A stretch of 64,000 nt of DNA from Parafilimonas sp. (lineage in GTDB: Bacteria > Bacteroidota > Bacteroidia > Chitinophagales > Chitinophagaceae). Below are positions 1-64,000 of this stretch, one piece after another. Each line of letters begins with the position of its first letter. Positions within the stretch are counted from its first letter, which is position 1. A program made the translations under genes and the position numbers. The notes below the pieces were generated by a model. The model was not told where the DNA came from and made no database searches. It saw nothing but the letters and a program-made list of their open reading frames with translations. The DNA is taken from the NCBI GenBank assembly GCA_036274175.1, contig DASUGF010000083.1, positions 79,004 to 143,003 on the forward strand, written 5' to 3'.

Positions 1-1353
1 TGTTCCGGAAGGGCTGATCCTGAAGATCCAGTAGTCGGGTTTGCCGGTATTACCCACCGTATTTGCCGCTTTGTCTTTGCCTAAAGCTGACCAGGAAGTT
101 CCTCCCAGTAAATACTCGTTCAAACCAATCCTTATGTATCCTACGAGCCGGTCATCTGCTTTTCCTCCCCAAACCTTTTGTTCCTTTATTTTTCCGTTTT
201 GATCCAGTATCAATGTCCAGAAATCCATTCCTCCTTTTACGCCTGCCTTTTTATCGCCTGAGGCCGGGGAATTAGAATAGCCGCCAACTAAAAAATGCCC
301 GTTTGTATATTTTACAGAGGTGGCATGATCTTCCTTGCTGCCTCCGTAGGTCTTATTCCAGGTGATGTTGCCTGCATTATCCAACCTTACTATCCAATAA
401 TCCGTAACGCCCCTGCAGCTATCGGTCTTATTAAAAGAGGCAGGAGAGTTGGAATACCCTGCCAGTATATAGCCATTGCTGCCGATAGTATCTATTGCGA
501 TGAGATAATCAGACAAACTGCCACCTATTGTTTTATCCCATTGTTTGGCGCCATTTGCATTTAATTTAACTACCCAGTAGTCATTATTGCCTTTGAAATC
601 TTCTGATTTGTCGGCAAAGGCAGGCGAATAAGAAGAACCGCCCAGGATGATACCGCCATCGGCCGTTATTTGCGCCGTAGTTAAAGCATCCCGGTTTTTG
701 CTGCCATAAGTGCTGTCCCACAATACCACCCCGGATTTATTTAATTTAACTACCCAGTAATCCGGCCACAGGCTGGAACCTTCGTTCGGTAAGGATTTAT
801 CATTGCCGTATGTTGAATTGGAAGAGCCGCATAAAAAATATCCTGTTGGCGATTCCAAAACTGCAGCCAGTTTTTCAAATTGGATTCCACCGACCGTGTT
901 ATCCCAAACCTGGTTCCCATGCTTATCTAATTTTATCGTCCAGTAATCAAAGCTGTTATTGATTGCATTTTCTGTCTTGCCCCCGGACGCAGAGGATATG
1001 GATGAACCGGCCACCAGGTAACCACTGTCTTTTGTTTGAATAACACGGGGCTCGAGATCCCTGTCGCTTCCACCATAGGTTTTTGTCCACTGTGTTATGC
1101 CCGTCTTAGCGAGTTTTACTATCCAGTAATCATAGGTATTGCTAACGGAATTTTGCGTTTTATCTCCTGAGATATTTGAATTGGAATAGCCACACAGAAT
1201 AAGGCCGCCATCAAAGGTTTGCAACATGCCGGTTAATTTATCTGCATTATTTCCTCCTATCGTTCTTTGCCAGGTGATCTTATAACCCTGGGCCGGCGCA
1301 CTTAAACTGATCGTGGCTGAAAAAATCAAATAAAAAATATATTTCCCTTTCAT
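1..1353 (-). CDS. secreted beta-propeller repeat protein (SBBP-like DYWVVKL repeats); 3' end cut by window edge
   Basis: Own minus-strand translation: ATG at 1351-1353 gives MKGKYIFYLIFSATISLSAPAQG signal peptide, then an open frame down to nt 1. About 6 tandem ~45-aa repeats each end in DYW[VI]VKL[ND] or FDYWTIKLD; the nt motif atttaactacccagta recurs near 550, 745, 945 and 1125. It is absent from the ORF track because it runs off the window. Plus-strand ORFs 63..275 and 295..564 lie inside it. Confidence 0.55.
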   Translation of the reverse strand, partial: MKGKYIFYLIFSATISLSAPAQGYKITWQRTIGGNNADKLTGMLQTFDGGLILCGYSNSNISGDKTQNSVSNTYDYWIVKLAKTGITQWTKTYGGSDRDLEPRVIQTKDSGYLVAGSSISSASGGKTENAINNSFDYWTIKLDKHGNQVWDNTVGGIQFEKLAAVLESPTGYFLCGSSNSTYGNDKSLPNEGSSLWPDYWVVKLNKSGVVLWDSTYGSKNRDALTTAQITADGGIILGGSSYSPAFADKSEDFKGNNDYWVVKLNANGAKQWDKTIGGSLSDYLIAIDTIGSNGYILAGYSNSPASFNKTDSCRGVTDYWIVRLDNAGNITWNKTYGGSKEDHATSVKYTNGHFLVGGYSNSPASGDKKAGVKGGMDFWTLILDQNGKIKEQKVWGGKADDRLVGYIRIGLNEYLLGGTSWSALGKDKAANTVGNTGKPDYWIFRISPSGT

Positions 1354-1377
1354 TCTTAAATATTAAGCTATGGAATT

Positions 1378-2394
1378 TTAGAACTCGCCGTCAAACTGCG
1401 GGCATGTGGGCGTATAATATGTATAGCGCCCGCTATAGGGCGTACCAGACATTATATTCTTAAAAAAACAAGCGATGTTCCGCATACAAAAATCGTCATC
1501 GTAAGCAGGGTGGTTTGCACCCGGTAATTCATAATATACTACCGGTGCTTTTTGCTTTACCAGTGCCGCATATATTCCCGCTCCTGCATACAGGGGCGGC
1601 GCATAATTTGGGCAACCAAAAAAATAGCCTACACTATCAGGAAGACCGGAATCTTCATCGCCCTTGAATAAAATGGTAGGATAAGCCCGGAACTTTTTAT
1701 CAATTACCTTATCCGAAAATAAAGAACCCCACATCGCCGCAACGCCTTTAATAGAATAATTACGCGGTAAAGTGTTGCCGGATTTCTCTACGCTGCCCAG
1801 CAATTTATATTCCCTTGAAAAATAGATTTTAGCTATGGAATCATTGCAATATGCGCTGTTTAATGCCAGGGAAGCGCCGGCACTGGAACCGCCATAAAAG
1901 ATCCAGTTGGTATTAATATTATACTTTTTACCATTCGCTTTTATAAAACGAAGACAGGCATTGCCATCCTGCATTGCCCTGTACACAGCATTAAATAAAG
2001 TGGTGGTGTCTGTGGTGCAGGCATGGGGATTATTTTTTATATAACCTGTTCTGTAATCAAAAGCCACCGTAACAAAGCCGTGGTCGGCCAGTTCATCGCA
2101 CAAAGAAGAAACGTTTGACTTGTTACCTCCCGTAAATCCGCCGGCATGGCAAAAGACCACAACAGGGTAATTTTTATTGGAAGTAGCGCCTGTGGGATAA
2201 TAAATATCCAGTGATAAGCTATCAACTTTATGCCCTTTCCAATCAGTAAGGTTCCAGGCAAATTCAATGTCTTTAAGGTCTGTTAGTTCAACTGCAGGCT
2301 TGTCAGCAGCAATATACCGGCTGCCGGAACTGCCTCCCTGGAAAAAAGCGAGCGATAAAACAAGAGGTAATAACACAAAACTAAAATTTCTCAC
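1378..2394 (-). CDS. secreted alpha/beta-hydrolase esterase/lipase (HGG + GxSxG motifs)
   Basis: 338-aa ORF with N-terminal signal peptide. Contains FCHAGGFTGG (the HGG oxyanion motif of the HSL-like esterase family) and YGGSSAGASLA (GxSxG nucleophile elbow). Lies 24 nt upstream of, and co-directional with, the beta-propeller gene. Confidence 0.6.
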   Translation of the reverse strand: MRNFSFVLLPLVLSLAFFQGGSSGSRYIAADKPAVELTDLKDIEFAWNLTDWKGHKVDSLSLDIYYPTGATSNKNYPVVVFCHAGGFTGGNKSNVSSLCDELADHGFVTVAFDYRTGYIKNNPHACTTDTTTLFNAVYRAMQDGNACLRFIKANGKKYNINTNWIFYGGSSAGASLALNSAYCNDSIAKIYFSREYKLLGSVEKSGNTLPRNYSIKGVAAMWGSLFSDKVIDKKFRAYPTILFKGDEDSGLPDSVGYFFGCPNYAPPLYAGAGIYAALVKQKAPVVYYELPGANHPAYDDDFCMRNIACFFKNIMSGTPYSGRYTYYTPTCPQFDGEF

Positions 2395-2673
2395 TTAGGT
2401 TGGTTTAGGCATCAAAAATAATATTTAATGCCGATCGGTTATTCATTGTGTAAATCATATGCTTTGCTATTAATATTTGTAGTTTATGATGTTTCGGCTT
2501 AGAGTTCGTACATAAAGGAAATCAGCGTGTTAAAAAATAAATCATACGGTGTTAATTCAACTGCGGCTGGTAAACGTTTGATTATCATTTTCAAATTTAT
2601 TATATTGTTTGAGGCCTGTTTCCCTAAATTTGCGCCGCATACCTGTTTGCCTGTTCATTTATAATATCAGTAC

Positions 2674-3354
2674 ATGCTTTCAAGATCATGGTGGAAAATA
2701 TTAAGCTTTATTTTATTGATGTACACTTGTACTGCAGGCTTTCTTGTAAAAATTCCCAGGCTTGATGACAGGATGCAGCAAACTGTCAGAAATCTTTTTT
2801 TTCATGTGCCGATGTGGTTTTGCATGCAAACCCTGTTTATAATATCGGTTATCTATGCTGTCAGGTATTTAATAAAACCATCTCACGCATTTGATACCTA
2901 TTCGTTGGAATTTGCCCGCACCGGGACTGTGTTCGGAATCTTAGGTTTAATAACCGGGGCCATATGGGCAAATTATCAATGGGGAGAACCCTGGAGCGGC
3001 GATCCGAAACAAAACGGCGCTGCCATCGCCCTGCTTATTTATTTGGCTTATTTTGTCTTGAGAGGGTCTGTAATTGATGAAACCAAACGTGCGAGGCTGA
3101 GTGCGGTATATAATATTTTTGCTTTTGCAATGTTGTTCCCAACGATATGGATATTGCCAAGACTTACGGAGTCTTTACATCCGGGCGGACAAGGCAGCGA
3201 AGGGAATCCCGGCTTAAATCCCAATGATACAAGCCCGGAAATGGAAATGGTTTTTCTCCCGGCGATCATTGGCTGGATATTGCTCGGCGTATGGATCTCA
3301 ACATTATTTACACGTTTACGTATTTATAAAGAACGATTATATGAAACTGCTTAA
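2674..3354 (+). CDS. ccmC: cytochrome c biogenesis heme-handling protein, CcmC/CcsA family (WWD domain)
   Basis: 226-aa polytopic membrane protein with the tryptophan-rich motif ANYQWGEPWSGDPKQNGAAIALLIYLAYF, matching the WGxxWxWDPK heme-handling signature. Confidence 0.55.
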   Translation: MLSRSWWKILSFILLMYTCTAGFLVKIPRLDDRMQQTVRNLFFHVPMWFCMQTLFIISVIYAVRYLIKPSHAFDTYSLEFARTGTVFGILGLITGAIWANYQWGEPWSGDPKQNGAAIALLIYLAYFVLRGSVIDETKRARLSAVYNIFAFAMLFPTIWILPRLTESLHPGGQGSEGNPGLNPNDTSPEMEMVFLPAIIGWILLGVWISTLFTRLRIYKERLYETA

Positions 3355-3562
3355 AAAAATCATTTTCTTTAGCCTATGCTTATTTCTTACAACGAAAATT
3401 TTTGCGCAGGACTCACTTAACAATACAAACACGGATTTCATGAATTCAAACGGTAAGATCTACGTGGTAATGACTGTAGTAGTGGTGATTGTTTCAGGGC
3501 TTTTTATTTACCTGTTCAGCATAGATAGAAAAATAAGCAAGCTGGAAAAGAAGGAAAAATAA
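3341..3562 (+). CDS. CcmD-family small membrane protein (Bacteroidetes type)
   Basis: ATG at 3341 overlaps the ccmC stop. 73 aa with one TM helix (VVMTVVVVIVSGLFIYLF) and a charged C-terminus (KISKLEKKEK), as in Bacteroidetes CcmD-like proteins found next to CcmC. The ORF-track start at 3224 is probably upstream read-through. Confidence 0.45.
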   Translation: MKLLKKIIFFSLCLFLTTKIFAQDSLNNTNTDFMNSNGKIYVVMTVVVVIVSGLFIYLFSIDRKISKLEKKEK

Positions 3563-3629
3563 TAAAAAATTTTTCGCTGCAAAAACAACAAACGTTCATT
3601 AGTTTATTCTACATATAAAATATCTAACG

Positions 3630-5048
3630 ATGGCAGAACAACATTATAACTTCTTCGAAAACGTTACAAAAAGTTTTGACAGGGCAGCAAAATTTACCAA
3701 TTGGGAAACGGGCATCCTGGAACAGATAAAAGTCTGTAATGCCGTTTATAGTATGAAATTCCCGATAAAAAGGGATGATGGTTCTATCGAGGTAATTGAA
3801 GCCTACCGCGTACAACATTCTCATCACAAAACACCTTGCAAAGGCGGAATCAGGTTCAGCGAAGAAGTGAACCAGGATGAAGTGATGGCGCTGGCTGCTT
3901 TAATGACCTATAAATGCGCTATTGTTAATGTACCGTTCGGCGGTGCTAAGGGCGGCATCAAAATAAATCCGCGGGAGTACAGCGCTTTCGAGCTGCAAAA
4001 AATTACGCGCCGCTACACATCTGAGCTGGTGAAGAAAGAATTTATCGGGCCCGGCACTGACGTACCTGCACCTGATTATGGCACGGGAGAAAGAGAGATG
4101 GCCTGGATACTGGATACCTACACCACACTGAATCCCGGCGAAGTTGACGCCATGGGTTGTGTTACCGGGAAACCTGTAGCACAGGGAGGTGTAAGAGGCC
4201 GTAAGGAAGCAACCGGGCTGGGAGTTTTTTATGGAGTGCGGGAAGTGTGCAGCATGCCTGATGTAATGAAAAAGCTGGGACTGTCAACCGGCATTGAAGG
4301 TAAGACAGTTGTGGTGCAGGGACTTGGGAATGTTGGATATCATTCCGCAAAATTCTTCAGAGAACATGGCGCCAAAATAATTGCTATCGCAGAGTATGAA
4401 GGCGCTATTTATGATGAAAATGGCCTGAATGAAGAAGATGTGTTTCAATTCAGGAGAAGCAATAAATCGTTACTAAATTTCCCGGGTGCAACCAATTTAA
4501 AAGCAAGCGGAGACGCGCTTGAACTGGAATGTGATATTTTAATTCCGGCAGCGTTGGAAAATGTGATCAATGCATCCAATGCTGACAGGATCAAGGCAAA
4601 AATAATCGGCGAAGCTGCCAACGGGCCTTTAACTCCTGAAGCTGATGAAGTGCTTTCAAAAAAAGGCATTCTCGTTATTCCTGACATGTACCTGAATGCA
4701 GGCGGCGTAACCGTTTCTTATTTTGAATGGCTGAAAAATTTAAGCCATGTACGGTACGGCAGAATGGAGAAACGTTTTACAGAAAATCTAAACAGGCAGA
4801 TCCTTGGGCAGATGGAGGAACTGACCGGCAAGAGTGTGAACACCCGTGAAAGAATGTTGATCGAACATGGCCCTGATGAAGTTGACCTGGTTTACAGCGG
4901 ACTGGAACAAACGATGATCGAAGCTACCCGTGAGATCATGGCTTGCTGGAAAGCGAATGACAAAATTCCTGATATGCGTACTGCTGCTTATGTAGTGGCC
5001 ATAAACAAAGTAGGAACCAGCTATGCAGAGCTTGGTATCTTCCCATAA
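3630..5048 (+). CDS. gdhA: NAD(P)-glutamate dehydrogenase
   Basis: 472 aa. Glu/Leu/Phe/Val dehydrogenase active-site region KGGIRFSEEV...VNVPFGGAKGGI and a Rossmann motif VQGLGNVG. Confidence 0.9.
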   Translation: MAEQHYNFFENVTKSFDRAAKFTNWETGILEQIKVCNAVYSMKFPIKRDDGSIEVIEAYRVQHSHHKTPCKGGIRFSEEVNQDEVMALAALMTYKCAIVNVPFGGAKGGIKINPREYSAFELQKITRRYTSELVKKEFIGPGTDVPAPDYGTGEREMAWILDTYTTLNPGEVDAMGCVTGKPVAQGGVRGRKEATGLGVFYGVREVCSMPDVMKKLGLSTGIEGKTVVVQGLGNVGYHSAKFFREHGAKIIAIAEYEGAIYDENGLNEEDVFQFRRSNKSLLNFPGATNLKASGDALELECDILIPAALENVINASNADRIKAKIIGEAANGPLTPEADEVLSKKGILVIPDMYLNAGGVTVSYFEWLKNLSHVRYGRMEKRFTENLNRQILGQMEELTGKSVNTRERMLIEHGPDEVDLVYSGLEQTMIEATREIMACWKANDKIPDMRTAAYVVAINKVGTSYAELGIFP

Positions 5049-5062
5049 TAAAATAAAAAATG

Positions 5063-5098
5063 CTTGTATTAAAACCGTTGCAGCGCCAACGGTTTTAA
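5063..5098 (+). terminator. rho-independent terminator after gdhA
   Basis: aaaccgttg-cagcgc-caacggttt is a perfect 9-bp stem, followed by a T-rich tail (ttttaatgttt). Confidence 0.5.
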
Positions 5099-5214
5099 TG
5101 TTTAATGCAGGCAAGGGTAAAGCGAAATAATTTATAACATACTTTGCAAAAGTTTCTTTCCTTTACTCAATTCTAATAAAGAACTAAATTATTCCCTTTT
5201 AGGGGGTCAGGGGC

Positions 5215-6540
5215 ATGAAATACTACATCATTGCAGGGGAAGCGAGTGGCGATCTGCATGGCAGTAATCTTATAAAAGAAATAAAAAAGCTCGATACTGA
5301 TGCTGACATCCGTTGCTGGGGCGGCGATCTCATGCAGGCAGCCGGTGCAACATTGGTAAAACATTACCGCGACCTGGCATTTATGGGTTTTGCAGAAGTG
5401 GTGATGAACCTTAAAACTATCCTTGCCAACCTGAAATTCTGTAAAGAAGATATATTAAAATTTCAGCCTGATGTTTTGGTATTGATCGATTACCCGGGTT
5501 TTAATTTACGCATTGCAGAATGGGCGAAGAAAATGAGGAGTGAGGAACCAGGAATTAGGGATAAGGAATTAGGAATGAGAAATGAGAAATCAGTAATGAG
5601 AAATGAGAAATCAGTAATGAGTGATGAACAGCGACTCACCACTCACCACTCACCACTCATCGCTAAAACTGTCTTCTACATCTCCCCCCAGGTTTGGGCA
5701 TGGAAAGAAAGCCGCGTGCCTAAAATGAAAAAGAATATCGACAGGATGATCGTTATTCTTCCTTTTGAAAAAGATTACTATAAAAACAAATGGCATTGGG
5801 ATGTTGATTATGTGGGACATCCGTTGGTGCAGGTGGTGGAGGAATTTAAGTCCACAGTCCACGGCCGACAGTTCACAGCCGATACTCAGAAGTCAATAGT
5901 CAATAGTGAATGGTCAATGGGCGAGAATTCCCAATTCCCAATTCCCGATTCTCAATTCCAAAATCTTAATATTATCGCCCTGCTGCCGGGAAGCCGCAAA
6001 CAGGAAATTTCAAAAAAGCTTCCGGTCATGCTGGAAGTTAGTAAGGCATTTCCCCAATATCAATTTGTCGTAGCAAAAGCGCCGGCACTTGAAGATGCCT
6101 TTTATGAAAACTTCATGCAGCATTATACCAACGTTTCTTCGGTGACAAACAGGACCTATGAATTGCTGATGCAGGCAAAAGCAGCATTGGTGACCAGCGG
6201 CACTGCAACATTAGAAACCGCTTTGTTTGAAGTACCGGAAGTAGTTTGTTATAAAGGCAGTAATATTAGTTACCAGATCGCAAAGCGGTTGATCAACATA
6301 AAATATATCGCGCTGGTAAATTTAATAATGGACAAGCCGGTTGTAAAAGAACTGATTCAAAATGATCTCACCGTTGAAAATTTAAAGCACGAATTATCCT
6401 TGTTGCTTTTTAATGAAGCAAAACAACAACAGCTAAAAAAAGATTATCAAGACCTGAAAGATATTTTATCAGGCGGTGGTAATGCTTCAGCTAATGCTGC
6501 TAAGATTGTTTTTGATACAGCTTTACCTTACAAGGCTTAA
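5215..6540 (+). CDS. lpxB: lipid-A-disaccharide synthase, carrying two in-frame low-complexity insertions derived from dispersed repeats
   Basis: The N-terminus MKYYIIAGEASGDLHGSNLIKEI is canonical for LpxB, and ISPQVWAWKE and LLPGSRKQEI blocks are present. Two extra segments are translated in frame: MRSEEPGIRDKELGMRNEKSVMRNEKSVMSDEQRLTTHHSPL and STVHGRQFTADTQKSIVNSEWSMGENSQFPIPDSQFQN. Both are encoded by repeat DNA of the kind seen in intergenic regions of this window. Confidence 0.85.
   Translation: MKYYIIAGEASGDLHGSNLIKEIKKLDTDADIRCWGGDLMQAAGATLVKHYRDLAFMGFAEVVMNLKTILANLKFCKEDILKFQPDVLVLIDYPGFNLRIAEWAKKMRSEEPGIRDKELGMRNEKSVMRNEKSVMSDEQRLTTHHSPLIAKTVFYISPQVWAWKESRVPKMKKNIDRMIVILPFEKDYYKNKWHWDVDYVGHPLVQVVEEFKSTVHGRQFTADTQKSIVNSEWSMGENSQFPIPDSQFQNLNIIALLPGSRKQEISKKLPVMLEVSKAFPQYQFVVAKAPALEDAFYENFMQHYTNVSSVTNRTYELLMQAKAALVTSGTATLETALFEVPEVVCYKGSNISYQIAKRLINIKYIALVNLIMDKPVVKELIQNDLTVENLKHELSLLLFNEAKQQQLKKDYQDLKDILSGGGNASANAAKIVFDTALPYKA
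5533..5665. repeat. dispersed short-period repeat element inserted in frame inside lpxB (copy 1)
   Basis: gaatgagaaatgagaaatcagtaatgag repeated twice, then gagtgatga...ctcaccactcaccactcaccactcatc. This has the same unit types (aatgagtaatga and gagtggtgag) as the intergenic element at 33265-33400. Confidence 0.6.
5851..5966. repeat. dispersed short-period repeat element inserted in frame inside lpxB (copy 2)
   Basis: tcaatagtcaatagtgaatggtcaatgg resembles the 18051-18205 element. gaattcccaattcccaattcccgattctcaattccaaaat resembles the 38315-38400 and 21355-21425 octamer repeats. Confidence 0.6.
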
Positions 6541-6726
6541 CAAACATACATATCACATGTTTATCACATTTTGATATTAACAAACCATCAAAGCAGGTTT
6601 TGCGTTACTTAGTAATGGCTGAGTTGTCAGTGGTGAATGGTGAGTAAGCTCTCCATATCTTGGATTAACTCACAATTTACCTCATACGATAACTTACAAT
6701 TAACATACAGTAATACTAAAAGAAGT

Positions 6727-7197
6727 ATGATGAGAACATTTTTATTTGCAGGCATGCTGATCATTGTTGCATTATCTTCCTGTGCTCAGCAACAGGCAGC
6801 GCAAAAATTTGCTGTTACAAAAACAGATGACGAATGGAAAAAAATACTTACGCCTGAACAATTTACCGTTGCAAGAAAAGCAGGCACCGAACGTGCTTTT
6901 AGCGGCAGGTATTGGGATAACCATGAAAAAGGAACCTACTATTGTGTTTGCTGCGGCGTGCCTTTATTCAGCAGTGAAACGAAATTTGAAAGCGGCACGG
7001 GTTGGCCAAGTTTTTATGCGCCTTTAAATAAGAAATATGTAGGGGAAAGAGTGGATGATTCTTATGGCATGGAACGCACCGAAGTGTATTGTACTAATTG
7101 CGGAGCACATTTAGGCCATGTATTTAATGACGGCCCTGCGCCTACCGGTTTGCGTTATTGCATGAACTCTGCATCGCTTAATTTTAAGAAAAAATAA
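6727..7197 (+). CDS. msrB: peptide-methionine (R)-S-oxide reductase MsrB, with lipoprotein-type signal peptide
   Basis: CxxC...CxxC zinc motifs and the catalytic region (YCVCCG...GWPSF...[17 protein letters not shown]). The likely start is ATG 6727 ([22 protein letters not shown]). The ORF-track start at 6637 would translate the upstream repeat DNA. Confidence 0.85.
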
Positions 7198-7235
7198 TGT
7201 GACTGGTGTTAAGTTAAAAGTAAAATACCGCATTT

Positions 7236-7300
7236 TTTCCGTGAGACGTGAGACGACAGACGTGAGATTTTTCACGTCTCACGTTTGACATTTCACGATT
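7236..7300 (+). terminator. hairpin-rich terminator-like element after msrB (tctcacgtttgac family)
   Basis: gtgagacgtgagacgacagacgtgaga-ttttt-cacgtctcacgtttgacatttcacg contains inverted repeats (gacgtga / tcacgtc) around a T-run. The motif tctcacgtttgacRtttca also occurs at 34425-34460. Confidence 0.4.
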
Positions 7301-7493
7301 ACTTAACACTAGTGTTATGTCATGCAGAAATTGTCGCTTTTATTTGCCACGGATCACACAGAAACACGGAAGAATTTGTTGCGACATTATTATGTTGACT
7401 TACCACTAGTATTGAGCGACAAACTACATAAACACACTCTCCGCTTATAAAATCATTATCTTCCGCGCAAAATAAATTTCGACAAACCTATTC

Positions 7494-8735
7494 ATGCGAT
7501 CAATAGAACCACTTATTGTAAAAACACATAAAGCCGCAATTAACCTGCGCAATTGCACAGATACACAGATAAAAAAAACATTGCGTGATCTTGCTGATGC
7601 GCTGGAATCCAATGTGCATGCAATTCTAAAAGCCAATAAAAAAGATGTTGCAAAACAGGATGTAAATGATCCGCGCGTTGACCGTTTATTGCTGAATGAA
7701 CAACGTATAAAAAATATTGCAGGCAGCATCAAAAAAGTAAGCAGGCTGCCCAATCCATCTAATAAAATTCTTGAAAAGCGTAAATTATACAACGGCCTGC
7801 TGTTAGAGAAAATAAGCGTTCCCTTAGGTGTTGTTGGCGCCATATATGAATCAAGGCCAAATGTAACTTTCGATATTGCCGCCTTGTGTTTACGCAGCCA
7901 GAATGCCTGTTTGCTAAAAGGAAGCAGGGAAGCTGAAGCAACCAATCATGTTGCGGTGAAAATAATAAAAGATGTTTTGAAACAAAACAAGATCGATGCT
8001 GATTGTATAACCTTGTTACCCAGTGAACGGGAAGTGGTGCAGGAACTATTCACTGCAACAAAATATGTTGATGTGATCATTCCGCGTGGTTCAGACAGCC
8101 TGATACAATTTGTACGCAAAAACAGTCTTGTGCCTGTAATTGAAACAGGTGCAGGCGTCTGCCATGTTTATGTTGAAACTGATGCCGACATCAATAAAGC
8201 GGTGAGCATTGTTGTAAATGCAAAAACAACGAGGCCTTCTGTTTGCAATTCCCTCGACACAATCGTTGTAGATGAAAAAATTGCAAAACCTTTTTTAGAC
8301 AAGCTTCAACCATTGTTTTCAACCTATCCAGTGGAAATTTTTGCAGATAATAAGTCGTACAAATTATTGAATGGATATGATCATCTTCAAAAAGCATTAC
8401 CCGAAGATTTTGATCGCGAATTCCTTAGCCTGAAATGTGCGGTAAAAACAGTAAAAAACATAGACGAAGCCCTGGCACATATTGCGCAACATTCAACCAA
8501 ACATTCTGAGGCCATCGTATCTGAAAATAAAAAGGCCTGCGAAAGATTTTTGCGTGAAGTGGATGCCGCCGCTGTGTATGCAAATGCTTCTACGCGATTT
8601 ACTGACGGCGAAGAATTTGGTCTTGGTGCAGAGATCGGTATCTCTACCCAAAAATTGCATGCGCGTGGGCCGTTTGCATTGGAAAAACTGGTTTCAGAAA
8701 AATGGGTAGTAAGAGGTAACGGGCAGATCAGGTAA
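7494..8735 (+). CDS. proA: gamma-glutamyl phosphate reductase (glutamate-5-semialdehyde dehydrogenase)
   Basis: 413 aa. ProA-type aldehyde dehydrogenase blocks: VVGAIYESRPNVTFDIAALCLRSQNACLLKGSREA and the catalytic Cys region TRPSVCNSLDTIVV. Confidence 0.85.
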   Translation: MRSIEPLIVKTHKAAINLRNCTDTQIKKTLRDLADALESNVHAILKANKKDVAKQDVNDPRVDRLLLNEQRIKNIAGSIKKVSRLPNPSNKILEKRKLYNGLLLEKISVPLGVVGAIYESRPNVTFDIAALCLRSQNACLLKGSREAEATNHVAVKIIKDVLKQNKIDADCITLLPSEREVVQELFTATKYVDVIIPRGSDSLIQFVRKNSLVPVIETGAGVCHVYVETDADINKAVSIVVNAKTTRPSVCNSLDTIVVDEKIAKPFLDKLQPLFSTYPVEIFADNKSYKLLNGYDHLQKALPEDFDREFLSLKCAVKTVKNIDEALAHIAQHSTKHSEAIVSENKKACERFLREVDAAAVYANASTRFTDGEEFGLGAEIGISTQKLHARGPFALEKLVSEKWVVRGNGQIR

Positions 8736-8787
8736 TATAACTGCGATTGATGATCTTCTGCACACCGCTTTATATTCGCTAACCTGT

Positions 8788-9687
8788 TTGTTAAATTTGA
8801 TCATGCTTTCAAAGCACATTAGAAGAATAACACCAAGGCCAAAAAAGAACAGCAAAGAATATTTTATCTGGTGTGATGAGAGTGATCAGTCCGGCAAATT
8901 TTTTTCTAATTTTTATGGCGGCGTTTTAGTAAAGAGTGAAAACCTGCATGAAGTGATGCATGACCTGCAAAAGGTTTGCAGGCGCCTGCATTTATATGAT
9001 GAAATTAAATGGCAAAAAATTTCCGATCACTATGTGGTAAAATATACCGCGCTGATGGATGCATTTTTTAATTTGATAAAAGATGGCAAAATAAAAGTGC
9101 GCATTATGTTTATTCAAAATACATACAAAACAATTCACCTGCACGATATGCATAAGCGCGATGTTTTTTTTATTTTATATCGCCAGCTTGTCAAACATGC
9201 TTTTGGTTTGATACATAGCAACAACGATGGGAAAGAAATTTTTCTCCGGCTTTATTTCGACTTTCTTCCTTACACACTGAAGAAAAAAGAAATATTTAAA
9301 CAATCGCTCAATAACCTTCAGTCATCAAGTTCTTTTCAACTGGCAGGTATCAAAATAAGAAAACGGGATATATCGGAAGTTGACTCTAAAAAACATTTAT
9401 TGCTGCAAACGCTTGACGTTGTGTTAGGCGCTGTATGCTTTTACTTAAACAACAAACACAAAGAAATTCTGCAGCAAAAGGAAGGAAGCCGGCGTACAAG
9501 GGCAAAAGAAAAAGTATATAAATACATCAATAAAAGAATAAAGCAGATAAGGAAGGGATTTAATATGAGTACTTCAACGGGCATCACTTCAGAACAGGAT
9601 CATTGGATACATAATTACCGTCACTGGAGATTTACACCTGCAGCATTTGAGGCAGATAATGAAAGCATTTTATTCGCGACACATTAA
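8788..9687 (+). CDS. DUF3800-family protein (uncharacterised; often in accessory or defense islands)
   Basis: 299 aa. Begins YFIWCDESDQSGKFF, matching the hhhDESG motif, and has LQTLDVVLGAV, matching lQlaDllaG. Both are recalled DUF3800 signatures. The region looks lower in GC than proA upstream; this is judged by eye only. Confidence 0.55.
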   Translation: MLNLIMLSKHIRRITPRPKKNSKEYFIWCDESDQSGKFFSNFYGGVLVKSENLHEVMHDLQKVCRRLHLYDEIKWQKISDHYVVKYTALMDAFFNLIKDGKIKVRIMFIQNTYKTIHLHDMHKRDVFFILYRQLVKHAFGLIHSNNDGKEIFLRLYFDFLPYTLKKKEIFKQSLNNLQSSSSFQLAGIKIRKRDISEVDSKKHLLLQTLDVVLGAVCFYLNNKHKEILQQKEGSRRTRAKEKVYKYINKRIKQIRKGFNMSTSTGITSEQDHWIHNYRHWRFTPAAFEADNESILFATH

Positions 9688-9740
9688 TTCTTCATCATTA
9701 ATTGATTGAATAAAGTTTGCGTATATAAATTCCTCTGGCG

Positions 9741-10682
9741 CTAAACATCCGCCTCCCGAATAACCATTACCATATCATCATAACCGTTTCTGAATAATAA
9801 CATTTTTAAAGTGCTCATGAAACGGTTAAGCTCTCGTTCCACGATGAGATCATAATCTGTATTCAATTGGTTAAATTCATTGGGAAGCAGGTTGGATATA
9901 GAAAAGTTGATGCCGCTGATGATTGTTGGAAAATCTATTAAGCCCAATGTCTCATCTGTTATATGCGTATCCAGCGTAATATTTCTTGGCCTTCCTGCAT
10001 AGCTAAAACTAACATTCGCTCCGGAAAATTTTCTTTTAAGCCGTTCAAATTTGAGATTAAGATCCGTTGTGATCCTGTCGGGAATGATGATCTTTAATTT
10101 AACGTTGGTATATTTTACCTGATTATAATCAAAGCCGTCATTCTCAATAAGGTATTTGCATGTTGGTGAAATAAGATTTTCAAAATAAACAGCAGCCAGG
10201 GTTGCGGACGGGAAAAAATTGACCTCATTGTCGGAACTGTTCAAAAAAATATTCTTAACCTGTGAAACTGCATCCACAAAACTATTTGCATCTGCTTTGT
10301 CGAATTTTGCCAATGTTATTCCCTGCAGGTCCGACAGCAGCTTTAGATCTTTTTCAATCACAAAAGCGCATTTGGAAAGCCCCAGCCTGCCAATGAATAA
10401 ACCCAATTCAAAAAGTATATTGTCCCTTGGCTGCAACACTTCTGTTTCGTGATAGATCACTCTGTCATCTGTTGTGCCTAACAGAACTCCAAAATCAAAC
10501 TTCAGGGAAGCCTTTAACAGGTCTGACAAAAAATTCTGATTTATCCTGAAAGCAGCAACATCCCATATCCTGTCATTCCACAGGGTGACATCAAACTCTG
10601 TTTCTAAAATCTGTTTAGCTGTATTGGCTAATTGTAATTCTTCAGAAGATGATCCGATAAATATCCGTTTCCTGGTAGCCAT
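9741..10682 (-). CDS. TIR-like (PF10137/COG4271-type) domain protein with uncharacterised ~170-aa C-terminal domain
   Basis: 313 aa. The N-terminal 140 aa align block by block to the recalled PF10137 consensus. RIFIGSSSE matches kvFIgHg. FGVLLGTTDD matches fAiilltpdD. PRDNILFELGLFIGRLGLSKCAFVIEKDLKLLSDLQGI matches pRARqNVvfElGyfvgkLGrervcll...PSDlsGv. No cyclase or CD-NTase gene is adjacent. The gene is a solo unit with its own upstream spacer at 10683-11190. Confidence 0.55.
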   Translation of the reverse strand: MATRKRIFIGSSSEELQLANTAKQILETEFDVTLWNDRIWDVAAFRINQNFLSDLLKASLKFDFGVLLGTTDDRVIYHETEVLQPRDNILFELGLFIGRLGLSKCAFVIEKDLKLLSDLQGITLAKFDKADANSFVDAVSQVKNIFLNSSDNEVNFFPSATLAAVYFENLISPTCKYLIENDGFDYNQVKYTNVKLKIIIPDRITTDLNLKFERLKRKFSGANVSFSYAGRPRNITLDTHITDETLGLIDFPTIISGINFSISNLLPNEFNQLNTDYDLIVERELNRFMSTLKMLLFRNGYDDMVMVIREADV

Positions 10683-11193
10683 TCAATATGGTCATTAACA
10701 ATTTTTAGCAACACAATAATTCTTTGTGCAACTTACAAATTTTTACCGCCCGGGAAGAACCCTTAATGACAAAACAAAGGATGTGGCAATACAAATGATG
10801 GTATCTATTTGCATGCTCTCCTTCAAAAAAGGCACTTCAAAAAGTTTCCCGGCATCAACGCCTAAATCATCAGATGACGGCTTAAGGCGTAAATGCAGCA
10901 TACGGATGGATCAAAAAACATTACAGTAATTACAAAATAAAAATGCAATCGCTCAGCATGCAGGATAACAAGCCTTACGATATAATAACCATTAAGCAAT
11001 CAAACGGGGAAGACCTGTCGCTCTACTTTGATATTTCCAAATTACTTTGGAAAATTTTAAAATTTTGGTGATGACGCAGGCGCGAAACCCGGCAAAACCA
11101 ATAATTGATCACCTGGCTTATACAACCTGGCAGGACATAAATTAACAAATGGGGAATATAATCCAACCTGCCGGGTTCAAATTGGGTTCCATC

Positions 11194-13422
11194 TTAGTTG
11201 CTTTTCTCCAAAAGCAACTTTTGATTGGAAATATCATAAAAATTATCCATCAGTTCGAGCAGTTTTGGCCAATTGGTTGCAGGCTCAAAATTTTTGAGAT
11301 ATTGTTCCTTTACAGTTATGCGAACCGTTGCATCATCTGTTGTTGCTATAGCTGCCACTGAACCGCTTTCATTATTTATGCTCTTATTAAAATTTTCAAT
11401 ACCCTTTACCTTATAACCTTTGGGTATAGACAAGGAGATGGTATATGTATAAGTTCTTCCATACGGCATATAAACATCTATGGCACGGGTGCGGTCCTTC
11501 TCTTCCACTTTCCTGGTGACACCAACCAATTTGCCTGCTTCAACTATATAATTGTTACCTGCCTTCTTTACAAAATTGTCCATAGTAAATTTTGTATGAT
11601 ATTCAAATTCCGAGTTAAACATGCCTTCATTCTTTACTTCATAAATCGTTACCTCCTTCGCAGGCTGGTCATATTGGTTTTTTATCTCATCTTCAAAGTA
11701 AGACTTCTGGTTGGTCTTTTCTTTTGCAAAAGCAGCGCTGAATTCGCTTACGAGTTTATATTGCTTTTTATCATCGGCAAGGCGCTCGGTTAGTTTTTTT
11801 TGATTAACGGATGTTGCCAGGTAGGCTTCCATATCTTCCATCATCAATAATTCTTTTTGTGTATAATGTCTTGTTGCTCCGGATAGTTGTGTAGACCTGT
11901 CTATTTGCAACTGCTGCATATTAGAAGGATTAAATGCAACACTAATATTTTCTGTTTCTGTGTTTTTATCTGCTGTGGTAACCGGGATTTTAATTTTACC
12001 GGTTTGATCGTAAGAAATCTTTTTTACATCCACATCGGGGCGAAACACCAACCCTTCTTCGCCCTGTAACCTCGCGGGTATTTCATTGAATTGTGTTACA
12101 ATATCATTAAATGCAAGCCAGTAATTCTTACCATTTTTTAAATGAAGCATCGCTTCAAAATCGGTAAGGTTCATCACGTCTTTTAATTTATTTGATGTAC
12201 GCGGGCAAACCAGCACCAATTCATGGTCGATACCCAGGGTACGCAACATACGGCTCATGCTAATGGCTCCGACAAGGCTGTTTGCCTGCGTATAATTGTA
12301 ATCATTGGTAATGTCGATATTGGTTGTGGAAAAATCGCAAAAGGTAGTAAGACGCCATGCATTGTATAAAGTTTTTACCAGCGTGTCCTGAGTTTGATCT
12401 TTTAAATGTTTTTCACCGCCAAAATAAGTTGCGGTTCTGTTATACGGTGCATAATTAACAGGTAGGGCCGGGCTTTCAAGAATCTTTTCAAACTGGTCTA
12501 AAAGGTCACTGCTTAAAAAGCCATGCTTCACTTCCCCCCGGTTAAAATGGCTATTGGCATCAGTGCCTTTGGTCAGGAATATATACTGCAGGGAAATGTA
12601 GGGGTACTGCCTGTAGGATGACGTCCATAAACTGCTTTGAATCTTAGGCAGGTTTCTTTGCTCAGAATAAAGAATGATGTTATCATCCTCATCACGCATT
12701 TCTTTTAATGCCGGTGCATTGTTTGCAGTTACGTATTCTGCACCTGATTTTTCATCTAACTGAAGCCGTATGGATTGATATAATATGGGGTATTCACCAC
12801 CTAAGAAAAATGTATATGGGCCTTGTGTTTCGGTGGTGAGTTCCTGTATTTTTTCTGTACGAATGTAATAATCCAGGATATCACCTACCTGCAGGTCAGG
12901 AATGGCAAGCTTGCTTTCTTTCTTTTTGTTTTCATCTTTGGTTAACACTTCCTCGCCTGTATTTACCATTATTTCTTTACCATCTGCCTTAATAATTTTT
13001 GCGCCGATGTATGTATCTGTCTTATTATACAATTTAATTAAAGCAACAGAAACAGTTTTATCCAGCTTTTTCTGGTATTCCAGTGTAGAATAATCACCCA
13101 ATGCAGCCTTATCATTTATCTTCACTCTTTCGTGAAATGTTGTTTGATAATAAATCCGCGGTACAGAGCCAAAACCCAAAGGGCTGAATTTCATTTTCAT
13201 TTTGCCGCTGTTCACCACATCAAAAGATGTCGCGATAATAACAGCACTTTCATTGTTCATTTCCGCAGGAACTGATTTTACCGCAAACTCTTTTGAAGGT
13301 GTATTCCATATTTCAGTTTGGATATCCTGTGCTCTTTTCTTGTAAGCGGATTCATCTTTTTGCGCGAGTGCACTTAATACGGTACATACCGATAGTACAG
13401 TAAATACAATTTTAATTCTCAT
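11194..13422 (-). CDS. DUF3858/transglutaminase-like lipoprotein; catalytic Cys appears to be absent (pseudo-transglutaminase paralog)
   Basis: 742 aa with signal peptide MRIKIVFTVLSVCTVLSALAQ. The region GAISMSRMLRTLGIDHELV...AMLHLKNGKNYWLAFND aligns to the transglutaminase core of the adjacent 627-aa protein, but a Cys-to-Ile/Ser change and an Asp-to-Ala change fall at the catalytic positions. There is a 3-nt gap to the upstream gene. Confidence 0.5.
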   Translation of the reverse strand: MRIKIVFTVLSVCTVLSALAQKDESAYKKRAQDIQTEIWNTPSKEFAVKSVPAEMNNESAVIIATSFDVVNSGKMKMKFSPLGFGSVPRIYYQTTFHERVKINDKAALGDYSTLEYQKKLDKTVSVALIKLYNKTDTYIGAKIIKADGKEIMVNTGEEVLTKDENKKKESKLAIPDLQVGDILDYYIRTEKIQELTTETQGPYTFFLGGEYPILYQSIRLQLDEKSGAEYVTANNAPALKEMRDEDDNIILYSEQRNLPKIQSSLWTSSYRQYPYISLQYIFLTKGTDANSHFNRGEVKHGFLSSDLLDQFEKILESPALPVNYAPYNRTATYFGGEKHLKDQTQDTLVKTLYNAWRLTTFCDFSTTNIDITNDYNYTQANSLVGAISMSRMLRTLGIDHELVLVCPRTSNKLKDVMNLTDFEAMLHLKNGKNYWLAFNDIVTQFNEIPARLQGEEGLVFRPDVDVKKISYDQTGKIKIPVTTADKNTETENISVAFNPSNMQQLQIDRSTQLSGATRHYTQKELLMMEDMEAYLATSVNQKKLTERLADDKKQYKLVSEFSAAFAKEKTNQKSYFEDEIKNQYDQPAKEVTIYEVKNEGMFNSEFEYHTKFTMDNFVKKAGNNYIVEAGKLVGVTRKVEEKDRTRAIDVYMPYGRTYTYTISLSIPKGYKVKGIENFNKSINNESGSVAAIATTDDATVRITVKEQYLKNFEPATNWPKLLELMDNFYDISNQKLLLEKSN

Positions 13423-13425
13423 AAT

Positions 13426-15309
13426 TTATGGGGCAGTTAATACTATTTGCTGGTTATATGCTTCTGTAAGTTTTGCGATGTCATCATTCCATTGCTTAAA
13501 ATTTATTTTGGCAATTTGTGTGCTTTTAAGAATAATGCTTTTATGATAAATAATCTTGTTGGATTGTTGTGTATAAGTAATATTAAACTCGTAGTTATTG
13601 TTTTTTACGGAAAGGTCAGGAGGTACTGAACTTATTTTATATCCTGCCGGAACTGTGAGTTCTGTAATGCGTTCCACATGTGTTTTATAAGGGAAGAGAT
13701 AATCAAGCTTGCGTTTTGAAGTGTCAAAGTCGCTGCCATTTAATTCCTTCTTAAAATCAAGGTCGACATAAAAATCTTTGCCAAAAGAAGTCACGATGTT
13801 GCTATGGGTGACTGAATAAGTTGCTGTGAGGTCTCCTTCAATATCATCAAGATCTGATGTTTTGAGATCCGTTATTTTATAATCTGCATTTCCGTCGGCC
13901 AGGTATCTTTTTAACGCGTCCTGCGACTTATCTTTCTTAATATAATTTAGCTGATACAAAATGTACTCCTTCTCTTCTCCTTTCCAGTTTTCGTTTACAG
14001 TTCCGTTAAGTTCGGCGCCATTTATCGCAAGCACCCTTTTTTCTGAATCGAGATTTTGTGCGTATGTTTCGAGGGGCACATGTGTAAGTATATATTTATC
14101 GCCATCTTCAATCAATATCTGCCTGCCTTGTATGCGTTCAGCATAATCATCCAGGCCGAGATAATTTTCCGTGGCATCCAGGAAATACGTTTTGCCTTTA
14201 TACATTAAAGCGCAGATCATGTGATTGTCCACTGCAAGCGAAGGCGTTGAATAGTCGTAAGCAATGTGATTAGTGCCCAGCCAGCAAAGCCTTGCATCAA
14301 AGCCTTCCGCTTTTAAAAGTTCTTTGGTAAGGTTGGCCATACCTTTACAGTCACCGTATTTTTTCCGCATCACTTCTTCTGCTTTATCGGGCAAAAAGCC
14401 TGCAATGCCATCTTCAAAAGCTATGTAACGGATATTATTCTGCACCCAGTAAAAAATGGCTTTTACTTTATCCATATCGGCTGTTTTACCGGCAGTAAGT
14501 TCATCAGCTTTTCCTTTTATAATGGTTGCATTGCTGGAAAGATTTTTTAAGATAGAGCGGTACCAGGCATACTGGTCGGCAGTAGATTTAAAAAAAGTAA
14601 TGGTAGCACCTGCGGGATTCGCCTCTTTTGAAATCACCAGTATATGCGGGTAAATGTATGTTGGACCGGGGCATGATTTTTCGTTATTACGCGCTTCGAT
14701 ATTATTAGCAGTGAATGTATAAATATCCTCATCTGTTTTGGAATCATATCCCTTTGTTGTGCTGATGGAATAGCCGTCGAAATTCATTTCTTTTAATTCA
14801 ATGCGCATCCATTTAGGCACTTTAAAAACAACCTGCTTTGAAGCAACAGGATACATTTCATCAAAATAAATATTCGTAAGATAACGCGGGTCTTGTATAG
14901 TTTTCTGAAAATCAACTTCAGCTATACTGCCCTTTTTATCCAATAATAAAGGGAAGTAACATATGTGGGCATCTGAATAGAAATAATCATCCACCTGGTA
15001 GTAGGAATAAACAGGTTTAACATCTTTAGGTTTTTTCCCGTCAACGGAAAAATCAACCGCATCAATAATCATCTTGTCGTTGTAAAACTCAACAACCGGT
15101 AATGTGCTGCGGAATTCATTACATCGATAAGTTATATTCAGCGATTCTTTTACCTGTACGCTGTTGGACGGTTTATCCCAAACAAACTCATACACTTCTT
15201 TACTGCTGGTGATAACTATATTGGAATCTTTTTCAGCAAAATTTCCGGCACTTGCTTTAAGGCAACAGGCAATTAAAATGGTACAGGTTACGGGTAATCT
15301 CATGCTCAC
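13426..15309 (-). CDS. DUF3857 + transglutaminase-like cysteine protease domain lipoprotein
   Basis: 627 aa with a signal peptide. The transglutaminase core is YGDCKGMANLTKELLKAEGFDARL (catalytic Cys), DNHMICALMY (His) and YFLDATENY (Asp). Confidence 0.65.
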   Translation of the reverse strand: MSMRLPVTCTILIACCLKASAGNFAEKDSNIVITSSKEVYEFVWDKPSNSVQVKESLNITYRCNEFRSTLPVVEFYNDKMIIDAVDFSVDGKKPKDVKPVYSYYQVDDYFYSDAHICYFPLLLDKKGSIAEVDFQKTIQDPRYLTNIYFDEMYPVASKQVVFKVPKWMRIELKEMNFDGYSISTTKGYDSKTDEDIYTFTANNIEARNNEKSCPGPTYIYPHILVISKEANPAGATITFFKSTADQYAWYRSILKNLSSNATIIKGKADELTAGKTADMDKVKAIFYWVQNNIRYIAFEDGIAGFLPDKAEEVMRKKYGDCKGMANLTKELLKAEGFDARLCWLGTNHIAYDYSTPSLAVDNHMICALMYKGKTYFLDATENYLGLDDYAERIQGRQILIEDGDKYILTHVPLETYAQNLDSEKRVLAINGAELNGTVNENWKGEEKEYILYQLNYIKKDKSQDALKRYLADGNADYKITDLKTSDLDDIEGDLTATYSVTHSNIVTSFGKDFYVDLDFKKELNGSDFDTSKRKLDYLFPYKTHVERITELTVPAGYKISSVPPDLSVKNNNYEFNITYTQQSNKIIYHKSIILKSTQIAKINFKQWNDDIAKLTEAYNQQIVLTAP

Positions 15310-15501
15310 AAATAATTTTGGCGGGCGGCAAAGTAAATAATAATGTTGTTAAAGGAAATGAAATGCAAAATAAATTTTTCGGAAAACTTCATCACCAGGT
15401 CCACCCATAATGTCCGGCACTATATAATCATGTTTTGTTATAAGTGATGGAGAAAAAAAATTCAGCTTCTGTAAACCGGGAAAGGGTAATTCAGCACAGG
15501 C

Positions 15502-16626
15502 TTAATAATCGATCACCTGTTCAACGATCATTTCAGGTATTTCCCGCCATTCATATTGCTGATTGCGTAACTGTGGTTCAAAGCCCGCTTCTTTAATGGC
15601 TTTCTGAATTGTCTTATACGTAAACCGGTGCGGCGCACCTGCAGCGCTTACCACATTCTCTTCGATCATGATGCTGCCAAAATCATTGGCGCCGGCATGT
15701 AAACAAAGTTGTGCGGTTTGCTTGCCTACCGTAAGCCAGCTTGCCTGTATGTTTTTTATATTTGGTAACATAATACGGCTCATGGCTATCATTCTCACGT
15801 ATTCTTCTGCAGTGGTAAGATTATGTACGCCGCGAATGCGTGCCAGTAAAGTATCCGCATCCTGGAATGTCCACGGAATAAAAGCCAGGAAGCCTTTTGC
15901 GTTTTCCGGTTTCATTGACTGCACTTCGCGTATGCGCGCCAGGTGAATAAAACGTTCTTCAATAGTTTCCACATGGCCAAACATCATAGTTGCGCTTGTA
16001 GTGATATGCAGCTTGTGCGCTTCTTGCATAACAGCCAGCCATTCATCAGCGCCGCACTTGCCTTTGCTGATAAGCCTTCTTACACGGTCAACCAAAATTT
16101 CTGCACCGGCGCCGGGTAGAGAATCAAGCCCGGCATTTCTTAATTCGATTAAAGCTTCGCGATGTGATTTCTTCGACAGCTTGCATATATGCGCCACTTC
16201 AGGCGGACCCAAAGCATGCAGCTTTATATTAGGATATTCCTGTTTTATTTGCCTGAAAGTATTCGTGTAAAAATCAAGACCCAATTGCGGATGATGGCCG
16301 CCTTGTAACAACAACTGGTCGCCGCCATATTTCAATGTTTCTTCAATTTTCCTGCGATAGACAGGCATCTCAGTTATATAAGCTTCAGGATGTCCCGGAA
16401 TACGGTAGAAATTACAAAACTTACAGTTGGCCACACAAACATTTGTAGTATTTACATTGCGGTCGATCTGCCAGGTAACTTTACCATGTGGCGCCTGCTT
16501 TTTGCGTAGCTCATTCGCTACATACATGAGCTCTGTAAGCGGTGAATGTTCAAAAAGAAAAACACCTTCCCCAACACTTAAAAATTCAAAATTCAAAGCT
16601 TTTTCATACAATGCTGCAACATTCAT
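15502..16626 (-). CDS. radical SAM enzyme, MqnC/MqnE (CofH-like) family, futalosine-type menaquinone biosynthesis
   Basis: 374 aa. CVANCKFCNFY is the CxxxCxxC radical-SAM cluster motif. The N-terminal region (QIDRNVNTTNVC) resembles MqnC/MqnE/CofH. MqnC and MqnE cannot be told apart by eye. Confidence 0.55.
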   Translation of the reverse strand: MNVAALYEKALNFEFLSVGEGVFLFEHSPLTELMYVANELRKKQAPHGKVTWQIDRNVNTTNVCVANCKFCNFYRIPGHPEAYITEMPVYRRKIEETLKYGGDQLLLQGGHHPQLGLDFYTNTFRQIKQEYPNIKLHALGPPEVAHICKLSKKSHREALIELRNAGLDSLPGAGAEILVDRVRRLISKGKCGADEWLAVMQEAHKLHITTSATMMFGHVETIEERFIHLARIREVQSMKPENAKGFLAFIPWTFQDADTLLARIRGVHNLTTAEEYVRMIAMSRIMLPNIKNIQASWLTVGKQTAQLCLHAGANDFGSIMIEENVVSAAGAPHRFTYKTIQKAIKEAGFEPQLRNQQYEWREIPEMIVEQVIDY

Positions 16627-16784
16627 ATTTCTATATTTGTCTTTAATAAAAACGATTGCGTTTTATAACTTGCGGGTAGCAAAATTACTGAAGAATAAGT
16701 TGTGTAGTGAAGTTTTAAAACCAATACAAACGGCTTTATATTTACATTAAAGGTTTGGATACAGCTTAAAGCAAGTGTATTTTA

Positions 16785-18050
16785 ATGCAGACGAACAAAA
16801 AGAACATGCCCCATTTTAATAACCTGTTTTTACGATTGCTCAAACGCCAGCTTCTGATTTGCCGGATTAAATTTATTCAGTGTGTTATTTTTATTTTTCT
16901 CTCGTGCCGCCTTATAGCACAGGAAGAATTTGTACAACCGCCTTCAAAGCTTATTACAACAATTCCTTTTACACAGCTAACAGGAGGCATCATTATTTTA
17001 CATGCCACGTTAGATGATTTTAAAGACAGCTTAAATTTTGTGTTAGATACCGGGAGCGGCGGCATTTCGCTTGACTCAAGCACCTGTGATTATTATAAAT
17101 TAAAGCTTGTACCAAGCGACCGTATTGTGCGTGGCATAGCCGGGATGAAATATGTTTCCTTCGCCAATGATCATTCCCTGCATCTGCTGGGCCTTACTGT
17201 AAATAGCTTAGACTTTCACGTAAACAATTATGAAATTTTATCAAGCGCTTATGGAATGCCCATTGACGGTATTATAGGATATAGCTTTTTCCGCAGGTAC
17301 CTTGTTTTTATTGATTATGATAACCAGGAAATGAAAGTGTATACACCGGGTATGTATAAATATCCCAAGGGTGGTTACCTTTTAAAGCCACAGTTTTCCA
17401 CGCTGCCGATGCAAATTGCAGGTGTAAGAGATAACAAAACTATCCAGGGAAAATTCTATCTTGATACCGGCGCCGGGCTATGTTTATTAATGAATGATGA
17501 TTTCGCAACCGACAGCGCAGTGTTTAGAAAAAAAAGAAAAATGTTTGCAACACAGGCCGAAGGGTTGGGGGGCAAAACAGATGTACAGTTGTCTGTGGTA
17601 AGAGAATTAAAAATAGGGCCATACCGTTTTCACAATGTGCCTGCTTATGTTTTTAACGATGAATATAATGTCACCAATTATCCTGTTTTAGGCGGATTAA
17701 TAGGAAATGACATTTTGCGTCGTTTTAATGTTTTGCTTAATTACCCGCAACAGGAAATTTATATCAAACCAAACAAACATTATTTAGATTCTTTCGACTA
17801 CTCTTATACAGGTCTCGGGTTCTATTTAATTAACGGCGCCATTACCGTTACAGATATCATAAAAGATTCACCCGCTGAGAAAGCCGGGTTTCAATTTGAA
17901 GACATCATTATTGGTGTTGAAACCAACTTCTCCAATAATATACAAGCCTATAAAGTATTAATGCAAAATGCAAAGTCAAGATTGCGCGTGCTGGTCATGC
18001 GTAAAGGTCAACCCATAATTCTCTATTTAAAAGTTAAGAGCATATTGTAG
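16785..18050 (+). CDS. retropepsin-like aspartyl protease with C-terminal PDZ domain
   Basis: Two DTG/DSG motifs (VLDTGSGGISLD and YLDTGAGLCLLMND) and a C-terminal PDZ (GLGFYLINGAITVTDIIKDSPAEKAGFQFEDIIIGVE). The true start may lie downstream of 16785. Confidence 0.6.
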   Translation: MQTNKKNMPHFNNLFLRLLKRQLLICRIKFIQCVIFIFLSCRLIAQEEFVQPPSKLITTIPFTQLTGGIIILHATLDDFKDSLNFVLDTGSGGISLDSSTCDYYKLKLVPSDRIVRGIAGMKYVSFANDHSLHLLGLTVNSLDFHVNNYEILSSAYGMPIDGIIGYSFFRRYLVFIDYDNQEMKVYTPGMYKYPKGGYLLKPQFSTLPMQIAGVRDNKTIQGKFYLDTGAGLCLLMNDDFATDSAVFRKKRKMFATQAEGLGGKTDVQLSVVRELKIGPYRFHNVPAYVFNDEYNVTNYPVLGGLIGNDILRRFNVLLNYPQQEIYIKPNKHYLDSFDYSYTGLGFYLINGAITVTDIIKDSPAEKAGFQFEDIIIGVETNFSNNIQAYKVLMQNAKSRLRVLVMRKGQPIILYLKVKSIL

Positions 18051-18205
18051 ATTTGCCCGCTGATGGTGAATGGTGAATAGTCAATTGTCAATGGTTCAAT
18101 CGGGGAATACGCAATAATCAATGTTCAATATTCAATGCTCATTGATAAACGTTCTCCACTTGAATATTGATTATTAAGTGTTGAATATTGAATATTTGTG
18201 ATTTA
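18051..18205 (+). repeat. dispersed ~10-bp-period repeat element forming a G·U-containing hairpin on the + strand RNA
   Basis: ggtgaatggtgaatagtcaattgtcaatggttcaatcggggaatacgcaataatcaatgttcaatattcaatg ... cacttgaatattgattattaagtgttgaatattgaatatttgtg. The 3' arm is the reverse complement of the 5' arm with A-to-G and C-to-T changes, so it pairs through wobble only in the + strand RNA. It lies between co-directional + strand genes. Confidence 0.55.
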
Positions 18206-18286
18206 AACTTAATGACATTGGATAGCCAATGGTCTATGAACCATGATTTATGCGCAATAATCTACCCTCAAAAAAAATAATTCAGG

Positions 18287-19525
18287 ATGATAAATTACAA
18301 CCGCTTCGTTTTAGATAACGGCTTACGTGTTTTGGTGCATGAGGATACTACAACCCCGATGGCGGTGGTGAATATCCTGTATGATGTAGGTGCAAGAGAT
18401 GAGGATCCGGGCAAAACAGGATTCGCGCATTTATTTGAACATCTTATGTTTGGCGGTAGCATCAATATCAAAGATTATGATGAGCCGTTGCAGCGTGCCG
18501 GCGGGGAAAATAATGCTTATACTACCAATGATTTTACCAACTACTACTGTCAGTTACCGGCAGAAAATATTGAAACTGCATTCTGGCTGGAGAGCGACAG
18601 GATGTTGAGCCTTGCATTCAGTAAAAAAAGTCTTGAGGTGCAACGAAAAGTGGTATGCGAAGAATTTAAAGAACATTACATCAATAAACCTTATGGCGAC
18701 GCATGGCATAAAATGCGCGAACTCTCTTATACCACGCATCCTTACAGATGGATGACCATCGGCAAAAACCTTGAACATATCGAAGAGGCTAAGCTGGATG
18801 ATGTAAAAGCATTCTTCTTCAAACATTACCGCCCGGTAAATGCCATTCTTGTGGTAGCGGGAAATGTAAAGACAGAAGCAATAAAAGAGCTTGCTGAAAA
18901 ATGGTTTGGCAATATTGAACCGGGGGAAAAATATATGCGCAGCCTGCCCCGGGAACCAAAGCAAACAGCGCCAAGGATCTTGTCGGTAAAGAAAGATGTT
19001 CCGCTGGATGCATTTTATAAAACATGGCATATGCCCGGAAGAATGGATGAAGGGTATCATGCGGCAGACCTGATCACTGATATTTTAGGAGGTGGCGGAT
19101 CATCGCGGTTGTTTCAATCGCTCGTGAAGGAAAAAAGATTGTTTAGCAATATTGAGTGCTATCATTTTGGAAGCCTTGATGCAGGTTTGTTAACTATAGA
19201 AGGCAAGCTTGTTAAAGGAGTGGATATGCAGCATGCTGAATTAGCTATTGAAGAAGAACTCGCAAAGCTAAGAACATCGGTTGTTGCTGAAGAAGAATTA
19301 CAAAAAGTAAAGAATAAAACAGAGAGTACAATTGCTTTTGAAGATATCACTGTAATGAGCCGCGCTAACAGCCTTGCATTTTATGAATTGCTTGGAGATG
19401 CCAGCCTTATCAACCAGGAACTTTCAAAATATAATGCAGTAACAGTACAGGACATACAGCATTACAGCCATGAGATCTTTGATGCTGACAACAGTAATGT
19501 ATTGTATTATTATAGTAATAATTAG
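18287..19525 (+). CDS. M16 (pitrilysin/insulinase) family zinc peptidase
   Basis: 412 aa. Inverted zincin motif GFAHLFEHLMFGGS (HxxEH) and a downstream Glu region. Confidence 0.8.
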   Translation: MINYNRFVLDNGLRVLVHEDTTTPMAVVNILYDVGARDEDPGKTGFAHLFEHLMFGGSINIKDYDEPLQRAGGENNAYTTNDFTNYYCQLPAENIETAFWLESDRMLSLAFSKKSLEVQRKVVCEEFKEHYINKPYGDAWHKMRELSYTTHPYRWMTIGKNLEHIEEAKLDDVKAFFFKHYRPVNAILVVAGNVKTEAIKELAEKWFGNIEPGEKYMRSLPREPKQTAPRILSVKKDVPLDAFYKTWHMPGRMDEGYHAADLITDILGGGGSSRLFQSLVKEKRLFSNIECYHFGSLDAGLLTIEGKLVKGVDMQHAELAIEEELAKLRTSVVAEEELQKVKNKTESTIAFEDITVMSRANSLAFYELLGDASLINQELSKYNAVTVQDIQHYSHEIFDADNSNVLYYYSNN

Positions 19526-19576
19526 TGTGTTGGCAGAAACCTTTTCGGCGAGTGCGAATTATAGTCATACTAAAAC

Positions 19577-21091
19577 ATGAACTTAAAAATTGCGATACTT
19601 TTTCTTCTCTTTCTTTTTGAAAGTTTATATGTTATCTCGCAAAACAAGATAACAATCCAGATTTCAGCGAAACAAGAATTGGAAATCCCACCTTCCGGCA
19701 GAATATTTATTTATCTGTGTACCAATAATAAAATTGAGCCAAGATTTAGTATCAACCTGCAAAATCGAAATGAGTCAGGGATGGTCTTTGCAAAAGACGT
19801 TTATTGGAAGATAAAAGAGCCACTATCCATATCTGATAATGTAGTTGGTTTTCCTTTAAACTCATTGAGTAAAATAGATAGTGGAAATTACTTTCTGCAG
19901 GCATTGTATGATGCGGATACACTATCTTTCTCGACGGGTAATTTTTACAGTTTACCACTGCGGGTTCACATCAACAAAACAGGTAAACAGATTATAAAAA
20001 TCACCCTCGATAAGAAAATTGAATCGCCTGAAATTGCAAATTCTCAATACATCAGATACGTAAGAATTAAGAGTAAGTTATTGAGCGATTTCTGGCATCG
20101 CCCTTTTTATGTTCAGGCGGGTGTTTTGTTGCCATCGGATTATGATTCTCTTTCTGCAAAAAAGTATCCGGTAAGATATCATATTGGGGGAGGTTTCGAA
20201 CGGTTTTACCAGGTTGAAGAATGGTTTGCAGATTCATCATTTCAGCAACTATGGTTGTCCACCGAATCTCCTAAAATGCTAATGGTATTTCTTGACAGTG
20301 ATGCGCCTTTTGGTAATTCTTTTCAAATGAACTCTGAAAACAACGGTCCATTTAAAGATATGCTCCTCACTGAACTAATTCCTTTTATTGAAGAAAAGTT
20401 TCATGCGCTGGCAACACCTGAATCAAGATTTCTTGATGGCGGTTCGGATGGAGGATGGGTGGCATTGGCATTGCAAATATTTAATCCTGATTTCTTTAAC
20501 GGATGCTGGTCATTTTCTCCCGACCCTGTCAATTTTAAATTCTTTCAGTTGATTAATATTTATTCGGATAAAAACGCATTCATTAATCGCTTTGGAAATG
20601 AAAACATATGTTCACGGACAGTATATGGTGAACCGATGGCGACTGAACGTGATCTTGTAGATTTTGAAAATGTGTTAGGTCGATACAATACTTACATTAC
20701 TTCTAGCTTCGCATATGGAGAATTCAATGCAGTGTACAGTCCACGTGGATTAAATGGATTGCCAAAACCAATCTGGGACGCACACACGGGAATTATTGAT
20801 ACTGCTGTTGCCAATTGTTGGAAGCGCTGGGATTTGCAACTCTATCTTGAAAAAAATTGGAATACGGTTGGACCAAAACTACAGGGTAAACTGCACATTT
20901 GGATGGGAGACATGGACACTTATTATTTGAACACTTCCATGCGGTTGTTCCAGGATTTCCTTTCCAAAACAGAAAATCCGAAATCAGACGCACAAATTGT
21001 TTTTGGGGCCATGCAAACTCACAATTGGGAACCACCCATTTCAGGATTAGAGGAGATGCAACAAATGATGCAAAGGCTGACGCAAAAATGA
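19577..21091 (+). CDS. secreted hypothetical protein, esterase-D/enterochelin-esterase-like alpha/beta hydrolase (tentative)
   Basis: 504 aa with signal peptide. YPVRYHIGGGFE and LDGGSDGGWVALA form a GxSxG-like nucleophile elbow, reminiscent of the PF00756 putative esterase family. Confidence 0.4.
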   Translation: MNLKIAILFLLFLFESLYVISQNKITIQISAKQELEIPPSGRIFIYLCTNNKIEPRFSINLQNRNESGMVFAKDVYWKIKEPLSISDNVVGFPLNSLSKIDSGNYFLQALYDADTLSFSTGNFYSLPLRVHINKTGKQIIKITLDKKIESPEIANSQYIRYVRIKSKLLSDFWHRPFYVQAGVLLPSDYDSLSAKKYPVRYHIGGGFERFYQVEEWFADSSFQQLWLSTESPKMLMVFLDSDAPFGNSFQMNSENNGPFKDMLLTELIPFIEEKFHALATPESRFLDGGSDGGWVALALQIFNPDFFNGCWSFSPDPVNFKFFQLINIYSDKNAFINRFGNENICSRTVYGEPMATERDLVDFENVLGRYNTYITSSFAYGEFNAVYSPRGLNGLPKPIWDAHTGIIDTAVANCWKRWDLQLYLEKNWNTVGPKLQGKLHIWMGDMDTYYLNTSMRLFQDFLSKTENPKSDAQIVFGAMQTHNWEPPISGLEEMQQMMQRLTQK

Positions 21092-21354
21092 CATCAGGGT
21101 TTACGCAAACAAAATCATCTTTCTTTTTGTTTGACAAGGCATCCGCCAACAAAAGTATCCTTTGCGATATTAGGGGTAACGGAACGCAACATCAGCAACA
21201 GGAATTTTACTCAACTTCAGTTCTCGGCACAAATAATACTCTTGAACATTTGTAATTGAGTTCGGCAACACAAATAAATCAGCTTCGTTACCCGGCGTGA
21301 TGGAGCACAGAATGCCCTGCCATTGCAAATACCGGTTCAGTAACTGTAATTGAT

Positions 21355-21425
21355 AAGCCGGATCACAAAATCCCAAAATCCCGAAATCCCGAAATCCCGA
21401 AATCTCAAAATCCCGAAATCATAAA
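21355..21425. repeat. octamer tandem repeat (aatcccgaa)n
   Basis: cccaaaatcccgaaatcccgaaatcccgaaatctcaaaatcccgaaatc. It is the reverse complement of the 38315-38400 repeat (atttcgggatttgtggattttgagatt). Confidence 0.6.
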
Positions 21426-21523
21426 TTATTTGGCTTTATGGCGTAAATCACCTCTTAATTTGTCGTTTTTACACATGTTTCTTTTTGCATAACTGTTTAT
21501 GTTTGCTGTTAAATTTCAGCTAT

Positions 21524-21892
21524 ATGAAAATAACACCCGGCACTAAGTTTAAAGACACAGACGAATACATATCTGTTTTTCCCGAAGCCACACAAAAGAT
21601 TTTACAGCAATTAAGGAACACTATTAAAAAGGCAGCACCAAAGGCGGTGGAAGTGATCAGCTACAACATGCCGGCATTCAAACAAAATACCGTATTGGTT
21701 TATTTTGCCGGATATGACAAACATATCGGTTTTTATCCAACGCCATCGGCGTTGGATGCATTTAAAGAAGAAATCGCTGTGTATAAAAATTCCAAAGGCG
21801 CCGTTCAGTTTCCGCTTAATGAGCGCTTGCCCCTTGCATTGATCACCAAAATGGTAAAATTCAGGGTCGCCCGGGCGCAGGAAAAAAGCTAA
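21524..21892 (+). CDS. DUF1801 (YdhG-like) domain protein
   Basis: Matches the recalled DUF1801 pattern: DEYISVFPEATQKILQQLRNTIKKAAPKAVEVISYNMPAFKQNTVLVYFAGYDKHIGFYP. ATG 21524 is the preferred start; the ORF-track start at 21485 is in frame upstream. Confidence 0.6.
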   Translation: MKITPGTKFKDTDEYISVFPEATQKILQQLRNTIKKAAPKAVEVISYNMPAFKQNTVLVYFAGYDKHIGFYPTPSALDAFKEEIAVYKNSKGAVQFPLNERLPLALITKMVKFRVARAQEKS

Positions 21893-22013
21893 GTAGGAAG
21901 CGCCCGGTAAGGCAATTCCAGCTTGCTAACATATTTACTAACACAAGTTCATTTCATAATTTTTTACTTAGTGTTTACTTGCCGATATTCGCAGTTAGAA
22001 TTACACCACTATT

Positions 22014-23243
22014 ATGCGTCTTTCCTTCAATAACACAGAAACAGCATTTGCATATAAAACAAAAAAGGAACTACAGGGCGGGCGCTTTCTTTTTGGCACC
22101 ATGAACTATCCCTGGTTCGCGGCTATTGGTATCAGGCTCACCCCTTTTTTAATGAAGACAGGATTGCCGGTGCACGGTATAATACGCCAGACGATTTTTA
22201 AACAGTTTGTTGGTGGAGAAACCCTGGAACAGACAGCTATAGTCACCAAAAAATTAGGTAACTATAGCGTACAGGTTATCCTGGACTACGGCGTAGAAGC
22301 AAAGCAGGGAGAAGAAAATTTTGATGAAGCCCGGGACCAGTTTATCCGGGCAATAGAATATGCGGCCACTCAGCCTAATATCCCTTATATAAGCGTAAAA
22401 GTTACCGGTATTGCAAGATTTGGATTGCTGAAAACTTTAAACTCAGCTCCCCGCCTGCGTAGTGGCGTGCATGACCATGAAGAAGAAGGGGCTGAATGGG
22501 AAAGAGTGCGGGAACGCATGTATGATATCTGTGAAGTCGCCGCAGAAAAAAATATTGGTGTTTTAATAGATGCGGAAGAAAGCTGGATACAGGACCCGAT
22601 AGACCGGCTTTCTGTTGAAATGATGGAAATTTTCAACCGGGAGAAATGCATTGTATTTAATACCATACAACTTTACCGGCACGACCGGATGAACTTCCTG
22701 AGGATGTATCATAACATCTCAAGGCAAAGAGGGTTTATACTGGGTGTAAAAATCGTACGCGGCGCTTATATGGAAAAGGAAAGGGCCAGGGCTGAGCAAA
22801 AAGGTTATCCGTCACCCATACAACAGGATAAATCTTTTACTGACGGTGATTTTAATACAGCCGTGGAGTATTGCATCGATAACATTGATGAGATTGCTAC
22901 GGTGATCGCCACACACAACGAGTACAGCAACCTGCACGCAGCAGAACTGCTCGATGCGAAAGGTATCCCGCATAATCATCACCATATTCATTTCTCCCAG
23001 TTATATGGAATGAGTGACAATATCACCTTTAACCTGGCAAAAGCTGGTTATTCGGTCAGCAAATATTTGCCCTTTGGACCTATACGCGATGTAATTCCTT
23101 ATCTCATGCGCCGTGCACAGGAAAACAGCAGCATCAACGGGCAAACCAGCCGTGAGCTGTTACTTATTAAAAGTGAGTTAAAGCGCCGGGCTAAAGCGGC
23201 TAAAGAGGTAAAATCCAAAAAGGGACAGGTGGAGGTATCTTAA
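22014..23243 (+). CDS. proline dehydrogenase (monofunctional PutA-like)
   Basis: 409 aa. (beta/alpha)8 proline dehydrogenase blocks (VKVTGIARFG, DAEESWIQD, IATHNE, YLMRRAQENSS). Confidence 0.75.
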   Translation: MRLSFNNTETAFAYKTKKELQGGRFLFGTMNYPWFAAIGIRLTPFLMKTGLPVHGIIRQTIFKQFVGGETLEQTAIVTKKLGNYSVQVILDYGVEAKQGEENFDEARDQFIRAIEYAATQPNIPYISVKVTGIARFGLLKTLNSAPRLRSGVHDHEEEGAEWERVRERMYDICEVAAEKNIGVLIDAEESWIQDPIDRLSVEMMEIFNREKCIVFNTIQLYRHDRMNFLRMYHNISRQRGFILGVKIVRGAYMEKERARAEQKGYPSPIQQDKSFTDGDFNTAVEYCIDNIDEIATVIATHNEYSNLHAAELLDAKGIPHNHHHIHFSQLYGMSDNITFNLAKAGYSVSKYLPFGPIRDVIPYLMRRAQENSSINGQTSRELLLIKSELKRRAKAAKEVKSKKGQVEVS

Positions 23244-23320
23244 CAATTTGGCTGATTATTTCTTCCATTTAATTCAACCCCGCCAATTATCTTCGCGCCC
23301 AATAAAAGTTCTTCGAAGGG

Positions 23321-24253
23321 ATGATAACGCGTAGAAATATCCGGGTAAAAGTAATGCAGGTTCTGTACCAGGTGGAAAGTGGTCAAACCACTGCCGATGT
23401 TGACGCCATTAAAATTCTCGAAAGCAGCCTGGATCAAACACCCCGACTTTTAACATACCTGATTTATTTTCTTACTGAAGTAGCACGCTACGCAGAAAAA
23501 GATGCTAACATCAAAGCTTCCAGGCACCTGGTCACTGAAGAAGACAAGAATATCAATACCAGGATCGCAGGCAATACGATTCTTTGGTCGCTGCTTGAAA
23601 ATCATTCCTACAGGCAGGCGATGGCGGTATACAAGTTCAGCTTCGATAATACTGAAGATCTTGTTCGCAAAATATATGAAGGATTGGTGGCTTCAGAACA
23701 ATACAAACAATATACACAGCAGCAGGGCCGCGACAATAAAAATGAAAAAGAAATTTTATTATTTATTTTTTCTGACCTGATGTTGCCCAGTGAGGCATTT
23801 GTTTCCCATATAGAAGAAAATTTTACTAATTGGGATGATGATGCTGAAATGCTGGTTTCGCTGATTCCCGGTTTTATACAGAAACCATCTGCGTTAAGCC
23901 TGCAGCAAATGCCTGATGCAGAAAAAAAGACCTTCGCGAAGGAATTGCTGCAAACAGTTATCAACAAAAAAGATCATGTTACCGAGTTGATAAAGGTGCG
24001 TTTAAAGAACTGGGATCCCGACCGTATTGCCGTTCTGGACATGATATTAATGCAGATGGGTGTTTGTGAGTTTTTATATTTCCCTACCATTCCACCCAAG
24101 GTGACCATTAATGAATATATTGACCTCGCAAAAGACTATAGTACGGCCCAAAGCGGCCATTTTGTGAATGGCATCCTGGATGGCATTCATAAGGACCTGG
24201 TAGCCAATAATAAAATTTTTAAAACAGACTTTAAATCAAAAAAGACAAACTGA
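23321..24253 (+). CDS. nusB: transcription antitermination factor NusB (long Bacteroidetes form)
   Basis: N-terminus RRNIRVKVMQVLYQVE and C-terminus DYSTAQSGHFVNGILDGI are NusB-like. The downstream context of yajC and coaE fits. Confidence 0.7.
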   Translation: MITRRNIRVKVMQVLYQVESGQTTADVDAIKILESSLDQTPRLLTYLIYFLTEVARYAEKDANIKASRHLVTEEDKNINTRIAGNTILWSLLENHSYRQAMAVYKFSFDNTEDLVRKIYEGLVASEQYKQYTQQQGRDNKNEKEILLFIFSDLMLPSEAFVSHIEENFTNWDDDAEMLVSLIPGFIQKPSALSLQQMPDAEKKTFAKELLQTVINKKDHVTELIKVRLKNWDPDRIAVLDMILMQMGVCEFLYFPTIPPKVTINEYIDLAKDYSTAQSGHFVNGILDGIHKDLVANNKIFKTDFKSKKTN

Positions 24254-24278
24254 TAAAGCGTTACCTTCGCGCCGTTTT

Positions 24279-24734
24279 ATGAAACAGTTATTATTTTTCC
24301 TTCTCATAAGCAGCTTCATAGCAATTTCATGCAATAATGCAGAAAATGCAACCACTGACATTGAAAGCGTTAGAAAGGATTCTTCAAAATTCACTACGAT
24401 AGAGTGGCTTGATACTGCGGTTGATTTTGGTTCAAAGAAAATGGGTGAAGTTGTAAATATCACATTCCGGTGCAAAAATACCGGCGACAAACCCCTGTAT
24501 TTGTATGATGTTCACCCAAGTTGCGGTTGCACCCTGGCTGATTATACAAAAGAACCCATAGCTCCCGGTAAAGAAGGAAAAATTGATGCACAGTTTGACA
24601 CTAAGAAGAGTCACCCGGGAGAGGTGCATAAATCTGTATCAGTGAGTGCCAACAACAGTAATTATGCTCCATCTTCGCTTAAATTTTCCGGTGTGGTGCT
24701 GCCGGCAGATTCTGCAACTACAGCAAATAGATAA
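24279..24734 (+). CDS. DUF1573 domain lipoprotein
   Basis: Signal peptide ending SCNN, then the DUF1573 core IEWLDTAVDFGSKKMGEVVNITFRCKNTGDKPLYLYDVHPSCGCT. Confidence 0.65.
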   Translation: MKQLLFFLLISSFIAISCNNAENATTDIESVRKDSSKFTTIEWLDTAVDFGSKKMGEVVNITFRCKNTGDKPLYLYDVHPSCGCTLADYTKEPIAPGKEGKIDAQFDTKKSHPGEVHKSVSVSANNSNYAPSSLKFSGVVLPADSATTANR

Positions 24735-24765
24735 TACCTAATTTTTACAAATCAATAATTGAACA

Positions 24766-25119
24766 ATGACACAAATGCTTTCCGTTTTTTTAATGGCTCC
24801 GCCTGATGGCCAGGGTGGCGGCGGCTCTTTTCAGCTTATCATGCTTGGCGCGATCATCCTCGTGTTCTGGTTATTTATGATTCGTCCGCAGGCCAAAAAG
24901 GCAAAGGACCAGAAAAAGTTTATAGAGAATCTTCAGAAAGGCGATAAGATCGTAACCATAGCTGGCATACACGGCACCATCAATAGGGTTAATGAAGATA
25001 ATACGCTGCAGTTGGAAACCAATCCCGGCAGTTATATGAAAATTGAAAAATCTGCGATCAGCATGGAATGGACACAACAATTAAATAAGTCCACTTCAGT
25101 TGAAGCAGAAAAGAAATAA
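24766..25119 (+). CDS. yajC: preprotein translocase subunit YajC
   Basis: 117 aa with one TM helix, then KGDKIVTIAGIHGTINRVNEDNTLQLETNPGSYMKIEKSAI, a YajC-like C-terminal fold. Confidence 0.7.
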   Translation: MTQMLSVFLMAPPDGQGGGGSFQLIMLGAIILVFWLFMIRPQAKKAKDQKKFIENLQKGDKIVTIAGIHGTINRVNEDNTLQLETNPGSYMKIEKSAISMEWTQQLNKSTSVEAEKK

Positions 25120-25125
25120 TGTAAA

Positions 25126-25170
25126 CTTTGTTGAATGTAATATCCGGAATTCGAAAGAGCTCCGGATTTT
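25126..25170 (+). terminator. rho-independent terminator after yajC
   Basis: aatccgga-attcgaaagagc-tccggatt stem, followed by ttatttttg. Confidence 0.5.
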
Positions 25171-25270
25171 ATTTTTGTACTGATGGTCAGGCGCTTCAAA
25201 AAGCGCCAGGCCGGAGAAAGCTGATAACAGCCTGATGGTTGTAACTGTCTGATCACAAACACACCTAGGC

Positions 25271-25867
25271 ATGCTCAAAATAGGATTAACCGGCGGGATG
25301 GGTAGTGGAAAAACAACTGTATCCAGGATCTTTTCCGTTCTTGGTATTCCTGTTTTTTATGCGGATGATATTGCTAAAACGATCATGAATGAAGATGAGA
25401 GCCTAAAACAAAACCTCATTCATTTATTCGGGAATGAAGCTTACATCAACGGCCAGCTTAACAGGAAATATATTGCCTCGATTGTTTTTAATAACAAGTA
25501 TAAGTTAGACCAGTTAAATGCATTGGTGCATCCCGTAACCATTGCGGCTGCTGATAAATGGATAAGTGAACAAACAACAACTTATGTTATTAAAGAAGCT
25601 GCTTTGATGTTTGAAGCCGGCGCTGCAGCACATCTTGATTATGTGATCGGCGTGTATGCACCGCAGCATCTGCGTTTGCAACGGGTAATGCATCGCGATA
25701 GCGCCAACCGTGAAGATGTTTTGGCAAGAATGAACAGGCAGATTGATGAAACGATTAAAATGAAGCTATGTGATTTTGTAGTGGTGAATGACGGGCAACA
25801 GGCAATATTGCCACAGGTTTTATCGCTGCACGAAAAATTTTTAAATATGGTGGAGCAGCATCAATGA
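25271..25867 (+). CDS. coaE: dephospho-CoA kinase
   Basis: MLKIGLTGGMGSGKTTVSRIF P-loop and the CoaE layout; 198 aa. Confidence 0.9.
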   Translation: MLKIGLTGGMGSGKTTVSRIFSVLGIPVFYADDIAKTIMNEDESLKQNLIHLFGNEAYINGQLNRKYIASIVFNNKYKLDQLNALVHPVTIAAADKWISEQTTTYVIKEAALMFEAGAAAHLDYVIGVYAPQHLRLQRVMHRDSANREDVLARMNRQIDETIKMKLCDFVVVNDGQQAILPQVLSLHEKFLNMVEQHQ

Positions 25868-26559
25868 ATTTTCGAAAAAGGTTCATTTGTGATGCGGTAT
25901 GATCTCCAGTCTTTGTAATCAAAATGCCACCATTCATATTCATACACGGTAAAACCCTGCGCTTCCATTTTTGAGCGAAGCAGGTCGCGCATCTTTCTTT
26001 GCTGTTCAGTGCCACCGGCATAATTTGGGTAAGACCGTTCTGTCATCTCATCATAACTGCCCGTCATTCCGATCTCCTTTCCTGTTTTGAGGTCATACAA
26101 GCTCAGGTCAACAGCACAGCCGCGATTATGCCTTGAACCCTTGGCAGGATCTGCCACGAATTGCTTTTTATCATTGGGTGTTATGTCCCAAAACAGTTTG
26201 GTAACACTCCATGGCCGGTAACCATCAAACACAAGCAAACCATAACCCAGGGGCTTCAGTGATGCATTAGCCCTAACCAATGCTTCTGCCGCAGGCCTTT
26301 GCAAAAAAGCCCTTGCTTCTTTATAAACAGGCTTTCCCGCAAAATTATTTTTGGTAGCATACCGTATATCTAAATGTATAGATGTATCAAGCTTGACTAG
26401 TTCAACTAAATCGGTGGGCTTAAACTCTCCGGTCTCCTGCGGAGGTTGAGACTTGCAGCTACTAATGGAAATGGATACAAACGTTATGAATATTAAATGC
26501 AGTAGTTTCATTTTAATTTTTTTTCTGATCATACAAGACACCTGCAATTTACTTACCAT
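25861..26559 (-). CDS. M15 D-Ala-D-Ala dipeptidase (VanX-like) lipoprotein
   Basis: FDGYRPWSVTKLFW...GSRHNRGCAVDLSLYD (SxHxxGxAxD zinc motif). The lipoprotein-type start MKLLHLIFITFVSISISSC suggests the true start is at 26511. Confidence 0.75.
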   Translation of the reverse strand: MVSKLQVSCMIRKKIKMKLLHLIFITFVSISISSCKSQPPQETGEFKPTDLVELVKLDTSIHLDIRYATKNNFAGKPVYKEARAFLQRPAAEALVRANASLKPLGYGLLVFDGYRPWSVTKLFWDITPNDKKQFVADPAKGSRHNRGCAVDLSLYDLKTGKEIGMTGSYDEMTERSYPNYAGGTEQQRKMRDLLRSKMEAQGFTVYEYEWWHFDYKDWRSYRITNEPFSKIH

Positions 26560-26624
26560 TCACAACTTACCATTCCAATCATCATAACCCATCTCAAATT
26601 TTATTTCCCCTTTACCATGAACAC

Positions 26625-26999
26625 CTACTTTTTCCAGCCAGCTTTGCGATAGAATGTTTCTGCTCTTGTGCCGGGAGCTGTTCCTAACCAAACGGTTTCT
26701 TTTGTTTGATCAAAATGCCAGTGAAGCATCATATCATGCAGCTTTTTTCCAATGCCATTATGCTCAAAATCAGGATGTACAAACAAAGCCCGGATATTCT
26801 TGTCTTTTAAATTAACAATAGAAAAACCAACCAACCTGTTTTCAATTATGCAAGCCCGGCCTTTACCTTTTTGCGTTAAATAGTCTTTGCAATCTTTATC
26901 CGTTACCAAAGCAGGATCGCTAAACATATTCTCTTTTACAGAATTTCTTACCAGTTGTATTTGAGGTATGTCTTCAATGGTCGCTTCGCGGAAGATCAT
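26625..26999 (-). CDS. GNAT family N-acetyltransferase
   Basis: RACIIENRLVGFSIVNLKDKNIRALFVHPDFEHNGIGKKL is an acetyl-CoA binding motif. Start MIFREATIEDI at 26999 overlaps the stop of the upstream gene by 4 nt. Confidence 0.6.
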   Translation of the reverse strand: MIFREATIEDIPQIQLVRNSVKENMFSDPALVTDKDCKDYLTQKGKGRACIIENRLVGFSIVNLKDKNIRALFVHPDFEHNGIGKKLHDMMLHWHFDQTKETVWLGTAPGTRAETFYRKAGWKK

Positions 27000-27499
27000 T
27001 TCTTTTTTTGTTTGATATTTTTCCCGGGTGCTGATTTTTTTATTGCTCTCTTTTTGGCTGAGATAGATTTTACTATTGTTTCTCCGTTGCATATTTGCTT
27101 TTTATCTATCACTTTTGCCAGTGAATTTGCATAAGCATCTTTCAGCAATTTTTTGATATAGGTTTTTGGAAACTTGCTGATGTCTTCAACCAAAATATAC
27201 CTGTACTGATTGCCTTCACCGATAAGTTTTTTTTCAGGATCGGCAATCTCACTTCCCCGGTAAAAGCCGAAGTGAACATTATAGCTTGTTCTTCCAACCG
27301 CTATCGAACAGAACGTATGGCCAACTCTATCGGTGGGTGACCAGCCAAACGCCAATGCATTGTAATTATCATAGATCAACTCGTTGCATTGCGGGTACAA
27401 ACCCCAAACAAAATCTCTTAGCCACAAAGCTGTTTGTTGTTTTTCTTCCGGGTAAACCGAAAGAAATTGCAGCAGGTCTGTTTTTTGATCTTTGCTCAT
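26996..27499 (-). CDS. DUF1801-like domain protein (tentative)
   Basis: 167 aa (LQFLSVYPEEKQQTALWLRDFVWGLYPQCNELIYDNYNALAFGW). Resembles the YdhG/DUF1801 superfamily with a Lys-rich tail. Operonic with the GNAT gene. Confidence 0.35.
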   Translation of the reverse strand: MSKDQKTDLLQFLSVYPEEKQQTALWLRDFVWGLYPQCNELIYDNYNALAFGWSPTDRVGHTFCSIAVGRTSYNVHFGFYRGSEIADPEKKLIGEGNQYRYILVEDISKFPKTYIKKLLKDAYANSLAKVIDKKQICNGETIVKSISAKKRAIKKSAPGKNIKQKKK

Positions 27500-27777
27500 A
27501 ATAATTATCGGTTTATTTCAATCAATAAAACCAGGCAGCAATGATAGATTTAATATTGCTTATAACAAAAGCAGCAACAGCAAAATAAAAGCCTTGTTCA
27601 TTATTAAGCGGTAAAAGTATTGCTGCGATAATAATACAACAGTGAAAGAAAATAATAAAAGGACAACAAGTGTTGTTTGATCATGATAATAAAACTAATA
27701 CGCCTGATTTTTTATCAAACACAAGCTTTAGTTAAACTAATATTGCGTTAATAACTACCAATCATCTTTTTTTAGTT

Positions 27778-29910
27778 ATGCAATCAATGATTAAAAACAT
27801 CGCCAAACAACACTTTATTTTACTGTTCATTTTTGCCAATATAGTAAGTGGAGCCCAAACAAATGTTTCCAAAAAAAGTGAAGCAATAGCCACTTCAACC
27901 TGGATAGCAGATAATGGCAATGGAACTTTTTCCAACCCGCTTTTTTATGATGAATTTTCTGATCCTGACCTGATACGTGTCGGAGATGATTATTATCTCA
28001 CCGGTACCACCATGCATGTCGTGCCCGGGCTGCCGGTATTGCATTCAAAAGACCTGGTGAACTGGGAGTTCTTAACCTATGCAGTGAATAAACTTGACTT
28101 CGGTCCGGCTTATCGTCTTGAAGAAGGAAAAGATATTTACGGACAAGGCATCTGGGCGCCATGCCTGCGTTATCATAATGGCAGGTTTTATATCTTCTCC
28201 AATGTGAATGGACAAACTACGCAACTGTTCACAGCAACCAACCCGCGAGGTCCGTGGACACAAACTTCTATGAAAAAATCAATGCATGATCTGTCGGTGC
28301 TTTTTGATGATGACGGAAAAGTGTATGTGATTTGGGGTTATGATGAAGTGCATATGGCTGAGCTTACTGAGGATTTACTTGACATAAAACCAGGCAGTGA
28401 AAAAATAATTGTATCAAAAGGAAGTGGCGCAGGCGAGGGTAGCCATTTTTATAAAATCAATGGCAAATATTATATCACCAATACTAACTACGACCCCGTA
28501 TGTTACCAGGTTTGTTTACGTGCCGATAAACCGGAAGGACCGTATGAAATAAATGTAATGAGTGCAGAAGAAAACCTTGGCGTTGGTACAAGCTGGCAAT
28601 CGAGGGATTATAAAAACGGGCCGCCATTTAAACTAATATCGCCGGCAACAAATTATGTGGGATGTATCACATTGCACCAGGGTGGAATTGTGCAAACACA
28701 AACCGGTGAATGGTGGGGATGGTCGATGATGGATCATAATGCTGTTGGGCGTCTTACAACTTTATCGCCTGTTACCTGGAAAGATGAATGGCCTTATTTT
28801 GGCTTGCCGGGAAACTTAACCCGATCGCCACGTACGTGGAGAAAACCGAATACCGGTTTTTCTTCACCGCCACACGCACCGTATGAACGCTCCGACGATT
28901 TTTCCACCAATGCTTTACAACCTGTGTGGCAATGGAATCATGTACCTGTTGATAATAAATGGTCAATTACTGAAAGAAAAGGTTTTTTACGCTTGCATGC
29001 ATTGCCTGCAAAAGATTTCTGGCTTGCACATAATTCTTTAACACAGCGCGCTATTGGTCCTGAATCGATTGTGACCACCGAGTTAGATGCGAGTGGATTA
29101 AAGGCTGGCGATATTGCAGGACTTGCCTTGCTTAATCTTCCATACGCATGGATCAGCGTGAGCAAAAAAGCAAACGCTGTTGAGCTAAAGCAATTTGATC
29201 AGCAGGTAAATAATATCATGACAGCACTATTGGCAACTGCACATGTTTGGCTAAGAGTGCATTGCAATTTTGATGTGAACAAAGCCTTATTCAGTTACAG
29301 TACAGACGGCGTCAATTTTAACACAATCGGCGATTCAGTGATCATCCCTTTTCAACTTCGAACTTTTCAGGGCGTACGTTTTACACTTTTTAATTTCAAC
29401 ACATCGGGTACAGAAGGTGGTTATGCCGACTTTAATAATTTCATTGTGCAAGAGCCTCGTTCAAAGGGATTGACAAAACCCATCCCGGATAAAAAGATCA
29501 TCAAATTAATAAGTCTGGCTGACAGCACTGTATTGGTGAACTGGAAAGATTTCGTTCGCCCCGTTGCCGTTACAGACAATTTCGCGCAGGGCAATACTTC
29601 TCATTTCCGTGTACTGGATCGGGGTGATGGAAGGGTCGCATTGCAATCTGTAGCAGACAACGGTTTTGTTACTGTAAAAAATAATGGCGGTATGGCTGAA
29701 GTAAGAATAGAACAAAAGGAACAAGGAGATGCTTCGTTGTTTCAATGGGTAGATATGTTACAGGGCGATCTTATGCTCATGTCACTTACTACACACCGGT
29801 ATTTATTCGCTGAACCAGACGCCAAAAATCTCGCCGCAGCAGATGCAAAAGGCACACGCCCAGACCGGAAAGATGGTGCTTGCTTTACATGGACGATAGT
29901 AAATGAATGA
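27778..29910 (+). CDS. secreted glycoside hydrolase family 43 (beta-xylosidase/alpha-L-arabinofuranosidase type) with C-terminal beta-sandwich domain
   Basis: Signal peptide, then DPDLIRVGDDYYLTGTTMH (GH43 catalytic Asp block), GIWAPCLRYHNGRFYIF and EGSHFYKINGKYYI blades. 710 aa. Confidence 0.8.
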   Translation: MQSMIKNIAKQHFILLFIFANIVSGAQTNVSKKSEAIATSTWIADNGNGTFSNPLFYDEFSDPDLIRVGDDYYLTGTTMHVVPGLPVLHSKDLVNWEFLTYAVNKLDFGPAYRLEEGKDIYGQGIWAPCLRYHNGRFYIFSNVNGQTTQLFTATNPRGPWTQTSMKKSMHDLSVLFDDDGKVYVIWGYDEVHMAELTEDLLDIKPGSEKIIVSKGSGAGEGSHFYKINGKYYITNTNYDPVCYQVCLRADKPEGPYEINVMSAEENLGVGTSWQSRDYKNGPPFKLISPATNYVGCITLHQGGIVQTQTGEWWGWSMMDHNAVGRLTTLSPVTWKDEWPYFGLPGNLTRSPRTWRKPNTGFSSPPHAPYERSDDFSTNALQPVWQWNHVPVDNKWSITERKGFLRLHALPAKDFWLAHNSLTQRAIGPESIVTTELDASGLKAGDIAGLALLNLPYAWISVSKKANAVELKQFDQQVNNIMTALLATAHVWLRVHCNFDVNKALFSYSTDGVNFNTIGDSVIIPFQLRTFQGVRFTLFNFNTSGTEGGYADFNNFIVQEPRSKGLTKPIPDKKIIKLISLADSTVLVNWKDFVRPVAVTDNFAQGNTSHFRVLDRGDGRVALQSVADNGFVTVKNNGGMAEVRIEQKEQGDASLFQWVDMLQGDLMLMSLTTHRYLFAEPDAKNLAAADAKGTRPDRKDGACFTWTIVNE

Positions 29911-29954
29911 GCTTTGCAGCGATGTATAAGTAAATGGCCTTACAGAAACGTTCA

Positions 29955-30150
29955 CTACTTGAATATGCTTATTGCTTGTTGATTATGCCTTGCAGAATAA
30001 AAGCAATTTCAAAACGCTCAATATTCAATGTTCAATATTCAATGCCCAGGGAGAAATTCCAAAACTTGAATATTGAGTGTTGAGTGTTGATTATTGATTG
30101 TTTGAATTTATGTTTTACTGAGTAAGGGCAGCCACTCAATATTCATTGCT
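29955..30150 (+). repeat. dispersed ~10-bp-period repeat element; + strand-specific wobble hairpin between GH43 and prmA
   Basis: 5' arm gctcaatattcaatgttcaatattcaatg. 3' arm cttgaatattgagtgttgagtgttga. Every deviation from perfect complementarity is A-to-G or C-to-T in the 3' arm, which gives G·U pairs on the + RNA and A·C mismatches on the - RNA. Further caatattca units follow at 30130-30150. Confidence 0.6.
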
Positions 30151-31003
30151 CAGTAATAAAAACATTGTACTTTTCAATATGGCATATATCGAAATCAGGT
30201 TTATTGAACCATCTGAAGAAGCAGGCGATATTTTGATAGCCATGCTTTCCGACCTGCGATATGAAGGTTTTGAAGAAGAACAGAATATATTAAAAGCATT
30301 TATCCCAAAATCATTATTCAATGAAGAGCAACTGAAAGAATTAGCGCAACAGTTTCAGTTAAAATATGCTGTTGCCGAATTACCTGATACGAACTGGAAT
30401 AAAGTATGGGAATCGAATTTTCAACCGGTGATTGTAGAAAATTTTTGTGCGGTAAGAGCAGGATTTCATGAATCAATAAAAGATGTAAAGTATGAAATTA
30501 TTATCACGCCTAAAATGAGTTTTGGAACCGGTCATCATGCCACCACTTACATGATGTTACAACAAATGCAGGAAATAAATTTTCACGATAAACATGTTAT
30601 AGATTTTGGAACGGGAACCGGCGTACTGGCAATTCTTGCAGACAAGTTAGGCGCAGCTACTGTTATTGCGATAGACAATGATAACCGGAGCATTGAAAAT
30701 GCAGCAGAAAACTTTAAAAACAACAATGCTCAAAACATTGATCTGGAACTTGCCGATCAACCTATAACCAATGGTGTTTGTGATATTATATTGGCCAATA
30801 TTACACGCAACGTTATCCAGGAAAATTTCCCGCTGTTCAATAAATATTTAGCTGATAAAGGAAATCTTTTATTAAGCGGTCTTTTAAGCGATGATGAGGA
30901 AGCCATAATACCCTTTGCTTCAACATACAATTTTGTTCTCAATAAACAATTGCAAAGAGACAACTGGATAAGTTTGAAATTGATAAAGGATACGCCAAGA
31001 TAA
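30146..31003 (+). CDS. prmA: ribosomal protein L11 methyltransferase
   Basis: GTGHHATTYMMLQ and DFGTGTGVLAI (SAM-binding) motifs; 285 aa. Confidence 0.8.
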   Translation: MLSNKNIVLFNMAYIEIRFIEPSEEAGDILIAMLSDLRYEGFEEEQNILKAFIPKSLFNEEQLKELAQQFQLKYAVAELPDTNWNKVWESNFQPVIVENFCAVRAGFHESIKDVKYEIIITPKMSFGTGHHATTYMMLQQMQEINFHDKHVIDFGTGTGVLAILADKLGAATVIAIDNDNRSIENAAENFKNNNAQNIDLELADQPITNGVCDIILANITRNVIQENFPLFNKYLADKGNLLLSGLLSDDEEAIIPFASTYNFVLNKQLQRDNWISLKLIKDTPR

Positions 31004-31121
31004 TTTTTTCCTATTGATGACTGAAGTCTACAAAATCTCATATTACGGTCAGACGCTTACAAGCGTCTTACCCATAGCATAGTTGGGCACTAGATTGATA
31101 CCTTAAAAATGTTTACATGTA

Positions 31122-31487
31122 ATGAAAGCGGACGACCGGTTTTATGAACAGCAGGAAGAACCTTTGAAAAGCTGTTTACTCGCGCTTAAAAAAATCATAT
31201 TGGAGCAGGATAAAAATGTTTCCGCTGAATGGAAATACAGAATGCCATTCTTTTGTTACAAGGGGAAAATGTTTTGCTATACCTGGATTCACAAAAAATT
31301 AAAACAGCCTTATATCGGAATTGTAGAAGGGAAGTATTTTAATGAGCCATTTTTAATACAGGAGAAACGTTCGCGAATGAAAATTATGTTGTTCGATCCT
31401 GAAAAAGACCTGCCTGTGAAGACCGTAAAAAGCATCATACAAAAATCATTGAACTTGTATAAGTCGGGTGTGGTAAAATTGAAATGA
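31122..31487 (+). CDS. DUF1801-like small protein (tentative)
   Basis: 121 aa (LKSCLLALKKIILEQDKNVSAEWKYRMPFFCYKGKMFCYTW). YdeI/DUF1801-like. Confidence 0.35.
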   Translation: MKADDRFYEQQEEPLKSCLLALKKIILEQDKNVSAEWKYRMPFFCYKGKMFCYTWIHKKLKQPYIGIVEGKYFNEPFLIQEKRSRMKIMLFDPEKDLPVKTVKSIIQKSLNLYKSGVVKLK

Positions 31488-31631
31488 AGATCAAATCATA
31501 TAAGCTCTTGTCGTAACACCCTTTGAATAGTCGCGTTACCACTACTCAAAAAAAACCTTTCCCGATAATTTTGATTATTAATAACAGGTTATGCGCAAGT
31601 TAGTTTTAACACCGTTCACAGCTTTATAGAA

Positions 31632-31994
31632 TTGACGCATAAGTTTAAAATAGTTAATTTAGTATCCTCAAAAACAAATTCTATGGAAGCAGTCAGCATC
31701 CCTTCAATTGAAACTGCTTTACCCGGAAAATGGGAAACAGATAACGGCAGTTTATTTCTAATTTTTGAACCGGCCGCAAGCGGCAAAGGCAACGTAGAAG
31801 CTATTTCAAATGTCACCAAAGCGCAATACAAATATGAAGTATGCATGAAAGGCGACAACCCTTGTCTTGACATAATAGATGAGACAAAGCACGAAATGCA
31901 CGAATATGAAATAGCAGAAATTGATGAAGCGAAAAATGTATTGAGATTAAAGCGTGAATCAAAACCTGAATTGATACTGCATAAGAAAAAATGA
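31632..31994 (+). CDS. hypothetical protein
   Basis: ORF of 120 aa. No recognisable motif. The start may be ATG near 31684. Confidence 0.3.
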   Translation: MTHKFKIVNLVSSKTNSMEAVSIPSIETALPGKWETDNGSLFLIFEPAASGKGNVEAISNVTKAQYKYEVCMKGDNPCLDIIDETKHEMHEYEIAEIDEAKNVLRLKRESKPELILHKKK

Positions 31995-32448
31995 TCTGTT
32001 AGATAATATAATCAGGATATCAACATATCGCAGTTATTTCTGCTTTGCATACAGGGATTTTTAATAAATAACTATTTAATAATCATCATCAAACTAAGGT
32101 TTAAAATTACCTCAGCCGTTCAAACCATAATTATAACGCTTAAACCAATATCTTTTCGTTCATCACACATACTTTACCATTTATTAAATAAAAAACACCG
32201 TTTGTATCGGATTGATACAAGCATTTGTTAACGCCATATAACTTTACGCCTTCAAATCAAACAGGAGTACATCTCCGGCGTAATATGAAACATAAATTTC
32301 TGGCAGCGTTATTTACCCTTTGCAGATTAAGGGAAAATCCACCGGGAATCTCCAGCCTGTAATATTAACACTACACAGTAAAGATTTTAACCGACAAGTT
32401 TTTAAAAAGCATTTTCCTTAACAGGAATCATTCAAAACAAATAGGTAA

Positions 32449-32616
32449 ATGAAACCAATATTATTGGTTGTTGCCTGTATCGTGTTATTGATACTGGCAT
32501 TATACAAGTATGGTGTGCATGCAAACGGGCAGGCCACCTCCACACAGCGAAAAGCGATACGAAATGCAGATGCGTTTTCATTGGATGAATTACGGCTAAA
32601 CTATCTGACATATTAA
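32449..32616 (+). CDS. possible small membrane protein (55 aa)
   Basis: Own translation: MKPILLVVACIVLLILALYKYGVHANGQATSTQRKAIRNADAFSLDELRLNYLTY. One TM helix. It sits in the 640-bp non-coding stretch 31995-32634 and is below the ORF-track length cutoff. Confidence 0.25.
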   Translation: MKPILLVVACIVLLILALYKYGVHANGQATSTQRKAIRNADAFSLDELRLNYLTY

Positions 32617-32634
32617 AACTTAAATCAACAATAC

Positions 32635-33282
32635 ATGGCAAACATTGGCAGAAAAATTCTTTCGGCTTTTGTGGAAGTAACAGATGACGAAACGCCTGTT
32701 ACAAAGCCGGAAGCAATAAAACAAACATCCACAGTAAATGCGTTAAACGGTCAGACGCTTCCAAAGCGTCAGCCCGATAACAATGAAACAACGCAAAAGT
32801 TCAAACAGTATTTCGACCGGCTTTTTAAAGATGCAAATCTTCCGGGTCCTGATTACTTCGAGTTCTCTAAGATGACCGAAGCCATGGTAAGCATACCGGA
32901 TGAAAAAGCAAGATACAGTGCAGCCTTTGCCGGTTTGAGTGTACAGGGTTTGGATAAACAAAAACTGTTGTATTCGGCAACACAATATGTGGAGGTTTTG
33001 GAAACGGATGCAAATAACTTTCACACAACGGTTGATGCGGCATTAAAAGAAAAAGTGCAAAGCAAACAACAGGAGATTGAAAGTAATTCCAAACGCATGG
33101 AGGCACTCGCAAAAGAAATAACTGATCTGCAAAACAAGATAAATGCGTTACAACTTGAAGTAAAAGAAAATGAAGAGAAGATCGAAAGCAACAGCGGCGC
33201 TTATGCGCGGGAAATGCAGAACATGAAAAATAAAATTTTGCAGGATATAAAAAAGATAGAGCAGTATGTGGGTGAGTGGTGA
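32635..33282 (+). CDS. hypothetical coiled-coil protein
   Basis: 215 aa. The C-terminal half is heptad-rich (KEKVQSKQQEIESNSKRMEALAKEITDLQNKINALQLEVKENEEKIE). Confidence 0.4.
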   Translation: MANIGRKILSAFVEVTDDETPVTKPEAIKQTSTVNALNGQTLPKRQPDNNETTQKFKQYFDRLFKDANLPGPDYFEFSKMTEAMVSIPDEKARYSAAFAGLSVQGLDKQKLLYSATQYVEVLETDANNFHTTVDAALKEKVQSKQQEIESNSKRMEALAKEITDLQNKINALQLEVKENEEKIESNSGAYAREMQNMKNKILQDIKKIEQYVGEW

Positions 33283-33400
33283 GTGGTGAGTGGTGAGTGG
33301 TGGGTGGTGATAGATAATGAATAATGAATAATGAGTAATGAGTAATGAATAATGAGTAATGAATAATGAGTAATGAATAATGAGTACAAGTAAATAATCA
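33265..33400 (+). repeat. C-free purine/T repeat tract (gtgagtggtg)n(aatgaRtaatga)n
   Basis: gtgagtggtgagtggtgagtggtgagtggtgggtggtgatagataatgaataatgaataatgagtaatgagtaatgaataatgagtaatgaataatgagtaatgaataatgagtac. It contains no C for about 125 nt on the + strand. It uses the same unit types as the lpxB insertion at 5533-5665. Confidence 0.6.
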
Positions 33401-33426
33401 TTAACAACTAAAAACAACAAAAAAAA

Positions 33427-34419
33427 ATGATAACAACAATTCAACAAACAAAAAAATCTGGCTGGTTTTCGGAGCCGAAGAATGTTGCTACAACTATTGT
33501 GGCGCTTTCGCTTTTTGCAGGGCTGGCTTATGCCTTTACGGTATATGTATTGCCCTGGCTGATAACGGTAACATGGAATCTCATCAACTTAATTATTGGT
33601 GGCGCAGTATTGGGTTTTTTACTGATGATCATCACCAACAAAAAATTCTGGAGAGCTATCCGTTACTTCTCTGAATTCATCGCCAATTATACCATTGGTA
33701 TCGCGATTGAATTAAATCCCTTCAATATTCTGCAAATGAAAATTGAACAAGGCTATAAAGACAGAACAACCTTGTTTCACCAATCAGCCAGGCTGAAAGG
33801 CAAACAAAGTGAATTGACAGATAAGCTCAGCGGTAAAGAAAAAGAGTTGCAGTTAAATGCACAGAAAATAAAAATACTGCAACAGGAGAATGGTAATGCA
33901 AGACAAATTGATCTCTATGCAAATAATGTGTTGCGCTGTCGCGAATACATTGATAATGTTACACCCATTGTTGGCGACCTCAATAAGCTGATCAAATTCT
34001 CGGAGACTGCATATGAAGAAAGCGGTATCATGCTGGAAGATGCAAAGCTTGACCTGGAAGCAAAGAAAGATCTGTACTATTCTGTTACTACGGGTTTGTC
34101 TGCGGTAACCAGTGCGATGAAAGCATTTAAAGGCGATGATGAACTGAACCAGGATGCTGAAAAAGCTCTGGCTGTATTGAAACAGCAGATCGGTGAAAAG
34201 ATCGGCCACATAAAATCTGCGATAGATGTAACGCAGCAATTCATGGATGACAAAGTACTGGAAGATAAAGCAAAATCCGCACAGGCTATTGAACTCATCA
34301 ACCGTTTTAACCTTGATACTGACTTTAACTACAGCAAAGATGCATTGAATAAAAATGCAGATAATGGTAAGTTAAAAGGAGTAACCATCACAGACAAATA
34401 CAGGGGTCTGCTTGATTAA
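33427..34419 (+). CDS. hypothetical membrane-anchored coiled-coil protein
   Basis: 330 aa. Two N-terminal TM helices (TTIVALSLFAGLAYAFTVYVLPWLI and LINLIIGGAVLGFLLMIIT), then a long coiled coil. Confidence 0.4.
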   Translation: MITTIQQTKKSGWFSEPKNVATTIVALSLFAGLAYAFTVYVLPWLITVTWNLINLIIGGAVLGFLLMIITNKKFWRAIRYFSEFIANYTIGIAIELNPFNILQMKIEQGYKDRTTLFHQSARLKGKQSELTDKLSGKEKELQLNAQKIKILQQENGNARQIDLYANNVLRCREYIDNVTPIVGDLNKLIKFSETAYEESGIMLEDAKLDLEAKKDLYYSVTTGLSAVTSAMKAFKGDDELNQDAEKALAVLKQQIGEKIGHIKSAIDVTQQFMDDKVLEDKAKSAQAIELINRFNLDTDFNYSKDALNKNADNGKLKGVTITDKYRGLLD

Positions 34420-34613
34420 TCTGTATCTCTCACGTTTGACGTTTCAAGTCTCACGGTCAGCCGAATAGAATTACTGAACAAATAAGTGAGTAATACAACA
34501 GGTGCTGAATAAGGGCAAAGCACCTGCTGGTAAACTATTGCCCTTATTAAAACAAAATTTTTATCAACCGCTTCGATCCCCCTTTAGGGGATAGGGGCAT
34601 AAAACATACAACT

Positions 34614-36380
34614 ATGGCATTCAAATTAAAACCTGCAGGCAAATTATTGATCATTGCCGCAGTAGTAACAACCGGAATTTTAAGTATAAGATGGTATCAA
34701 AGCCGTCCGAAAGAAGCAATACAATCTGTTGACCTGGGGCAGGTGACCTTACCCGATGCAGCCAACGCATCATTAAGCGGGAACGCAGTGCTGTTGCCGC
34801 TTCCATCAAATGCCGCAGCAGTGAATGGCGGCACAAAAATCACCTGGGAACGCATGGCGTGGAACAGCCAGTTCTCCGGCATGTATGCCAACGGCGGTGT
34901 ACAAACAACAAAAGGTTCCTTGTTTGATAAAGCGCATCTTGACATTACTTATGTAAGACAGGATGACTGCAACAAACAAATGGCAGACCTTGTAAAGTTT
35001 GCGAATGATTATAAAAATAATCCCAATGCCAATGCCGTGCTGATAACATTCATGGGTGACGGCATGCCCGCTTTCATGACTTCTTTGTCGAAAGAACTGG
35101 AAGTGCTCGGGCCGGAATATCAGCCCATCATTATTCCTGTATCTCATGGTAAATCATTTGGTGAAGACCAGGTGATGGCGCCGCCAAGCTGGAAACAGGA
35201 CCCGCATAATGCTATTGGTAAATGTGTGGCGGGTGTGTTGCGCGATGGTGATATAAACATTTTGCTGAAATGGGCAGGTGATAATGGTTTAAGGGTGAAT
35301 CCTGATGAAACGACTTACGATGGAAACGCTATCAACATCATTGCCGCTAATGATTTCCTGGATGCACCCAATAAATACATCACGGGTTATACAGAGAAAA
35401 GAAGAATGGTGGTAAATGGCAAAACAACCGGCGTTGATACAACGGTTGGTGTAGATGGAGTTGCTACATGGACGCCCGGCGATGTAAATGTTGCTTCCAA
35501 AAAAGGCGGGCTTGTTACGATAGCCAACACCAAACAATATGCATCGCAAATGCCTAATCAAACCATTGCTATTAAGAAGTGGGCATATGATCACAGGACT
35601 GATATTGAGAACATGATCATTGCATTGGCGCAGGCTGGCGACCAGGTAAGATCTTTCAACGAAGCCAAAGCATTTGCTGCTACAGTAAGTGCTGCAGTGT
35701 ACCAGGAAAAAGATGCTGATTACTGGTTGAAATATTACAACGGCGTGGAAGAAAAAGATGTACAGGGCCTGAAAGTAAATCTTGGAGGTTCTATGGTTTT
35801 CAATCTTGCTGATATGGCAAATACGTATGGTTTAGGCGATGATAAAGTGGACCGTTACAAAGCTGTGTACAACACATTTGGTAACCTGATGGTAAAAATG
35901 TATCCATCGCTGATGCCAACATTTATGCCTTATGAAAAGGCTGTTGATAAAAGCTTTTTGTACAGTGTTATATCTAATCATCCCGAGTTGATGCAGGGCA
36001 AAGCCATCGAGACAAACTATGCTGAGAATATTACTTCTGCAATTTCTTCAAAAAGTTACAGCATCGAGTTTGAAACAGGTTCAGCCAACATTAAGCCATC
36101 ATCTTATAAACCGCTTGATGAAATTTTTGAATCAGCAGTGGTTGCCGAAGGGTTGAAGATTGGTGTGTATGGCCACACAGACAATAAAGGTTCTGATGCA
36201 GTGAACATACCGCTTTCAGAACATCGCGCCGAAGCTGTTCAGGCTTATCTGCAAAAGAAAGGTCTAAAACAAAACCGCATTGAAGCAAAAGGTTATGGTT
36301 CTGCCAAACCTATTGCAGACAACAGCACGGATGAAGGCAGAAGCAAAAACAGGAGAGTGGAAATTGTATTGGGTGAGTAA
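34614..36380 (+). CDS. membrane-anchored periplasmic substrate-binding-like domain fused to C-terminal OmpA-like peptidoglycan-binding domain
   Basis: 588 aa. N-terminal TM helix (LLIIAAVVTTGILSI). C-terminal OmpA-like domain (FETGSANIKPSSYKPLDEIFESAVVAEGLKIGVYGHTDNKGSDAVNIPLSEHRAEAVQAYLQKKG...NRRVEIVL). It is followed by an ABC permease and an ATPase gene. Confidence 0.65.
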   Translation: MAFKLKPAGKLLIIAAVVTTGILSIRWYQSRPKEAIQSVDLGQVTLPDAANASLSGNAVLLPLPSNAAAVNGGTKITWERMAWNSQFSGMYANGGVQTTKGSLFDKAHLDITYVRQDDCNKQMADLVKFANDYKNNPNANAVLITFMGDGMPAFMTSLSKELEVLGPEYQPIIIPVSHGKSFGEDQVMAPPSWKQDPHNAIGKCVAGVLRDGDINILLKWAGDNGLRVNPDETTYDGNAINIIAANDFLDAPNKYITGYTEKRRMVVNGKTTGVDTTVGVDGVATWTPGDVNVASKKGGLVTIANTKQYASQMPNQTIAIKKWAYDHRTDIENMIIALAQAGDQVRSFNEAKAFAATVSAAVYQEKDADYWLKYYNGVEEKDVQGLKVNLGGSMVFNLADMANTYGLGDDKVDRYKAVYNTFGNLMVKMYPSLMPTFMPYEKAVDKSFLYSVISNHPELMQGKAIETNYAENITSAISSKSYSIEFETGSANIKPSSYKPLDEIFESAVVAEGLKIGVYGHTDNKGSDAVNIPLSEHRAEAVQAYLQKKGLKQNRIEAKGYGSAKPIADNSTDEGRSKNRRVEIVLGE

Positions 36381-36639
36381 TCCCCCAGCCCCTAAAGGGG
36401 AGTGAGAAAGGTCACCGCAAAGTCATCTTTCTTTTGAATAAAATTTTTATGAAACCAGCGACAGGGCAGGCATTGAATACGGTTGTAGCTTGTCCCGCAC
36501 TTGATGCGGGATCACTCCCTTGTACTGCATAGCGCTATTCAACAATTTAAACCACTAAGGCGCAATGACACAAAGAAGCACTAAGGCTTTGTAGCACTTA
36601 CCGCCTTCGTGTTAGTGATTCAAAAAAAATAAAACTAAA

Positions 36640-37515
36640 ATGGAAATATTTATCAATAATCCGAACGAAAAGGAAGTACTCTCAAAATCCCCGGGAGTTA
36701 CTAACTCCCCTTTAGGGGTTGGGGGCTCGGGCTGGCGTAGCATCCTCCAACCCTTCGGTCATATCAGCAAACAAACGCTCATCATTATGATCGTACTGCA
36801 GGTGATCATCACCATCACTGCATGGCAAATAACTTCTGATGGTTTGATACCTAAGCCCGGTAACATAGCAACTGCCTTCGGGCAGTTGCTTACTTCCAAA
36901 TTGTTACTGGATAACATGCTGGTAAGTCTATCACTTACTTTAAAAGCCATGTTGTATTCTATCATCATCACATTGTTATTCGCTTATTTATCGGTGATAC
37001 CTTTTTTCAAAACCATTGCGCAATTCATCGTGAAGTGCAGATACTTAACTCTAACCGGTTTAATATTCATCTTCACGTTATTAACCAAAGATGGAAGTGA
37101 ATTAAAATTATCGTTACTCGTATTTGGTATTGTACCATTCTTCACTACCTCATTTCTTTCTGTCATCATCAACATAGACAAACAGGAATATGAATTATGT
37201 AAAACGCTTGGCTATAACAATTGGCAAACATTGTATGAAGTGATCATTGTTGGCAAAGCAGACCAGGTATTTGAAATACTTCGTCAAAACTTCGCTATCG
37301 CCTGGATGATGATAACGATGGTGGAAGGTTTAAGTATGAGTGAAGGCGGCATCGGTACACTGCTCATAAAGTACAACAAGTACAACGACATTACGCATGT
37401 AGTGGCGTTGCAACTCATCATCTTCATCATCGGTTTGTGCTTTGACTATTTATTAGGATTGACAAGACATTGGTTATTCCCTTACAGCAAATTAAAAAAG
37501 GAGACAGCATCATGA
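36640..37515 (+). CDS. ABC transporter permease (NitT/TauT-type)
   Basis: Six TM segments and an EAA-loop-like ELCKTLGYNNWQTLYEVIIVGKADQVF. The true start is probably ATG 36787 (MIVLQVIITITAW). Confidence 0.6.
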   Translation: MEIFINNPNEKEVLSKSPGVTNSPLGVGGSGWRSILQPFGHISKQTLIIMIVLQVIITITAWQITSDGLIPKPGNIATAFGQLLTSKLLLDNMLVSLSLTLKAMLYSIIITLLFAYLSVIPFFKTIAQFIVKCRYLTLTGLIFIFTLLTKDGSELKLSLLVFGIVPFFTTSFLSVIINIDKQEYELCKTLGYNNWQTLYEVIIVGKADQVFEILRQNFAIAWMMITMVEGLSMSEGGIGTLLIKYNKYNDITHVVALQLIIFIIGLCFDYLLGLTRHWLFPYSKLKKETAS

Positions 37516-38309
37516 CAACAACATGCATAAAAACAGATACGTTATTAAAAGCAGAAAATATCCATCTCTCTTATGATGATAAGATAATTCTGCGCAACAT
37601 AAACTTTTACATTAAAGACATTGTTCGCCCGGGTATAAAACAAGGGCAGGTAGTTTCCCTTATTGGCAGAAGCGGTATTGGTAAAACACAGTTATTCAGG
37701 ATACTGGCAGGGTTACAAAAACCAACTTCCGGCGTTATCCGGTTACGCAATAAAGAAAAGGTAAAGGCCGGTGATATGGGTGTGATCTTCCAGAACTATT
37801 ATTTGTTTGAATGGAGAACAGTTTATCACTCATTATTACTGGCTGCAAAACAAAACGGGGCATTGCGCGGAAATGAAAAGGCAATCATAGAAAATTATGC
37901 AGATCAATTCAATTTAAAAGATGAACTAAAAAAATACCCGCAGCAATTATCAGGCGGGCAAAGGCAAAGAGCCAGTATCATGCAGCAGTTGCTGAAAGGT
38001 TCTGATTTTTTATTGCTCGATGAGCCATTCTCCGGTTTGGATGTTTGCGTTTTAGATAAGGTAACAGACCTGTTGTTACAGGTTTCCGTTTCCGATGAAT
38101 TTAAAACGCTCATCATCGTATCGCATGATATTCCAACATCGGTTGCTATTTCAGATACAGTGCTGATCATGGGTAACGAAGCGGGCAAGCCCGGAGCAAC
38201 TATTAAAAAAGAAATTGATCTTATTGAAAGAGGCCTCGCATGGCGCGAAGACATTAAACAGGAACAGGCATTTATAGAAACGATGGAAGAAATAAAACAA
38301 TGTTTGTGA
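37512..38309 (+). CDS. ABC transporter ATP-binding protein (NitT/TauT-type)
   Basis: Walker A GRSGIGKTQ, signature LSGGQRQRASI, Walker B FLLLDEPFSGLD. Start MTTTCIKTD at 37512 overlaps the permease stop by 4 nt. Confidence 0.85.
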   Translation: MTTTCIKTDTLLKAENIHLSYDDKIILRNINFYIKDIVRPGIKQGQVVSLIGRSGIGKTQLFRILAGLQKPTSGVIRLRNKEKVKAGDMGVIFQNYYLFEWRTVYHSLLLAAKQNGALRGNEKAIIENYADQFNLKDELKKYPQQLSGGQRQRASIMQQLLKGSDFLLLDEPFSGLDVCVLDKVTDLLLQVSVSDEFKTLIIVSHDIPTSVAISDTVLIMGNEAGKPGATIKKEIDLIERGLAWREDIKQEQAFIETMEEIKQCL

Positions 38310-38314
38310 TTGCT

Positions 38315-38400
38315 GATTTCGGGATTTGTGGATTTTGAGATTCAAACTATTTCGAGTTGTACACACAATTCCAAAATTCCAAAATGCCTTTCTATTGTTA
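38315..38400. repeat. octamer tandem repeat (atttcggg / aattccaaa)
   Basis: gatttcgggatttgtggattttgagattcaaactatttcgagttgtacacacaattccaaaattccaaaatgcc. It is the reverse complement of the 21355-21425 repeat. Confidence 0.55.
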
Positions 38401-38590
38401 CCGGGAAATGGAATTACAGTCTGTTATAATTGTTAAAACTTATTCACAATTAAACTTATTATGCTTTCGTATTGCATAGATGCAGATTTTTGCGATCCGC
38501 TTACAAACAACCAAGACGGGAGAGTAAGCCATACCAAACCCTGCACACAACTGCAGATAAATTCATTTTTTAAAATCTTAACCGAATCGT

Positions 38591-40498
38591 ATGAACATTC
38601 TTTCTTTTATTATTAATTACTGGTGGATATTCCTGGTATTAATGTTTCCTCTTTTTTACAAATTCATATTAAGGGTTTTCTGCGGGATGGTTATCGTTCC
38701 CGAAAACCGCATAGGCCTTGTAACAAAAAAATTTGTGCTGGTTGGCGCCAACCGCGAACTGCCTGATGGAAGGATCATCGCCACCAAAGGCGAGGCTGGT
38801 TTCCAGGCGAAGACTTTAGCGCCGGGTCTTTACTGGGGTATGTGGCCCTGGCAATTTGGTGTAGATATGCAACCATTCACGGTAATACCTGAAGGTAAGA
38901 TCGGATTGGTTTTAAGCAACGACGGTGCGGCATTGCCAACCGGTAACATACTTGCACGTAATGTAGCCTGCGACAATTTCCAGGATACAGAAACCTTCTT
39001 AAATAATGGTGGGCAGAAAGGCCGCCAAACGCACATCCTTACGCCGGGTACATATCGTATCAACACGTATGCTTTTACCATAACTATTGCCGATATGAGC
39101 ATTATTCATGAAAATATGCTCGGTATCATTACAACTATGGATGGCGCACCTATCATCCAGGGACAAATTGCAGGTAAGTTTGTGGAAGGCCATAACAACT
39201 TCCAGGATTTTGATAGTTTCTTATTGAATGCCGGTAACCGCGGGCTTCAGCCGCAAGTGGTACTGGCCGGAAGTTATTATATTAATCCCTGGGCGATCCA
39301 GATAGAAGAGATTCCCATGACAGATGTACCTATCGGCCATGTAGGCGTTGTGATCTCTTATATTGGTGAAGATGGCAAAGACCTTACCGGGGAAACTTTT
39401 AAACACGGCAATATTGTAAGCAAGGGTTTCCGCGGTGTATGGATGGAGGCGCTCGGGCCGGGCAAATATCCTATTAATAAATACACCATGAAGGTAGAGT
39501 TGGTTCCCACCACTAATCTTGTTTTGAACTGGGCCAATGCCAGAAGCGAGGCGCATATGCTCGATAAAAATCTTTCTACCATCACCGTGCGCAGTAAAGA
39601 TGGTTTCCCATTTAACCTTGATGTAGCGCAGATCATTCATATCCCGGCAAATGAAGCGCCGAAAGTGATCGCGCGTTTCGGCAGCATGAACAATCTCGTG
39701 AGCCAGGTATTGGAACCAACGATAGGCAACTATTTCCGTAACAGCGCCCAGGACAGCGATGTGATCTCTTTCCTGAGCACGCGTAAAGAAAGGCAGCAGG
39801 CAGCAAAAGAGCATATTAAAGCTGTATTGGATGAATATAATGTGAACGCAGTAGATACATTGATCGGCGACATCGTTCCGCCCGAAGCGCTGATGAAAAC
39901 GCTCACCGACAGGAAGCTTGCTGAGGAGCAACAAAAAACGTATCAAACACAAAGGATAGCGCAGGAGCAAAGACAAGGCGTGGAAAAAGAAACGGCTATC
40001 GCCGATATGCAGAAAGAAATTGTAAAAGCGCAACAAAACGTGGAGATCGCACAGCGCACCGCAGATGCTACCGTAAAGAAGGCGGAAGGTGACGCGAAAA
40101 GTGTGATACTGGAGGTGGATGCCGAAGCAAATGCCACCAAGATGCGGGCAAACGCCGAAGCTGAAGCTACAAAAATGAGAGCCGGGGCACAAGCCGAAGC
40201 GACGAAGCTCAATGCCACTGCAGATGCAGAGCGGATATCAAAAACCGGTTTGGCCGAAGCGGAAAAAATTATGGCCATTGGTAAATCAACTGCCGAAGCG
40301 TATGAACTACAGGTAAAAGCAATGGGTGGCGATAACTTTACGAAGTTTAAGATCACTGAAGAAATTGGTAAGGGCAATATCAAGATCATCCCTGATCTTA
40401 TTGTAAGCGGCGACAGCGGCAGTAACGGAAGCTTAAGCGGGTTAATGGGCATGCAATTACTGCAACTGATACAGGAAAAAAAGGACAAGAACCAGTAG
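38591..40498 (+). CDS. flotillin/SPFH (band-7) family membrane protein
   Basis: 635 aa. N-terminal TM segment, SPFH domain (MVIVPENRIGLVTKKFV...), then a long coiled-coil with EA-rich repeats (AEAEATKMRAGAQAEATKLNATADAE). Confidence 0.7.
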   Translation: MNILSFIINYWWIFLVLMFPLFYKFILRVFCGMVIVPENRIGLVTKKFVLVGANRELPDGRIIATKGEAGFQAKTLAPGLYWGMWPWQFGVDMQPFTVIPEGKIGLVLSNDGAALPTGNILARNVACDNFQDTETFLNNGGQKGRQTHILTPGTYRINTYAFTITIADMSIIHENMLGIITTMDGAPIIQGQIAGKFVEGHNNFQDFDSFLLNAGNRGLQPQVVLAGSYYINPWAIQIEEIPMTDVPIGHVGVVISYIGEDGKDLTGETFKHGNIVSKGFRGVWMEALGPGKYPINKYTMKVELVPTTNLVLNWANARSEAHMLDKNLSTITVRSKDGFPFNLDVAQIIHIPANEAPKVIARFGSMNNLVSQVLEPTIGNYFRNSAQDSDVISFLSTRKERQQAAKEHIKAVLDEYNVNAVDTLIGDIVPPEALMKTLTDRKLAEEQQKTYQTQRIAQEQRQGVEKETAIADMQKEIVKAQQNVEIAQRTADATVKKAEGDAKSVILEVDAEANATKMRANAEAEATKMRAGAQAEATKLNATADAERISKTGLAEAEKIMAIGKSTAEAYELQVKAMGGDNFTKFKITEEIGKGNIKIIPDLIVSGDSGSNGSLSGLMGMQLLQLIQEKKDKNQ

Positions 40499-40611
40499 TG
40501 GCAAGTGAGCATCATAAACCGCAACAAATTCTTCTGTGTTTCTGTTTTATTCGTGGCAAATAAAATGACAATTCTTGTTTGAGATAACAACAGTATAACT
40601 CATTCACAGAA

Positions 40612-40647
40612 AAACTGCGAAGCAAAAAAGTTTCGCAGTTTTTTTAT
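40612..40647. terminator. bidirectional terminator between convergent flotillin and T9SS cargo genes
   Basis: aactgcgaa-gcaaaaaagt-ttcgcagtt is a 9-bp stem, flanked by an A-run upstream and tttttttatt downstream. Confidence 0.55.
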
Positions 40648-40745
40648 TAGAGGAGTTAACGATATGCCGTTTGGTTCATTTTAAAGCTCGAATTATTACA
40701 GGTAAAAATTCAACTTAAAAAATCCGGGCTTCACACCGTTACAGG

Positions 40746-43700
40746 CTATTCTTTAAAGATCAATTTTGAATAACTCCAGTTGCCTATCTGCAGCCTGATT
40801 GTATATATTCCGGGCGTAAGTCCGTTCAATGATAAGTTTACTGTTTGCGGACTTCTCAGGTCTTTTACCTGCCGGAACTCTTTTCTTACAGAACCCTGCA
40901 GATCGGCAACCTGTATTTTTACTATACCTGTATTCTCATTGTTGATCGTCAAATTGAATCTGTCCCTTACAGGGTTAGGACTTATTTCAAAAGAAGATGC
41001 ATCAGCCATCGAAGCTTCCACACGCTCAGTCCGTGAAAAGTCTTCAGTATTTTGTGCGATCAGGCTGCTGCTCTTTGTAAACTCAAGCCAGTTAAAATTG
41101 AAGTCCTGTGCTGCTTTTGAAATTATTCGCAGGGTTTGCGGACCCTGTGGTAGTGTTATACCGGTACTTACTGTTGACCAGGTTTGGTAACCGCCTGTTT
41201 TAGGAATATTCACGTTCGCCAATACAGTTCCATCGGGTTTTGTTATCGACAATTTTGCGGCTGTGTTGGGTGTGGCTATTCTGAAGGTTACATTGTACGT
41301 GCCGGCTGACGATGCATTTACATAGTAATCCAGCCAGTCGTTGTTATTTATCCAGCCTACATTAAGACCGCCACCTGTGTCGCCGGTAGGTTCCATTTGT
41401 ATTCCCAGCATGGTAGTATAAGCTTCGGCCTCAATTTTTGCCGGTATTATTTTGGCTGATGGTACACCGCGTACAAATTCCATCCAGTTAAAATTCCATA
41501 CAAGACTTGCGGTAGAGATGACTCTAATCGTTTGATATCCCTGGGCGAGAGATACAACAATACTTCTCGTGATCCATCCCTGGTAGCTTGCCGTGTTGGG
41601 TAGGTCGAGGCTGCCTAACACAGTGCCATCCGATTTACGCAGTTGCAATTTCGCACCGTTATTCGCAGTTGCCACTCTGAAATTTACCGTATAGGTGCCT
41701 GCAGAATCTACATACACGTTAAAGTCCATCCGATCGCCGTTATCGATCCATCCCACATCGAGGCCACCGCCTGCATCGCTTGTATTTTCCGTTTTTATGC
41801 CACTCATTGAAGTGTAAGCTTCCGCTTCAATCTTTCCGGGAATAAGTTTGTAGCCTGCCAGGATTTGCGTTACAACAACATTCATGTCATCTGTAGCAGT
41901 AGCACCTTTATTATCCGTAACAGTAAGCCGGAACGTGTAAGTACCCGCGACAAGATTAGTTAACACCGGCGCTGCAATATTGGTGTTGCTGATAGTAAAT
42001 TGAGAAGGCCCTGAAACCTTTGTCCAGCCGTAAGAAGCAATGGTGCCATCAACATCAGTACCACTGCCTGATAAGGATACTGTATTCAACGGTAATATAA
42101 TTGATTGATCACTTCCTGCATCGGCAACCGGTGGCTGATTGGGAGCAGAAAGTACCGTAATTATTAAAGTATCTGTTGCTGTTGCGCCTGCTTTATCAGT
42201 AACTTTTAATTCAAACTGGTAAGTGCCTTCTGTAAGATCATTTACAATTGTCTCTTTATCATCCGGAGACGCTATGGAAAATTGGGCAGGCCCGCTAACC
42301 TTGCTCCATAAGTAAGAAGCAATCGGTCCTTCTGCATCTGAAGCGCTGCCTGATAGCAACACACTATCCTTTGGCAACGTAATAACCTGGTCACTTCCTG
42401 CATTGGCAACCGGTGGCTGGTTAGGAACAGGAAGTAAGGTAACCGTTAAAGTATCTGTTGCTGTTGCGCCTGCGTTATCAGTAACTTTTAATTCAAATTG
42501 ATAAGTGCCTTCTGTAAGATCATTTACAATTGTCTTTTTATCATTCGAAGAGGCTATAGAAAATTGTTCAGGTCCGCTTACTTTAGTCCACAAATAAGAT
42601 GCAATAGTGCCGTCGGCATCTGAAGCGTTGCCTGATAGCAACACACTATCCTTGGGCAACGTAATTGTCTGGTCACTTCCTGCATTGGCAACAGGTGGTT
42701 GATTAGGTGCAGGAAGTACCGTAGCTATTAAAGTATCTCTTGCTGTTGCGCCTGCATTATCAGTAACTTTTAATTCAAACTGGTAAGTGCCTTCCGCAAG
42801 ATCATCCACAATTGTCTTTTTATCATTCGAAGAGGCTATAGAAAATTGTTCAGGTCCGCTTAATTTAGTCCACAAATAAGATGCAATAGTGCCGTCGGCA
42901 TCTGAAGCAGTGCCTGATAGCAACACACTATCCTTGGGCAACGTAATTGTCTGGTCACTTCCTGCATTGGCAACAGGCGGTTGATTAGGTGCAGGAAGTA
43001 CCGTAACTATTAAAGTATCTCTTGCTGTTGCGCCTGCATTATCAGTAACTTTTAATTCAAACTGGTAAGTGCCTTCCGCAAGATCATCCACAATTGTCTT
43101 TTTATCATTCGAAGAGGCTATAGAAAATTGTTCAGGTCCGCTTACTTTAGTCCACAAATAAGATGCAATCGTTCCGTCTGCATCCGATGCATTGCCCGAC
43201 AGCGATACGCTATCCTGCGGCAATGAAATTTCCTGGTCGGTTCCCGCGTCAGCAACCGGTGGCTGATTAGGCGGTAATACGGTTATGGTAACTGTGTCTT
43301 TTGACATGTCTCCGTCATTATCTGTAACCATTAATTCAAATTGATAAATTCCTTGTGTCAAACCTGACACTACGGTTTGTGCCTGATGTTTCTGTTCTAT
43401 AAGGAATTGATCCGGCCCGTCAATTTTTTCCCATTGATAATCCGTTATTGTTCCATCTGTATCGGAGCCCGAACCACTTAGAGTAATACTGTCGGCAGGA
43501 AAGTAAATAGCCTGGTCATTTCCTGCATCAGCTACCGGCGGTTGATTAGGTGCAGGAAGTACAGTAACCGTTACGGTGTCTGTTGCTATGCCACCTGTAT
43601 TATCCGTCACTTTTAATTCAAACTGGTAAGTGCCTTCTGTAAGATCATCTGCAATCGTATTTTTATCACCCGGAGATACTATGGAAAATTGTTCGGGTCC

Positions 43701-46376
43701 GCTTACTTTAGTCCACAAATAAGATGCAATAGTGCCGTCGGCATCTGAAGCAGTGCCTGACAGCGATATGCTATCCGTCGGCAATGAAATTTCCTGGTCG
43801 GCACCCGCATCGGCAACCGGTGGCTGATTAGGCGGCAATACGGTTATGGCAACTGTATCTTTTGATATGTCTCCGTCATTATCTGTGACCGTTAATTCAA
43901 ATTGATAAACTCCTTGTGTCAAACCTGAAACTACGGTTTCTGCCTGATGTTTCTGTTCTATCAGGAATTGATCCGGCCCGTCAATTTTTTCCCATTGATA
44001 ATCTGTTATTGTTCCATCGGTATCTGAGCCCGAGCCATTCAGGGTTATATTATCAGCAGGTAAATAGATCACCTGGTCATCACCGGCACTGGCTACAGGA
44101 ATTTTATTAGGAGGCGGGTCCATTACTGATACCATTACTGTGTCAGCCGATGAGGCGCCTTCATTATCTGTTGCGGCTAATTCAAATTGATAAATACCGG
44201 CATGAAGACCACTCACTACAGTTTCCGGTTGATCAGGAGAAACTATATTAAATGAAGCAGGTCCATCAATCTTTTTCCATTGATACGCAGTTATTGTTCC
44301 ATCAGGATCGTTTGCAATGCCTTGAAGTGTTAGAGAATCGGCCGGCAAAATAATTACCCGGTCATTACCGGCGTTTACAAAGGGTGGCTGGTTTGGTTGA
44401 CGCAGCACAGCAATCGTTACAGTATCAGCATCCGACTCGTTATGATCGTCGGTAACAATCAGTTCGAATTTATATACACCTTCCTGGAGACCATTAACCA
44501 ATGTTTGCAACTGGTGTGGCGATTCAATATTGATTTGCCCGGGTCCATTTACCTTGTTCCATACATAAGAAGATATCTTTCCTTCCGGGTCTGAAGCCGT
44601 TCCTGTTAGTGTTACGCTATTAACCGGAAGTGTAATTGCCTGGTCATTTCCTGCATCCGCAACCGGCGGTTTATTGGGAGCAGGCAATACGCTGACCGTT
44701 ACTGTGTCTTTAGCTGCATCACCCGAATTATCCGTCACTTTAAATTCAAACCGGTAAGTGCCTTCTGCAAGATTAGCCACAATCGTCTGCGATTGATTAG
44801 GCGTGATGATAGAAGACGAAACAGGCCCGCTTATTTGACGCCACAGGTAAGCGGAGATGGTACCATCCTGATCCGTTGCAGTGCCTGAAAGTAGCACACT
44901 ATCCAGAGGTAAAGTAATTGACTGATCGTTTCCTGCATTGGCAACCGGGAGCATATTAGGCGCCGGCAATACCGTTATGGTCATCGTATCTTTTGCTGCA
45001 CTCCCTGAGTTGTCAGTTACCTTAAGTTCAAACTGATAAACGCCTTGTACCAGTTTAGTGATAAATGTTTGGGATTGCACGGGGGTGGTAATGAAAAACT
45101 GTGAAGGGCCGCTTATTTTACTCCATAAATAGGATGAGATCGTTCCATCCTGATCTGTCGCAGTACCTGAAGCCAATACGCTATCCAATGGTAAGGTAAT
45201 GGTAAGATCAATTCCTGCATTGACAACAGGTGGCTTATTAGGAGCTGGTAATACAGTTATTGCCACGGTATCCTTTGCGGTTGCGCCTATATTATCGGTG
45301 ACTTTTAGTTCAAACTTATAAATTCCTGCCACAAAATTTCTGATCACTGTTTCAGCCATCGTTGGCGATTCTATGGCAAATTGTGAAGGCCCCGAAATCT
45401 TCGTCCAGACGTAGGAGGTGATGGTGCCATCAATATCTGATGCAGTGCCGGTTATTTTAATAGTGTCTTTTGGTAACGTTACGCTTTTATCCGGTCCGGC
45501 ATTCACTACAGGCAACAGGTTAGGTGGCGGCGGTGGTTGCACGGCATCAGTCCGTTGGTACTGCAACATCCATTCATAAAAATTGCGGCTGATGGAATTA
45601 TTTCTCCAGGAAGCGTCAAACACCATCGTCCAGAGTGCTGTATCGTGCGCATATTTGGGAACGCCGGTGAGCAATGCCGGCACTGCTGGTTTAGGAGTGG
45701 CCGTATTAATTGTATTCACATAGCTGGATGCAAGGCTATATAAACCATCCTGTGTGCCGCATACCGTCCAAACCTTAACGCCATATTTCCCGCTTATGTA
45801 TTTGATATTGGGCGACTCTACATTTGGGTTGTTTACACCCACACTGCTTATAGGAAGTATGGCAGCAAACTTTTTGGTAAAATTACTGTCATTGGTTACG
45901 GATGACCATGTGCCGCCGCCACCGGATGAGATACCCATTATATATACCCTTTTCGCATCAACCCTGTACCGGCTCATAACATCCGGCAATATATTTTTTA
46001 CATGCGTATAGCTGTACGACCAACCGCTGCTGGTTGGAGCCTGTGGAGTAACCACTATAAACTTATACGTTTTCCCATCTGCCGGATTAACAGCCTGCGG
46101 ATCCCATCCTTCTGCTATTTTCCTGGGTAAGCCAACATTGAGCAGCTTGGATAATCCCTGGATGCCATCGCCTACTTCTCCGGCAGCATGCAGAAATATG
46201 ATCAGCGGGTAATAGGTATTGGTGGAATTATAATCTGCAGGCAGCCAGGTGAGTCCATATGTTTTGGAACCACCGCCGATGGGATACTGATCAGCCAATT
46301 GCCTGCCGATAATTGTTTGAGCAGTTGCATTAAATTCAAGACAAACCAATAACACCAGGAGTAAAGGAGTTTTCAT
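40746..46376 (-). CDS. T9SS-secreted multidomain protein: esterase/PHB-depolymerase-like alpha/beta hydrolase + ~13 PKD-like repeats + 2 carbohydrate-binding modules + T9SS C-terminal sorting domain
   Basis: 1876 aa. Signal peptide. N-terminal hydrolase with GISSGGGGTWS. About 13 units of ~95 aa beginning VNAGxDQxITLP and ending TDNxGAxAxDT. Two CBM6/35-like modules (KIEAEAYTSMSGIKTENTSDAGGGLDVGWIDNGD). C-terminal FEISPNPVRDRFNL...GIYTIRLQIGNWSYSKLIFKE is a Por/T9SS sorting domain. Confidence 0.85.
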   Translation of the reverse strand: MKTPLLLVLLVCLEFNATAQTIIGRQLADQYPIGGGSKTYGLTWLPADYNSTNTYYPLIIFLHAAGEVGDGIQGLSKLLNVGLPRKIAEGWDPQAVNPADGKTYKFIVVTPQAPTSSGWSYSYTHVKNILPDVMSRYRVDAKRVYIMGISSGGGGTWSSVTNDSNFTKKFAAILPISSVGVNNPNVESPNIKYISGKYGVKVWTVCGTQDGLYSLASSYVNTINTATPKPAVPALLTGVPKYAHDTALWTMVFDASWRNNSISRNFYEWMLQYQRTDAVQPPPPPNLLPVVNAGPDKSVTLPKDTIKITGTASDIDGTITSYVWTKISGPSQFAIESPTMAETVIRNFVAGIYKFELKVTDNIGATAKDTVAITVLPAPNKPPVVNAGIDLTITLPLDSVLASGTATDQDGTISSYLWSKISGPSQFFITTPVQSQTFITKLVQGVYQFELKVTDNSGSAAKDTMTITVLPAPNMLPVANAGNDQSITLPLDSVLLSGTATDQDGTISAYLWRQISGPVSSSIITPNQSQTIVANLAEGTYRFEFKVTDNSGDAAKDTVTVSVLPAPNKPPVADAGNDQAITLPVNSVTLTGTASDPEGKISSYVWNKVNGPGQINIESPHQLQTLVNGLQEGVYKFELIVTDDHNESDADTVTIAVLRQPNQPPFVNAGNDRVIILPADSLTLQGIANDPDGTITAYQWKKIDGPASFNIVSPDQPETVVSGLHAGIYQFELAATDNEGASSADTVMVSVMDPPPNKIPVASAGDDQVIYLPADNITLNGSGSDTDGTITDYQWEKIDGPDQFLIEQKHQAETVVSGLTQGVYQFELTVTDNDGDISKDTVAITVLPPNQPPVADAGADQEISLPTDSISLSGTASDADGTIASYLWTKVSGPEQFSIVSPGDKNTIADDLTEGTYQFELKVTDNTGGIATDTVTVTVLPAPNQPPVADAGNDQAIYFPADSITLSGSGSDTDGTITDYQWEKIDGPDQFLIEQKHQAQTVVSGLTQGIYQFELMVTDNDGDMSKDTVTITVLPPNQPPVADAGTDQEISLPQDSVSLSGNASDADGTIASYLWTKVSGPEQFSIASSNDKKTIVDDLAEGTYQFELKVTDNAGATARDTLIVTVLPAPNQPPVANAGSDQTITLPKDSVLLSGTASDADGTIASYLWTKLSGPEQFSIASSNDKKTIVDDLAEGTYQFELKVTDNAGATARDTLIATVLPAPNQPPVANAGSDQTITLPKDSVLLSGNASDADGTIASYLWTKVSGPEQFSIASSNDKKTIVNDLTEGTYQFELKVTDNAGATATDTLTVTLLPVPNQPPVANAGSDQVITLPKDSVLLSGSASDAEGPIASYLWSKVSGPAQFSIASPDDKETIVNDLTEGTYQFELKVTDKAGATATDTLIITVLSAPNQPPVADAGSDQSIILPLNTVSLSGSGTDVDGTIASYGWTKVSGPSQFTISNTNIAAPVLTNLVAGTYTFRLTVTDNKGATATDDMNVVVTQILAGYKLIPGKIEAEAYTSMSGIKTENTSDAGGGLDVGWIDNGDRMDFNVYVDSAGTYTVNFRVATANNGAKLQLRKSDGTVLGSLDLPNTASYQGWITRSIVVSLAQGYQTIRVISTASLVWNFNWMEFVRGVPSAKIIPAKIEAEAYTTMLGIQMEPTGDTGGGLNVGWINNNDWLDYYVNASSAGTYNVTFRIATPNTAAKLSITKPDGTVLANVNIPKTGGYQTWSTVSTGITLPQGPQTLRIISKAAQDFNFNWLEFTKSSSLIAQNTEDFSRTERVEASMADASSFEISPNPVRDRFNLTINNENTGIVKIQVADLQGSVRKEFRQVKDLRSPQTVNLSLNGLTPGIYTIRLQIGNWSYSKLIFKE
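41880..45540 (-). repeat. tandem ~285-nt coding repeats (PKD-like modules); several are near-identical at nucleotide level
   Basis: For example the 42400-43250 units differ by only a few nt (…ctggtcacttcctgcattggcaacaggtggttgattaggtgcaggaagtaccgta…). The repeat is protein-coding, not CRISPR. Confidence 0.8.
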
Positions 46377-46578
46377 AAAAGCATTGTTTTAAGGTAAAAA
46401 GTATTCCTCAGGCTAACTGCAGATAATTATTGTTATTCAGGATCACAGGTCTCGAGTCAGATTACCCAATAAATTAGGCTGCTCATAACTTCACCCAATG
46501 AAGATATAAAATAATTTATACAAGAAATGATTTTCAGACCAGGGTAATTTTTAGAAATGCCTTTCCGGCTTACTGACT

Positions 46579-47481
46579 TTACCGGCTTTTCCTATTTACA
46601 ATATAAACCCCCGCCAGTATTATTAAAAGGCACCCGATTGCAAAAACAGTTATATGCTCGCCAAATATCAATCCCCATAAAACAGCTATAAAGGGAATAC
46701 CATAAGTAACCAGTGAAGCAAATATGGAACCTGCGGTTTTTACCAATGTGTAAAACCAGACTGATGCCAATGCTGTGCCTAATGCGCCTAATATAAATGA
46801 TGCCGCAACAGAAAAAATAAATTCATGTTGCGCAAGGGGAAGATGAAAAAATCCTGTGAATACGAGGATCAAAATACATGGCGGAATAAAACAACTGAGT
46901 GCAATCGATGCAATATCTATTGACGATAGTTCTTTTAAATAATGGTTTACTACATGCACGTTTGTTCCATAACAAATGGTGGCTATCAATACAAATGATG
47001 CGTAAGAAATATTTGCAAAACTGATGGCGCCTTCAGAAGCAACCGGCAACAAGACAAGGCCTATAAAGCCGGTGACCACACCCAAAACTTTTTGTCGTGT
47101 AACAGCCAGTTTAAAAAAAGCAATACCAATAATGATTGCACACAATGGTGTAAGCGCATTCAATATGGAAGTAAGCGCACTGTCAATTTTTATTTCTGCA
47201 ATACAATATAAAAATGCAGGACAGAAATTGCCCAGCAACCCCGCAATAATTACTGTAATGATCTTATTTCCCGGAACTTTTCTCCAACCGCTTATGGCAA
47301 ACGGCAACATGACCAAACCCGCACTCAGTATGCGGATAGATGCTACCTGGAAAGCATTTAAATGCTGCAGGCCGATCTTCATCAGAATAAAAGAGCTTCC
47401 CCATATTAATGCAAGGAGACTGAATAGTAGCCATTTTAAAGTTTGTGTATTCAGGAAAAAGTTTTCGCAAATGTCATACAT
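46579..47481 (-). CDS. DMT-superfamily (EamA-like) transporter
   Basis: 300 aa with 10 predicted TM helices in two EamA-like halves. Confidence 0.7.
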   Translation of the reverse strand: MYDICENFFLNTQTLKWLLFSLLALIWGSSFILMKIGLQHLNAFQVASIRILSAGLVMLPFAISGWRKVPGNKIITVIIAGLLGNFCPAFLYCIAEIKIDSALTSILNALTPLCAIIIGIAFFKLAVTRQKVLGVVTGFIGLVLLPVASEGAISFANISYASFVLIATICYGTNVHVVNHYLKELSSIDIASIALSCFIPPCILILVFTGFFHLPLAQHEFIFSVAASFILGALGTALASVWFYTLVKTAGSIFASLVTYGIPFIAVLWGLIFGEHITVFAIGCLLIILAGVYIVNRKSR

Positions 47482-47496
47482 TCATCAATAAAATTT

Positions 47497-48243
47497 ATGG
47501 CAGATATAAAGCTTGATAAAACAAGTACCAGAGCGCCTGCGAAAACTGATAAAGAAAAAATAAAAGCGGAGCTGCCTGCCATCCTGCAGGAACTAAATGA
47601 GCTGCAGAACATTTTATATGCACAAAGCAAATATGCTGTTTTAGCAGTGATACAAGGATTGGATGCAAGCGGTAAGGATGGCTTGATAAGGCATGTATTC
47701 GGCAGCATGAACCCGCAGGGCGTGAAAGTGCATTCTTATAAAGTGCCTACGGCAGAAGAATTATTGCATGATTTTCTCTGGCGCATACACAGGCATACGC
47801 CTGCAAAAGGAATGATACAGATATTTAACCGTTCGCATTATGAAGATGTTTTGGTAACAAGAGTGCATAAGCTGACAGATGATGAAACAGCTTATAAACG
47901 CATGAAAGCCATTAATGAATTTGAAGACCTGTTGGTTACTCATAATAACACGGTGATCTTAAAATTTTACCTGCATGTTTCTCAAAAAGAACAGTATCAA
48001 AGGCTGGAAGAAAGAATACACGACGTAACCAAACAATGGAAGTATAACGAACAGGATTTTATTGAAGCCGGTTTAAGAAAGGAATACCTGGATGCTTATG
48101 AGGATTGTTTTAAACATTGTAATAAGGTTCAATGGATAATTGTACCCGCTGACCAGAACTGGTATAAGGAATACCTCGTAGCAACAGTGCTGCGGGATGC
48201 ATTGAAAAAACTAAATATGCAATATCCGGGTTTAAAAAAATAA
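47497..48243 (+). CDS. polyphosphate kinase 2 (PPK2) family phosphotransferase
   Basis: QGLDASGKDG is the Walker A of PPK2, and FNRSHYEDVLVTRVH is the lid/Walker B region. Start MADIKLDK at 47497 is preferred over the ORF-track start at 47443. Confidence 0.8.
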   Translation: MADIKLDKTSTRAPAKTDKEKIKAELPAILQELNELQNILYAQSKYAVLAVIQGLDASGKDGLIRHVFGSMNPQGVKVHSYKVPTAEELLHDFLWRIHRHTPAKGMIQIFNRSHYEDVLVTRVHKLTDDETAYKRMKAINEFEDLLVTHNNTVILKFYLHVSQKEQYQRLEERIHDVTKQWKYNEQDFIEAGLRKEYLDAYEDCFKHCNKVQWIIVPADQNWYKEYLVATVLRDALKKLNMQYPGLKK

Positions 48244-48313
48244 TTCAATAGGTTGGTTGTAAAAAAGAAACGCTATACATTCACATATCATTCTTAACCA
48301 AAAAAAAATAACT

Positions 48314-48697
48314 ATGGGATTTTTAAAAGAATTTAAAGATTTTGCTGTTAAAGGCAATGTAGTTGATCTTGCCATTGCAGTAATTATTGGTGGCGCTTTT
48401 GGTAAAATTGTTAGCTCCCTGGTGGACGACATTATCACTCCTGCCATCCTTACACCTGCATTAAAAGCGGCTAATCTAAGCAACCTTGGTGAACTGGTTA
48501 TTCCCGGTACAGCGATTAAATACGGTAACTTTCTTTCCCAGGTTATATCCTTCATAATTATTGCATTTGCCTTATTTCTTATTATTAAAGCAATAAATTC
48601 AACGAAGAAAAAAGAGGCGCCGCCACCACCTGCCGGCCCTTCTTCTACAGACCAATTGCTAATGGAAATCCGTGACGAGCTAAGAAAGAAAGCTTAG
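48314..48697 (+). CDS. mscL: large-conductance mechanosensitive channel
   Basis: [43 protein letters not shown] is the canonical MscL N-terminus; 127 aa. Confidence 0.9.
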
Positions 48698-48712
48698 GAT
48701 TTTCATAGGTAT

Positions 48713-48787
48713 AAACTGTGTAAAACCTGCTTTTGCAGTGTACAATTCTCTGTTTACATTGCGGCGGTTTACACAGTTTATTTTTTT
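48713..48787 (+). terminator. terminator-like long hairpin after mscL
   Basis: aaactgtgtaaaacc ... ggtttacacagttt stem, followed by tttttttt. Confidence 0.45.
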
Positions 48788-48828
48788 AACCTGACCGGTT
48801 TTATAAGGTGATATTTTAAAACAAAACA

Positions 48829-49608
48829 GTGAATACGGCGACATACCAGATAAAACTACCACAGTTTGAAGGGCCTTTTGACCTGCTGTTATTTTTTATA
48901 GAGCGGGATGAGCTGGATATTTATAATATTCCTATCAGTAAAATAACCAAAGACTTCCTTGAGTATATCCACCAGCAGGAAAAACTGAATATTGAGCTGA
49001 GCAGCGAGTTTATTTTATTTGTATCCACCCTGATGCGTATAAAGGCAAAGATGTTGTTGCCGAGAAAGGAGCTGGATGCAGAGGGTAATGAAATTGACCC
49101 GAGACAGGAACTGGTTGATAAGATCCTTGAATATAAAAAATTCAAGGAGGCCGCGTCGCAAATGGCGGAAATGGAAGCCATGCGCATGCTGATGATGAAG
49201 CGTGGTAACCTTCAGAAAGAATTAATGCTGGTTGGAGAAGAAGCTTCGGAAGGAACCGAAATTCAAACGGTAACCTTATTCCGTTTAATGAAGGCGTTTG
49301 AACGCGTGGTAAAGCGCATGAATGAACGGCAGAATAAACCTGTGCACACCGTAATACAATATAACTACACTATCGAAGGCAGCCGTGAATTCATGCTGAA
49401 TACAGTGCAACAGCAACGTTTTGTTTCCTTTGAAAAGATCTTCGAACAATGCGAAAACCGCATTCATGCCATATTCCTTTTTCTTTCGCTGCTTGAATTG
49501 GTTCAGCAAAATTATATGACCATCTTAAGCGGCGAAGGCCGGAATAATTTTATCCTCGAATGGAACGAGGCCCGTGTGGAGGAGCCGGCGCCGCCGGCAG
49601 TTGAATAA
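48829..49608 (+). CDS. scpA: segregation and condensation protein A
   Basis: EGPFDLLLFFIERDELDIYNIPISKITKDFLEY is the ScpA N-terminal motif; 259 aa. Confidence 0.8.
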   Translation: MNTATYQIKLPQFEGPFDLLLFFIERDELDIYNIPISKITKDFLEYIHQQEKLNIELSSEFILFVSTLMRIKAKMLLPRKELDAEGNEIDPRQELVDKILEYKKFKEAASQMAEMEAMRMLMMKRGNLQKELMLVGEEASEGTEIQTVTLFRLMKAFERVVKRMNERQNKPVHTVIQYNYTIEGSREFMLNTVQQQRFVSFEKIFEQCENRIHAIFLFLSLLELVQQNYMTILSGEGRNNFILEWNEARVEEPAPPAVE

Positions 49609-49632
49609 GAATCATTACTCTTTTCATTTTTG

Positions 49633-50079
49633 TTATTGCTTAGCATTATCTGCCAGTTGCGCTGTTGCCGCTGCCGCTAATCCACCCATTAAATATAAAC
49701 CTATGGTCATAAGTTGTGTGCCTAAAGTTTTATTGGCTGGCTGTTCTGAAAGGCCAAGCGGCCCGGGTAAAACAACAGCACTTACACCCGCTGCCAATCC
49801 TAATAAAGCGCCGCGAAGCCATGCACTTTTTTTACTCCCGGATCCTGTAAGACTATAATAGGCTGTATCGCAAATAAGTTCTCCGCCTACGGCCCACCGT
49901 TGAAGTTCATCCTCCCCCGGAACTTGTTTGTTAATGCTCTTTAATCCTTTTCGTATCAACTCCATATCGAGCAGATCCATTCGGGGTGCAGCAGGCGTTA
50001 TTCTTCTCAGGGCTTCATGGAGAGAAGCTACGGTAACGGTTCCGGCTAATCCTCCTGCTAATCCTGCAATTGCTTTCAT
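49633..50079 (-). CDS. hypothetical small membrane protein (Gly/Ala-rich)
   Basis: 148 aa. N- and C-terminal hydrophobic Gly/Ala-rich segments. No catalytic motif. Confidence 0.4.
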   Translation of the reverse strand: MKAIAGLAGGLAGTVTVASLHEALRRITPAAPRMDLLDMELIRKGLKSINKQVPGEDELQRWAVGGELICDTAYYSLTGSGSKKSAWLRGALLGLAAGVSAVVLPGPLGLSEQPANKTLGTQLMTIGLYLMGGLAAAATAQLADNAKQ

Positions 50080-50617
50080 ACAGATAAATTAATGGATTAT
50101 TAAATGTTCTGTAACTGAACTATATCACCTGAATCATGAAAATATAATGCCAGAACCAGCGGCTAACTTCCTTATTGATTGATTTCTTCGTTATAATTCG
50201 ATTGAGTTGTTGTATAAATTGTTTGCCGATGAGCTATCTTCCTCTGGACAAAAAAGTAATCCAAAGACTTGCGTTGGTTTTGAATCATAAAAAGTCTGTG
50301 GTAATCGGATACAACCATTGAATCATCCGTTTTACGTTGAGATTTTTCGCTGTAGGGTATACCGCATCAGCATCTATCAGTTGTTTTGTATGAAACGATT
50401 TGCTTGTGTGCTAACTGTTGTTGATGAAAAGAATAAAAATAAAAATTTGTTTGCTATTGAAGTAAAGAAACTTTTTACCTGCCATCCAAAAATTAAATTC
50501 TCAGATCATAAAATGAAGTGATTTAAAACTGATAGTTTTTGAATTAAACGTGATATTGTTTTCCCTGTTTATGAGGGAACTTTCAGCAACAAGAAATTCT
50601 TACTAAGAACTTTTCTC

Positions 50618-51724
50618 ATGAGAGTATATAAATATTCCCCTGTTATGGCATTTGTATTGTTACTGTTTGGTTCCTGCAAAAAAGACGCCGTCAGTATCAA
50701 TAATAATAACGATGATAAGGAGCTGCTGCAAAAAGATGCAACGGTACCGGACAATTTTGGACTGAAAATAAATTTTTCAGCTTACGGATATCCCAAATTT
50801 AATGGAGGCCATCTTTGGACGGGTAACAGCACTTTTCTGATTGCAGCGGAATCGGATATTATTGAAGCAGACTTTAACAAGAAAACTTTAACGGACATCG
50901 CACCGAAAAGTGGTGGCCTTTTATTAGGCCTGACCGGAGATAAAAATGCTGTTGTTTTTGCAGGTCGATTAAATAACGGGTCAGGTTTTTATACTTATGC
51001 TTTGCCGCAAGGCCCTTTTAATTTTATAGGCTCTTTGTCCAATAATGAGTCAGGCAACGCAATTGCATTTGCTAATAAAGTCTTGTATTACAAAGGCACA
51101 AGCCCCCCGCAGCAACCCTGTGACGGTTTTTGCATCCCATTACCTGGTACAGGCTTAATAGACGCACATCTCTTTTGCATAGATATGATGACCCAAAGCA
51201 AGACTGATTTAGGAGACCTCTATCCTGTAAAATTTTCAGACGGTGGAAAATATGCGTTAATCAACTCCACTGATTGGAGCGGTCAATCTTACATACTTGA
51301 TATGAATAGTCTGCATATTATTGACTCCTTTCCAACACAAACATCTGGCAGTAATTTGATATGGAAGGACGATCTTTTAATTCTAAGTTCAGATGTTATA
51401 TCTTCTCCAGGTAAAATTGAAATTACCAATGTGAAAACCAATGAAGTAAAGGAAAGTTATGAATCTGAAACAATGCTTATTGATTCGAAATTCTTTTTAT
51501 CATCCGATGATGACATAATCATTTATACAGGTCCTTGTCTTGGTTCAGATTGCGCTTATGCGATCTGGACTTTGAATCGCATAACAGGAGAGCAAAAAAA
51601 AATCGTCTATACTTCGGCTGGTTCATTTCAAACATCACCTTTTGAAGAAGTTAGTATTTCGCCCGATCACAAAAAAGTTGTGTTCCGTTATATCAATGAC
51701 CTGTATTTAAAAGAACTTCAATAA
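50618..51724 (+). CDS. hypothetical lipoprotein
   Basis: Signal peptide and lipobox (VLLLFGSCKKD). 368 aa with no recognised domain. Possibly a beta-propeller. Confidence 0.45.
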   Translation: MRVYKYSPVMAFVLLLFGSCKKDAVSINNNNDDKELLQKDATVPDNFGLKINFSAYGYPKFNGGHLWTGNSTFLIAAESDIIEADFNKKTLTDIAPKSGGLLLGLTGDKNAVVFAGRLNNGSGFYTYALPQGPFNFIGSLSNNESGNAIAFANKVLYYKGTSPPQQPCDGFCIPLPGTGLIDAHLFCIDMMTQSKTDLGDLYPVKFSDGGKYALINSTDWSGQSYILDMNSLHIIDSFPTQTSGSNLIWKDDLLILSSDVISSPGKIEITNVKTNEVKESYESETMLIDSKFFLSSDDDIIIYTGPCLGSDCAYAIWTLNRITGEQKKIVYTSAGSFQTSPFEEVSISPDHKKVVFRYINDLYLKELQ

Positions 51725-51923
51725 AATTAGTTAGAAAGAGGTTTTCGGAAATAGTTCTAAAATCCATTGAACTTTCTGCCTTATGCTGAAATTTTCCGGT
51801 GTGAAACATACACCATCAGCATCCATCAATTGTTTTGTATAAAACTATTTGCTTTTTAAACAGATGAAGATGAATGTTTTTGTTTGTAACTGTTTATAGT
51901 TACAACATCATTAGTTTAAAATT

Positions 51924-52050
51924 TGAACCATATAAGGCACGTTAGAAACGACTTGTGCCGCTATAGGCGTGGATAGATCTGTACAAGTCCCTGTGTGTTT
52001 TCTATTGTGCTTTATGTACTATGGTGGTTCAAGCCGGGACACTGCAGGAG
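51924..52050 (+). ncRNA. candidate structured cis-regulatory RNA element, copy A (leader of SulP permease)
   Basis: Outer inverted arms gaaccatataaggcacgttagaaacg / ttctattgtgctttatgtactatggtggttc enclose an inner hairpin gacttgt...acaagtc. A homologous copy at 58298-58410 has an identical outer stem but a different inner hairpin sequence. Confidence 0.35.
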
Positions 52051-52158
52051 AAGCCATCTCTCGCAACTTTTCATTAGTTTACGCTGAATTCCGTGTTGAT
52101 TACTTCCTGCTCAGGAAAACTGAATTTACAAGTATTGTAAACGAAACCAAACAAATTA

Positions 52159-53880
52159 ATGAAACCGGCATCCTCATCAGCAAATGGATGGAAACGATGG
52201 CTACCCGGCCTTCAGACTTTTAGCGATTATAAATTATCATGGCTTACAAGTGATGTAACAGCCGGTCTGGTGCTCACGACCATGTTGATACCCGTTGGTA
52301 TCGCATATGCCGAAGCTTCAGGACTGCCCGGTATTTATGGTCTTTATGCAACCGTTATACCGCTTATCTTGTATGCGCTGTTTGGCCCGAGCCGTATCAT
52401 GGTATTGGGCCCTGATTCTTCCCTGGCGCCAATTATTCTTGCAGTTTTGTTGCCCCTGTCGGCGGGTGACCCGGTGAGAGCGGTTGCGCTGGCCGGCATG
52501 ATGGCCCTGGTGTCAGGTGCAGTTTGTATTATCACTGGTTTATTGCGTTTGGGATTTATTACCGATCTGCTTTCCAAGCCTATCCGGTACGGTTATATGA
52601 ATGGTATTGCGCTCACCGTACTGATCAGTCAGCTCCCAAAAATGCTGGGAATTTCGATAGACAGCAGCGGGCCAGTGAGGAACGTTATTTCCATAGGCAG
52701 GTCAATCCTGGACGGGAAAGCAAATTTGGCCGCTTCGGTAATCGGCTTCAGCACATTGGCTATTATCATGTTTCTTAAACGCTATAAACGTGTGCCCGGA
52801 ATTTTACTGGCAGTCGTGGGCGCAACCCTGGTAACCGGTATCTTTCATCTCAACGAGAACTATGGAGTGAAGATTTTGGGATCACTTCCGCAGGGCTTGC
52901 CATCGTTTACCATACCACTGATTCCTTTGGCAGACATGAAGGATGTGTTCATTGGCGGATGCGCCGTTGCGTTGGTTGCTTTTGCGGATACAAGTGTATT
53001 GTCACGCATTTACGCGATCAAAACGAAAACGCATGTTGATCCAAACCAGGAAATGATCGGTTTAGGCGCAGCAAATTTTGTGGCCGGATTTTTCCAGGGA
53101 TTCCCGATCAGCAGCAGTTCTTCCCGCACGCCGGTAGCAGAGGCTTCAGGGGCCAAAACGCAGTTGACCGGTGTTGTAGGCGCTGTTTCAGTTGCGTTGT
53201 TATTGTTATTTGGAGCTGATCTGTTAAGAGATTTGCCCAACAGCGCCCTGGCAGCGGTGGTAATTGCTTCAGCAATCGGGCTTTTTGAAATTGGTGACCT
53301 GCGCCGGATCTTTCGCATTCAACAGTGGGAATTCTGGTTGTCGATCGCCTGCTTTTTGGGTGTGGCTGTCTTTGGCGCCATTCCCGGGATAGGACTGGCG
53401 ATCGTAATTGCAGTGATAGAATTTCTGTGGGACGGCTGGCGTCCACATTATGCCGTTTTAGGCCGTGTAGATGGAATAAGAGGTTATCATGATATCAAGC
53501 GATATCCCAGCGCGCGGTTGATACCTGGATTGGTATTGTTCAGGTGGGATGCACCTTTATTTTTTGCCAATGCAGCACTTTTTAACAAACAGGTATTAAA
53601 AGCGATCGCAGATTCTCCCACTCCCGTTAAACAGGTGATCGTTACCGCAGAGCCTGTTACCAGTGTGGATGTAACTTCTGCTGATATGCTTGCTGAATTG
53701 AAAAACACATTGGATACTTCAGGAGTTGAATTGCATTTTGCGGAGATGAAAGATCCTGTCAAAGACAAGCTCAAACGTTTTGAGTTATTGCAAATTTTGG
53801 GAACGGACATTTTTCATTCGACGATAGGTGCAGCTGTGGATGATTACTTGGAGAAATATAAGATTGAGTGGAGGCCTTGA
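52159..53880 (+). CDS. SulP-family inorganic anion permease with C-terminal STAS domain
   Basis: 573 aa. LSWLTSDVTAGLVLTTMLIPVGIAYAEASGLPGIYGLYATVIPLILYALFGPSRIMVLGPDS is the SulP N-terminal signature. The C-terminal region VLFRWDAPLFFANA is STAS-like. Confidence 0.85.
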   Translation: MKPASSSANGWKRWLPGLQTFSDYKLSWLTSDVTAGLVLTTMLIPVGIAYAEASGLPGIYGLYATVIPLILYALFGPSRIMVLGPDSSLAPIILAVLLPLSAGDPVRAVALAGMMALVSGAVCIITGLLRLGFITDLLSKPIRYGYMNGIALTVLISQLPKMLGISIDSSGPVRNVISIGRSILDGKANLAASVIGFSTLAIIMFLKRYKRVPGILLAVVGATLVTGIFHLNENYGVKILGSLPQGLPSFTIPLIPLADMKDVFIGGCAVALVAFADTSVLSRIYAIKTKTHVDPNQEMIGLGAANFVAGFFQGFPISSSSSRTPVAEASGAKTQLTGVVGAVSVALLLLFGADLLRDLPNSALAAVVIASAIGLFEIGDLRRIFRIQQWEFWLSIACFLGVAVFGAIPGIGLAIVIAVIEFLWDGWRPHYAVLGRVDGIRGYHDIKRYPSARLIPGLVLFRWDAPLFFANAALFNKQVLKAIADSPTPVKQVIVTAEPVTSVDVTSADMLAELKNTLDTSGVELHFAEMKDPVKDKLKRFELLQILGTDIFHSTIGAAVDDYLEKYKIEWRP

Positions 53881-53920
53881 TGTGATATTGCAATTGAAGA
53901 CGATAAAGTATACTTCGTCG

Positions 53921-53975
53921 CAGCAGGGTCTTCATAGCATAGCTAATGAGCAAAGGATGAGACCCTGCGTCTTGT
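53921..53975. repeat. REP-like palindromic element, type 2
   Basis: gcagggtcttcat-agcatagctaatgagcaaagg-atgagaccctgcg. A second copy lies at 58514-58575. Confidence 0.6.
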
Positions 53976-54071
53976 CCAGGCAGGAAAACCAACGTTTCAG
54001 AACCAGCACATCTGGCAGCTAAGCCTTACGGGAAACTCTTCCATTCAACACTTATTTCATAAATTAGCTGC

Positions 54072-54650
54072 ATGTCAACCCGTACAATTCATTCCGAATC
54101 CAGCTTATATTTCATAACCTTTACCTGTTTTAATTGGCTGCATCTCTTTCAACTTACCAACAGTTATGACACGGTTTATAAATGGTTCAGCCATCTTAAA
54201 GAACAAAAGAATATAAAAACTACTACCTACGCCCCGAAAGCTTTCGGGGTGCCCAACCATGTTCATTGTATTTTATTCTTTCCTTCACCAGATTTTTCAT
54301 TAAACAAAATCATCAGCAATGGAAAACGATTTATAGCGTATGAAATAATTAATAGATTAGAAGCAACAAATCAAACCGAAACATTAAATGAATTAGAATC
54401 AGCTTTAACTGCAAAAGAAAAAACTAAAGGTCAAAAACATAAAGTATTTGAAGAAAGCTTTGATGCAAAAAGCATAGATAATAAAAAGTTCTTTTTAAAG
54501 AAGTTGAACTACATTCATTTAAATCCGTTCGTGGTAATTGGAACTTAGTAACCGACTGGAGAGAATATGAACATAGCAGCGCAGGGTTTTATGAGTTACA
54601 GCAAGTAAAACATTTTACTCCGGTTCATTATGAAGAATTAGAATAAAACG
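54072..54650 (+). pseudogene. REP-associated tyrosine transposase (RAYT, IS200-like Y1 HuH), frameshifted near 3' end
   Basis: The HuH motif VPNHVHCILF and the Tyr region KRFIAYEI are present. The frame breaks at about 54535: aatccgttcgtgg here, against aatcctgttcgtgg in the duplicated copy. With the missing T restored, the ORF continues ...NPVRGNWNLVTDWREYEHSS...EELE to 54650. Confidence 0.65.
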
Positions 54651-54701
54651 CAGGGTCTCGTAGCCGCACACAAGCCTTTACGAAGACCCTGCTGTGACGT
54701 G
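54647..54701. repeat. REP element, type 1 (contains GTAG)
   Basis: aacgcagggtctcgtagccgcacacaagcctttacgaagaccctgctgtgacgtg. The inverted arms are gcagggtct / agaccctgc. Confidence 0.7.
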
Positions 54702-54998
54702 AATAGATTAGAAGCAACAAATCAAACCGAAACAGTAAATGAATTAGAATCAGCTTTAACTGCAAAAGAAAAAGCCAAAGGTCAAAAACATAAAGTATTT
54801 GAAGAAAGCTTTGATGCAAAAAGCATAGATAATAAAAAGTTCTTTTTAAAGAAGTTGAACTACATTCATTTAAATCCTGTTCGTGGTAACTGGAACTTAG
54901 TAACCGACTGGAGAGAATATGAACATAGCAGCGCAGGGTTGTATGAGCTACAACAAGTAAAGCATTTTACACCGGTTCATTATGAAGAATTAGAATAA
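54699..54998 (+). pseudogene. partial tandem duplicate of RAYT 3' two-thirds (99-aa fragment)
   Basis: 54704-55055 is a ~352-bp near-identical tandem copy of 54351-54701. The duplication junction falls exactly at the REP end, gacgtg|aatagattagaag. Confidence 0.65.
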
Positions 54999-55054
54999 CA
55001 CGCAGGGTCTCGTGGCCGTACTCAAAGCCTTTACGAAGACCCTGCTGTGACGTG
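54999..55054. repeat. REP element, type 1
   Basis: acgcagggtctcgtggccgtactcaaagcctttacgaagaccctgctgtgacgtg. Confidence 0.7.
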
Positions 55055-55073
55055 ACTTACTCACCAACAAAAC

Positions 55074-57326
55074 CTATGTCAGTTTTACCACCTGCGGAAA
55101 AAACGGTTGGTTGTAAAAACGTTTACCGGTTGCTTTATACAATGCATTGGCCAGCGCACCGATAGCAGGCGGGCCGGATGGTTCTCCCATACCCGTGGGG
55201 TCTACTTCACTTTTTACAAAATGTGTTTCTATGTTCTGTGGGGCTTCTTTATGCCGTATCAGCCTGTACCCGTCAAAATTACTTTGATCGGGTACCCCGT
55301 TTGTAAAGGTAATGGCGCTAAACATGGCATGCCCGAATGCATCTGTTACAGCACCGGCAGACAGGTTATTTGCGGCATCAGGATTTATAACAATACCGCA
55401 ATCCACCGCAGTGGTTACTTTTTCAATTACCGGTTTATTGTCTTTCATTACGATATCAACAACATGCGCCACATAACTCCGGTGACAGAAATAAGCCGCC
55501 ACACCTCTTGAAACACCCGGTGCAGGTGTGTCCCAACCGGATTTTTCTTTTACCAGTTTTAATACGCCTGCATAACGGTCAATTTCATAATCATTGTCCT
55601 TTCCAACCGGTTTGCTTTTTGCTTTTTCAAAAAGGTCTAACCGCATTTGAATGGGATCCTTACCCATTGCTTCCGCTACTTCATCCAAAAATGATTGCTC
55701 GGCCCCGGCTATAAAATTTGATGCCGGCGCCCTGAAAGCACCTGTGGTGATATTAGTAGGGATGTCCCATTGCTGGGCGAGATAATTATCTATGGCGCCT
55801 GCAGGGAACCTGTTTGCATGCAACGGGCTCTCCGGGATACCGCCTGCTATTACATGAAAGGCGATCAAATTTTTATTTTCATCGAGCGCTGCCCGGTAAG
55901 CAGCATGATATGCCGGTCTGTACACACCGTTTGTCATATCATCTTCTCTCGTATAGATCAGCTTTACCGGCGCTTTCATTTTTTGCGAGATAACCGCCGC
56001 TTCCACACCAAAGTGCCCATACAGCCTTCTTCCAAAACCACCGCCCATACGGGTCATCCTTACTTCTACTTTATCCAGCGGTAACCCCAGCCTGTCTGAA
56101 ATGGATTGTTCAAGAAACGAAGGTGTTTGCACGGGGCCGGTAAGTATGGCGCTGTCATCTTTTACATCAGCAAAAAAATTCATCGGCTCCAGGGTACTAT
56201 GTGCAAGAAAAGGGCAGGAATAACTTCTTTCAATAATGGTGACTGCTTTTTTAAAGGCAGCTTCGGGATCGCCATCTTTTCTTATTGTTTTGATCTTTTT
56301 TGCAGGAACAGAAGCCATTTGCTGTATATGAACAGCAGTATTTTCAAAGCCGGCAGGCGTTATTATCTCCACGTTATCACCAAACAGGTTTAATTTTTTA
56401 CTGCTGGCTTTTATGGGTTCTGTTTCTGCCTTAAAGGCTTTTTTTGCCTGCATAACCTGCCAGGTAGATTTGCCAACAATGGCCAGCAATTTTGGAAAAG
56501 CGGATACATCACTCCATTGCGTATTCATTTTTGCGGGATAAACGTCAATGTAAAACGCATCAACAATTCCGGGCATGGATTTTAAGGCGCTTACATCGGT
56601 TTCTTTCAGTTGCAGTCCGAATGCAGGAGGATGTACGATCATCGCGATAAGCATACCCTCTTCTTTGTAATCCAAACCAAAAAGCGGCTGGCCCAAAACA
56701 ATTTTCTGACCGTCTACATTTTTACGGCTGGTACCGATAATTTTAAAATCCTTTACTTTTTTCAGTTCAACTTTTTCAGGCGCCGGCAATTTAGATGCGG
56801 CAGAAGCAAATGCACCATAGCCGGCTGATTTACCACTGGCTTTATGCGACAGTACGCCATCTTTTGTTTCTATTTCAGCAACCGGCACTTTCCATTCGTT
56901 GGCGGCAGCCTGTTTAAGCATTGCTTTTGCAGTGGCGCCGGCCGTACGCATGGCCTCCCATGAAGCGCTGATTGAATTACTTCCACCGGCTATTTGCATG
57001 GGTTTATACAAATCGGTATTAAGCGGCGCCTGTTCTACCATCACATTTTTCCAGTCAATGTCCAGTTCCTCCGCCACCAGCATTGGCATACTCGTCTTTA
57101 CATTCTGGCCAATCTCCGGGTTGGGCGACATTAAAGTGACCACGCCATTTTCGCCTATTTTCAAATACCCGTTTAACTGGTACCATTCTTTTGGCAACTG
57201 CAGTGCTCCACTTACCGGCGATTTGCAACCTGTAAATAAATTAAAGGTGAGCAGCATACCGCCTCCTGCTAATGTAGTTACTTTCAAAAAAGAACGCCTG
57301 CTGTGAGATGTTTTTATGCCTGGCAT
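55074..57326 (-). CDS. xanthine dehydrogenase-family molybdopterin-binding subunit (IorB/aldehyde oxidoreductase-like) with Tat signal
   Basis: 750 aa. Twin-arginine motif SRRSFLKVTTLAGGG. Ald_Xan_dh C-terminal Mo-binding blocks (GGGFGRR, ...). Confidence 0.8.
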   Translation of the reverse strand: MPGIKTSHSRRSFLKVTTLAGGGMLLTFNLFTGCKSPVSGALQLPKEWYQLNGYLKIGENGVVTLMSPNPEIGQNVKTSMPMLVAEELDIDWKNVMVEQAPLNTDLYKPMQIAGGSNSISASWEAMRTAGATAKAMLKQAAANEWKVPVAEIETKDGVLSHKASGKSAGYGAFASAASKLPAPEKVELKKVKDFKIIGTSRKNVDGQKIVLGQPLFGLDYKEEGMLIAMIVHPPAFGLQLKETDVSALKSMPGIVDAFYIDVYPAKMNTQWSDVSAFPKLLAIVGKSTWQVMQAKKAFKAETEPIKASSKKLNLFGDNVEIITPAGFENTAVHIQQMASVPAKKIKTIRKDGDPEAAFKKAVTIIERSYSCPFLAHSTLEPMNFFADVKDDSAILTGPVQTPSFLEQSISDRLGLPLDKVEVRMTRMGGGFGRRLYGHFGVEAAVISQKMKAPVKLIYTREDDMTNGVYRPAYHAAYRAALDENKNLIAFHVIAGGIPESPLHANRFPAGAIDNYLAQQWDIPTNITTGAFRAPASNFIAGAEQSFLDEVAEAMGKDPIQMRLDLFEKAKSKPVGKDNDYEIDRYAGVLKLVKEKSGWDTPAPGVSRGVAAYFCHRSYVAHVVDIVMKDNKPVIEKVTTAVDCGIVINPDAANNLSAGAVTDAFGHAMFSAITFTNGVPDQSNFDGYRLIRHKEAPQNIETHFVKSEVDPTGMGEPSGPPAIGALANALYKATGKRFYNQPFFPQVVKLT

Positions 57327-57412
57327 ATTACGACTGTTTAATTGTTAGAAAAGACAGTAAGAAAATTTATAGGATACCATCGCTGCTTTCGGTGGTCTTC
57401 CTGTACAAACGG

Positions 57413-57511
57413 GACGAATTCGATAGTATGAAACTATGTTGCTTCGTTTTAAGAGCGCCTTGTTGGTGACAACACCCAACAAGGGCGAGGTGACAACACC
57501 CAACAAGGGTG
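57413..57511. repeat. ~85-nt repeated hairpin element (copy 1, with duplicated 3' arm) inserted between the two cistrons of the minus-strand molybdoenzyme operon
   Basis: gacgaattcgatagtatgaaactatgttgcttcgttttaagagcg-ccttgttgg-tgacaacac-ccaacaaggg-cgagg-tgacaacac-ccaacaaggg. The ccttgttgg / ccaacaagg stem is perfect over 9 bp. Confidence 0.6.
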
Positions 57512-57532
57512 AAAGTATATTTTCATGGCATC

Positions 57533-57988
57533 TCATTGACCCGTAGCGGTTTTGATTGCCTCCCTGATGCGTACATAAGTGCCGCAGCGGCAAATATTGC
57601 CATTCATGGCAGTTTCAATTTCATCGTCAGTAGGGTGACTATTATTTTTCAACAAAGCGGCAGCAGTCATCATCTGGCCTGCCTGGCAATAACCGCATTG
57701 TGGGACGTCATGTTCAATCCAGGCTTTTTGTACAGGATGATCGCCTTTCTCTGATAACCCCTCGATGGTGGTGATGGCTTTGTCACCCACCGACGATACA
57801 GGAAGCTGGCATGACCGGATAGCGTCATCACCAAAATGAATAGTACAGGCGCCGCACTGCGCAATGCCGCAACCGTACTTGGTGCCAACGAGGTTGAGAT
57901 GATCACGCAACACCCATAACATGGGCGTAGCCGGGTCAACATCTACCTGTTGCTTTTTTCCATTAACGTTTAAATTAAAGATTGCCAT
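57533..57988 (-). CDS. (2Fe-2S)-binding small subunit of the xanthine dehydrogenase family (IorA-like)
   Basis: CGIAQCGACTIHF and CGYCQAGQMMTAAAL...GNICRCGTY are the two [2Fe-2S] cluster motifs; 151 aa. Confidence 0.85.
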   Translation of the reverse strand: MAIFNLNVNGKKQQVDVDPATPMLWVLRDHLNLVGTKYGCGIAQCGACTIHFGDDAIRSCQLPVSSVGDKAITTIEGLSEKGDHPVQKAWIEHDVPQCGYCQAGQMMTAAALLKNNSHPTDDEIETAMNGNICRCGTYVRIREAIKTATGQ

Positions 57989-58130
57989 AGCTAAAATTTA
58001 GGAGGAAGTTTTTTTGAATTATGTTTTAAAAATAATCAACTTGAAGCAAATCATAGTTATGTAATTCAAATAAGAAAATACAAAAATCAAACATAATGCT
58101 GCTTTACTTGCCCTCGTTGGGTGTGTGACC

Positions 58131-58204
58131 GACGAATTCGATTGTATGAAATTATGTTGCTTTTGTTTTGGAACACCTTGTTGGTGACAACACCCAACAA
58201 GGGC
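58131..58204. repeat. ~85-nt repeated hairpin element (copy 2)
   Basis: gacgaattcgattgtatgaaattatgttgcttttgttttggaaca-ccttgttgg-tgacaacac-ccaacaaggg, then REP type 1 at 58214-58270. Confidence 0.6.
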
Positions 58205-58213
58205 GGAGAATAA

Positions 58214-58270
58214 CACGCAGGGTCTCGTAGCCGCACACAAAGCCTTTACGAAGACCCTGCTATGACGTGA
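58214..58270. repeat. REP element, type 1
   Basis: acgcagggtctcgtagccgcacacaaagcctttacgaagaccctgctatgacgtga. Confidence 0.7.
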
Positions 58271-58297
58271 AAAAAATACGTCAACATTACGTCTATT

Positions 58298-58410
58298 TCA
58301 TCTGCTTTAGCAGTGTCTCAGCCTCAACCACAATAGTACATGGAGCACAATAGAAGACACATAGGACTATGTGTAAATCTATGTTTCTACTGTGCCTTAT
58401 GTGGTTCATT
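58298..58410 (-). ncRNA. candidate structured cis-regulatory RNA element, copy B (minus-strand orientation, leader of minus-strand molybdoenzyme operon)
   Basis: The minus-strand reading gaaccacataaggcacagtagaaac...acacatagtcctatgtgt...ttctattgtgctccatgtactattgtggttgaggctgagacactgc aligns to copy A at about 80% identity. The outer stem is conserved. The inner hairpin sequence differs but pairing is kept. Confidence 0.35.
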
Positions 58411-58513
58411 TTCAAATTCAGGCACCATCCCTCTTTTGCAAACCACCCGCCGACACTGGCTCCATTTTTGTAAATTCGCAATCGTATCAATAATAAAAAT
58501 CATGGTTTCCGTC

Positions 58514-58575
58514 ACAGCAAGATCTTCATAGCATTGCTAATGAGCACAGGATGAGACCCTGCGTCCTACAACAGG
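58514..58575. repeat. REP-like element, type 2 (degenerate left arm)
   Basis: cacagcaagatcttcatagcattgctaatgagcacaggatgagaccctgcgtcctacaacagg. Confidence 0.5.
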
Positions 58576-58674
58576 TAAACATTTTATCCCGCTTTATTAT
58601 GGAGAATTAGAATAAAAACGCAGGATCTCGCAGCCATACACACAGAGCTCTTGCGAAGACCCTGCTGTGACGTG
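58576..58674. repeat. degenerate RAYT 3'-end remnant + REP type 1
   Basis: gtaaacattttatcccgctttattatggagaattagaataa approximates the RAYT 3' end (gtaaaacattttactccggttcattatgaagaattagaataa). It is followed by aacgcaggatctcgcagccatacacacagagctcttgcgaagaccctgctgtgacgtg. Confidence 0.55.
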
Positions 58675-58767
58675 TTGTACAATTAATCATTATCATTCAA
58701 TTAACGGTTATCAGCCGACCCCAACTCCATTTTTCGTAAATTCGTCCTCTCATCAATAAAAAAAATC

Positions 58768-59217
58768 ATGGTTCTACATGTAAACGGTGAAAAGCATGAG
58801 ATCACTGTGGAACCGGATGTTGCCCTGTTAACCGTATTGCGGGAACACCTTAATTTAACAGGCAGCAAATATGGTTGCGGCGAAGGAGCCTGCGGCGCCT
58901 GCACCGTACTGGTAAATGGAAACACTGTACACTCATGCATCACCCCCGTAAGCTCTGCTGCAGGTAAAGAGATCACCACGATCGAAGGCCTTGAAAAAAA
59001 TGCAAAACTTGCAGCGGTGCAACAAGCCTTTTTGACAACAGATGTTTTTCAATGTTCCTATTGTGCATCGGGCATGATCATGGCGGCCGCAGCGCTGCTC
59101 CAAAAAAATCCTGCGCCTTCAGAAGAAGCGATAGTAAAAGGAATGAACGGAAACATATGCCGGTGCGGCGCATATCCCTATATCATTAAGGCCATTAAGC
59201 TGGCTGCTGAATCTTAA
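58768..59217 (+). CDS. (2Fe-2S)-binding small subunit (IorA-like), paralog
   Basis: CGEGACGACTVLV and CSYCASGMIMAAAAL...GNICRCGAY; 149 aa. Confidence 0.85.
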   Translation: MVLHVNGEKHEITVEPDVALLTVLREHLNLTGSKYGCGEGACGACTVLVNGNTVHSCITPVSSAAGKEITTIEGLEKNAKLAAVQQAFLTTDVFQCSYCASGMIMAAAALLQKNPAPSEEAIVKGMNGNICRCGAYPYIIKAIKLAAES

Positions 59218-59227
59218 ATCACGCACT

Positions 59228-61375
59228 ATGGAAAATCGAGATTATTCACGCCACCCATTTGAGCCGTCAACCGACGAGCTTCCATCCGAATCCCGCTATC
59301 ACTTTACATTGGACCGCAGAAAGTTTTTTAAACTTGGCGGCGGCGGTTTGGTTGTTGCCTTTGTGCTGCACGATCTTATTTCATTCGGTAACAACAATAT
59401 TGCTGCTCCGGATGAATCGCAACCGGATAGCGTTGACGCATGGATACATATAGGCGAAGATGGTGCAGTGAATGTTTTTACCGGTAAAGTGGAAGTGGGA
59501 CAAAACATTCGTACCTCTTTGTCGCAGATCGTGGCGGAGGAACTGATGGCGCCGCTGTCATCCATTACCATGATTATGGGCGATACCGATCTTGTGCCGT
59601 ATGATGCCGGCACCTTTGGCAGCCGCACTACGCCCCAAATGGGTCCGCAATTGCGGAAGGCGGCGGCCACAGCACGGGAAGCGTTGAAAGAACTGGCAGC
59701 AAAAAAATGGGATACGCCGCCAACGAAGTTGCTTGCTGAAAACGGGATGATAATAAACACGGCTACCAAAGAGAAGATCAATTATGGCACATTGACAAAA
59801 GGAAAGCAACTGTTAATGAAGATTGCAGACAACGTGCCGGTTATCGCTGCAAAGGATTGGAAGGTAGCAGGGAAATCAGCGCCTAAAATAGATCAGAAAG
59901 ATTTTATTTCCGGAAGGCATCAATATGTTTCGGATATGAAGTTGAAAGGAATGCTTTATGGCAAAGTATTGCGACCGCCTTCTTACGGAGCAAAATTGAT
60001 GGAAGCAGACTTGTCAAAAGCAAAGCGCATACCCGGTGTAATTGCGGTGAAGGATGGCGATTTTGTGGGCGTGGCTGCGCCGGACAGCAGGACCGCCACC
60101 AGCGCTTTACTGGCTATTGATGCCAAATGGGAAGAGCGTAAAGATCATCCATCCAACGCCAATATTTTTGACTACCTGGTTCAGAATGCCTCACAGGAAA
60201 AGGATGCAAGAAACGGTGACATTACAGGCGATGTAGAGGGTGGATTATCCGGAGCGGCATTTAAATATTCCAACACCTACAACATTGATTATATAGCCCA
60301 TGTACCGCTGGAGCCAAGGGCCGCCCTGGCGCAATGGGCTGATGGAAAGCTTACCGTGTGGACGGGCACGCAAAGACCATTTGGCGTTCAGCAGCAGCTG
60401 GCTGAAGCATTCCGGTTGAATAAAGAAAAAGTTAGAGTAATCATGCCGGATACGGGATCGGGATACGGAGGAAAACATTCCGGTGAAGCAGCGATCGAAG
60501 CAGCGCGCCTGGCACAGGAAGCGAAGGCGCCGGTGAAAGTTGTATGGACAAGAGAGGAGGAGTTTACCTGGGCGTATTTCAGGCCGGGTGGCGTGATCGA
60601 GGTGAATGCAGGTGTAAATAAAGATGGAACGATCACCGCATGGAAATTTACAAATTATAATTCGGGTGGCGCGGGGCTCGGCACTCAATACAAAGCAGGT
60701 AGTAAACAAGTAGCGTATGTGCCTTCGGATACGCCATTAAAACAAGGCTCTTATCGCGGACTTGCGTCAACCGCCAATGTATTTGCACGGGAATGCAGCA
60801 TGACTGATCTCGCCCGTTTGATCAGCATGGATCCGCTTGATTTCCGGGTTAAAAATTTAGACGATAAACGGTTTATTGCCGTGCTGCAGGCTGCTGCGAA
60901 AGCTTTTGGCTGGGACAAGCCGAAAACGGCCGGTCATGGTTATGGCATTGCAGGCGGATTTGAAAAAGGTGGTCATGTAGGCGCCTGCGTTGAAGTGATG
61001 GTGAACAGTGATAAAGAAGTGAAGGTGCTTCGTGTAACGCAGGCTTTTGAATGCGGCGCTATAGTGAACCCGCATCATTTGGAAAACCAGGTAACTGGTT
61101 CTATTATCATGGGGCTTGGCGGCGCCTTATTTGAAGCAGTTCAATTTGCTGATGGCAAAATGCTAAATGCCGGTCTTTCGTCATACAGGGTTCCCCGTTT
61201 TAGTGATGTGCCTAAAATTGAGGTCATTTTATTAGATCGTAAAGATATCCCCTCTGCCGGCGCAGGCGAGGCAGCTATTATTGGCGTTGCACCCGCTATA
61301 CGCAATGCTATTCTTGATGCTGCGGGAACAGCGATCAATACTTTACCCATGTTGCCGAATGGAATGTTGGTTTAA
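59228..61375 (+). CDS. xanthine dehydrogenase-family molybdopterin-binding subunit (IorB-like), paralog with Tat-like signal
   Basis: 715 aa. RRKFFKLGGGGLVVAF is a Tat motif. Mo-binding domain blocks (GSGYGGKH, ...). A 10-nt gap to the small subunit suggests an operon. Confidence 0.8.
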   Translation: MENRDYSRHPFEPSTDELPSESRYHFTLDRRKFFKLGGGGLVVAFVLHDLISFGNNNIAAPDESQPDSVDAWIHIGEDGAVNVFTGKVEVGQNIRTSLSQIVAEELMAPLSSITMIMGDTDLVPYDAGTFGSRTTPQMGPQLRKAAATAREALKELAAKKWDTPPTKLLAENGMIINTATKEKINYGTLTKGKQLLMKIADNVPVIAAKDWKVAGKSAPKIDQKDFISGRHQYVSDMKLKGMLYGKVLRPPSYGAKLMEADLSKAKRIPGVIAVKDGDFVGVAAPDSRTATSALLAIDAKWEERKDHPSNANIFDYLVQNASQEKDARNGDITGDVEGGLSGAAFKYSNTYNIDYIAHVPLEPRAALAQWADGKLTVWTGTQRPFGVQQQLAEAFRLNKEKVRVIMPDTGSGYGGKHSGEAAIEAARLAQEAKAPVKVVWTREEEFTWAYFRPGGVIEVNAGVNKDGTITAWKFTNYNSGGAGLGTQYKAGSKQVAYVPSDTPLKQGSYRGLASTANVFARECSMTDLARLISMDPLDFRVKNLDDKRFIAVLQAAAKAFGWDKPKTAGHGYGIAGGFEKGGHVGACVEVMVNSDKEVKVLRVTQAFECGAIVNPHHLENQVTGSIIMGLGGALFEAVQFADGKMLNAGLSSYRVPRFSDVPKIEVILLDRKDIPSAGAGEAAIIGVAPAIRNAILDAAGTAINTLPMLPNGMLV

Positions 61376-61530
61376 TGTTAATCCGGAAAAGAAATTTTTT
61401 CTATAGGTGGTGTCTGCATCAATCGAAAATTTTGTTCTGTAGTCCGGTCTGTGAGGGCACAAGTCTGATAGAGAAAACCTATTGATGTAAAAACTTCATT
61501 TTGAAATCATTTAATCGAACAGAATAATTA

Positions 61531-62571
61531 TTACATGTATAGAAGTCTGTTTGCGTCAACCTCATTAGTTTTTAAAACTGTTTTGATAGTTCCAATAGTT
61601 TTTGGAATTTTTTTTATACTATCTCTTATCAACTCAATTTTCTTCATTTGTTCATCAAAATTTTCTTTAATGGATTCTTGATTATTGCCTGAAAAGAAAA
61701 TGGTAGAATTCAAGCAAGTTTCTCTATCGAACGGATGACCAATATTTATATAAGCATAGTTGGTTATAAACAATCTATCGCTTGAGAAAATTTTAGAAGA
61801 ATCTATATAACTTTCCATAAATAAATTTTCATTTCCACCAAGGCATTCCATCAAAAAATTAATTTGAGGTTTATAGTCTGAAATTGATTTATCCATTTCA
61901 GTTAAAATAAGTAGATGAAATTTTAAGCTTAGGTTTTCAAGAATAAATGCTTTAATTATTTTTATAATCCCCGGAGCTTTATTCATTTTCCAATTCTTAC
62001 CTGAAAAAAAATATGGATCAACAATTATTAAAGAATTGCATGGATGTTTGCAGACAGTAATTTCATCCATTCCCTTTGAGATTGTTTTACCTGCAAAATT
62101 TTTATCTTCATAAAATGAATTAAAATCAAACCCGTTTCCAATTACAACAAGTCCAAACTTATTTTGTATTATCTGACTTTCTGCAACATCTAAAGGGATA
62201 AAATAAACTGCATTAGGGTCATCGGTTTCTTGTATAAATTTCTCAAAAGATATATTATTTGTAAGCGATTGTTCAAAAGAGACGTTACATATTAAATCAT
62301 TTTTTAACGCTTTGTGGTACAGATATTCTTTCATGGTTTGAAAATTTTTATTTCCAGCAATCGGGTTATAAATATTTTCAACTCTTGATGCAGACAAATC
62401 AGTATTAATTTTTGCACATTGCAAAAAATTTAGAATTCTATCAATTGTATTTCGTTGCTTTTGGGTGTTCATTCTTTCAGAATAGTCTGTTGAGGAGGAT
62501 AATTCTTTCTCCTTGCTTTCTAAATAATCTACAAACGAATCAGCCACATAAGCAGAGGGTCTTATGCTCAT
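61531..62571 (-). CDS. hypothetical protein, partner of upstream ATPase-like gene in AT-rich cassette
   Basis: 346 aa. No motif recognisable by eye (CKHPCNSLIIVDPYFF, VIGNGFDFNSF). Its start lies 1 nt after the stop of the upstream gene (TGA-T-ATG), so the two look translationally coupled. Confidence 0.45.
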   Translation of the reverse strand: MSIRPSAYVADSFVDYLESKEKELSSSTDYSERMNTQKQRNTIDRILNFLQCAKINTDLSASRVENIYNPIAGNKNFQTMKEYLYHKALKNDLICNVSFEQSLTNNISFEKFIQETDDPNAVYFIPLDVAESQIIQNKFGLVVIGNGFDFNSFYEDKNFAGKTISKGMDEITVCKHPCNSLIIVDPYFFSGKNWKMNKAPGIIKIIKAFILENLSLKFHLLILTEMDKSISDYKPQINFLMECLGGNENLFMESYIDSSKIFSSDRLFITNYAYINIGHPFDRETCLNSTIFFSGNNQESIKENFDEQMKKIELIRDSIKKIPKTIGTIKTVLKTNEVDANRLLYM

Positions 62572-62572
62572 A

Positions 62573-63874
62573 TCAGTTTTTTTGAGAATTCTTTAATAAA
62601 AAAATGTCCAACGCAATATTATCCGCTTCGTCAAAAAAACCTTTTCCAAATTCATTACTTAAAGTTCCGTCGGGTTGAATTTTAATTTTTGTTATTTGAG
62701 ACTGACCTTTTGAAATTTCAAGCGGATTTGAAAAATAATATATAATGGAATCATCTGAATTTAATTCGCTCTTGGTATCTATTGTCAAATATTGAAGTTT
62801 TCTTATTAGATATTCGCTATGGGTTTCAATAATAAATTGATTATCGGAATACTTGACAGCTTCATAAAAAAAGTCTGCTAATAATGATTGTAAAGCAGGA
62901 TGAAGATTCGATTCAGGTTCTTCAATTACAAATAAATTTTTCTTAGAAGTAAAAATCATTATAATTATGGGAATTAACTGCGTAAATCCATAACCCATTT
63001 CATTCAAATGAAATGTTTTGCCATGTTTTATAAGTGATATTGTGTATCCAAATCCAGAAACCGACTCTACTTTTAATTCAGTTCTACGATCAATTATTCC
63101 AAAGCGTTGCAACCATCCATTAATATACCCTTGTTTTAACATCACATCAAATTCATCACTATCTAAGATCTTAGAATCTTCAATATAATACGAAGGCATG
63201 CTTTGATATATTTTCAAAGATTCATTAAGTTTGGGATTGTCTTTTGATTTAAAAAATTTCGATTGTTCTGCCCTTACACTTTCCAATACCTCGAAATTTG
63301 AAAAACAATCAAACAGATTTTCAGGAAGATATTCAGGCATTCCAAATAGCTTGTTTATATATTCAGAAACATATTCATTTAAAAATTCATCATCAACAAA
63401 ATCTTTAAGGTCTTCATTGATTATTTCCCTAAAAGAAGGGGTTTTAAATTTTGTTCTCCGATTATATGCTATATCTCCTAAGGCACAATAAGCTGCATTA
63501 ATAAAATTGTATATGGGATAATTATCTTGTTTTAAAAAATTCTTGTAAGAATAACTATCTGAAACATGCATATCATTATTCCTTTCCAGAAAACTCCAAA
63601 TATTGATTTTAATTTTATCAAAAATTTCATCAGTCGAATTGCTTAACCTATCCCTCAATTTAAGTGAATTCAGTACGCCTTCATGCAGGGAAATAAAACT
63701 GCTTGTATATTCAAAAATATTACTGCGAACATTTCCAGAAACTTCCAAAAGCGTTTCTCCATCAATACCTATGTAAATATATGCCAGCCCATCTCTGTTA
63801 TAGTCTGCATAATAGCTGTAATAAGTTACGTCTGAACCTTCATTCTTATTTTCAATTTGAACAGGGCTGTTCAA
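62573..63874 (-). CDS. ABC/AAA_21-(DUF3696)-like ATPase-fold protein lacking an evident Walker A P-loop
   Basis: The C-terminal third has the signature-like HLNEMGYGFTQLIPIIIMIF, Walker B LFVIEEPESNLHP and the H-loop FIIETHSEYLIRKLQ, typical of OLD/AriA/AAA_21-type ATPases. No GxxxxGK[ST] occurs in the N-terminal 280 aa. The ORF-track start is TTG; the first in-frame ATG is about 100 codons downstream, and an in-frame stop lies at 63953-63955. Confidence 0.45.
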   Translation of the reverse strand: MNSPVQIENKNEGSDVTYYSYYADYNRDGLAYIYIGIDGETLLEVSGNVRSNIFEYTSSFISLHEGVLNSLKLRDRLSNSTDEIFDKIKINIWSFLERNNDMHVSDSYSYKNFLKQDNYPIYNFINAAYCALGDIAYNRRTKFKTPSFREIINEDLKDFVDDEFLNEYVSEYINKLFGMPEYLPENLFDCFSNFEVLESVRAEQSKFFKSKDNPKLNESLKIYQSMPSYYIEDSKILDSDEFDVMLKQGYINGWLQRFGIIDRRTELKVESVSGFGYTISLIKHGKTFHLNEMGYGFTQLIPIIIMIFTSKKNLFVIEEPESNLHPALQSLLADFFYEAVKYSDNQFIIETHSEYLIRKLQYLTIDTKSELNSDDSIIYYFSNPLEISKGQSQITKIKIQPDGTLSNEFGKGFFDEADNIALDIFLLKNSQKN

Positions 63875-64000
63875 TTCTAAAAAATAAAAAAGGCAGCAAA
63901 CAAAGAAGATGTGGATAACTTTGTAATGAACTAAAAAACAGAGATATACACACTATGCTTACTACCTTTTTTGCAGACCTCATAGATTTCAGGCGCCCGC

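Follow-up and report, generated by a model that had tools for sequence, protein, structure and literature searches.

The lipid-A-disaccharide synthase (LpxB) of Parafilimonas sp., a soil bacterium of the Chitinophagaceae, has 441 aa compared to 368 to 418 aa in relatives, and the extra length comes from two sites made of heptanucleotide tandem arrays. We regard it as likely that these inserts belong to a class of array found downstream of many genes in this organism, here occupying permissive connecting segments of the enzyme. The two apparent insertions are two old, hypervariable repeat-bearing loops, of which the first has recently expanded. Other bacteria offer comparable cases, and lpxB is therefore a clear instance of known biology and not a novel kind. 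Coordinates refer to the window, that is, the whole 64-kb stretch of DNA that was analyzed, and all features are on the + strand.

Two repeat-bearing sites in an intact lpxB

lpxB (5215 to 6540) is an intact open reading frame, as judged by the ORF list, Pfam, structure matches, and dN/dS. Its product matches the Pfam family LpxB (PF02684; E = 8e-80), the sole domain returned by a Pfam scan of the protein, and aligns with Escherichia coli LpxB (5w8s; E = 6e-33) in three blocks spanning the GT-B fold, with query residues 106 to 150 and 207 to 251 corresponding to the gaps between the blocks. The top structure matches of its AF2 model are 5w8n, 5w8s, and 5w8x (E = 1e-19). The motifs of the E. 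coli enzyme comprise D98, the V125/W126/W128 groove, and the PGSR loop with S200 and R201 (Bohl 2018, PMC5785501). In the Parafilimonas protein, IDYPGFN, with the catalytic Asp (D92) as the equivalent of D98, aligns with E. coli IDAPDFN, the groove SPQVWAW with SPSVWAW, and LLPGSRKQE with LLPGSRGAE; the catalytic Asp, VWAW groove, and PGSR columns are invariant among 33 relatives. By profile and structure match as well as by catalytic and substrate motifs, the protein is an LpxB of family GT19. The gene is functional and under purifying selection, its core showing a dN of 0.039, a dS of 0.61, and a dN/dS of 0.063 in comparison with the sister species (L081), and it is presumably essential in Parafilimonas sp. 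The gdh/lpxB/msrB/proA neighborhood is conserved.

Insert 1 is composed of two arrays. The left one (5532 to 5629; approximately residues 106 to 139) consists of 14 heptamers of the AATGAGN type and is detected by TRF at periods 7 and 21; TRF reports 12.9 copies of AATGAGG at 5532 to 5621, period 21 describes the array better, and 5574 to 5594 is duplicated exactly in tandem as the 21 nt at 5595 to 5615. The right one (5634 to 5661) consists of four ACTCACC heptamers, the last being ACTCATC, encodes LTTHHSPL, and shows partial complementarity to the left array's end (TRF, 3.7 copies of ACTCACC at 5634 to 5659). Insert 2 (5849 to 5960; approximately residues 212 to 249) holds 16 heptamers that a register table places in one continuous register, with units of the AGTCCAC type followed by the AGTCAAT type and then the AATTCCC type; TRF finds it as three stretches, at 5849 to 5882, 5891 to 5918 (AGTCAAT, 4 copies), and 5926 to 5959 (AATTCCC, 4.9 copies). 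The arrays in lpxB are imperfect, with 77 to 85% matches by TRF. A heptamer tandem repeat is taken to have at least three to four head-to-tail copies, beyond chance, and TRF counts 3.7 to 12.9 here. The sequence-only reading had claimed two low-complexity inserts that lengthen LpxB to 441 aa, and this is borne out: both peptides it quoted are present as written, with the TRF arrays exactly at the inserts.

Several other identities were considered. An intein, a self-splicing intron, and a known structured RNA were rejected, as Pfam finds LpxB only and no curated Rfam match was obtained; the Rfam scan of 5000 to 7600 (E up to 1) gave two sub-threshold microRNA-model matches only. For a promoter or terminator role within lpxB, the terminator-like matches are antisense only, lie inside insert 1, and need G-T pairs. 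A hairpin as a general feature of the inserts was also rejected, with the RNA folds of the two whole inserts no better than shuffles (z of -1.4 and -1.1); one local hairpin in insert 1 (5600 to 5665) has a folding energy of -16.4 kcal/mol and a z of -3.3.

Where in the enzyme do the extra residues lie? Site 1 is flanked by the helix after the catalytic Asp and by the strand that precedes the SPQVWAW groove. Site 2 directly precedes the PGSR loop, where the N-terminal Rossmann domain joins the C-terminal one. AlphaFold gives pLDDT values of <50 at residues 114 to 143 and 219 to 249 and a confident fold flanking each insert, with two shorter dips outside the inserts, at 56 to 63 and 160 to 162. 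Mapping onto a structure had been proposed to confirm placement in surface loops, and both inserts do fall in segments modelled as disordered. They would probably form two polar, low-complexity, floppy loops of about 45 and 38 residues at the protein surface; transcription and translation most likely run through them as through the remainder of the gene, and the loops may well be neutral. LpxB is an antibiotic target, and two positions that tolerate approximately 40 extra disordered residues are of use for tag engineering and for the reading of alignments. For annotation pipelines, it matters that over-long, low-complexity orthologues in Chitinophagaceae are real and not frameshift or assembly errors.

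Reading frame and stop avoidance

The 441-codon frame remains open across 34 heptamers. Because a 7-nt unit cycles through all three codon phases every 21 nt, in a TGA-containing repeat every third unit must mutate, and clean length changes come in 21-nt steps. In the left array of insert 1, stops occur in 0 of 4 in-phase units versus 9 of 10 out-of-phase units (Fisher p = 0.005), and the sister species has the same pattern, with 0 of 3 versus 5 of 6. In insert 2, TGG replaces TAG at the sole unit boundary where TAG would be in frame. The arrays are kept open by selection, the in-frame TGA having been lost in all four in-phase units. The exact 21-nt duplication is the most recent expansion, 21 nt being the shortest step compatible with both periods, and site 1 in the window is longer than that of the sister species by exactly 42 nt, with the frame preserved. 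Since lpxB is needed, only frame-keeping variants without an in-frame stop would persist. lpxB is thus a clean illustration of how the gene of a core enzyme can accommodate a repeat with a period not divisible by three. The further claim that the inserts are in frame and leave the flanking LpxB blocks preserved agrees with the intact ORF, the purifying selection, and the aligned catalytic blocks.

Heptamer arrays in the window and in related genomes

Is lpxB alone in carrying such arrays? The window contains 13 arrays of period 7, 14, or 21, compared to 0.47 expected from 30 dinucleotide shuffles. Those outside lpxB occupy five intergenic places, four of them detected by TRF; all five are downstream of the nearest upstream same-strand ORF, and three overlap it or lie at most approximately 45 nt from its stop. 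The lpxB-msrB gap holds a degenerate hairpin read from the sequence (6618 to 6700; GCTGAGT TGTCAGT GGTGAAT GGTGAGT ... AACTCAC AATTTAC), to which the ACTCACC array of insert 1 aligns by blastn at 88% over 26 nt (6620 to 6645), and a TRF-detected hairpin of CGTGAGA units and their complement lies downstream of msrB (7240 to 7290; -26.3 kcal/mol, z of -5.2). At 18063 to 18203, just past a stop codon at 18050, arrays of GGTGAAT/AGTCAAT units are followed by an ATTCAAT/GTTCAAT hairpin (z of -2.1). Downstream of a GH43 gene, a hairpin recognized from repeat families (30005 to 30106; -33.4 kcal/mol, z of -5.8) is 85 to 87% identical to the arms at 18112 to 18198, 12 kb apart. The direct arrays at 33271 to 33386, with 5.7 copies of GGTGAGT and 10 of AATGART, are the closest relatives of insert 1; the ORF at 32635 to 33282 ends, with its stop codon, inside the first of them, and the arrays form no hairpin (z of +1.9). 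Two of the intergenic arrays show no folding at all. A post hoc motif, NNT[GC]A[AG]N, chosen after the data were seen, fits most units in the window.

The sequence-only reading held that the inserts share their units with intergenic elements of one short-period class. For insert 1 this holds well, with 26 nt 100% complementary to 33273 to 33298 (E = 2e-9) and 48 nt 83% identical to 33330 to 33377; the arrays common to the two loci are inverted in lpxB and direct at 33271. The link is weaker for insert 2, whose best match in the window, 20 nt at 90% to 18076 to 18095, is at chance level by BLAST, and whose units are at most one mismatch from units at 18063 and 30018. Among the intergenic elements it listed, the period 7 loci belong to the class, whereas the repeats at 21368 and 38367 have a period of 8 by TRF.

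In 527 kb of related loci, arrays of period 7, 14, or 21 account for 102 of 205 arrays. They are present inside lpxB in 30 of 81 relatives and almost never in the neighboring genes; outside lpxB, nearly all arrays in the 81 loci are non-coding, other in-frame cases being found in L056 (a peptidase) and L014 (a T9SS protein). In 60 of the more distant relatives (L013 onward), site 1 measures 13 aa. Among the 12 closest genome relatives it measures 18 to 30 aa in 11, and the remaining one, L010, has an array there as well; the sister species has 40 aa and the window 54 aa. Several different unit types occupy the site among relatives. Site 2 ranges from 20 to 95 aa across the family. Compared with the sister species, insert 1 has 89% nucleotide identity, equal to that of the gene core, while insert 2 is 26% identical and unalignable. 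By these comparisons, site 1 is occupied across a Parafilimonas-like clade and site 2 is a family-wide hot spot. The idea that the inserts might be strain specific does not hold, since the sister species and each of the 12 closest genome relatives have an array at site 1, and site 2 varies in length family-wide. The inserts of the sister species are identical in three independent metagenome assemblies, and a 408-aa form of LpxB is found in five protein clusters. A single metagenome scan with a 20-nt flank-plus-array pattern added two more sister-species contigs and three chance matches, and no alleles of the window's own species were among these matches.

How do the arrays change? Slipped-strand duplication and deletion together with point mutation would be the presumed mechanism, and copying or homogenization between loci would probably add to it. 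The 98 arrays contain 76 distinct heptamer units, and 12 pairs of loci within genomes share a unit compared to 2.9 expected, a number reached in 0 of 2,000 label permutations and 0 of 300 composition-controlled ones. Since units are shared within genomes more than between them, a copying or homogenizing process beyond local slippage is likely; local slippage alone explains neither this sharing across the loci of one genome nor the approximately 85% identity of two hairpins 12 kb apart. Insert 2 has been fully replaced since the split from the sister species, a turnover faster than simple array drift would predict. Within-genome unit sharing is a testable signal of spread beyond local slippage.

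The sequence-only reading went further and took the inserts for a REP/MITE-like element that had entered an essential gene. In its broader form, in which a mobile REP/MITE-like or other actively dispersed repeat inserted twice into lpxB, leaving tolerated copies of a genome-wide family instead of arrays that had arisen locally, this explanation seems unlikely to us. The excess of unit sharing within genomes would fit it, as would genomes in which one unit recurs, in L005 and L008 at the two lpxB sites and in L014 at three different loci, but a family with so many distinct units lacks a unit-length consensus, and neither terminal inverted repeats nor a duplicated target site nor a fixed length was detected. 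Similarly, the exact 26-nt and the 48-nt stretches that insert 1 shares with the 33271 locus, and the resemblance of the hairpins at 18112 to 18198 and 30005 to 30104, are what dispersed copies would show, whereas the shared arrays differ in arrangement, inverted in one locus and direct in the other. The orthologous occupancy of site 1 across the clade and its 89% identity in the sister species mean that no insertion occurred there recently, and no RAYT or transposase is present among the 20 other window ORFs scanned. The observation behind the earlier interpretation is confirmed, and its REP/MITE interpretation is only partly supported.

A more far-reaching possibility, which we hold to be equally doubtful, is that heptamer arrays in Chitinophagaceae are copied or regenerated by an active, genome-specific process, which repeatedly writes new peptide loops into proteins, with the interdomain junction of lpxB as a preferred target and the arrays then influencing LpxB synthesis or activity. 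The mechanism that disperses heptamer repeats in cyanobacteria and Beggiatoaceae could be a relative of this process, and the influence on LpxB might be exerted through mRNA hairpins or enzyme loops. If true, it would amount to an undescribed route of protein-loop innovation and supply a mechanism for repeats of a class that has lacked an explained origin since 1990.

It is also improbable, and more so, that the inserts were selected for a function, either as hairpins that pace translation or affect mRNA stability at a domain boundary or as loops that modulate membrane association or regulation. Although lpxB is strongly enriched for arrays relative to its neighbors, many relatives have no insert; although in-gene site 2 hairpins are very stable in some relatives (L021; -55 kcal/mol, z of -8), the inserts of the window, L077, and L015 fold like shuffles, and sequence, length, and hairpin potential are all unconserved. 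The nucleotide conservation of insert 1 matches that of the gene core, but the sister species has an unrelated insert 2, and AlphaFold models both inserts as disordered. Finally, misassembled repeats, or a decaying lpxB with a functional copy elsewhere, are very improbable: short-read assembly readily miscounts the copies of tandem repeats, an exact-protein look-up found the 441-aa LpxB nowhere else on record, and 64 kb is the visible part of the genome, but the open frame with its phase-specific stop avoidance, the low dN/dS, the like architecture in the sister-species assemblies and protein clusters, and the conserved neighborhood all speak against an artefact or the pseudogene that the sequence-only reading had named as its possible refutation.

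Comparison with known repeat systems

Heptamer arrays in permissive segments, the reading that we prefer, share features with several known systems. Like MITEs and REP/REPIN elements, they are short, dispersed, often hairpin-forming, and concentrated between genes, and MITEs occasionally form in-frame fusions with host ORFs. Unlike MITEs, they have no defining ends, target-site duplications, or unit length: filled and empty orthologous sites show no duplicated flank, the insert replacing approximately 4 codons, and the repeat loci of the window have no shared ends. A conserved palindrome consensus of the REP/REPIN kind was not found, the hairpins being built from varying heptamers. As in contingency loci, a coding region contains a non-triplet tandem repeat, so that gaining or losing a single unit would shift the frame; unlike in such loci, the arrays are imperfect, belong to a core enzyme that is conserved, and do not differ among three independent samples of the sister species. 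A phase-variable locus was rejected, since the sole length difference seen preserves the frame and nothing suggests on/off switching.

Rickettsia palindromic elements (RPEs), which are repeats with hairpin potential, occur in frame within housekeeping genes that are unrelated to one another; they appear to be translated and tolerated where the protein fold permits (review PMC10969869). The lpxB inserts likewise lie in frame in a host ORF at fold-compatible, low-pLDDT positions. RPEs measure about 150 bp (100 to 150) and form defined families with conserved sequence and encoded peptide, whereas the lpxB inserts have no conserved sequence, are made of 7-nt units, and vary in length and content between orthologous sites, which carry unrelated sequences in related species. 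The inserts work like an RPE in this respect, which does not make them one.

TAACTGA heptamer repeats are patchily distributed in Beggiatoaceae, cyanobacteria, and five Bacteroidetes, mostly just upstream of start codons with a proposed role in translational regulation; other heptamer repeats occur in the same intergenic regions, and a 7-residue peptide repeat can be read in one orientation only (MacGregor 2015, PMC4679880). The present arrays are also heptamer direct repeats in Bacteroidetes, but instead of a single unit there are many, mostly downstream of stop codons or inside lpxB.

Heptanucleotide long simple sequence repeats have been described before (Mrazek et al. 2007, as summarised in PMC4679880 and PMC4692102), and about a third of those in Nostoc are intragenic (PMC4692102). 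Cyanobacterial STRR heptamers, GGGAATC in Xanthomonas, and GGGGAYT in Nostoc resemble the arrays reported here in having a few to a few tens of tandem 7-nt copies dispersed over many loci, mostly intergenic near gene ends, sometimes inverted, and varying in length among close relatives. Within the 64 kb of genome covered, dispersal is STRR-like, with many loci, mostly non-coding, and lineage-specific units, and the units AGTCAAC and GGTCAAT presumably resemble rotations of cyanobacterial STRR units. Our literature search found no paper linking Chitinophagaceae with heptamer repeats. The arrays differ from the known ones in belonging to another lineage, in having many units per genome with none dominant, and in their in-frame position in the gene of a conserved enzyme, where phase-specific avoidance of stops is documented. 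Heptamer-repeat biology is thereby extended to Chitinophagaceae, 30 of 81 species of which carry arrays in lpxB.

Anatomy of the lpxB inserts

The lpxB gene (5215-6540, +) encodes 441 residues that match the LpxB family of Pfam (PF02684; E value of 8e-80) and E. coli LpxB (5w8s; E value of 6e-33). The alignment to 5w8s has three separate blocks (residues 5-105, 151-206, and 252-432 of the query), and the catalytic Asp, the SPxVWAW groove, and the PGSR loop, as described from the E. coli structure (PMC5785501), align with those of the E. coli enzyme and are invariant among 33 relatives. The closest relative with available DNA is a sister species represented by a metagenome contig (L081), with the same gdh/lpxB/msrB/proA neighborhood as the window; the conserved part of lpxB differs between the two by a dN of 0.039 and a dS of 0.61 (dN/dS of 0.063). 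Judged by its sequence, the gene is alive. L081 has an extra gene of 244 aa, without a Pfam match, between gdh and lpxB (L081 4102-4836); the gdh-lpxB gap of the window is only 166 nt (5049-5214).

Both stretches unmatched in the E. coli alignment are arrays of 7-nt units (Tandem Repeats Finder [TRF]), and they coincide exactly with the low-complexity stretches singled out by the sequence-only reading. Insert 1 is composed of 14 heptamers of the type AATGAGN, read in register (5532-5629, +), a spacer of four bases, and four ACTCACC heptamers (5634-5661, +). Insert 2 (5849-5960, +) contains 16 heptamers in a single unbroken register, and its unit drifts along the array from AGTCCAC to AGTCAAT to AATTCCC.

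The 33-sequence alignment was used to build an AlphaFold2 model (mean pLDDT of 79.5), which in the PDB is most similar to the three entries for E. coli LpxB (E value of 1e-19). Long segments with pLDDT below 50 span residues 114-143 and 219-249, with shorter dips at 56-63 and 160-162. Insert 1 connects helix 94-109 (after catalytic Asp92) to strand 151-155 (ahead of the SPQVWAW groove), and insert 2 connects helix 203-217 to strand 253-257, where the two Rossmann domains meet, right before the PGSR loop. E. coli LpxB has an N-domain at 1-166, then linkers, and a C-domain from 177 (PMC5785501). Surface loops had been expected from the sequence, and in the model, at low confidence for the inserts themselves, both are predicted to be connecting segments, each no more than ~15 residues from a functional motif.

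Open frame and turnover across relatives

TGA is part of the unit AATGAGA, and units of 7 nt cycle through all three codon phases every 21 nt. The four units of insert 1 that would place TGA in frame have CCA, TTA, TCA, and TCA instead, versus 9 of 10 out-of-phase units that retain TGA or TAA (Fisher P = 0.005). In the sister species, stops occur in 0 of 3 in-phase versus 5 of 6 out-of-phase units. The AGTCAAT array of insert 2 is expected to yield an in-frame TAG at one unit boundary; TGG stands at this boundary and at no other. Such phase-specific stop loss is the pattern that purifying selection for an open frame generates and would not be seen in a segment that is decaying or not translated.

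Site 1 is 89% identical in nucleotides between the window and the sister species, with one gap of exactly 42 nt, and the window copy has a perfect 21-nt tandem duplication (5574-5594 equals 5595-5615), 21 being the smallest length that preserves the frame as well as the 7-nt register. Site 2 has nothing in common between the two (26% identity); since their split, one site has been stable and the other completely replaced. The inserts of the sister species are identical in three independent assemblies (one ENA, two JGI), and a 408-aa form of LpxB is present in five protein clusters, so the architecture did not arise by faulty assembly and shows no hypermutability over short periods.

The window comes from a member of the Chitinophagaceae with Parafilimonas among its close relatives. 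Across the family, the site 1 segment between PGFNLRI and YISPQVWAW has 13 residues in 60 more distant relatives (L013 onward), 18 to 30 in the 12 closest genome relatives except L010 (which also has an array there), 40 in the sister species, and 54 in the window, and its units vary by species (AAGCTMA, GTCAACN, or AATGAGN plus ACTCACC). At site 2, 20 to 95 residues separate GHPLV from LPGSR, and the expansions are nearly all heptamer arrays, often a unit array, a loop, and a complementary array; the one in L021 folds inside the coding region at -55 kcal/mol (z of -8). TRF-detectable arrays of the period-7 type lie inside lpxB in 30 of 81 relatives. This occupancy and these lengths show that the inserts are old, orthologous, hypervariable positions, so the possibility that they are strain specific, raised from the window alone, does not hold for either site.

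Almost all arrays in the ~430 kb flanking lpxB in relatives are noncoding, and against this background lpxB is a hot spot. The clear in-frame exceptions are an M1-type peptidase of L056, with a hairpin (CGTTTCT ... AGAAACG) at 4844-4929, and a T9SS-tailed surface protein of L014, with an array (1278-1383) in the linker that precedes its C-terminal secretion tail; one unit recurs at three different loci in L014. Many relatives also have heptamer arrays bordering lpxB, directly before its start or shortly after its stop (e.g., L014 2884-2921, L021 2886-2939, L046 2828-2917, L078 2891-2992, and L056 4170-4205). The L056 array downstream of lpxB approximates the reverse complement of its in-lpxB array, about 630 nt off.

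Repeats elsewhere in the window

Arrays of period 7, 14, or 21 number 13 in the window, compared to 0.47 in 30 dinucleotide-preserving shuffles. Five are inside lpxB, and the others are at 7240, 18063-18196, 30018-30102, and 33271-33386; a degenerate heptamer array at 6618-6700 was spotted by eye. On a crude gene map, the intergenic arrays (five places) are all downstream of same-strand open reading frames (ORFs), and three of the five begin no more than ~45 nt past the stop codon or overlap with it. The stop codon of a 215-aa ORF without a Pfam match (32635-33282, +) falls inside the GGTGAGT array at 33271-33310, and the repeat supplies its last residues, VGEW, and the stop. In strong intergenic hairpins, a unit array precedes its own reverse complement (7236-7296, z of -5.2; 30005-30110, z of -5.8); no folding was found for the direct arrays at 33265-33395 and 21355-21430. 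The lpxB units had also been claimed at 21355 and 38315; the repeats there (21368 and 38367) have a period of 8, not 7.

How closely are the inserts related to these intergenic repeats? In BLAST, 26 nt of the ACTCACC array are 100% complementary to 33273-33298 (E value of 2e-9), and 48 nt of the AATGAGN array are 83% identical to 33330-33377. The two arrays are mutually inverted in lpxB and direct at 33271, meaning that the two loci are not copies of one element. The best match of insert 2 (20 nt at 90%, to 18076) is at chance level, and its units are at most one mismatch from units at 18063 and 30018. The claim that both inserts are built from the intergenic units is thus borne out for insert 1 and reduced to close units for insert 2; by sequence comparison, the inserts are the same as the intergenic repeats in kind and partly in sequence. 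Over the window and 81 related loci, 12 array pairs share units (distance at most 1) between places in one genome, compared to 2.9 expected, a number reached in 0 of 2,000 label permutations and in 0 of 300 replicates with letters shuffled within units as a composition control. Heptamer repeats therefore form genome-specific families despite 76 distinct units among 98 arrays. The hairpins at 18112-18198 and 30005-30104, 12 kb apart and ~60 and ~95 nt beyond the stop codon of a same-strand ORF, have arms 85 to 87% identical and different loops, and their sequences are the best hint in the window of heptamer hairpins being copied between loci. Together with the unit sharing, these ~85% identical hairpins imply that something beyond purely local slippage links loci, for which copying, gene conversion, or a sequence-specific process may be candidates.

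Other features of the window were observed as well. A 46-nt sequence (TTTTATTTGCCACGGATCACACAGAAACACGGAAGAATTTGTTGCG) occurs at 7338-7383 and 40520-40565, 33 kb apart, inverted, and 91% identical; one copy is just upstream of proA, and an Rfam search at the first copy (7338-7383) found nothing. Just downstream of proA, a TIR-STING protein (PF10137 plus PF20300, a CBASS-type antiphage effector) adjoins a DUF3800 protein (the two at 9741-10682, -, and 8803-9687, +), a pair also present in the relative carrying protein P0006. Between two genes, ~290 nt are enclosed by a 28-nt inverted repeat (CCCCCAGCCCCTAAAGGGGAGTGAGAAA; 36382-36409 and 36698-36725, 89% complementary), a possible sign of a small inserted element. 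In the 1,876-aa ORF at 40746-46376 (-), a 282-nt (94-aa) repeat occurs in tandem at least 11 times, with 63 to 100% identity; the product is probably a large protein of the cell surface in which Ig-like domains are repeated. Direct repeats of ~350 nt (98% and 91% identical) and three copies of a 64-nt motif (AGAATAACACGCAGGGTCTCG...GACCCTGCTGTGACGTGA), in a set at 54351-55063, 58131-58683, and 57413-57487, flank molybdopterin-dehydrogenase and 2Fe-2S genes and could be repeated regulatory or RNA elements.

Origin of the inserts and known heptamer repeats

The lpxB feature is genuine, clearly exceeds chance, and is well accounted for by processes already known. The best-supported explanation is that heptanucleotide simple-sequence arrays occupy two permissive connectors of LpxB. 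Their translation would yield disordered polar loops, selection for an open frame would act on them as a filter, and slippage in 21-nt steps plus point mutation would change them. The sequence-only reading, that a REP/MITE-like element inserted and was tolerated, stands as to tolerance and kinship with the intergenic repeats; transposition is unsupported, since the analysis turned up neither terminal repeats nor a target duplication, a constant element, or a recent insertion. A functional role of the inserts, to which the striking enrichment of arrays in lpxB would point, is disfavored because their sequence, length, and folding are not conserved.

Among long simple-sequence repeats, heptamers are the most common type in many bacteria, and they are known in cyanobacteria, Xanthomonas, and Beggiatoaceae, in some cases within genes (PMC4692102, PMC4679880); the literature searched contained no paper describing them in Chitinophagaceae, although such a paper may exist outside it. 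The hallmark of Rickettsia palindromic elements is hairpin repeats in frame within housekeeping genes (PMC10969869). The lpxB inserts work like both bacterial heptamer repeats and Rickettsia palindromic elements, but they belong to the heptamer-repeat class and are neither Rickettsia palindromic elements nor MITEs.

Follow-up and report, generated by a model that had tools for sequence, protein, structure and literature searches.

Introduction

How a bacterial defence effector can persist when the enzyme expected to supply its activating signal is missing from its locus is the question raised by a short segment of a Parafilimonas genome. Cooperating bacterial defence genes are nearly always adjacent. 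Bacterial CD-NTase and STING genes, in particular, have been described as sitting together in operons (10.1101/2025.09.04.674280), and a search of the literature found no paper describing a cyclase-less bacterial STING. The stretch of DNA analysed here, referred to below as the window, comprises 64 kb of a 143-kb contig of a metagenome-assembled genome (MAG). The features of the locus and its flanks are as follows.

7494..8735, plus strand: proA (NF001221, 530.9 bits), conserved to the left of the DUF3800-STING pair in every sister contig
8803..9687, plus strand: DUF3800 gene whose product has 294 aa (ATG start, 8803) or 299 aa (TTG start, 8788)
9741..10682, minus strand: TIR-STING (Cap12) gene, 313 aa, intact, with its ATG at 10682
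10296..10667, minus strand: TIR-like NADase domain, residues 6-129 (PF10137 CAP12-PCTIR_TIR, 9.5e-30), with catalytic Glu92
9804..10211, minus strand: prokaryotic STING cyclic-dinucleotide-binding domain, residues 158-293 (PF20300, 8.1e-37, 137/137 of the profile)
10683..11193, no strand: spacer of 511 bp, the site of the cyclase (and E2) gene in relatives, with no detectable coding remnant
10717..10778, minus strand: non-coding block conserved immediately upstream of STING, which may be the gene's own promoter or regulatory region
11194..15309, minus strand: lipoprotein operon of two genes (742 aa; 627 aa with a transglutaminase core), the part of the locus that varies
15502-16626: mqnC-type radical-SAM gene, also within the window

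The original prediction, made from the DNA alone, placed two convergent genes between proA and a transglutaminase-type lipoprotein operon, and this arrangement stands. The ORFs at 8788/8803-9687 (+) and 9741-10682 (-) converge with a gap of 53 bp between them, proA matches its family model at 531 bits, and the transglutaminase core belongs to the second gene of the lipoprotein operon.

Identity of the TIR-STING Protein

The N-terminal ~140 aa of the 313-aa protein had been read as a Cap12-type TIR-like domain, and residues 6-129 do match PF10137 (9.5e-30). The C-terminal ~170 aa, previously considered unassigned, instead proved to contain a full-length prokaryotic STING domain (PF20300, residues 158-293, 8.1e-37), which is 50% identical over 163 aa to the sequence of the CgSTING crystal structure 6wt5. 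The protein as a whole exceeds the cutoff of the NCBIfam Cap12 equivalog NF050171 (486.5 bits vs. 450, model positions 1-304/305), matches the PADLOC model of the CBASS TIR effector, PDLC00729 (5.4e-113), and recovers full-length Cap12 entries from the PDB (9lmq, 7.9e-39; 7un8, 7.3e-33). The STING domain, the equivalog match and the identity to CgSTING together identify it, on sequence grounds, as a known anti-phage CBASS effector, the TIR-STING NADase Cap12, and thus as an unremarkable representative of a well-studied family rather than a new fusion. The TIR-STING architecture has been known since 2020, and the exact same protein already carries the NCBI label ‘STING domain-containing protein.’

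The residues associated with function in this family are intact. The STING domain contains the lid motif R231-P232-R233 and the motif D250-F-P-T253, both of which are invariant; a lid of the RXR type is that of ‘Class II’ (Ko et al., 2022). The residues of the SfSTING NAD pocket (F6, S10, W33, F37, L47, R78, N80, E84, and D110; PMC9402430) align to identical residues of the window protein (F8, S12, W35, F45, L55, R86, N88, E92, and D118), with E92 aligned to the catalytic E84. A set of 66 cyclase-linked STINGs has 89 columns with a conservation of at least 95%; the window protein shows 0 deviations at these columns, compared with an average of 0.71 for the linked sequences. Conservation of all 89 columns suggests that the protein would form filaments and hydrolyse NAD+ when induced by ligand.

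Absence of a Cyclase

The original prediction reported that no cyclase is present, and every scan of the 64-kb window agrees. A tblastn search, for which the queries were two E2 proteins and four cyclases linked to STING, gave no match (best E 0.35), a cyclase HMM built from 72 sequences found none, a scan for GGDEF motifs was empty, and no nucleotide cyclase was revealed by Pfam scans of 30 other ORFs or PADLOC scans of nine unannotated ORFs. A cyclase that is concealed or too divergent in another part of the window is rejected on these HMM, GGDEF, Pfam, and PADLOC results. A cyclase or E2 pseudogene remnant in the 511-bp spacer upstream of STING was also rejected, as tblastn found no match there. 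An Rfam search of this spacer was likewise without a match, its RNA folds are not significant, and the 37-aa gene call within it is not conserved in the sister contig L007. The CD-NTase that lies adjacent to the effector in a complete CBASS is therefore found neither in the spacer nor in the whole 64 kb.

This condition is rare. Examination of homologue neighbourhoods for cyclases revealed an intact cyclase directly upstream of STING, at a distance of a few bases, in 64 of 66 assessable reference-genome loci (~97%), the remaining two consisting of one with a split cyclase (L040) and one without a cyclase. The earlier suggestions of an orphan effector, and of a TIR-STING-like protein minus its synthase, are both borne out by a bona fide Cap12 without a cyclase in its locus or in the window.

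Relatives and Sister Loci

In the STING tree, the nearest cyclase-linked relative of the window protein is L009 (74% identity), where a DncV-like cyclase, an E2 protein, and STING form an operon. This is probably the ancestral operon type of the subclade to which the window STING belongs. At another locus, L010, the cyclase is missing and what remains of the E2 is truncated. Of the four contexts that could be assessed within the subclade (identity of at least 73%), three have no cyclase (window-type, L002, and L010), a small count drawn from metagenome contigs, and these three differ in their genomic neighbourhoods.

The proA-DUF3800-STING locus without a cyclase also occurs in L007/L080 and in a third contig from JGI, representing at least three sister genomes. 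proA adjoins the gene pair in L001, L007, L080, and the JGI contig, all three sister genomes carry the STING ORF at its full length of 313 aa, and the DNA upstream of STING in L007 is homologous to the non-coding spacer of the window. The JGI contig does not contain the lipoprotein pair, and STING is followed there directly by the mqnC-type radical-SAM gene. A clean empty site did not emerge: a reference-genome scan with a single protein returned nothing, and a metagenome scan with the flanking lipoprotein led to L078, in which an orthologous lipoprotein (77% identity) has other downstream neighbours. L078 is uninformative on this point because synteny is broken and proA is absent. A phage origin of the STING gene was rejected, as a viral contig collection contained no relatives of it.

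Age of the Locus and Selection on STING

The gene pair had been described as a lower-GC, accessory insert, a description that is not supported. GC content of the region is 0.364 vs. 0.406 for the window (6th percentile among same-size windows), a marginal difference. The values for the DUF3800 and STING genes (z(GC) of -1.2 and -0.5; z(GC3) of -0.39 and +0.16) fall within the normal range of the window. Thus, of the expected compositional contrast with the flanks, a slightly low GC remains, while GC3 is like that of the flanks. Nor does the pair behave as accessory, since at least three sister genomes show it inherited together with the housekeeping genes beside it. Between sister genomes its dS is 0.66-0.79; within that genome pair, gdh, lpxB, msrB, and proA have values of 0.61-0.66. 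Since this resembles the housekeeping flanks, the DUF3800-STING pair is no recent insert, and a recent horizontal insert or genomic island is unsupported by GC3, composition, and a dS in step with the neighbouring genes.

The STING gene shows strong constraint over this divergence. Its dN/dS between sister genomes is 0.066 at a dS of 0.79, a ratio that integrates over the whole divergence time, so that a very recent relaxation of selection would not show in it. Values for the same genome pair are 0.013 for gdh, 0.065 for proA, 0.113 for lpxB, and 0.139 for msrB, at dS 0.61-0.66. Constraint extends to the non-coding block at 10717..10778, which is 83% identical to the sister contig L007 over 64 nt, compared with a pS of 0.49 at synonymous sites of the adjacent gene; this block may serve as the promoter of STING. 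Scans for sigma-70 promoters and terminators gave counts no higher than the shuffle expectation and were uninformative for a Bacteroidota genome. The low dN/dS, the flank-like dS, the lack of deviations at the 89 conserved columns, and the conserved upstream block together establish STING as an old, vertically inherited, and selectively maintained solo gene, neither a recent low-GC insert nor a decaying remnant.

Source of the Activating Signal

The best explanation, to which a probability of roughly 0.55 is assigned, is that the locus encodes a functional Class II (RXR-lid) TIR-STING/Cap12 that is unlinked from its CD-NTase, maintained by selection, and likely triggered by a cyclase located elsewhere in the genome. 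By homology to SfSTING, CgSTING, and FsSTING, a 3',3'-cyclic dinucleotide (c-di-GMP or 3'3'-cGAMP) would bind the STING dimer, whereupon the β-strand lid would close and the protein would polymerise into filaments. The TIR domains would then build a composite active site around Glu92, leading to hydrolysis of NAD+, and the infected cell would stop growing or die after NAD+ loss. On this view, the STING gene became separated from the CD-NTase in the Parafilimonas-like lineage and has since been inherited vertically beside proA and the RNase H-like DUF3800 gene. It has been kept as a solo gene that has an upstream region of its own, and purifying selection acts on it as strongly as on proA. The activating nucleotide would be provided by an unlinked CD-NTase or by a second CBASS operon elsewhere in the genome. 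Because an effector that could never be triggered would not be so conserved, its activating nucleotide most probably comes from such a cyclase. The cyclase scans cover 64 kb of the 143-kb MAG contig, so this in-trans source is proposed rather than observed, and incompleteness of the MAG could hide the cyclase even from a search of the whole MAG.

A possible, although doubtful, alternative holds that the CBASS effector has been converted to an autonomous STING receptor, which is selected without a dedicated host cyclase and is triggered by foreign cyclic dinucleotides or by the pooled output of unrelated systems. The foreign ligands would come, for example, from enzymes of phages or mobile elements or from uptake of what neighbours producing c-di-GMP release, analogous to what has been proposed for the c-di-GMP-binding standalone STINGs of choanoflagellates and fungi. 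The age of the solo state and the purifying selection on it, the unchanged ligand pocket, the conserved upstream block, the eukaryotic precedent, and the predominance of cyclase-less contexts with different neighbourhoods in the subclade all speak for this view. However, that predominance comes from a few metagenome contigs, a foreign source of ligand is without direct evidence, viral contigs contain no STING relatives, and an unlinked host cyclase offers the simpler explanation.

It is unlikely that STING is a non-functional leftover of an operon that lost its cyclase (and E2), silent and harmless without ligand and awaiting decay. Operon decay is under way in relatives, as seen in the truncated E2 of L010 and the split cyclase of L040, and a TIR-STING without ligand is expected to be inactive, judging from PMC9402430, so that such a leftover would cost little. 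A neutral gene would nevertheless be expected to have accumulated ~0.6-0.8 substitutions per site together with indels and stop codons, whereas the window STING has a dN/dS equal to that of proA in the same genome pair, a full-length ORF in all three sister genomes, no change at the conserved columns, and a conserved upstream region.

The DUF3800 Gene

The first gene of the pair had been recognised as DUF3800 by a DESG-type motif, an assignment upheld by PF12686 (32.9 bits vs. a cutoff of 21) and the motif FIWCDESDQSG. The N-terminal DE and C-terminal QxxD motifs of the Pfam family are both present: 34 homologues show no variation at E26, Q202, and D205 and a conservation of at least 90% at D25 (294-aa numbering, start 8803). 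The published fold prediction for the family, RNase H-like, applies to this protein. DUF3800 genes are frequently, but not obligatorily, associated with the structured RNA motifs DUF3800-I to XI (Weinberg, 2017). An Rfam search of positions 7000-12500 (E up to 1) gave no match near the genes, either to these DUF3800-associated RNAs or to any other Rfam family, and RNA folds of the flanking spacers were not better than shuffles (best z -1.7).

A new two-gene system is very improbable. In it, the RNase H-like DUF3800 protein would take over sensing or signal generation from the cyclase, for instance through the release of nucleotide products to which STING would bind. In its favour are the adjacency of the two genes, their joint inheritance in at least three genomes, the purifying selection on both, and the recurrence of DUF3800 in defence contexts such as retron type VII, Cas12a2-linked loci, and the PADLOC candidate PDC-M04A. 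Nonetheless, the genes are convergent and not co-transcribed, and an RNase H fold is that of a hydrolase, not a cyclase. A general DUF3800-STING association is also rejected, since a DUF3800 HMM applied to ~75 STING loci matched in the window's own lineage only. The solo STINGs of L002, L008, and L027 have no DUF3800 gene beside them, and a relative of DUF3800 with 65% identity is found on its own in unrelated surroundings. The new sensor-effector fusion envisaged in the original prediction, a TIR effector joined to a previously unknown C-terminal domain, retains practically no probability and no support after the domain scans, as Pfam, NCBIfam, and PDB matches show that domain to be PF20300 end to end (8e-37) and 50% identical to a crystallised bacterial STING, in an architecture covered by a curated equivalog model.

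Significance

What is noteworthy at this locus is its genetics rather than its protein: a cyclase-less STING has persisted over ~0.6-0.8 synonymous substitutions per site under housekeeping-level constraint. If an unlinked cyclase is present in the complete genome, the system would represent trans-acting CBASS signalling, in which effector and synthase are uncoupled as they are in animals. If the complete genome has no cyclase, the protein would represent a bacterial stand-alone sensor of cyclic dinucleotides. Such an autonomous receptor would parallel, in a prokaryote, the standalone STINGs found in unicellular eukaryotes, and it might represent an intermediate step in the unlinking of STING from its synthase. 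Either outcome bears on the evolutionary unlinking of cGAS-STING pathways.

Comparison With Known Systems

The TIR-like NADase domain (PF10137) is shared with the Pycsar effector PycTIR (8JSJ), which was matched in both PADLOC (2.2e-19) and the PDB (8jsj, 2e-7). In PycTIR, however, the TIR domain is C-terminal and follows another kind of sensor, and there is no STING domain; the match is confined to the TIR part of the window protein (residues 3-138), and membership in this group was rejected.

The two-domain architecture and length are those of the TIR-STINGs of type I CBASS, which are encoded with CdnE and include SfSTING of Sphingobacterium faecium (7UN8) and ElSTING of Epilithonimonas lactis (PMC12421889). 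The window protein keeps all of the published NADase pocket residues of SfSTING and the catalytic Glu, but differs in its lid, which is RXR (Class II) rather than RXF (Class I), and has no CD-NTase adjacent to it or within 64 kb. Type II-short CBASS, represented by L009, L028, L065, L066, L068, L073, and L074, combines a DncV-like cyclase, an E2-only Cap2-like protein, and TIR-STING, of which the window contains the last without the cyclase or the E2.

Among characterised proteins, the Class II STINGs CgSTING (6WT5) and FsSTING (6WT4), both from Bacteroidota, share an identical GRPRN lid and DFPT motif with the window protein, and the 50% identity to CgSTING spans the whole STING domain. In contrast to the window, both come from cyclase-containing CBASS operons, and the Capnocytophaga granulosa locus (L071) has its cyclase directly upstream. 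Standalone STINGs of choanoflagellates and fungi retain 3'3'-c-di-GMP binding (Li et al., 2025 preprint, 10.1101/2025.09.04.674280). These eukaryotic proteins use other effector modules, and their lack of a cyclase is genome-wide rather than established over 64 kb, yet they resemble the window protein in that a STING receptor has been kept without a linked cyclase.

A convergent gene pair encoding DUF3800 and TIR-STING proteins

The TIR-STING (Cap12) protein is encoded convergently with a DUF3800 protein, the two stop codons being separated by 53 bp. The left flank of the pair comprises gdh, lpxB, msrB and proA; the last of these matches NF001221 (531 bits), and the identities of msrB and lpxB were likewise confirmed.

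8788 (TTG) or 8803 (ATG) to 9687, + strand: DUF3800 gene, an ORF where originally predicted
9741-10682, - strand: TIR-STING gene, an ORF convergent with the DUF3800 gene
511-bp spacer: right flank of STING, up to the lipoprotein operon
11194-15309, - strand: two-gene lipoprotein operon, encoding 742 aa without a family match and, in the second gene, 627 aa with a transglutaminase core
15502-16626: mqnC-type radical-SAM gene, past the lipoprotein operon

Residues 6-129 of the effector match PF10137 (CAP12/Pycsar TIR; 9.5e-30), in agreement with the TIR-like domain of the original prediction, and the prokaryotic STING domain PF20300 is covered over its full length by residues 158-293 (8.1e-37). 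The C-terminal domain, which had been described as unassigned, thus already had an assignment, and it is 50% identical over 163 aa to the crystallised CgSTING domain. Scored as a whole, the protein reaches 486.5 bits against the NCBIfam Cap12 equivalog NF050171 (cutoff 450) and 5e-113 against the PADLOC CBASS TIR effector model, while its PDB matches are bacterial STINGs and full-length Cap12 (6wt5, 2e-51; 9lmq, 8e-39; 7un8, 7e-33). NCBI lists the identical protein, from a Parafilimonas sp. MAG, under the name “STING domain-containing protein”. Membership in the TIR-STING (Cap12) family is therefore virtually certain, and a fusion of TIR with an unknown domain is ruled out.

The NAD+ pocket of SfSTING was defined by cryo-EM as F6, S10, W33, F37, L47, R78 and N80, with catalytic E84 and with D110 supplied by the dimer mate (PMC9402430). 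A phmmer alignment to 7un8 gave identical window residues F8, S12, W35, F45, L55, R86, N88, E92 and D118, with E92 paired to the catalytic E84. The DFPT segment (D250, T253) is invariant. At 89 columns conserved in at least 95% of 66 cyclase-linked STINGs, the window protein shows no deviation; the linked sequences average 0.71.

Absence of the cyclase

Searches of the whole window by tblastn with four STING-linked cyclases and two E2 proteins gave a best E value of 0.35 and nothing in the spacer. No window ORF matched an HMM trained on 72 STING-linked cyclases, the window contains no GGDEF motif, and no nucleotide cyclase of any type was found by Pfam among 30 further ORFs or by PADLOC among 9 unannotated ORFs. 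The original prediction thus stands for the 64-kb window in its account of the genes, the TIR and DUF3800 domains and the missing cyclase, as do its readings of an orphan effector and of a TIR-STING that lost its synthase. Its unknown domain falls away, and the PF20300 and equivalog matches rule out a new sensor–effector fusion.

An alignment-based scan using one genome per species yielded 67 STING loci, 66 of which have enough upstream sequence to be judged. An intact CD-NTase lies directly upstream of STING in 64 of the 66, with an E2 gene between cyclase and STING in six of these. One locus (L040) has a split cyclase, and only one, from a Chitinophagaceae MAG (L027), has none. The lack of a cyclase in the window is therefore genuine and uncommon (roughly 3% or less).

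A probable ancestral operon and its decaying relatives

In a neighbour-joining tree of the window protein and all these STINGs, the window protein clusters with P0002/L007 (90% identity) and P0003/L008 (81%); their sister group consists of L009, L010 and L002 (73-75%). No clusters other than these six reach 73% identity in a collection of 5.8 billion proteins, and only L009 has a cyclase. Its operon, a type II-short CBASS, encodes a DncV-like cyclase (PADLOC PDLC00774, 5e-121), an E2-only Cap2-like protein (PDLC00865, 2e-53), in which Pfam detects only a SEC-C motif, and STING. At L010 (949-1368), E2 is reduced to its C-terminal 138 aa, no cyclase is present, and an AAA_21 gene fragment occupies its place. 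At L002, STING lies between GyrI-like and isochorismatase genes, and a cyclase is absent within 11 kb. Several members of the subclade probably derive from a three-gene operon by loss of its cyclase and E2 genes.

The same arrangement of PDLC00774 cyclase, ~220-aa E2-only protein (PDLC00865) ending in a SEC-C zinc motif, and STING occurs at seven loci (L009, L028, L065, L066, L068, L073, L074), so STING effectors are common to CdnE-type type I and DncV-type type II-short systems. The cyclase of L040 (6935-7995) is split into 250-aa and 132-aa ORFs, and cyclase-like genes flank STING on both sides at L048 (2138-5129); together with L010, these are CBASS-STING operons in decay or rearrangement. 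Bacteroidota-type cyclase and TIR-STING operons were also found in MAGs of unrelated phyla, assigned to Saccharibacteria (L018, L043), Methanolobus (L021), Limnohabitans (L076) and Ignavibacteria (L014, L028), on short contigs with STINGs 61-64% identical to the window protein. Binning contamination is a likelier explanation than genuine transfer where the bin is saccharibacterial, archaeal or betaproteobacterial.

Maintenance of the solo STING gene

The order gdh-lpxB-msrB-proA-DUF3800-STING recurs in two sister contigs, L007 and L080, which share 99.1% identity, and in a third, from JGI, whose DUF3800 is 80% identical. The JGI contig encodes a 313-aa STING, again without a cyclase, followed directly by the mqnC-type gene after ~400 bp. 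Because the lipoprotein pair is missing there, and an orthologous lipoprotein at L078 has other downstream neighbours, the mobile or variable segment is 11194-15309 rather than the DUF3800-STING pair. Upstream of the L007 STING, 282 bp are homologous to the non-coding spacer of the window (83% identity over 64 nt beside the start codon, 71% over 111 nt further up), so the cyclase-less state extends to the sister genome.

Table. Divergence between the window and the sister genome
Gene: dN/dS; dS
gdh: 0.013; 0.65
proA: 0.065; 0.61
STING: 0.066; 0.79
lpxB: 0.113; 0.64
DUF3800: 0.12-0.13; 0.66-0.69
msrB: 0.139; 0.66

Equal dS across all genes indicates vertical co-inheritance, and the dN/dS of STING indicates housekeeping-level constraint after cyclase loss. 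Judged from these comparisons, STING has been on its own for a long time, in more than one genome, and has been maintained in that state. The conservation of the 64-nt block, compared with a pS of 0.49 at synonymous sites of the adjacent gene, suggests a putative promoter or regulatory region belonging to STING itself. The second block (10965-11074) holds a conserved hairpin, TTTCCAAAGTAATTTGGAAA, with an RNA fold z-score of only -1.7, and may be a terminator or protein-binding site; a 37-aa ORF called at 10958-11071 (+) is not conserved. As a separate observation, the window LpxB (5215-6540) has 441 aa compared with 401-408 aa in the sister contigs, owing to two in-frame extra segments relative to L080 (5590-5631 and 5857-5913), the first holding a tandem MRNEKSV-MRNEKSV repeat; the remainder is ~90% identical.

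Source of the activating signal

Since an effector that could not be triggered would not be kept at such a dN/dS, a cyclase elsewhere in the genome is the most likely source of the signal, and we give a functional TIR-STING served by an unlinked cyclase a probability of about 0.55. A STING that senses foreign dinucleotides independently of any cyclase has a precedent in the standalone STINGs of eukaryotes, and seems rather unlikely here. That the gene is a leftover yet to decay is contradicted by the selection data and is unlikely.

The DUF3800 neighbour and regional composition

The DUF3800 assignment was upheld (PF12686, 32.9 bits, cutoff 21), and the protein matches the PADLOC defence candidate PDC-M04A (7e-16). 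It has no sequence relatives in the PDB. A confident AlphaFold2 model from 34 homologues (pLDDT 86.8, pTM 0.86) predicts an RNase H-like fold, in agreement with the fold predicted for DUF3800 proteins of type VII retrons (PMC7736814) and of Cas12a2-linked loci (PMC10910872), and DE and QxxD residues are conserved. Eleven structured RNA motifs adjoin DUF3800 genes (Weinberg et al., 2017; PMC5737381); neither these nor any other Rfam family were detectable in 7000-12500. A DUF3800 HMM matched only the window’s own lineage among ~75 STING loci, the solo STINGs of L002, L008 and L027 lack the gene, a 65%-identical relative stands alone in a glycosyltransferase neighbourhood, and the two genes are convergent. 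DUF3800 is therefore treated as an independent neighbour, possibly defence-related, and a two-gene system with STING is very improbable.

The proposed low-GC insert is at best marginal when held against the original prediction's own refuting condition, a composition that cannot be told from the flanks. Although regional GC is 0.364 against 0.406 for the window (6th percentile among same-size windows), gene-level z(GC) is -1.16 for DUF3800 and -0.52 for STING, z(GC3) is -0.39 and +0.16, and the adjoining lipoprotein genes have the same GC. The sole strongly deviant genes in the window are two at 61531-63874 (-; GC 0.28-0.29, z(GC3) ~ -2.7), which seem to form a true defence islet of recent acquisition at the window edge. 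For the 433-aa product (62573-63874), PADLOC returns defence ATPases (NsnB, 3.7e-35; also PDC-M55A, HEC-03B, AriA and GajA/AbiL-like AAA models), and the adjoining 346-aa gene has no NCBIfam or PADLOC match. Elsewhere, 40746-46376 (-) encodes an ordinary Bacteroidota surface or glycan-binding protein, secreted and 1876 aa long, with 13 K319L-like PKD repeats, two CBM6 modules and a T9SS C-terminal sorting domain.

Comparison with known bacterial STINGs

By homology, a 3’3’ cyclic dinucleotide would close the STING lid, and closed STING would nucleate filaments that assemble the TIR NADase site, so that NAD+ would be depleted (PMC9402430, PMC12421889). Candidate ligands are c-di-GMP, shown for Class I STINGs, and 3’3’-cGAMP, which was proposed for Class II (Ko et al., 2022; PMC8748872) and would fit the DncV-like cyclase of L009, the nearest operon. 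A literature search found no description of a cyclase-less STING organisation in bacteria. The protein itself is of a known kind; what is uncommon is the cyclase-less organisation of its gene, which is apparently stable. Its β-strand lid reads R231-P232-R233, the RXR form of Class II found in FsSTING and CgSTING, whereas SfSTING carries the RXF lid of Class I (Ko et al., 2022).

Follow-up and report, generated by a model that had tools for sequence, protein, structure and literature searches.

The final part of the DNA analysed here (a stretch of 64,000 nucleotides, called the window) carries two adjacent genes that encode an ATPase-like protein with no visible P-loop and a partner of 346 amino acids, and this locus raises the question of what kind of module the two genes form and why the nucleotide-binding motif is missing. 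We consider it probable that the two genes were acquired by horizontal transfer as a module akin to the Menshen anti-phage system, with an NsnB-like ATPase and an NsnC-like effector but without NsnA, and that this copy was disabled by a 5' truncation.

Gene layout and base composition of the locus

A 433-aa open reading frame (ORF) with a TTG start occupies positions 62573..63874 (-), and a 346-aa ORF with an ATG start occupies positions 61531..62571 (-). The TGA stop codon of the ATPase gene and the ATG of the partner gene are separated by a single nucleotide, 62572..62572 (-), as seen in the junction sequence caa aaa aac TGA t ATG agc, and this spacing implies operonic coupling of the two genes; in the orthologous loci the corresponding gaps are 3-5 nt. 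Two coupled minus-strand genes in an AT-rich block were already described in an initial reading made from the sequence alone, and both observations were borne out. The GC content of positions 61531-63874 is 0.289 (29%), as against a mean of 0.408 (41%; sd 0.026, minimum 0.344; z = -4.55) for all the same-sized windows across positions 1-61000.

Only the left flank, with a molybdoenzyme gene, is in view. The convergent intergenic region between the stop codons of the molybdoenzyme and partner genes (61376..61530; GC 0.329) forms the left edge of the low-GC block, and neither a terminator-like site nor a flanking repeat was found in it. On the right side, the AT-rich sequence ends at about position 63950, and the last 50 nt have a GC content of 48%. 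Similarity to full-length ATPases breaks off at about 63862-63880. The stretch located immediately upstream of the ORF (63875..63954) is non-coding, AT-rich (26% GC) and unlike the sequences that precede intact loci; a blastn-short comparison of positions 63862-64000 with those sequences, made to look for an internal deletion with the original promoter retained, gave low-complexity matches only. Positions 63955..64000 (+), with normal GC, may represent the start of a divergently transcribed neighbour gene (MLTTFFADLIDFRRP...).

Identification of the ATPase

According to profile matches and alignment, the protein encoded at 62573..63874 is an NsnB-like ABC ATPase with a DUF3696 tail. Its Pfam matches are AAA_15 (1.4e-20, profile positions 121-374 of 374 only), AAA_21 and DUF3696, and its best PADLOC match is NsnB (3.7e-35, profile positions 107-337 of 345), a profile that the full-length orthologues match end to end (6-337 of 345, about 1e-53). 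NsnB-type ATPases are reported to have a GxG signature and, instead of the glutamine of the Q-loop, an arginine (PMC12065111). The GxG signature, replacing the ABC SGG motif, is found in the invariant columns G294-Y-G296 (GYGFTQ; 62987..62995 (-)), and R201 (63272..63274 (-)), an invariant alignment column within the invariant VRAEQ, is by its inferred position probably this arginine. The Walker B region LFVIEEPESNLHP (62897..62935 (-); I317-E321 and N323-P326 invariant in the alignment) and the H-loop region IIETHSEY (H352; 62810..62833 (-)), the two C-terminal motifs named in the initial reading, are both present in the translation, and the alignment agrees for the H-loop. The DUF3696 alpha-helical tail comprises residues 371-419 (62618..62764 (-); PF12476, 3.3e-07, 30.9 bits versus a cutoff of 22). 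The earlier assignment to the OLD/PARIS/Septu-type class of ABC ATPases, tightly coupled to an effector, thus stands.

The missing P-loop

No Walker A motif is present in the ATPase ORF of the window, which lacks the N-terminal beta-hairpin, Walker A and the first helix of the AAA_15/AAA_21 core. Its start was previously noted as an unclear TTG without a nearby ATG, and indeed the first in-frame ATG is found at about codon 102. The closest relatives (43-52% identity) are proteins of 507-536 aa with a canonical P-loop, GKNNSGKSS, at about residues 35-42; all seven aligned relatives (34-52% identity, 507-546 aa) have a P-loop of the form G(K/T)N(N/S)SGKSS. The window ATPase begins at column 89 of this alignment, with about 88 N-terminal residues absent relative to the other proteins. 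The reported absence of Walker A therefore holds for the window ORF, but not as a family trait, since the close full-length relatives all have GKNNSGKSS.

A frameshift hiding the P-loop, previously suspected at positions 63860-63960, was ruled out: all three upstream frames contain stop codons and no ATPase-like sequence, and a tblastn search with seven orthologue N-termini gave no match in the whole window, including the 126 nt upstream of the ORF. Because the full-length relatives have a P-loop and no remnant of it is found anywhere in the window, the gene appears to be 5'-truncated, rather than to encode an intrinsically P-loop-less ATPase or to contain a frameshift. The loss would comprise the first ~88 codons (beta-hairpin, Walker A and helix 1) together with the original upstream region, leaving the rest intact, and since Walker A is lost with these codons, normal ATP binding would be impossible for this copy, which is probably a broken, recently disabled remnant. 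As a general caution, the lengths of the orthologues should be checked before a "P-loop-less ATPase" is called from raw sequence.

Two other explanations of the missing 5' end were weighed against a truncation. The source is a metagenome-assembled genome, and the real genome could encode a full-length ATPase if the contig contained a chimeric or collapsed join at about 63862-63890, which we regard as unlikely. In agreement with such an artefact, neither ORF shows decay downstream of the break, and the sole independent contig (Logan SRR25158403, 2.9-kb, 100% identical) ends at position 63888, within one k-mer of the breakpoint, where no repeat accounts for the contig end, so that a graph branch is possible. 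However, the same contig agrees for 14 nt past the TTG, into sequence unlike any ATPase N-terminus. Its other end, too, falls within an ordinary gene, as would be expected if coverage were simply low, and upstream of the ORF no break is visible before the sequence reaches a plausible start of a divergent gene, at normal GC. It is far less probable that the protein is naturally P-loop-less, as was implicit in the sequence-only reading, and acts as a nucleotide-independent scaffold or regulator of its partner, even though its 433 codons are open, it is annotated by NCBI as an ordinary 433-aa protein, and Walker B, the signature motif, the H-loop and the DUF3696 tail are all kept. Against this explanation stand the P-loop and the additional N-terminal residues of every aligned relative, the loss of core beta-strands of the ABC fold beyond the P-loop itself, and the position of the TTG start, exactly where homology ends; moreover, the shorter database matches come from very short contigs (1.1-3.4 kb).

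The partner protein

The structure of the partner, predicted with a pLDDT of 95.5, consists of two domains. The N-terminal alpha/beta domain (residues 1-158; 62098..62571 (-)) is weakly PIN-like and has no conserved acidic catalytic set, whereas the C-terminal domain (residues 159-346 plus the stop codon; 61531..62097 (-)) is a PLD-superfamily domain of the MIT_C type and the predicted effector; the top Foldseek match of this modelled domain is MITD1. In PB-PLD1/MIT_C domains, a D/E site is located after beta2 and an HDR motif before beta5 (PMC12065111). D185 (IIVDPY; 62017..62019 (-)), conserved in 78 of the 78 family members, follows immediately on the second strand of the PLD-like domain and matches the former site, and D265-R266 (xDR; 61774..61779 (-)), directly before strand 266-269, corresponds to the latter (R in 78/78, D in 68/78); the preceding residue is His in 15/78 family members and Ser in the window copy. 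Other conserved residues are H176 (43/78) and K198. The HxK(x)4D motif of the classical HKD PLD enzymes was not found, and the spacing of the conserved residues is unlike that of HKD proteins; the domain resembles the non-HKD MIT_C branch.

The NsnC effectors of Menshen consist of an inactive PIN-like N-domain and a C-terminal effector domain (PMC12065111). The partner appears to have this NsnC layout, a weakly PIN-like N-domain followed by an MIT_C/PLD-type effector domain, and its C-terminal domain fits the described effector set (PB-PLD1, MIT_C-like). The N-domain would be catalytically dead, and the PLD-fold domain keeps its family-invariant residues. No match to the partner was found in Pfam or PADLOC, and across the 78 family members no PADLOC model matched more than one; with its PLD fold, the partner is indeed a protein without HNH, TOPRIM or DUF4435 hallmarks, as initially stated. 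A comparison of the partner profile with PDB sequences gave chance-level matches only, and no matches on phages or plasmids were found in IMG/VR, PLSDB and INPHARED, nor any PHROG match. The family comprises at least 258 cluster representatives, found here mainly in Chitinophagales and other Bacteroidota.

Related loci and probable horizontal origin

In every partner-bearing locus that was fetched, the partner homologue is located directly downstream of a DUF3696 ATPase. One of the intact loci, 8387-11038, is from GCA_038207175.1. The GC content of the cassette is below that of its flanks in 8/8 host contigs, and the flanking genes differ from locus to locus. These changing flanks and the foreign composition agree with the horizontal acquisition proposed in the sequence-only reading. 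The neighbours in relatives suggest a defence context and include AbiEii, a PLDc_2 protein, WYL-WCX regulators, PIF1-like helicases, a PIN/UPF0175 pair and KilA-N. Distant versions of the cassette have an added WYL regulator, and most of them also a PIF1/RecD-like helicase; the subfamily to which the window copy belongs is without a helicase. A literature search for the combination of WYL, PIF1 and ABC ATPase found nothing.

Three related contigs carry a molybdoenzyme gene that is 87% identical, without the cassette beside it. The genes downstream of this molybdoenzyme gene are different in these relatives, and hence no clean empty site or target duplication can be defined. With regard to mobility signals, no tRNA genes were found, flanking repeats, direct or inverted, were limited to short matches at chance level, and promoter-like and terminator-like sites were no more numerous than in shuffled sequence.

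Comparison with known systems

The sequence-only reading could not assign the two components to any nameable pair, a view that has to be revised, as the ATPase is NsnB-like and the partner appears to have the NsnC layout of Menshen. The domain analysis of the Solibacillus silvestris type of Menshen was reported by Li et al., NAR 2025 (PMC12065111), and the S. silvestris system is the only one cited as experimentally validated. Like Menshen, our pair encodes an ABC/AAA_15 ATPase that ends in a DUF3696 tail, bears a GxG signature and has an invariant Arg where the Q-loop would be expected, and a downstream partner that combines a weakly PIN-like N-domain lacking catalytic residues with an effector domain of the PB-PLD1/MIT_C class, including the acidic residue after beta2 and the (H)DR before beta5. 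It differs in that an NsnA (ParB-DUF262 + ParBDB) gene is found in no locus of the pair, neither in the intact orthologous loci nor in the distant ones examined. The ATPases also exceed the 345-position NsnB profile by about 170-350 aa, the His of HDR occurs in a minority of partners and is replaced in the window copy, and Walker A, kept in the orthologues, is lost from the window ATPase by truncation. Because NsnA is absent, we classify the pair as a sensor-less variant related to Menshen, and not as a member of it.

PARIS (AriA plus the DUF4435/TOPRIM nuclease AriB) has the same two-gene layout of ATPase and effector without a separate sensor, and AriA profiles match the window ATPase (1e-19) and the full-length orthologues (about 1e-31 to 1e-34); sequestration of the effector by an ATPase oligomer is, by analogy, likely to be another common feature. 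The present partner differs in having a PLD and not a TOPRIM/DUF4435 fold, and the ATPase has a DUF3696 tail and a far better NsnB score. The ATPases of Septu (PtuA, with the HNH protein PtuB) and Gabija (the ATPase-TOPRIM protein GajA, with the UvrD helicase GajB) belong to the same OLD-type ABC class, but the matches are weak (about 4e-8 for PtuA) and the nuclease candidate here is a separate PLD-fold protein, in which Pfam and PADLOC detect no HNH. Unlike OLD and GajA, the ATPase ends in a DUF3696 tail without a fused TOPRIM, and these profiles match only its core; the SF1 helicase (PIF1/RecD-like) of the distant variants recalls GajB. As for MIT_C, a PLD-like domain of this type forms the C-terminus of human MITD1 and has also been reported at BrxL C-termini. 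MITD1, however, is a eukaryotic protein that binds membranes, acts in abscission and has an MIT domain at its N-terminus, and it is not known to act as a nuclease; in our family the MIT_C-type domain is preceded by a PIN-like domain and is linked to an ATPase.

Two further alternatives were considered. The pair could be a toxin-antitoxin or addiction module, with a PLD-like toxin and the ATPase as its controller, that serves maintenance of the cassette rather than phage defence. Small, mobile, AT-rich two-gene cassettes at varied locations would suit such a role, one copy adjoins a UPF0175/PIN pair, and Pfam describes AAA_21 as a putative AbiEii toxin of a type IV TA system. We nevertheless judge it improbable, slightly more so than an assembly artefact, given that Menshen, PARIS, Septu and Gabija, the closest relatives to have been characterised, all act against phages, that the WYL regulators and helicases of the distant variants are typical of defence loci, and that the survival of the partner without a working ATPase argues against a constitutively toxic effector. 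The addiction and defence roles are not mutually exclusive. A canonical three-gene Menshen system, with NsnA located past the end of the window, is the least probable of all the explanations considered: the gene order NsnA-NsnB-NsnC would place NsnA upstream of the ATPase, where the window ends at 64000, but host-level GC is reached again by 63951, after about 80 nt, a divergent gene apparently starts at 63955, and no intact orthologous or distant locus has the DUF262/ParB gene upstream.

Proposed mechanism and significance

By analogy with the predicted NsnB4-NsnC2 complex, PARIS and Septu, the effector of the intact Menshen-related copies would be kept inactive by an ATPase oligomer. An infection cue, detected either by the enlarged ATPase or, in the distant variants, by accessory helicase and WYL proteins, might drive the ATPase to bind or hydrolyse ATP. 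The PLD-type phosphodiesterase or nuclease would then be released or activated and attack nucleic acid. It is conceivable, though less likely than not, that the pair of DUF3696-ATPase and PIN-like/MIT_C-PLD protein is a self-contained, undescribed anti-phage system that dispenses with a ParB/DUF262 sensor, with sensing by the enlarged ATPase, or by the PIF1/RecD-like helicase and WYL regulator in distant variants.

For the host genome the locus has little consequence, since this copy is most likely a dead remnant. A survey of Menshen that starts from the DUF262 sensor, such as that of PMC12065111, would overlook NsnB/NsnC-like pairs that have no sensor, and of the two proteins only the ATPase was matched by PADLOC v2; censuses of defence in Bacteroidota may therefore undercount such pairs. 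The family offers a simple two-gene model for NsnB-type control of an effector without NsnA. Its partner provides a bacterial setting for the poorly understood MIT_C-type PLD domain, common to MITD1 and BrxL, with the invariant D185 and R266 as candidate catalytic residues, and if the pair were indeed a sensor-less defence system, this would be the first testable enzymatic role for a domain of this type.

The truncated ATPase gene and its junction

The cassette consists of two co-oriented minus-strand open reading frames (ORFs) in the final 2.6 kb of the window: an ATPase-like ORF of 433 aa with a TTG start (62573..63874) and a partner ORF of 346 aa with an ATG start (61531..62571). The tight coupling proposed in the sequence-only reading was confirmed, the junction being ...aac TGA t ATG agc..., with a stop-to-start spacer of exactly 1 nt. 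Translation also confirmed the motifs LFVIEEPESNLHP and IIETHSEY in the upstream protein, the lack of a Walker A motif in the called ORF, and the TTG start, the first in-frame ATG lying ~100 codons in.

Pfam analysis of the ATPase identified AAA_15 (1.4e-20, starting only at profile position 121), AAA_21 and a C-terminal DUF3696 tail. In PADLOC, the top model by a wide margin was NsnB, the ATPase of the anti-phage system Menshen (3.7e-35, profile 107-337 of 345 only), with AriA, GajA and PtuA far behind. The nearest relatives from a search of 5.8 billion proteins are 507-536 aa long, with identities of 52, 48, 47, 43 and 44% at a query coverage of 96-99%. Each carries ~88 extra N-terminal residues, comprising a beta-hairpin, a canonical Walker A (GKNNSGKSS, about 35-42) and the next helix; in the alignment, the first residue of the window protein falls in column 89. 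The full-length orthologues cover the NsnB profile end to end (6-337 of 345, about 1e-53). A GYG signature and the Arg of VRAEQ are invariant in the alignment, in agreement with the described NsnB peculiarities, GxG replacing SGG and Arg replacing the Q-loop Gln (PMC12065111). Judged from its sequence, the window gene is thus a truncated NsnB-type ABC ATPase.

The ATPase had been read as P-loop-less, with a frameshift concealing the P-loop named as a possibility to exclude. The former was ruled out as a family trait by the Walker A of each aligned relative. The latter was ruled out because all three upstream frames contain stops and nothing resembling an ATPase, and because tblastn with seven orthologue N-termini gave no match to either the 126 nt upstream or the rest of the 64-kb window. 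With ~88 residues missing and no remnant detected, the P-loop-less state reflects a 5' truncation of the window copy; since the called ORF resembles the relatives from residue ~5 onwards, the TTG start lies at the breakpoint. The NCBI annotation of the source contig gives an identical 433-aa product. The sole independent assembly, a Logan contig (SRR25158403), is 100% identical to window positions 60994-63888 and reaches 14 nt past the TTG on its upstream side before it stops. No repeat accounting for this end was found locally, and its position near the breakpoint could reflect strain heterogeneity or simply low coverage. As the ATPase lacks core strands and the P-loop, the module in the window is most likely non-functional; as both ORFs are still open in 29% GC DNA, the truncation is either a recent event or an assembly error.

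The partner protein

The partner alone had no significant match in Pfam, PADLOC, NCBIfam or PHROG. Only four relatives were detected at word-index sensitivity; searching 1.84 billion cluster representatives with a profile raised this to 258 at E <= 1e-3, nearly all of 300-360 aa. An AlphaFold2 model based on a 78-sequence family alignment was very confident (pLDDT 95.5, pTM 0.93), and Foldseek analysis of its C-terminal half independently placed MITD1 at the top (E 7e-5, probability 1.00), ahead of PLDs. Individually, 6/78 family members match Pfam MIT_C (best 2e-4) and one matches BrxL. All 78 members have R266 and D185 (IIVDPY), the latter directly following the second strand; K198 is present in 72 and D265 in 68; T270, N271 and Y272 are nearly invariant, and D265-R266 is preceded by His in 15. 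This D185/D265-R266 pattern is that of MIT_C and of PB-PLD1, an effector class of Menshen NsnC, in both of which beta2 is followed by an acidic residue and beta5 is preceded by HDR (PMC12065111). The partner is read as a weakly PIN-like N-terminal domain joined to an MIT_C-type PLD domain, and the window copy keeps all family-invariant residues.

Relationship to known defence systems

The partner was correctly read as lacking HNH, TOPRIM and DUF4435 domains, having a PLD fold instead. On these grounds PARIS, Septu, Gabija and OLD were rejected. Canonical Menshen was also rejected, the gene for its defining DUF262/ParB sensor NsnA having been sought and found absent from all loci examined. The best description of the cassette is a Menshen variant, NsnB/NsnC-like and without the sensor. 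The class and two-gene layout proposed earlier, an ABC ATPase plus an effector, stand, and the NsnB/NsnC connection replaces the view that no nameable pair fits. PADLOC v2 recognises the ATPase alone, and the published Menshen survey, seeded on DUF262 (PMC12065111), would have missed such a pair. The degraded window copy is of moderate to low interest; the family, as a two-gene model, is of somewhat more.

Analogy with the predicted NsnB4-NsnC2 complex, PARIS and Septu suggests that an intact ATPase oligomer may sequester or restrain the PLD-type effector, and an infection cue would lead, through ATP binding or hydrolysis, to its release or activation. With NsnA missing, sensing would have to reside in the ATPase itself, these ATPases being ~170-350 residues longer than the NsnB profile, or in accessory proteins.

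Distant variants encode ATPases of 635-707 aa plus a WYL-WCX regulator, with a PIF1/RecD-like SF1 helicase nearby in 4/5 of those with readable flanks; AbiEii, a PLDc_2 protein and KilA-N also occur near them. WYL-WCX or PIF1/RecD-like companions lie at 2835-3836 in locus L008, 2436-3449 in L012, 1634-2635 and 3644-4987 in L014, and 2539-3522 and 3606-4982 in L015; in L014 and L015 they are directly upstream of the cassette relative and co-oriented with it. This suggests a larger helicase-ATPase-PLD system, recalling the ATPase-plus-helicase logic of Gabija. L015 also contains two tandem ATPase-plus-partner pairs (5001-10496). Its second partner (298 aa) and that of L013 (356 aa, 6614-7684) were not matched by the partner-family profile, so related ATPases are joined to varying downstream proteins, echoing the effector polymorphism described for NsnC.

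Linkage and probable horizontal acquisition

The pairing is conserved: all recovered loci that encode a partner homologue have it directly behind a DUF3696 ATPase, on the downstream side and 0-9 nt away. They come from MAGs (Chitinophagales, L002/L006; a second Parafilimonas, L007; L014; L015), a JGI contig, Logan contigs (L003-L005) and five metagenome loci (L008-L012). The neighbours are never alike (FeoB, PEP carboxylase, a TonB-dependent receptor, a UPF0175/PIN pair).

The suspected AT-richness of the block is borne out by windowed GC, 0.289 for 61531-63874 vs a mean of 0.408 for all same-length windows from the remainder of the 64-kb sequence (sd 0.026, minimum 0.344; z = -4.55). Cassette GC is below that of the flanks in 8/8 host contigs tested (0.29 vs 0.40 in the two closest). 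Three related contigs carry an 87% identical molybdoenzyme gene and no cassette. Together with the foreign composition and varied flanks, this supports the proposed horizontal acquisition. However, no integrase, tRNA or flanking repeats were found in the window, and viral and plasmid collections yielded no homologue. A plus-strand frame of host-like GC (MLTTFFADLIDFRRP...) opens with an ATG at 63955 and runs past the window end (63955-64000); it was not found in related contigs and is probably a divergent neighbouring gene marking the right edge of the island.

Other features of the window

A 368-aa ORF (50618-51724, +) in a 36% GC stretch and a 158-aa ORF (54072-54548, +) had no Pfam or PHROG match. 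The latter lies in a second low-GC patch (54000-55000, 0.33-0.34 vs about 0.41 background), between a sulfate permease gene and a molybdoenzyme operon. Two paralogous, divergent pairs of [2Fe-2S] and molybdopterin-binding subunits (55074-57988, -; 58768-61375, +) are isoquinoline oxidoreductase / nicotinate dehydrogenase-like. Relatives at 87% identity (L016, L017) instead have the second pair downstream on the same strand, indicating that the molybdoenzyme neighbourhood has been rearranged between close genomes.
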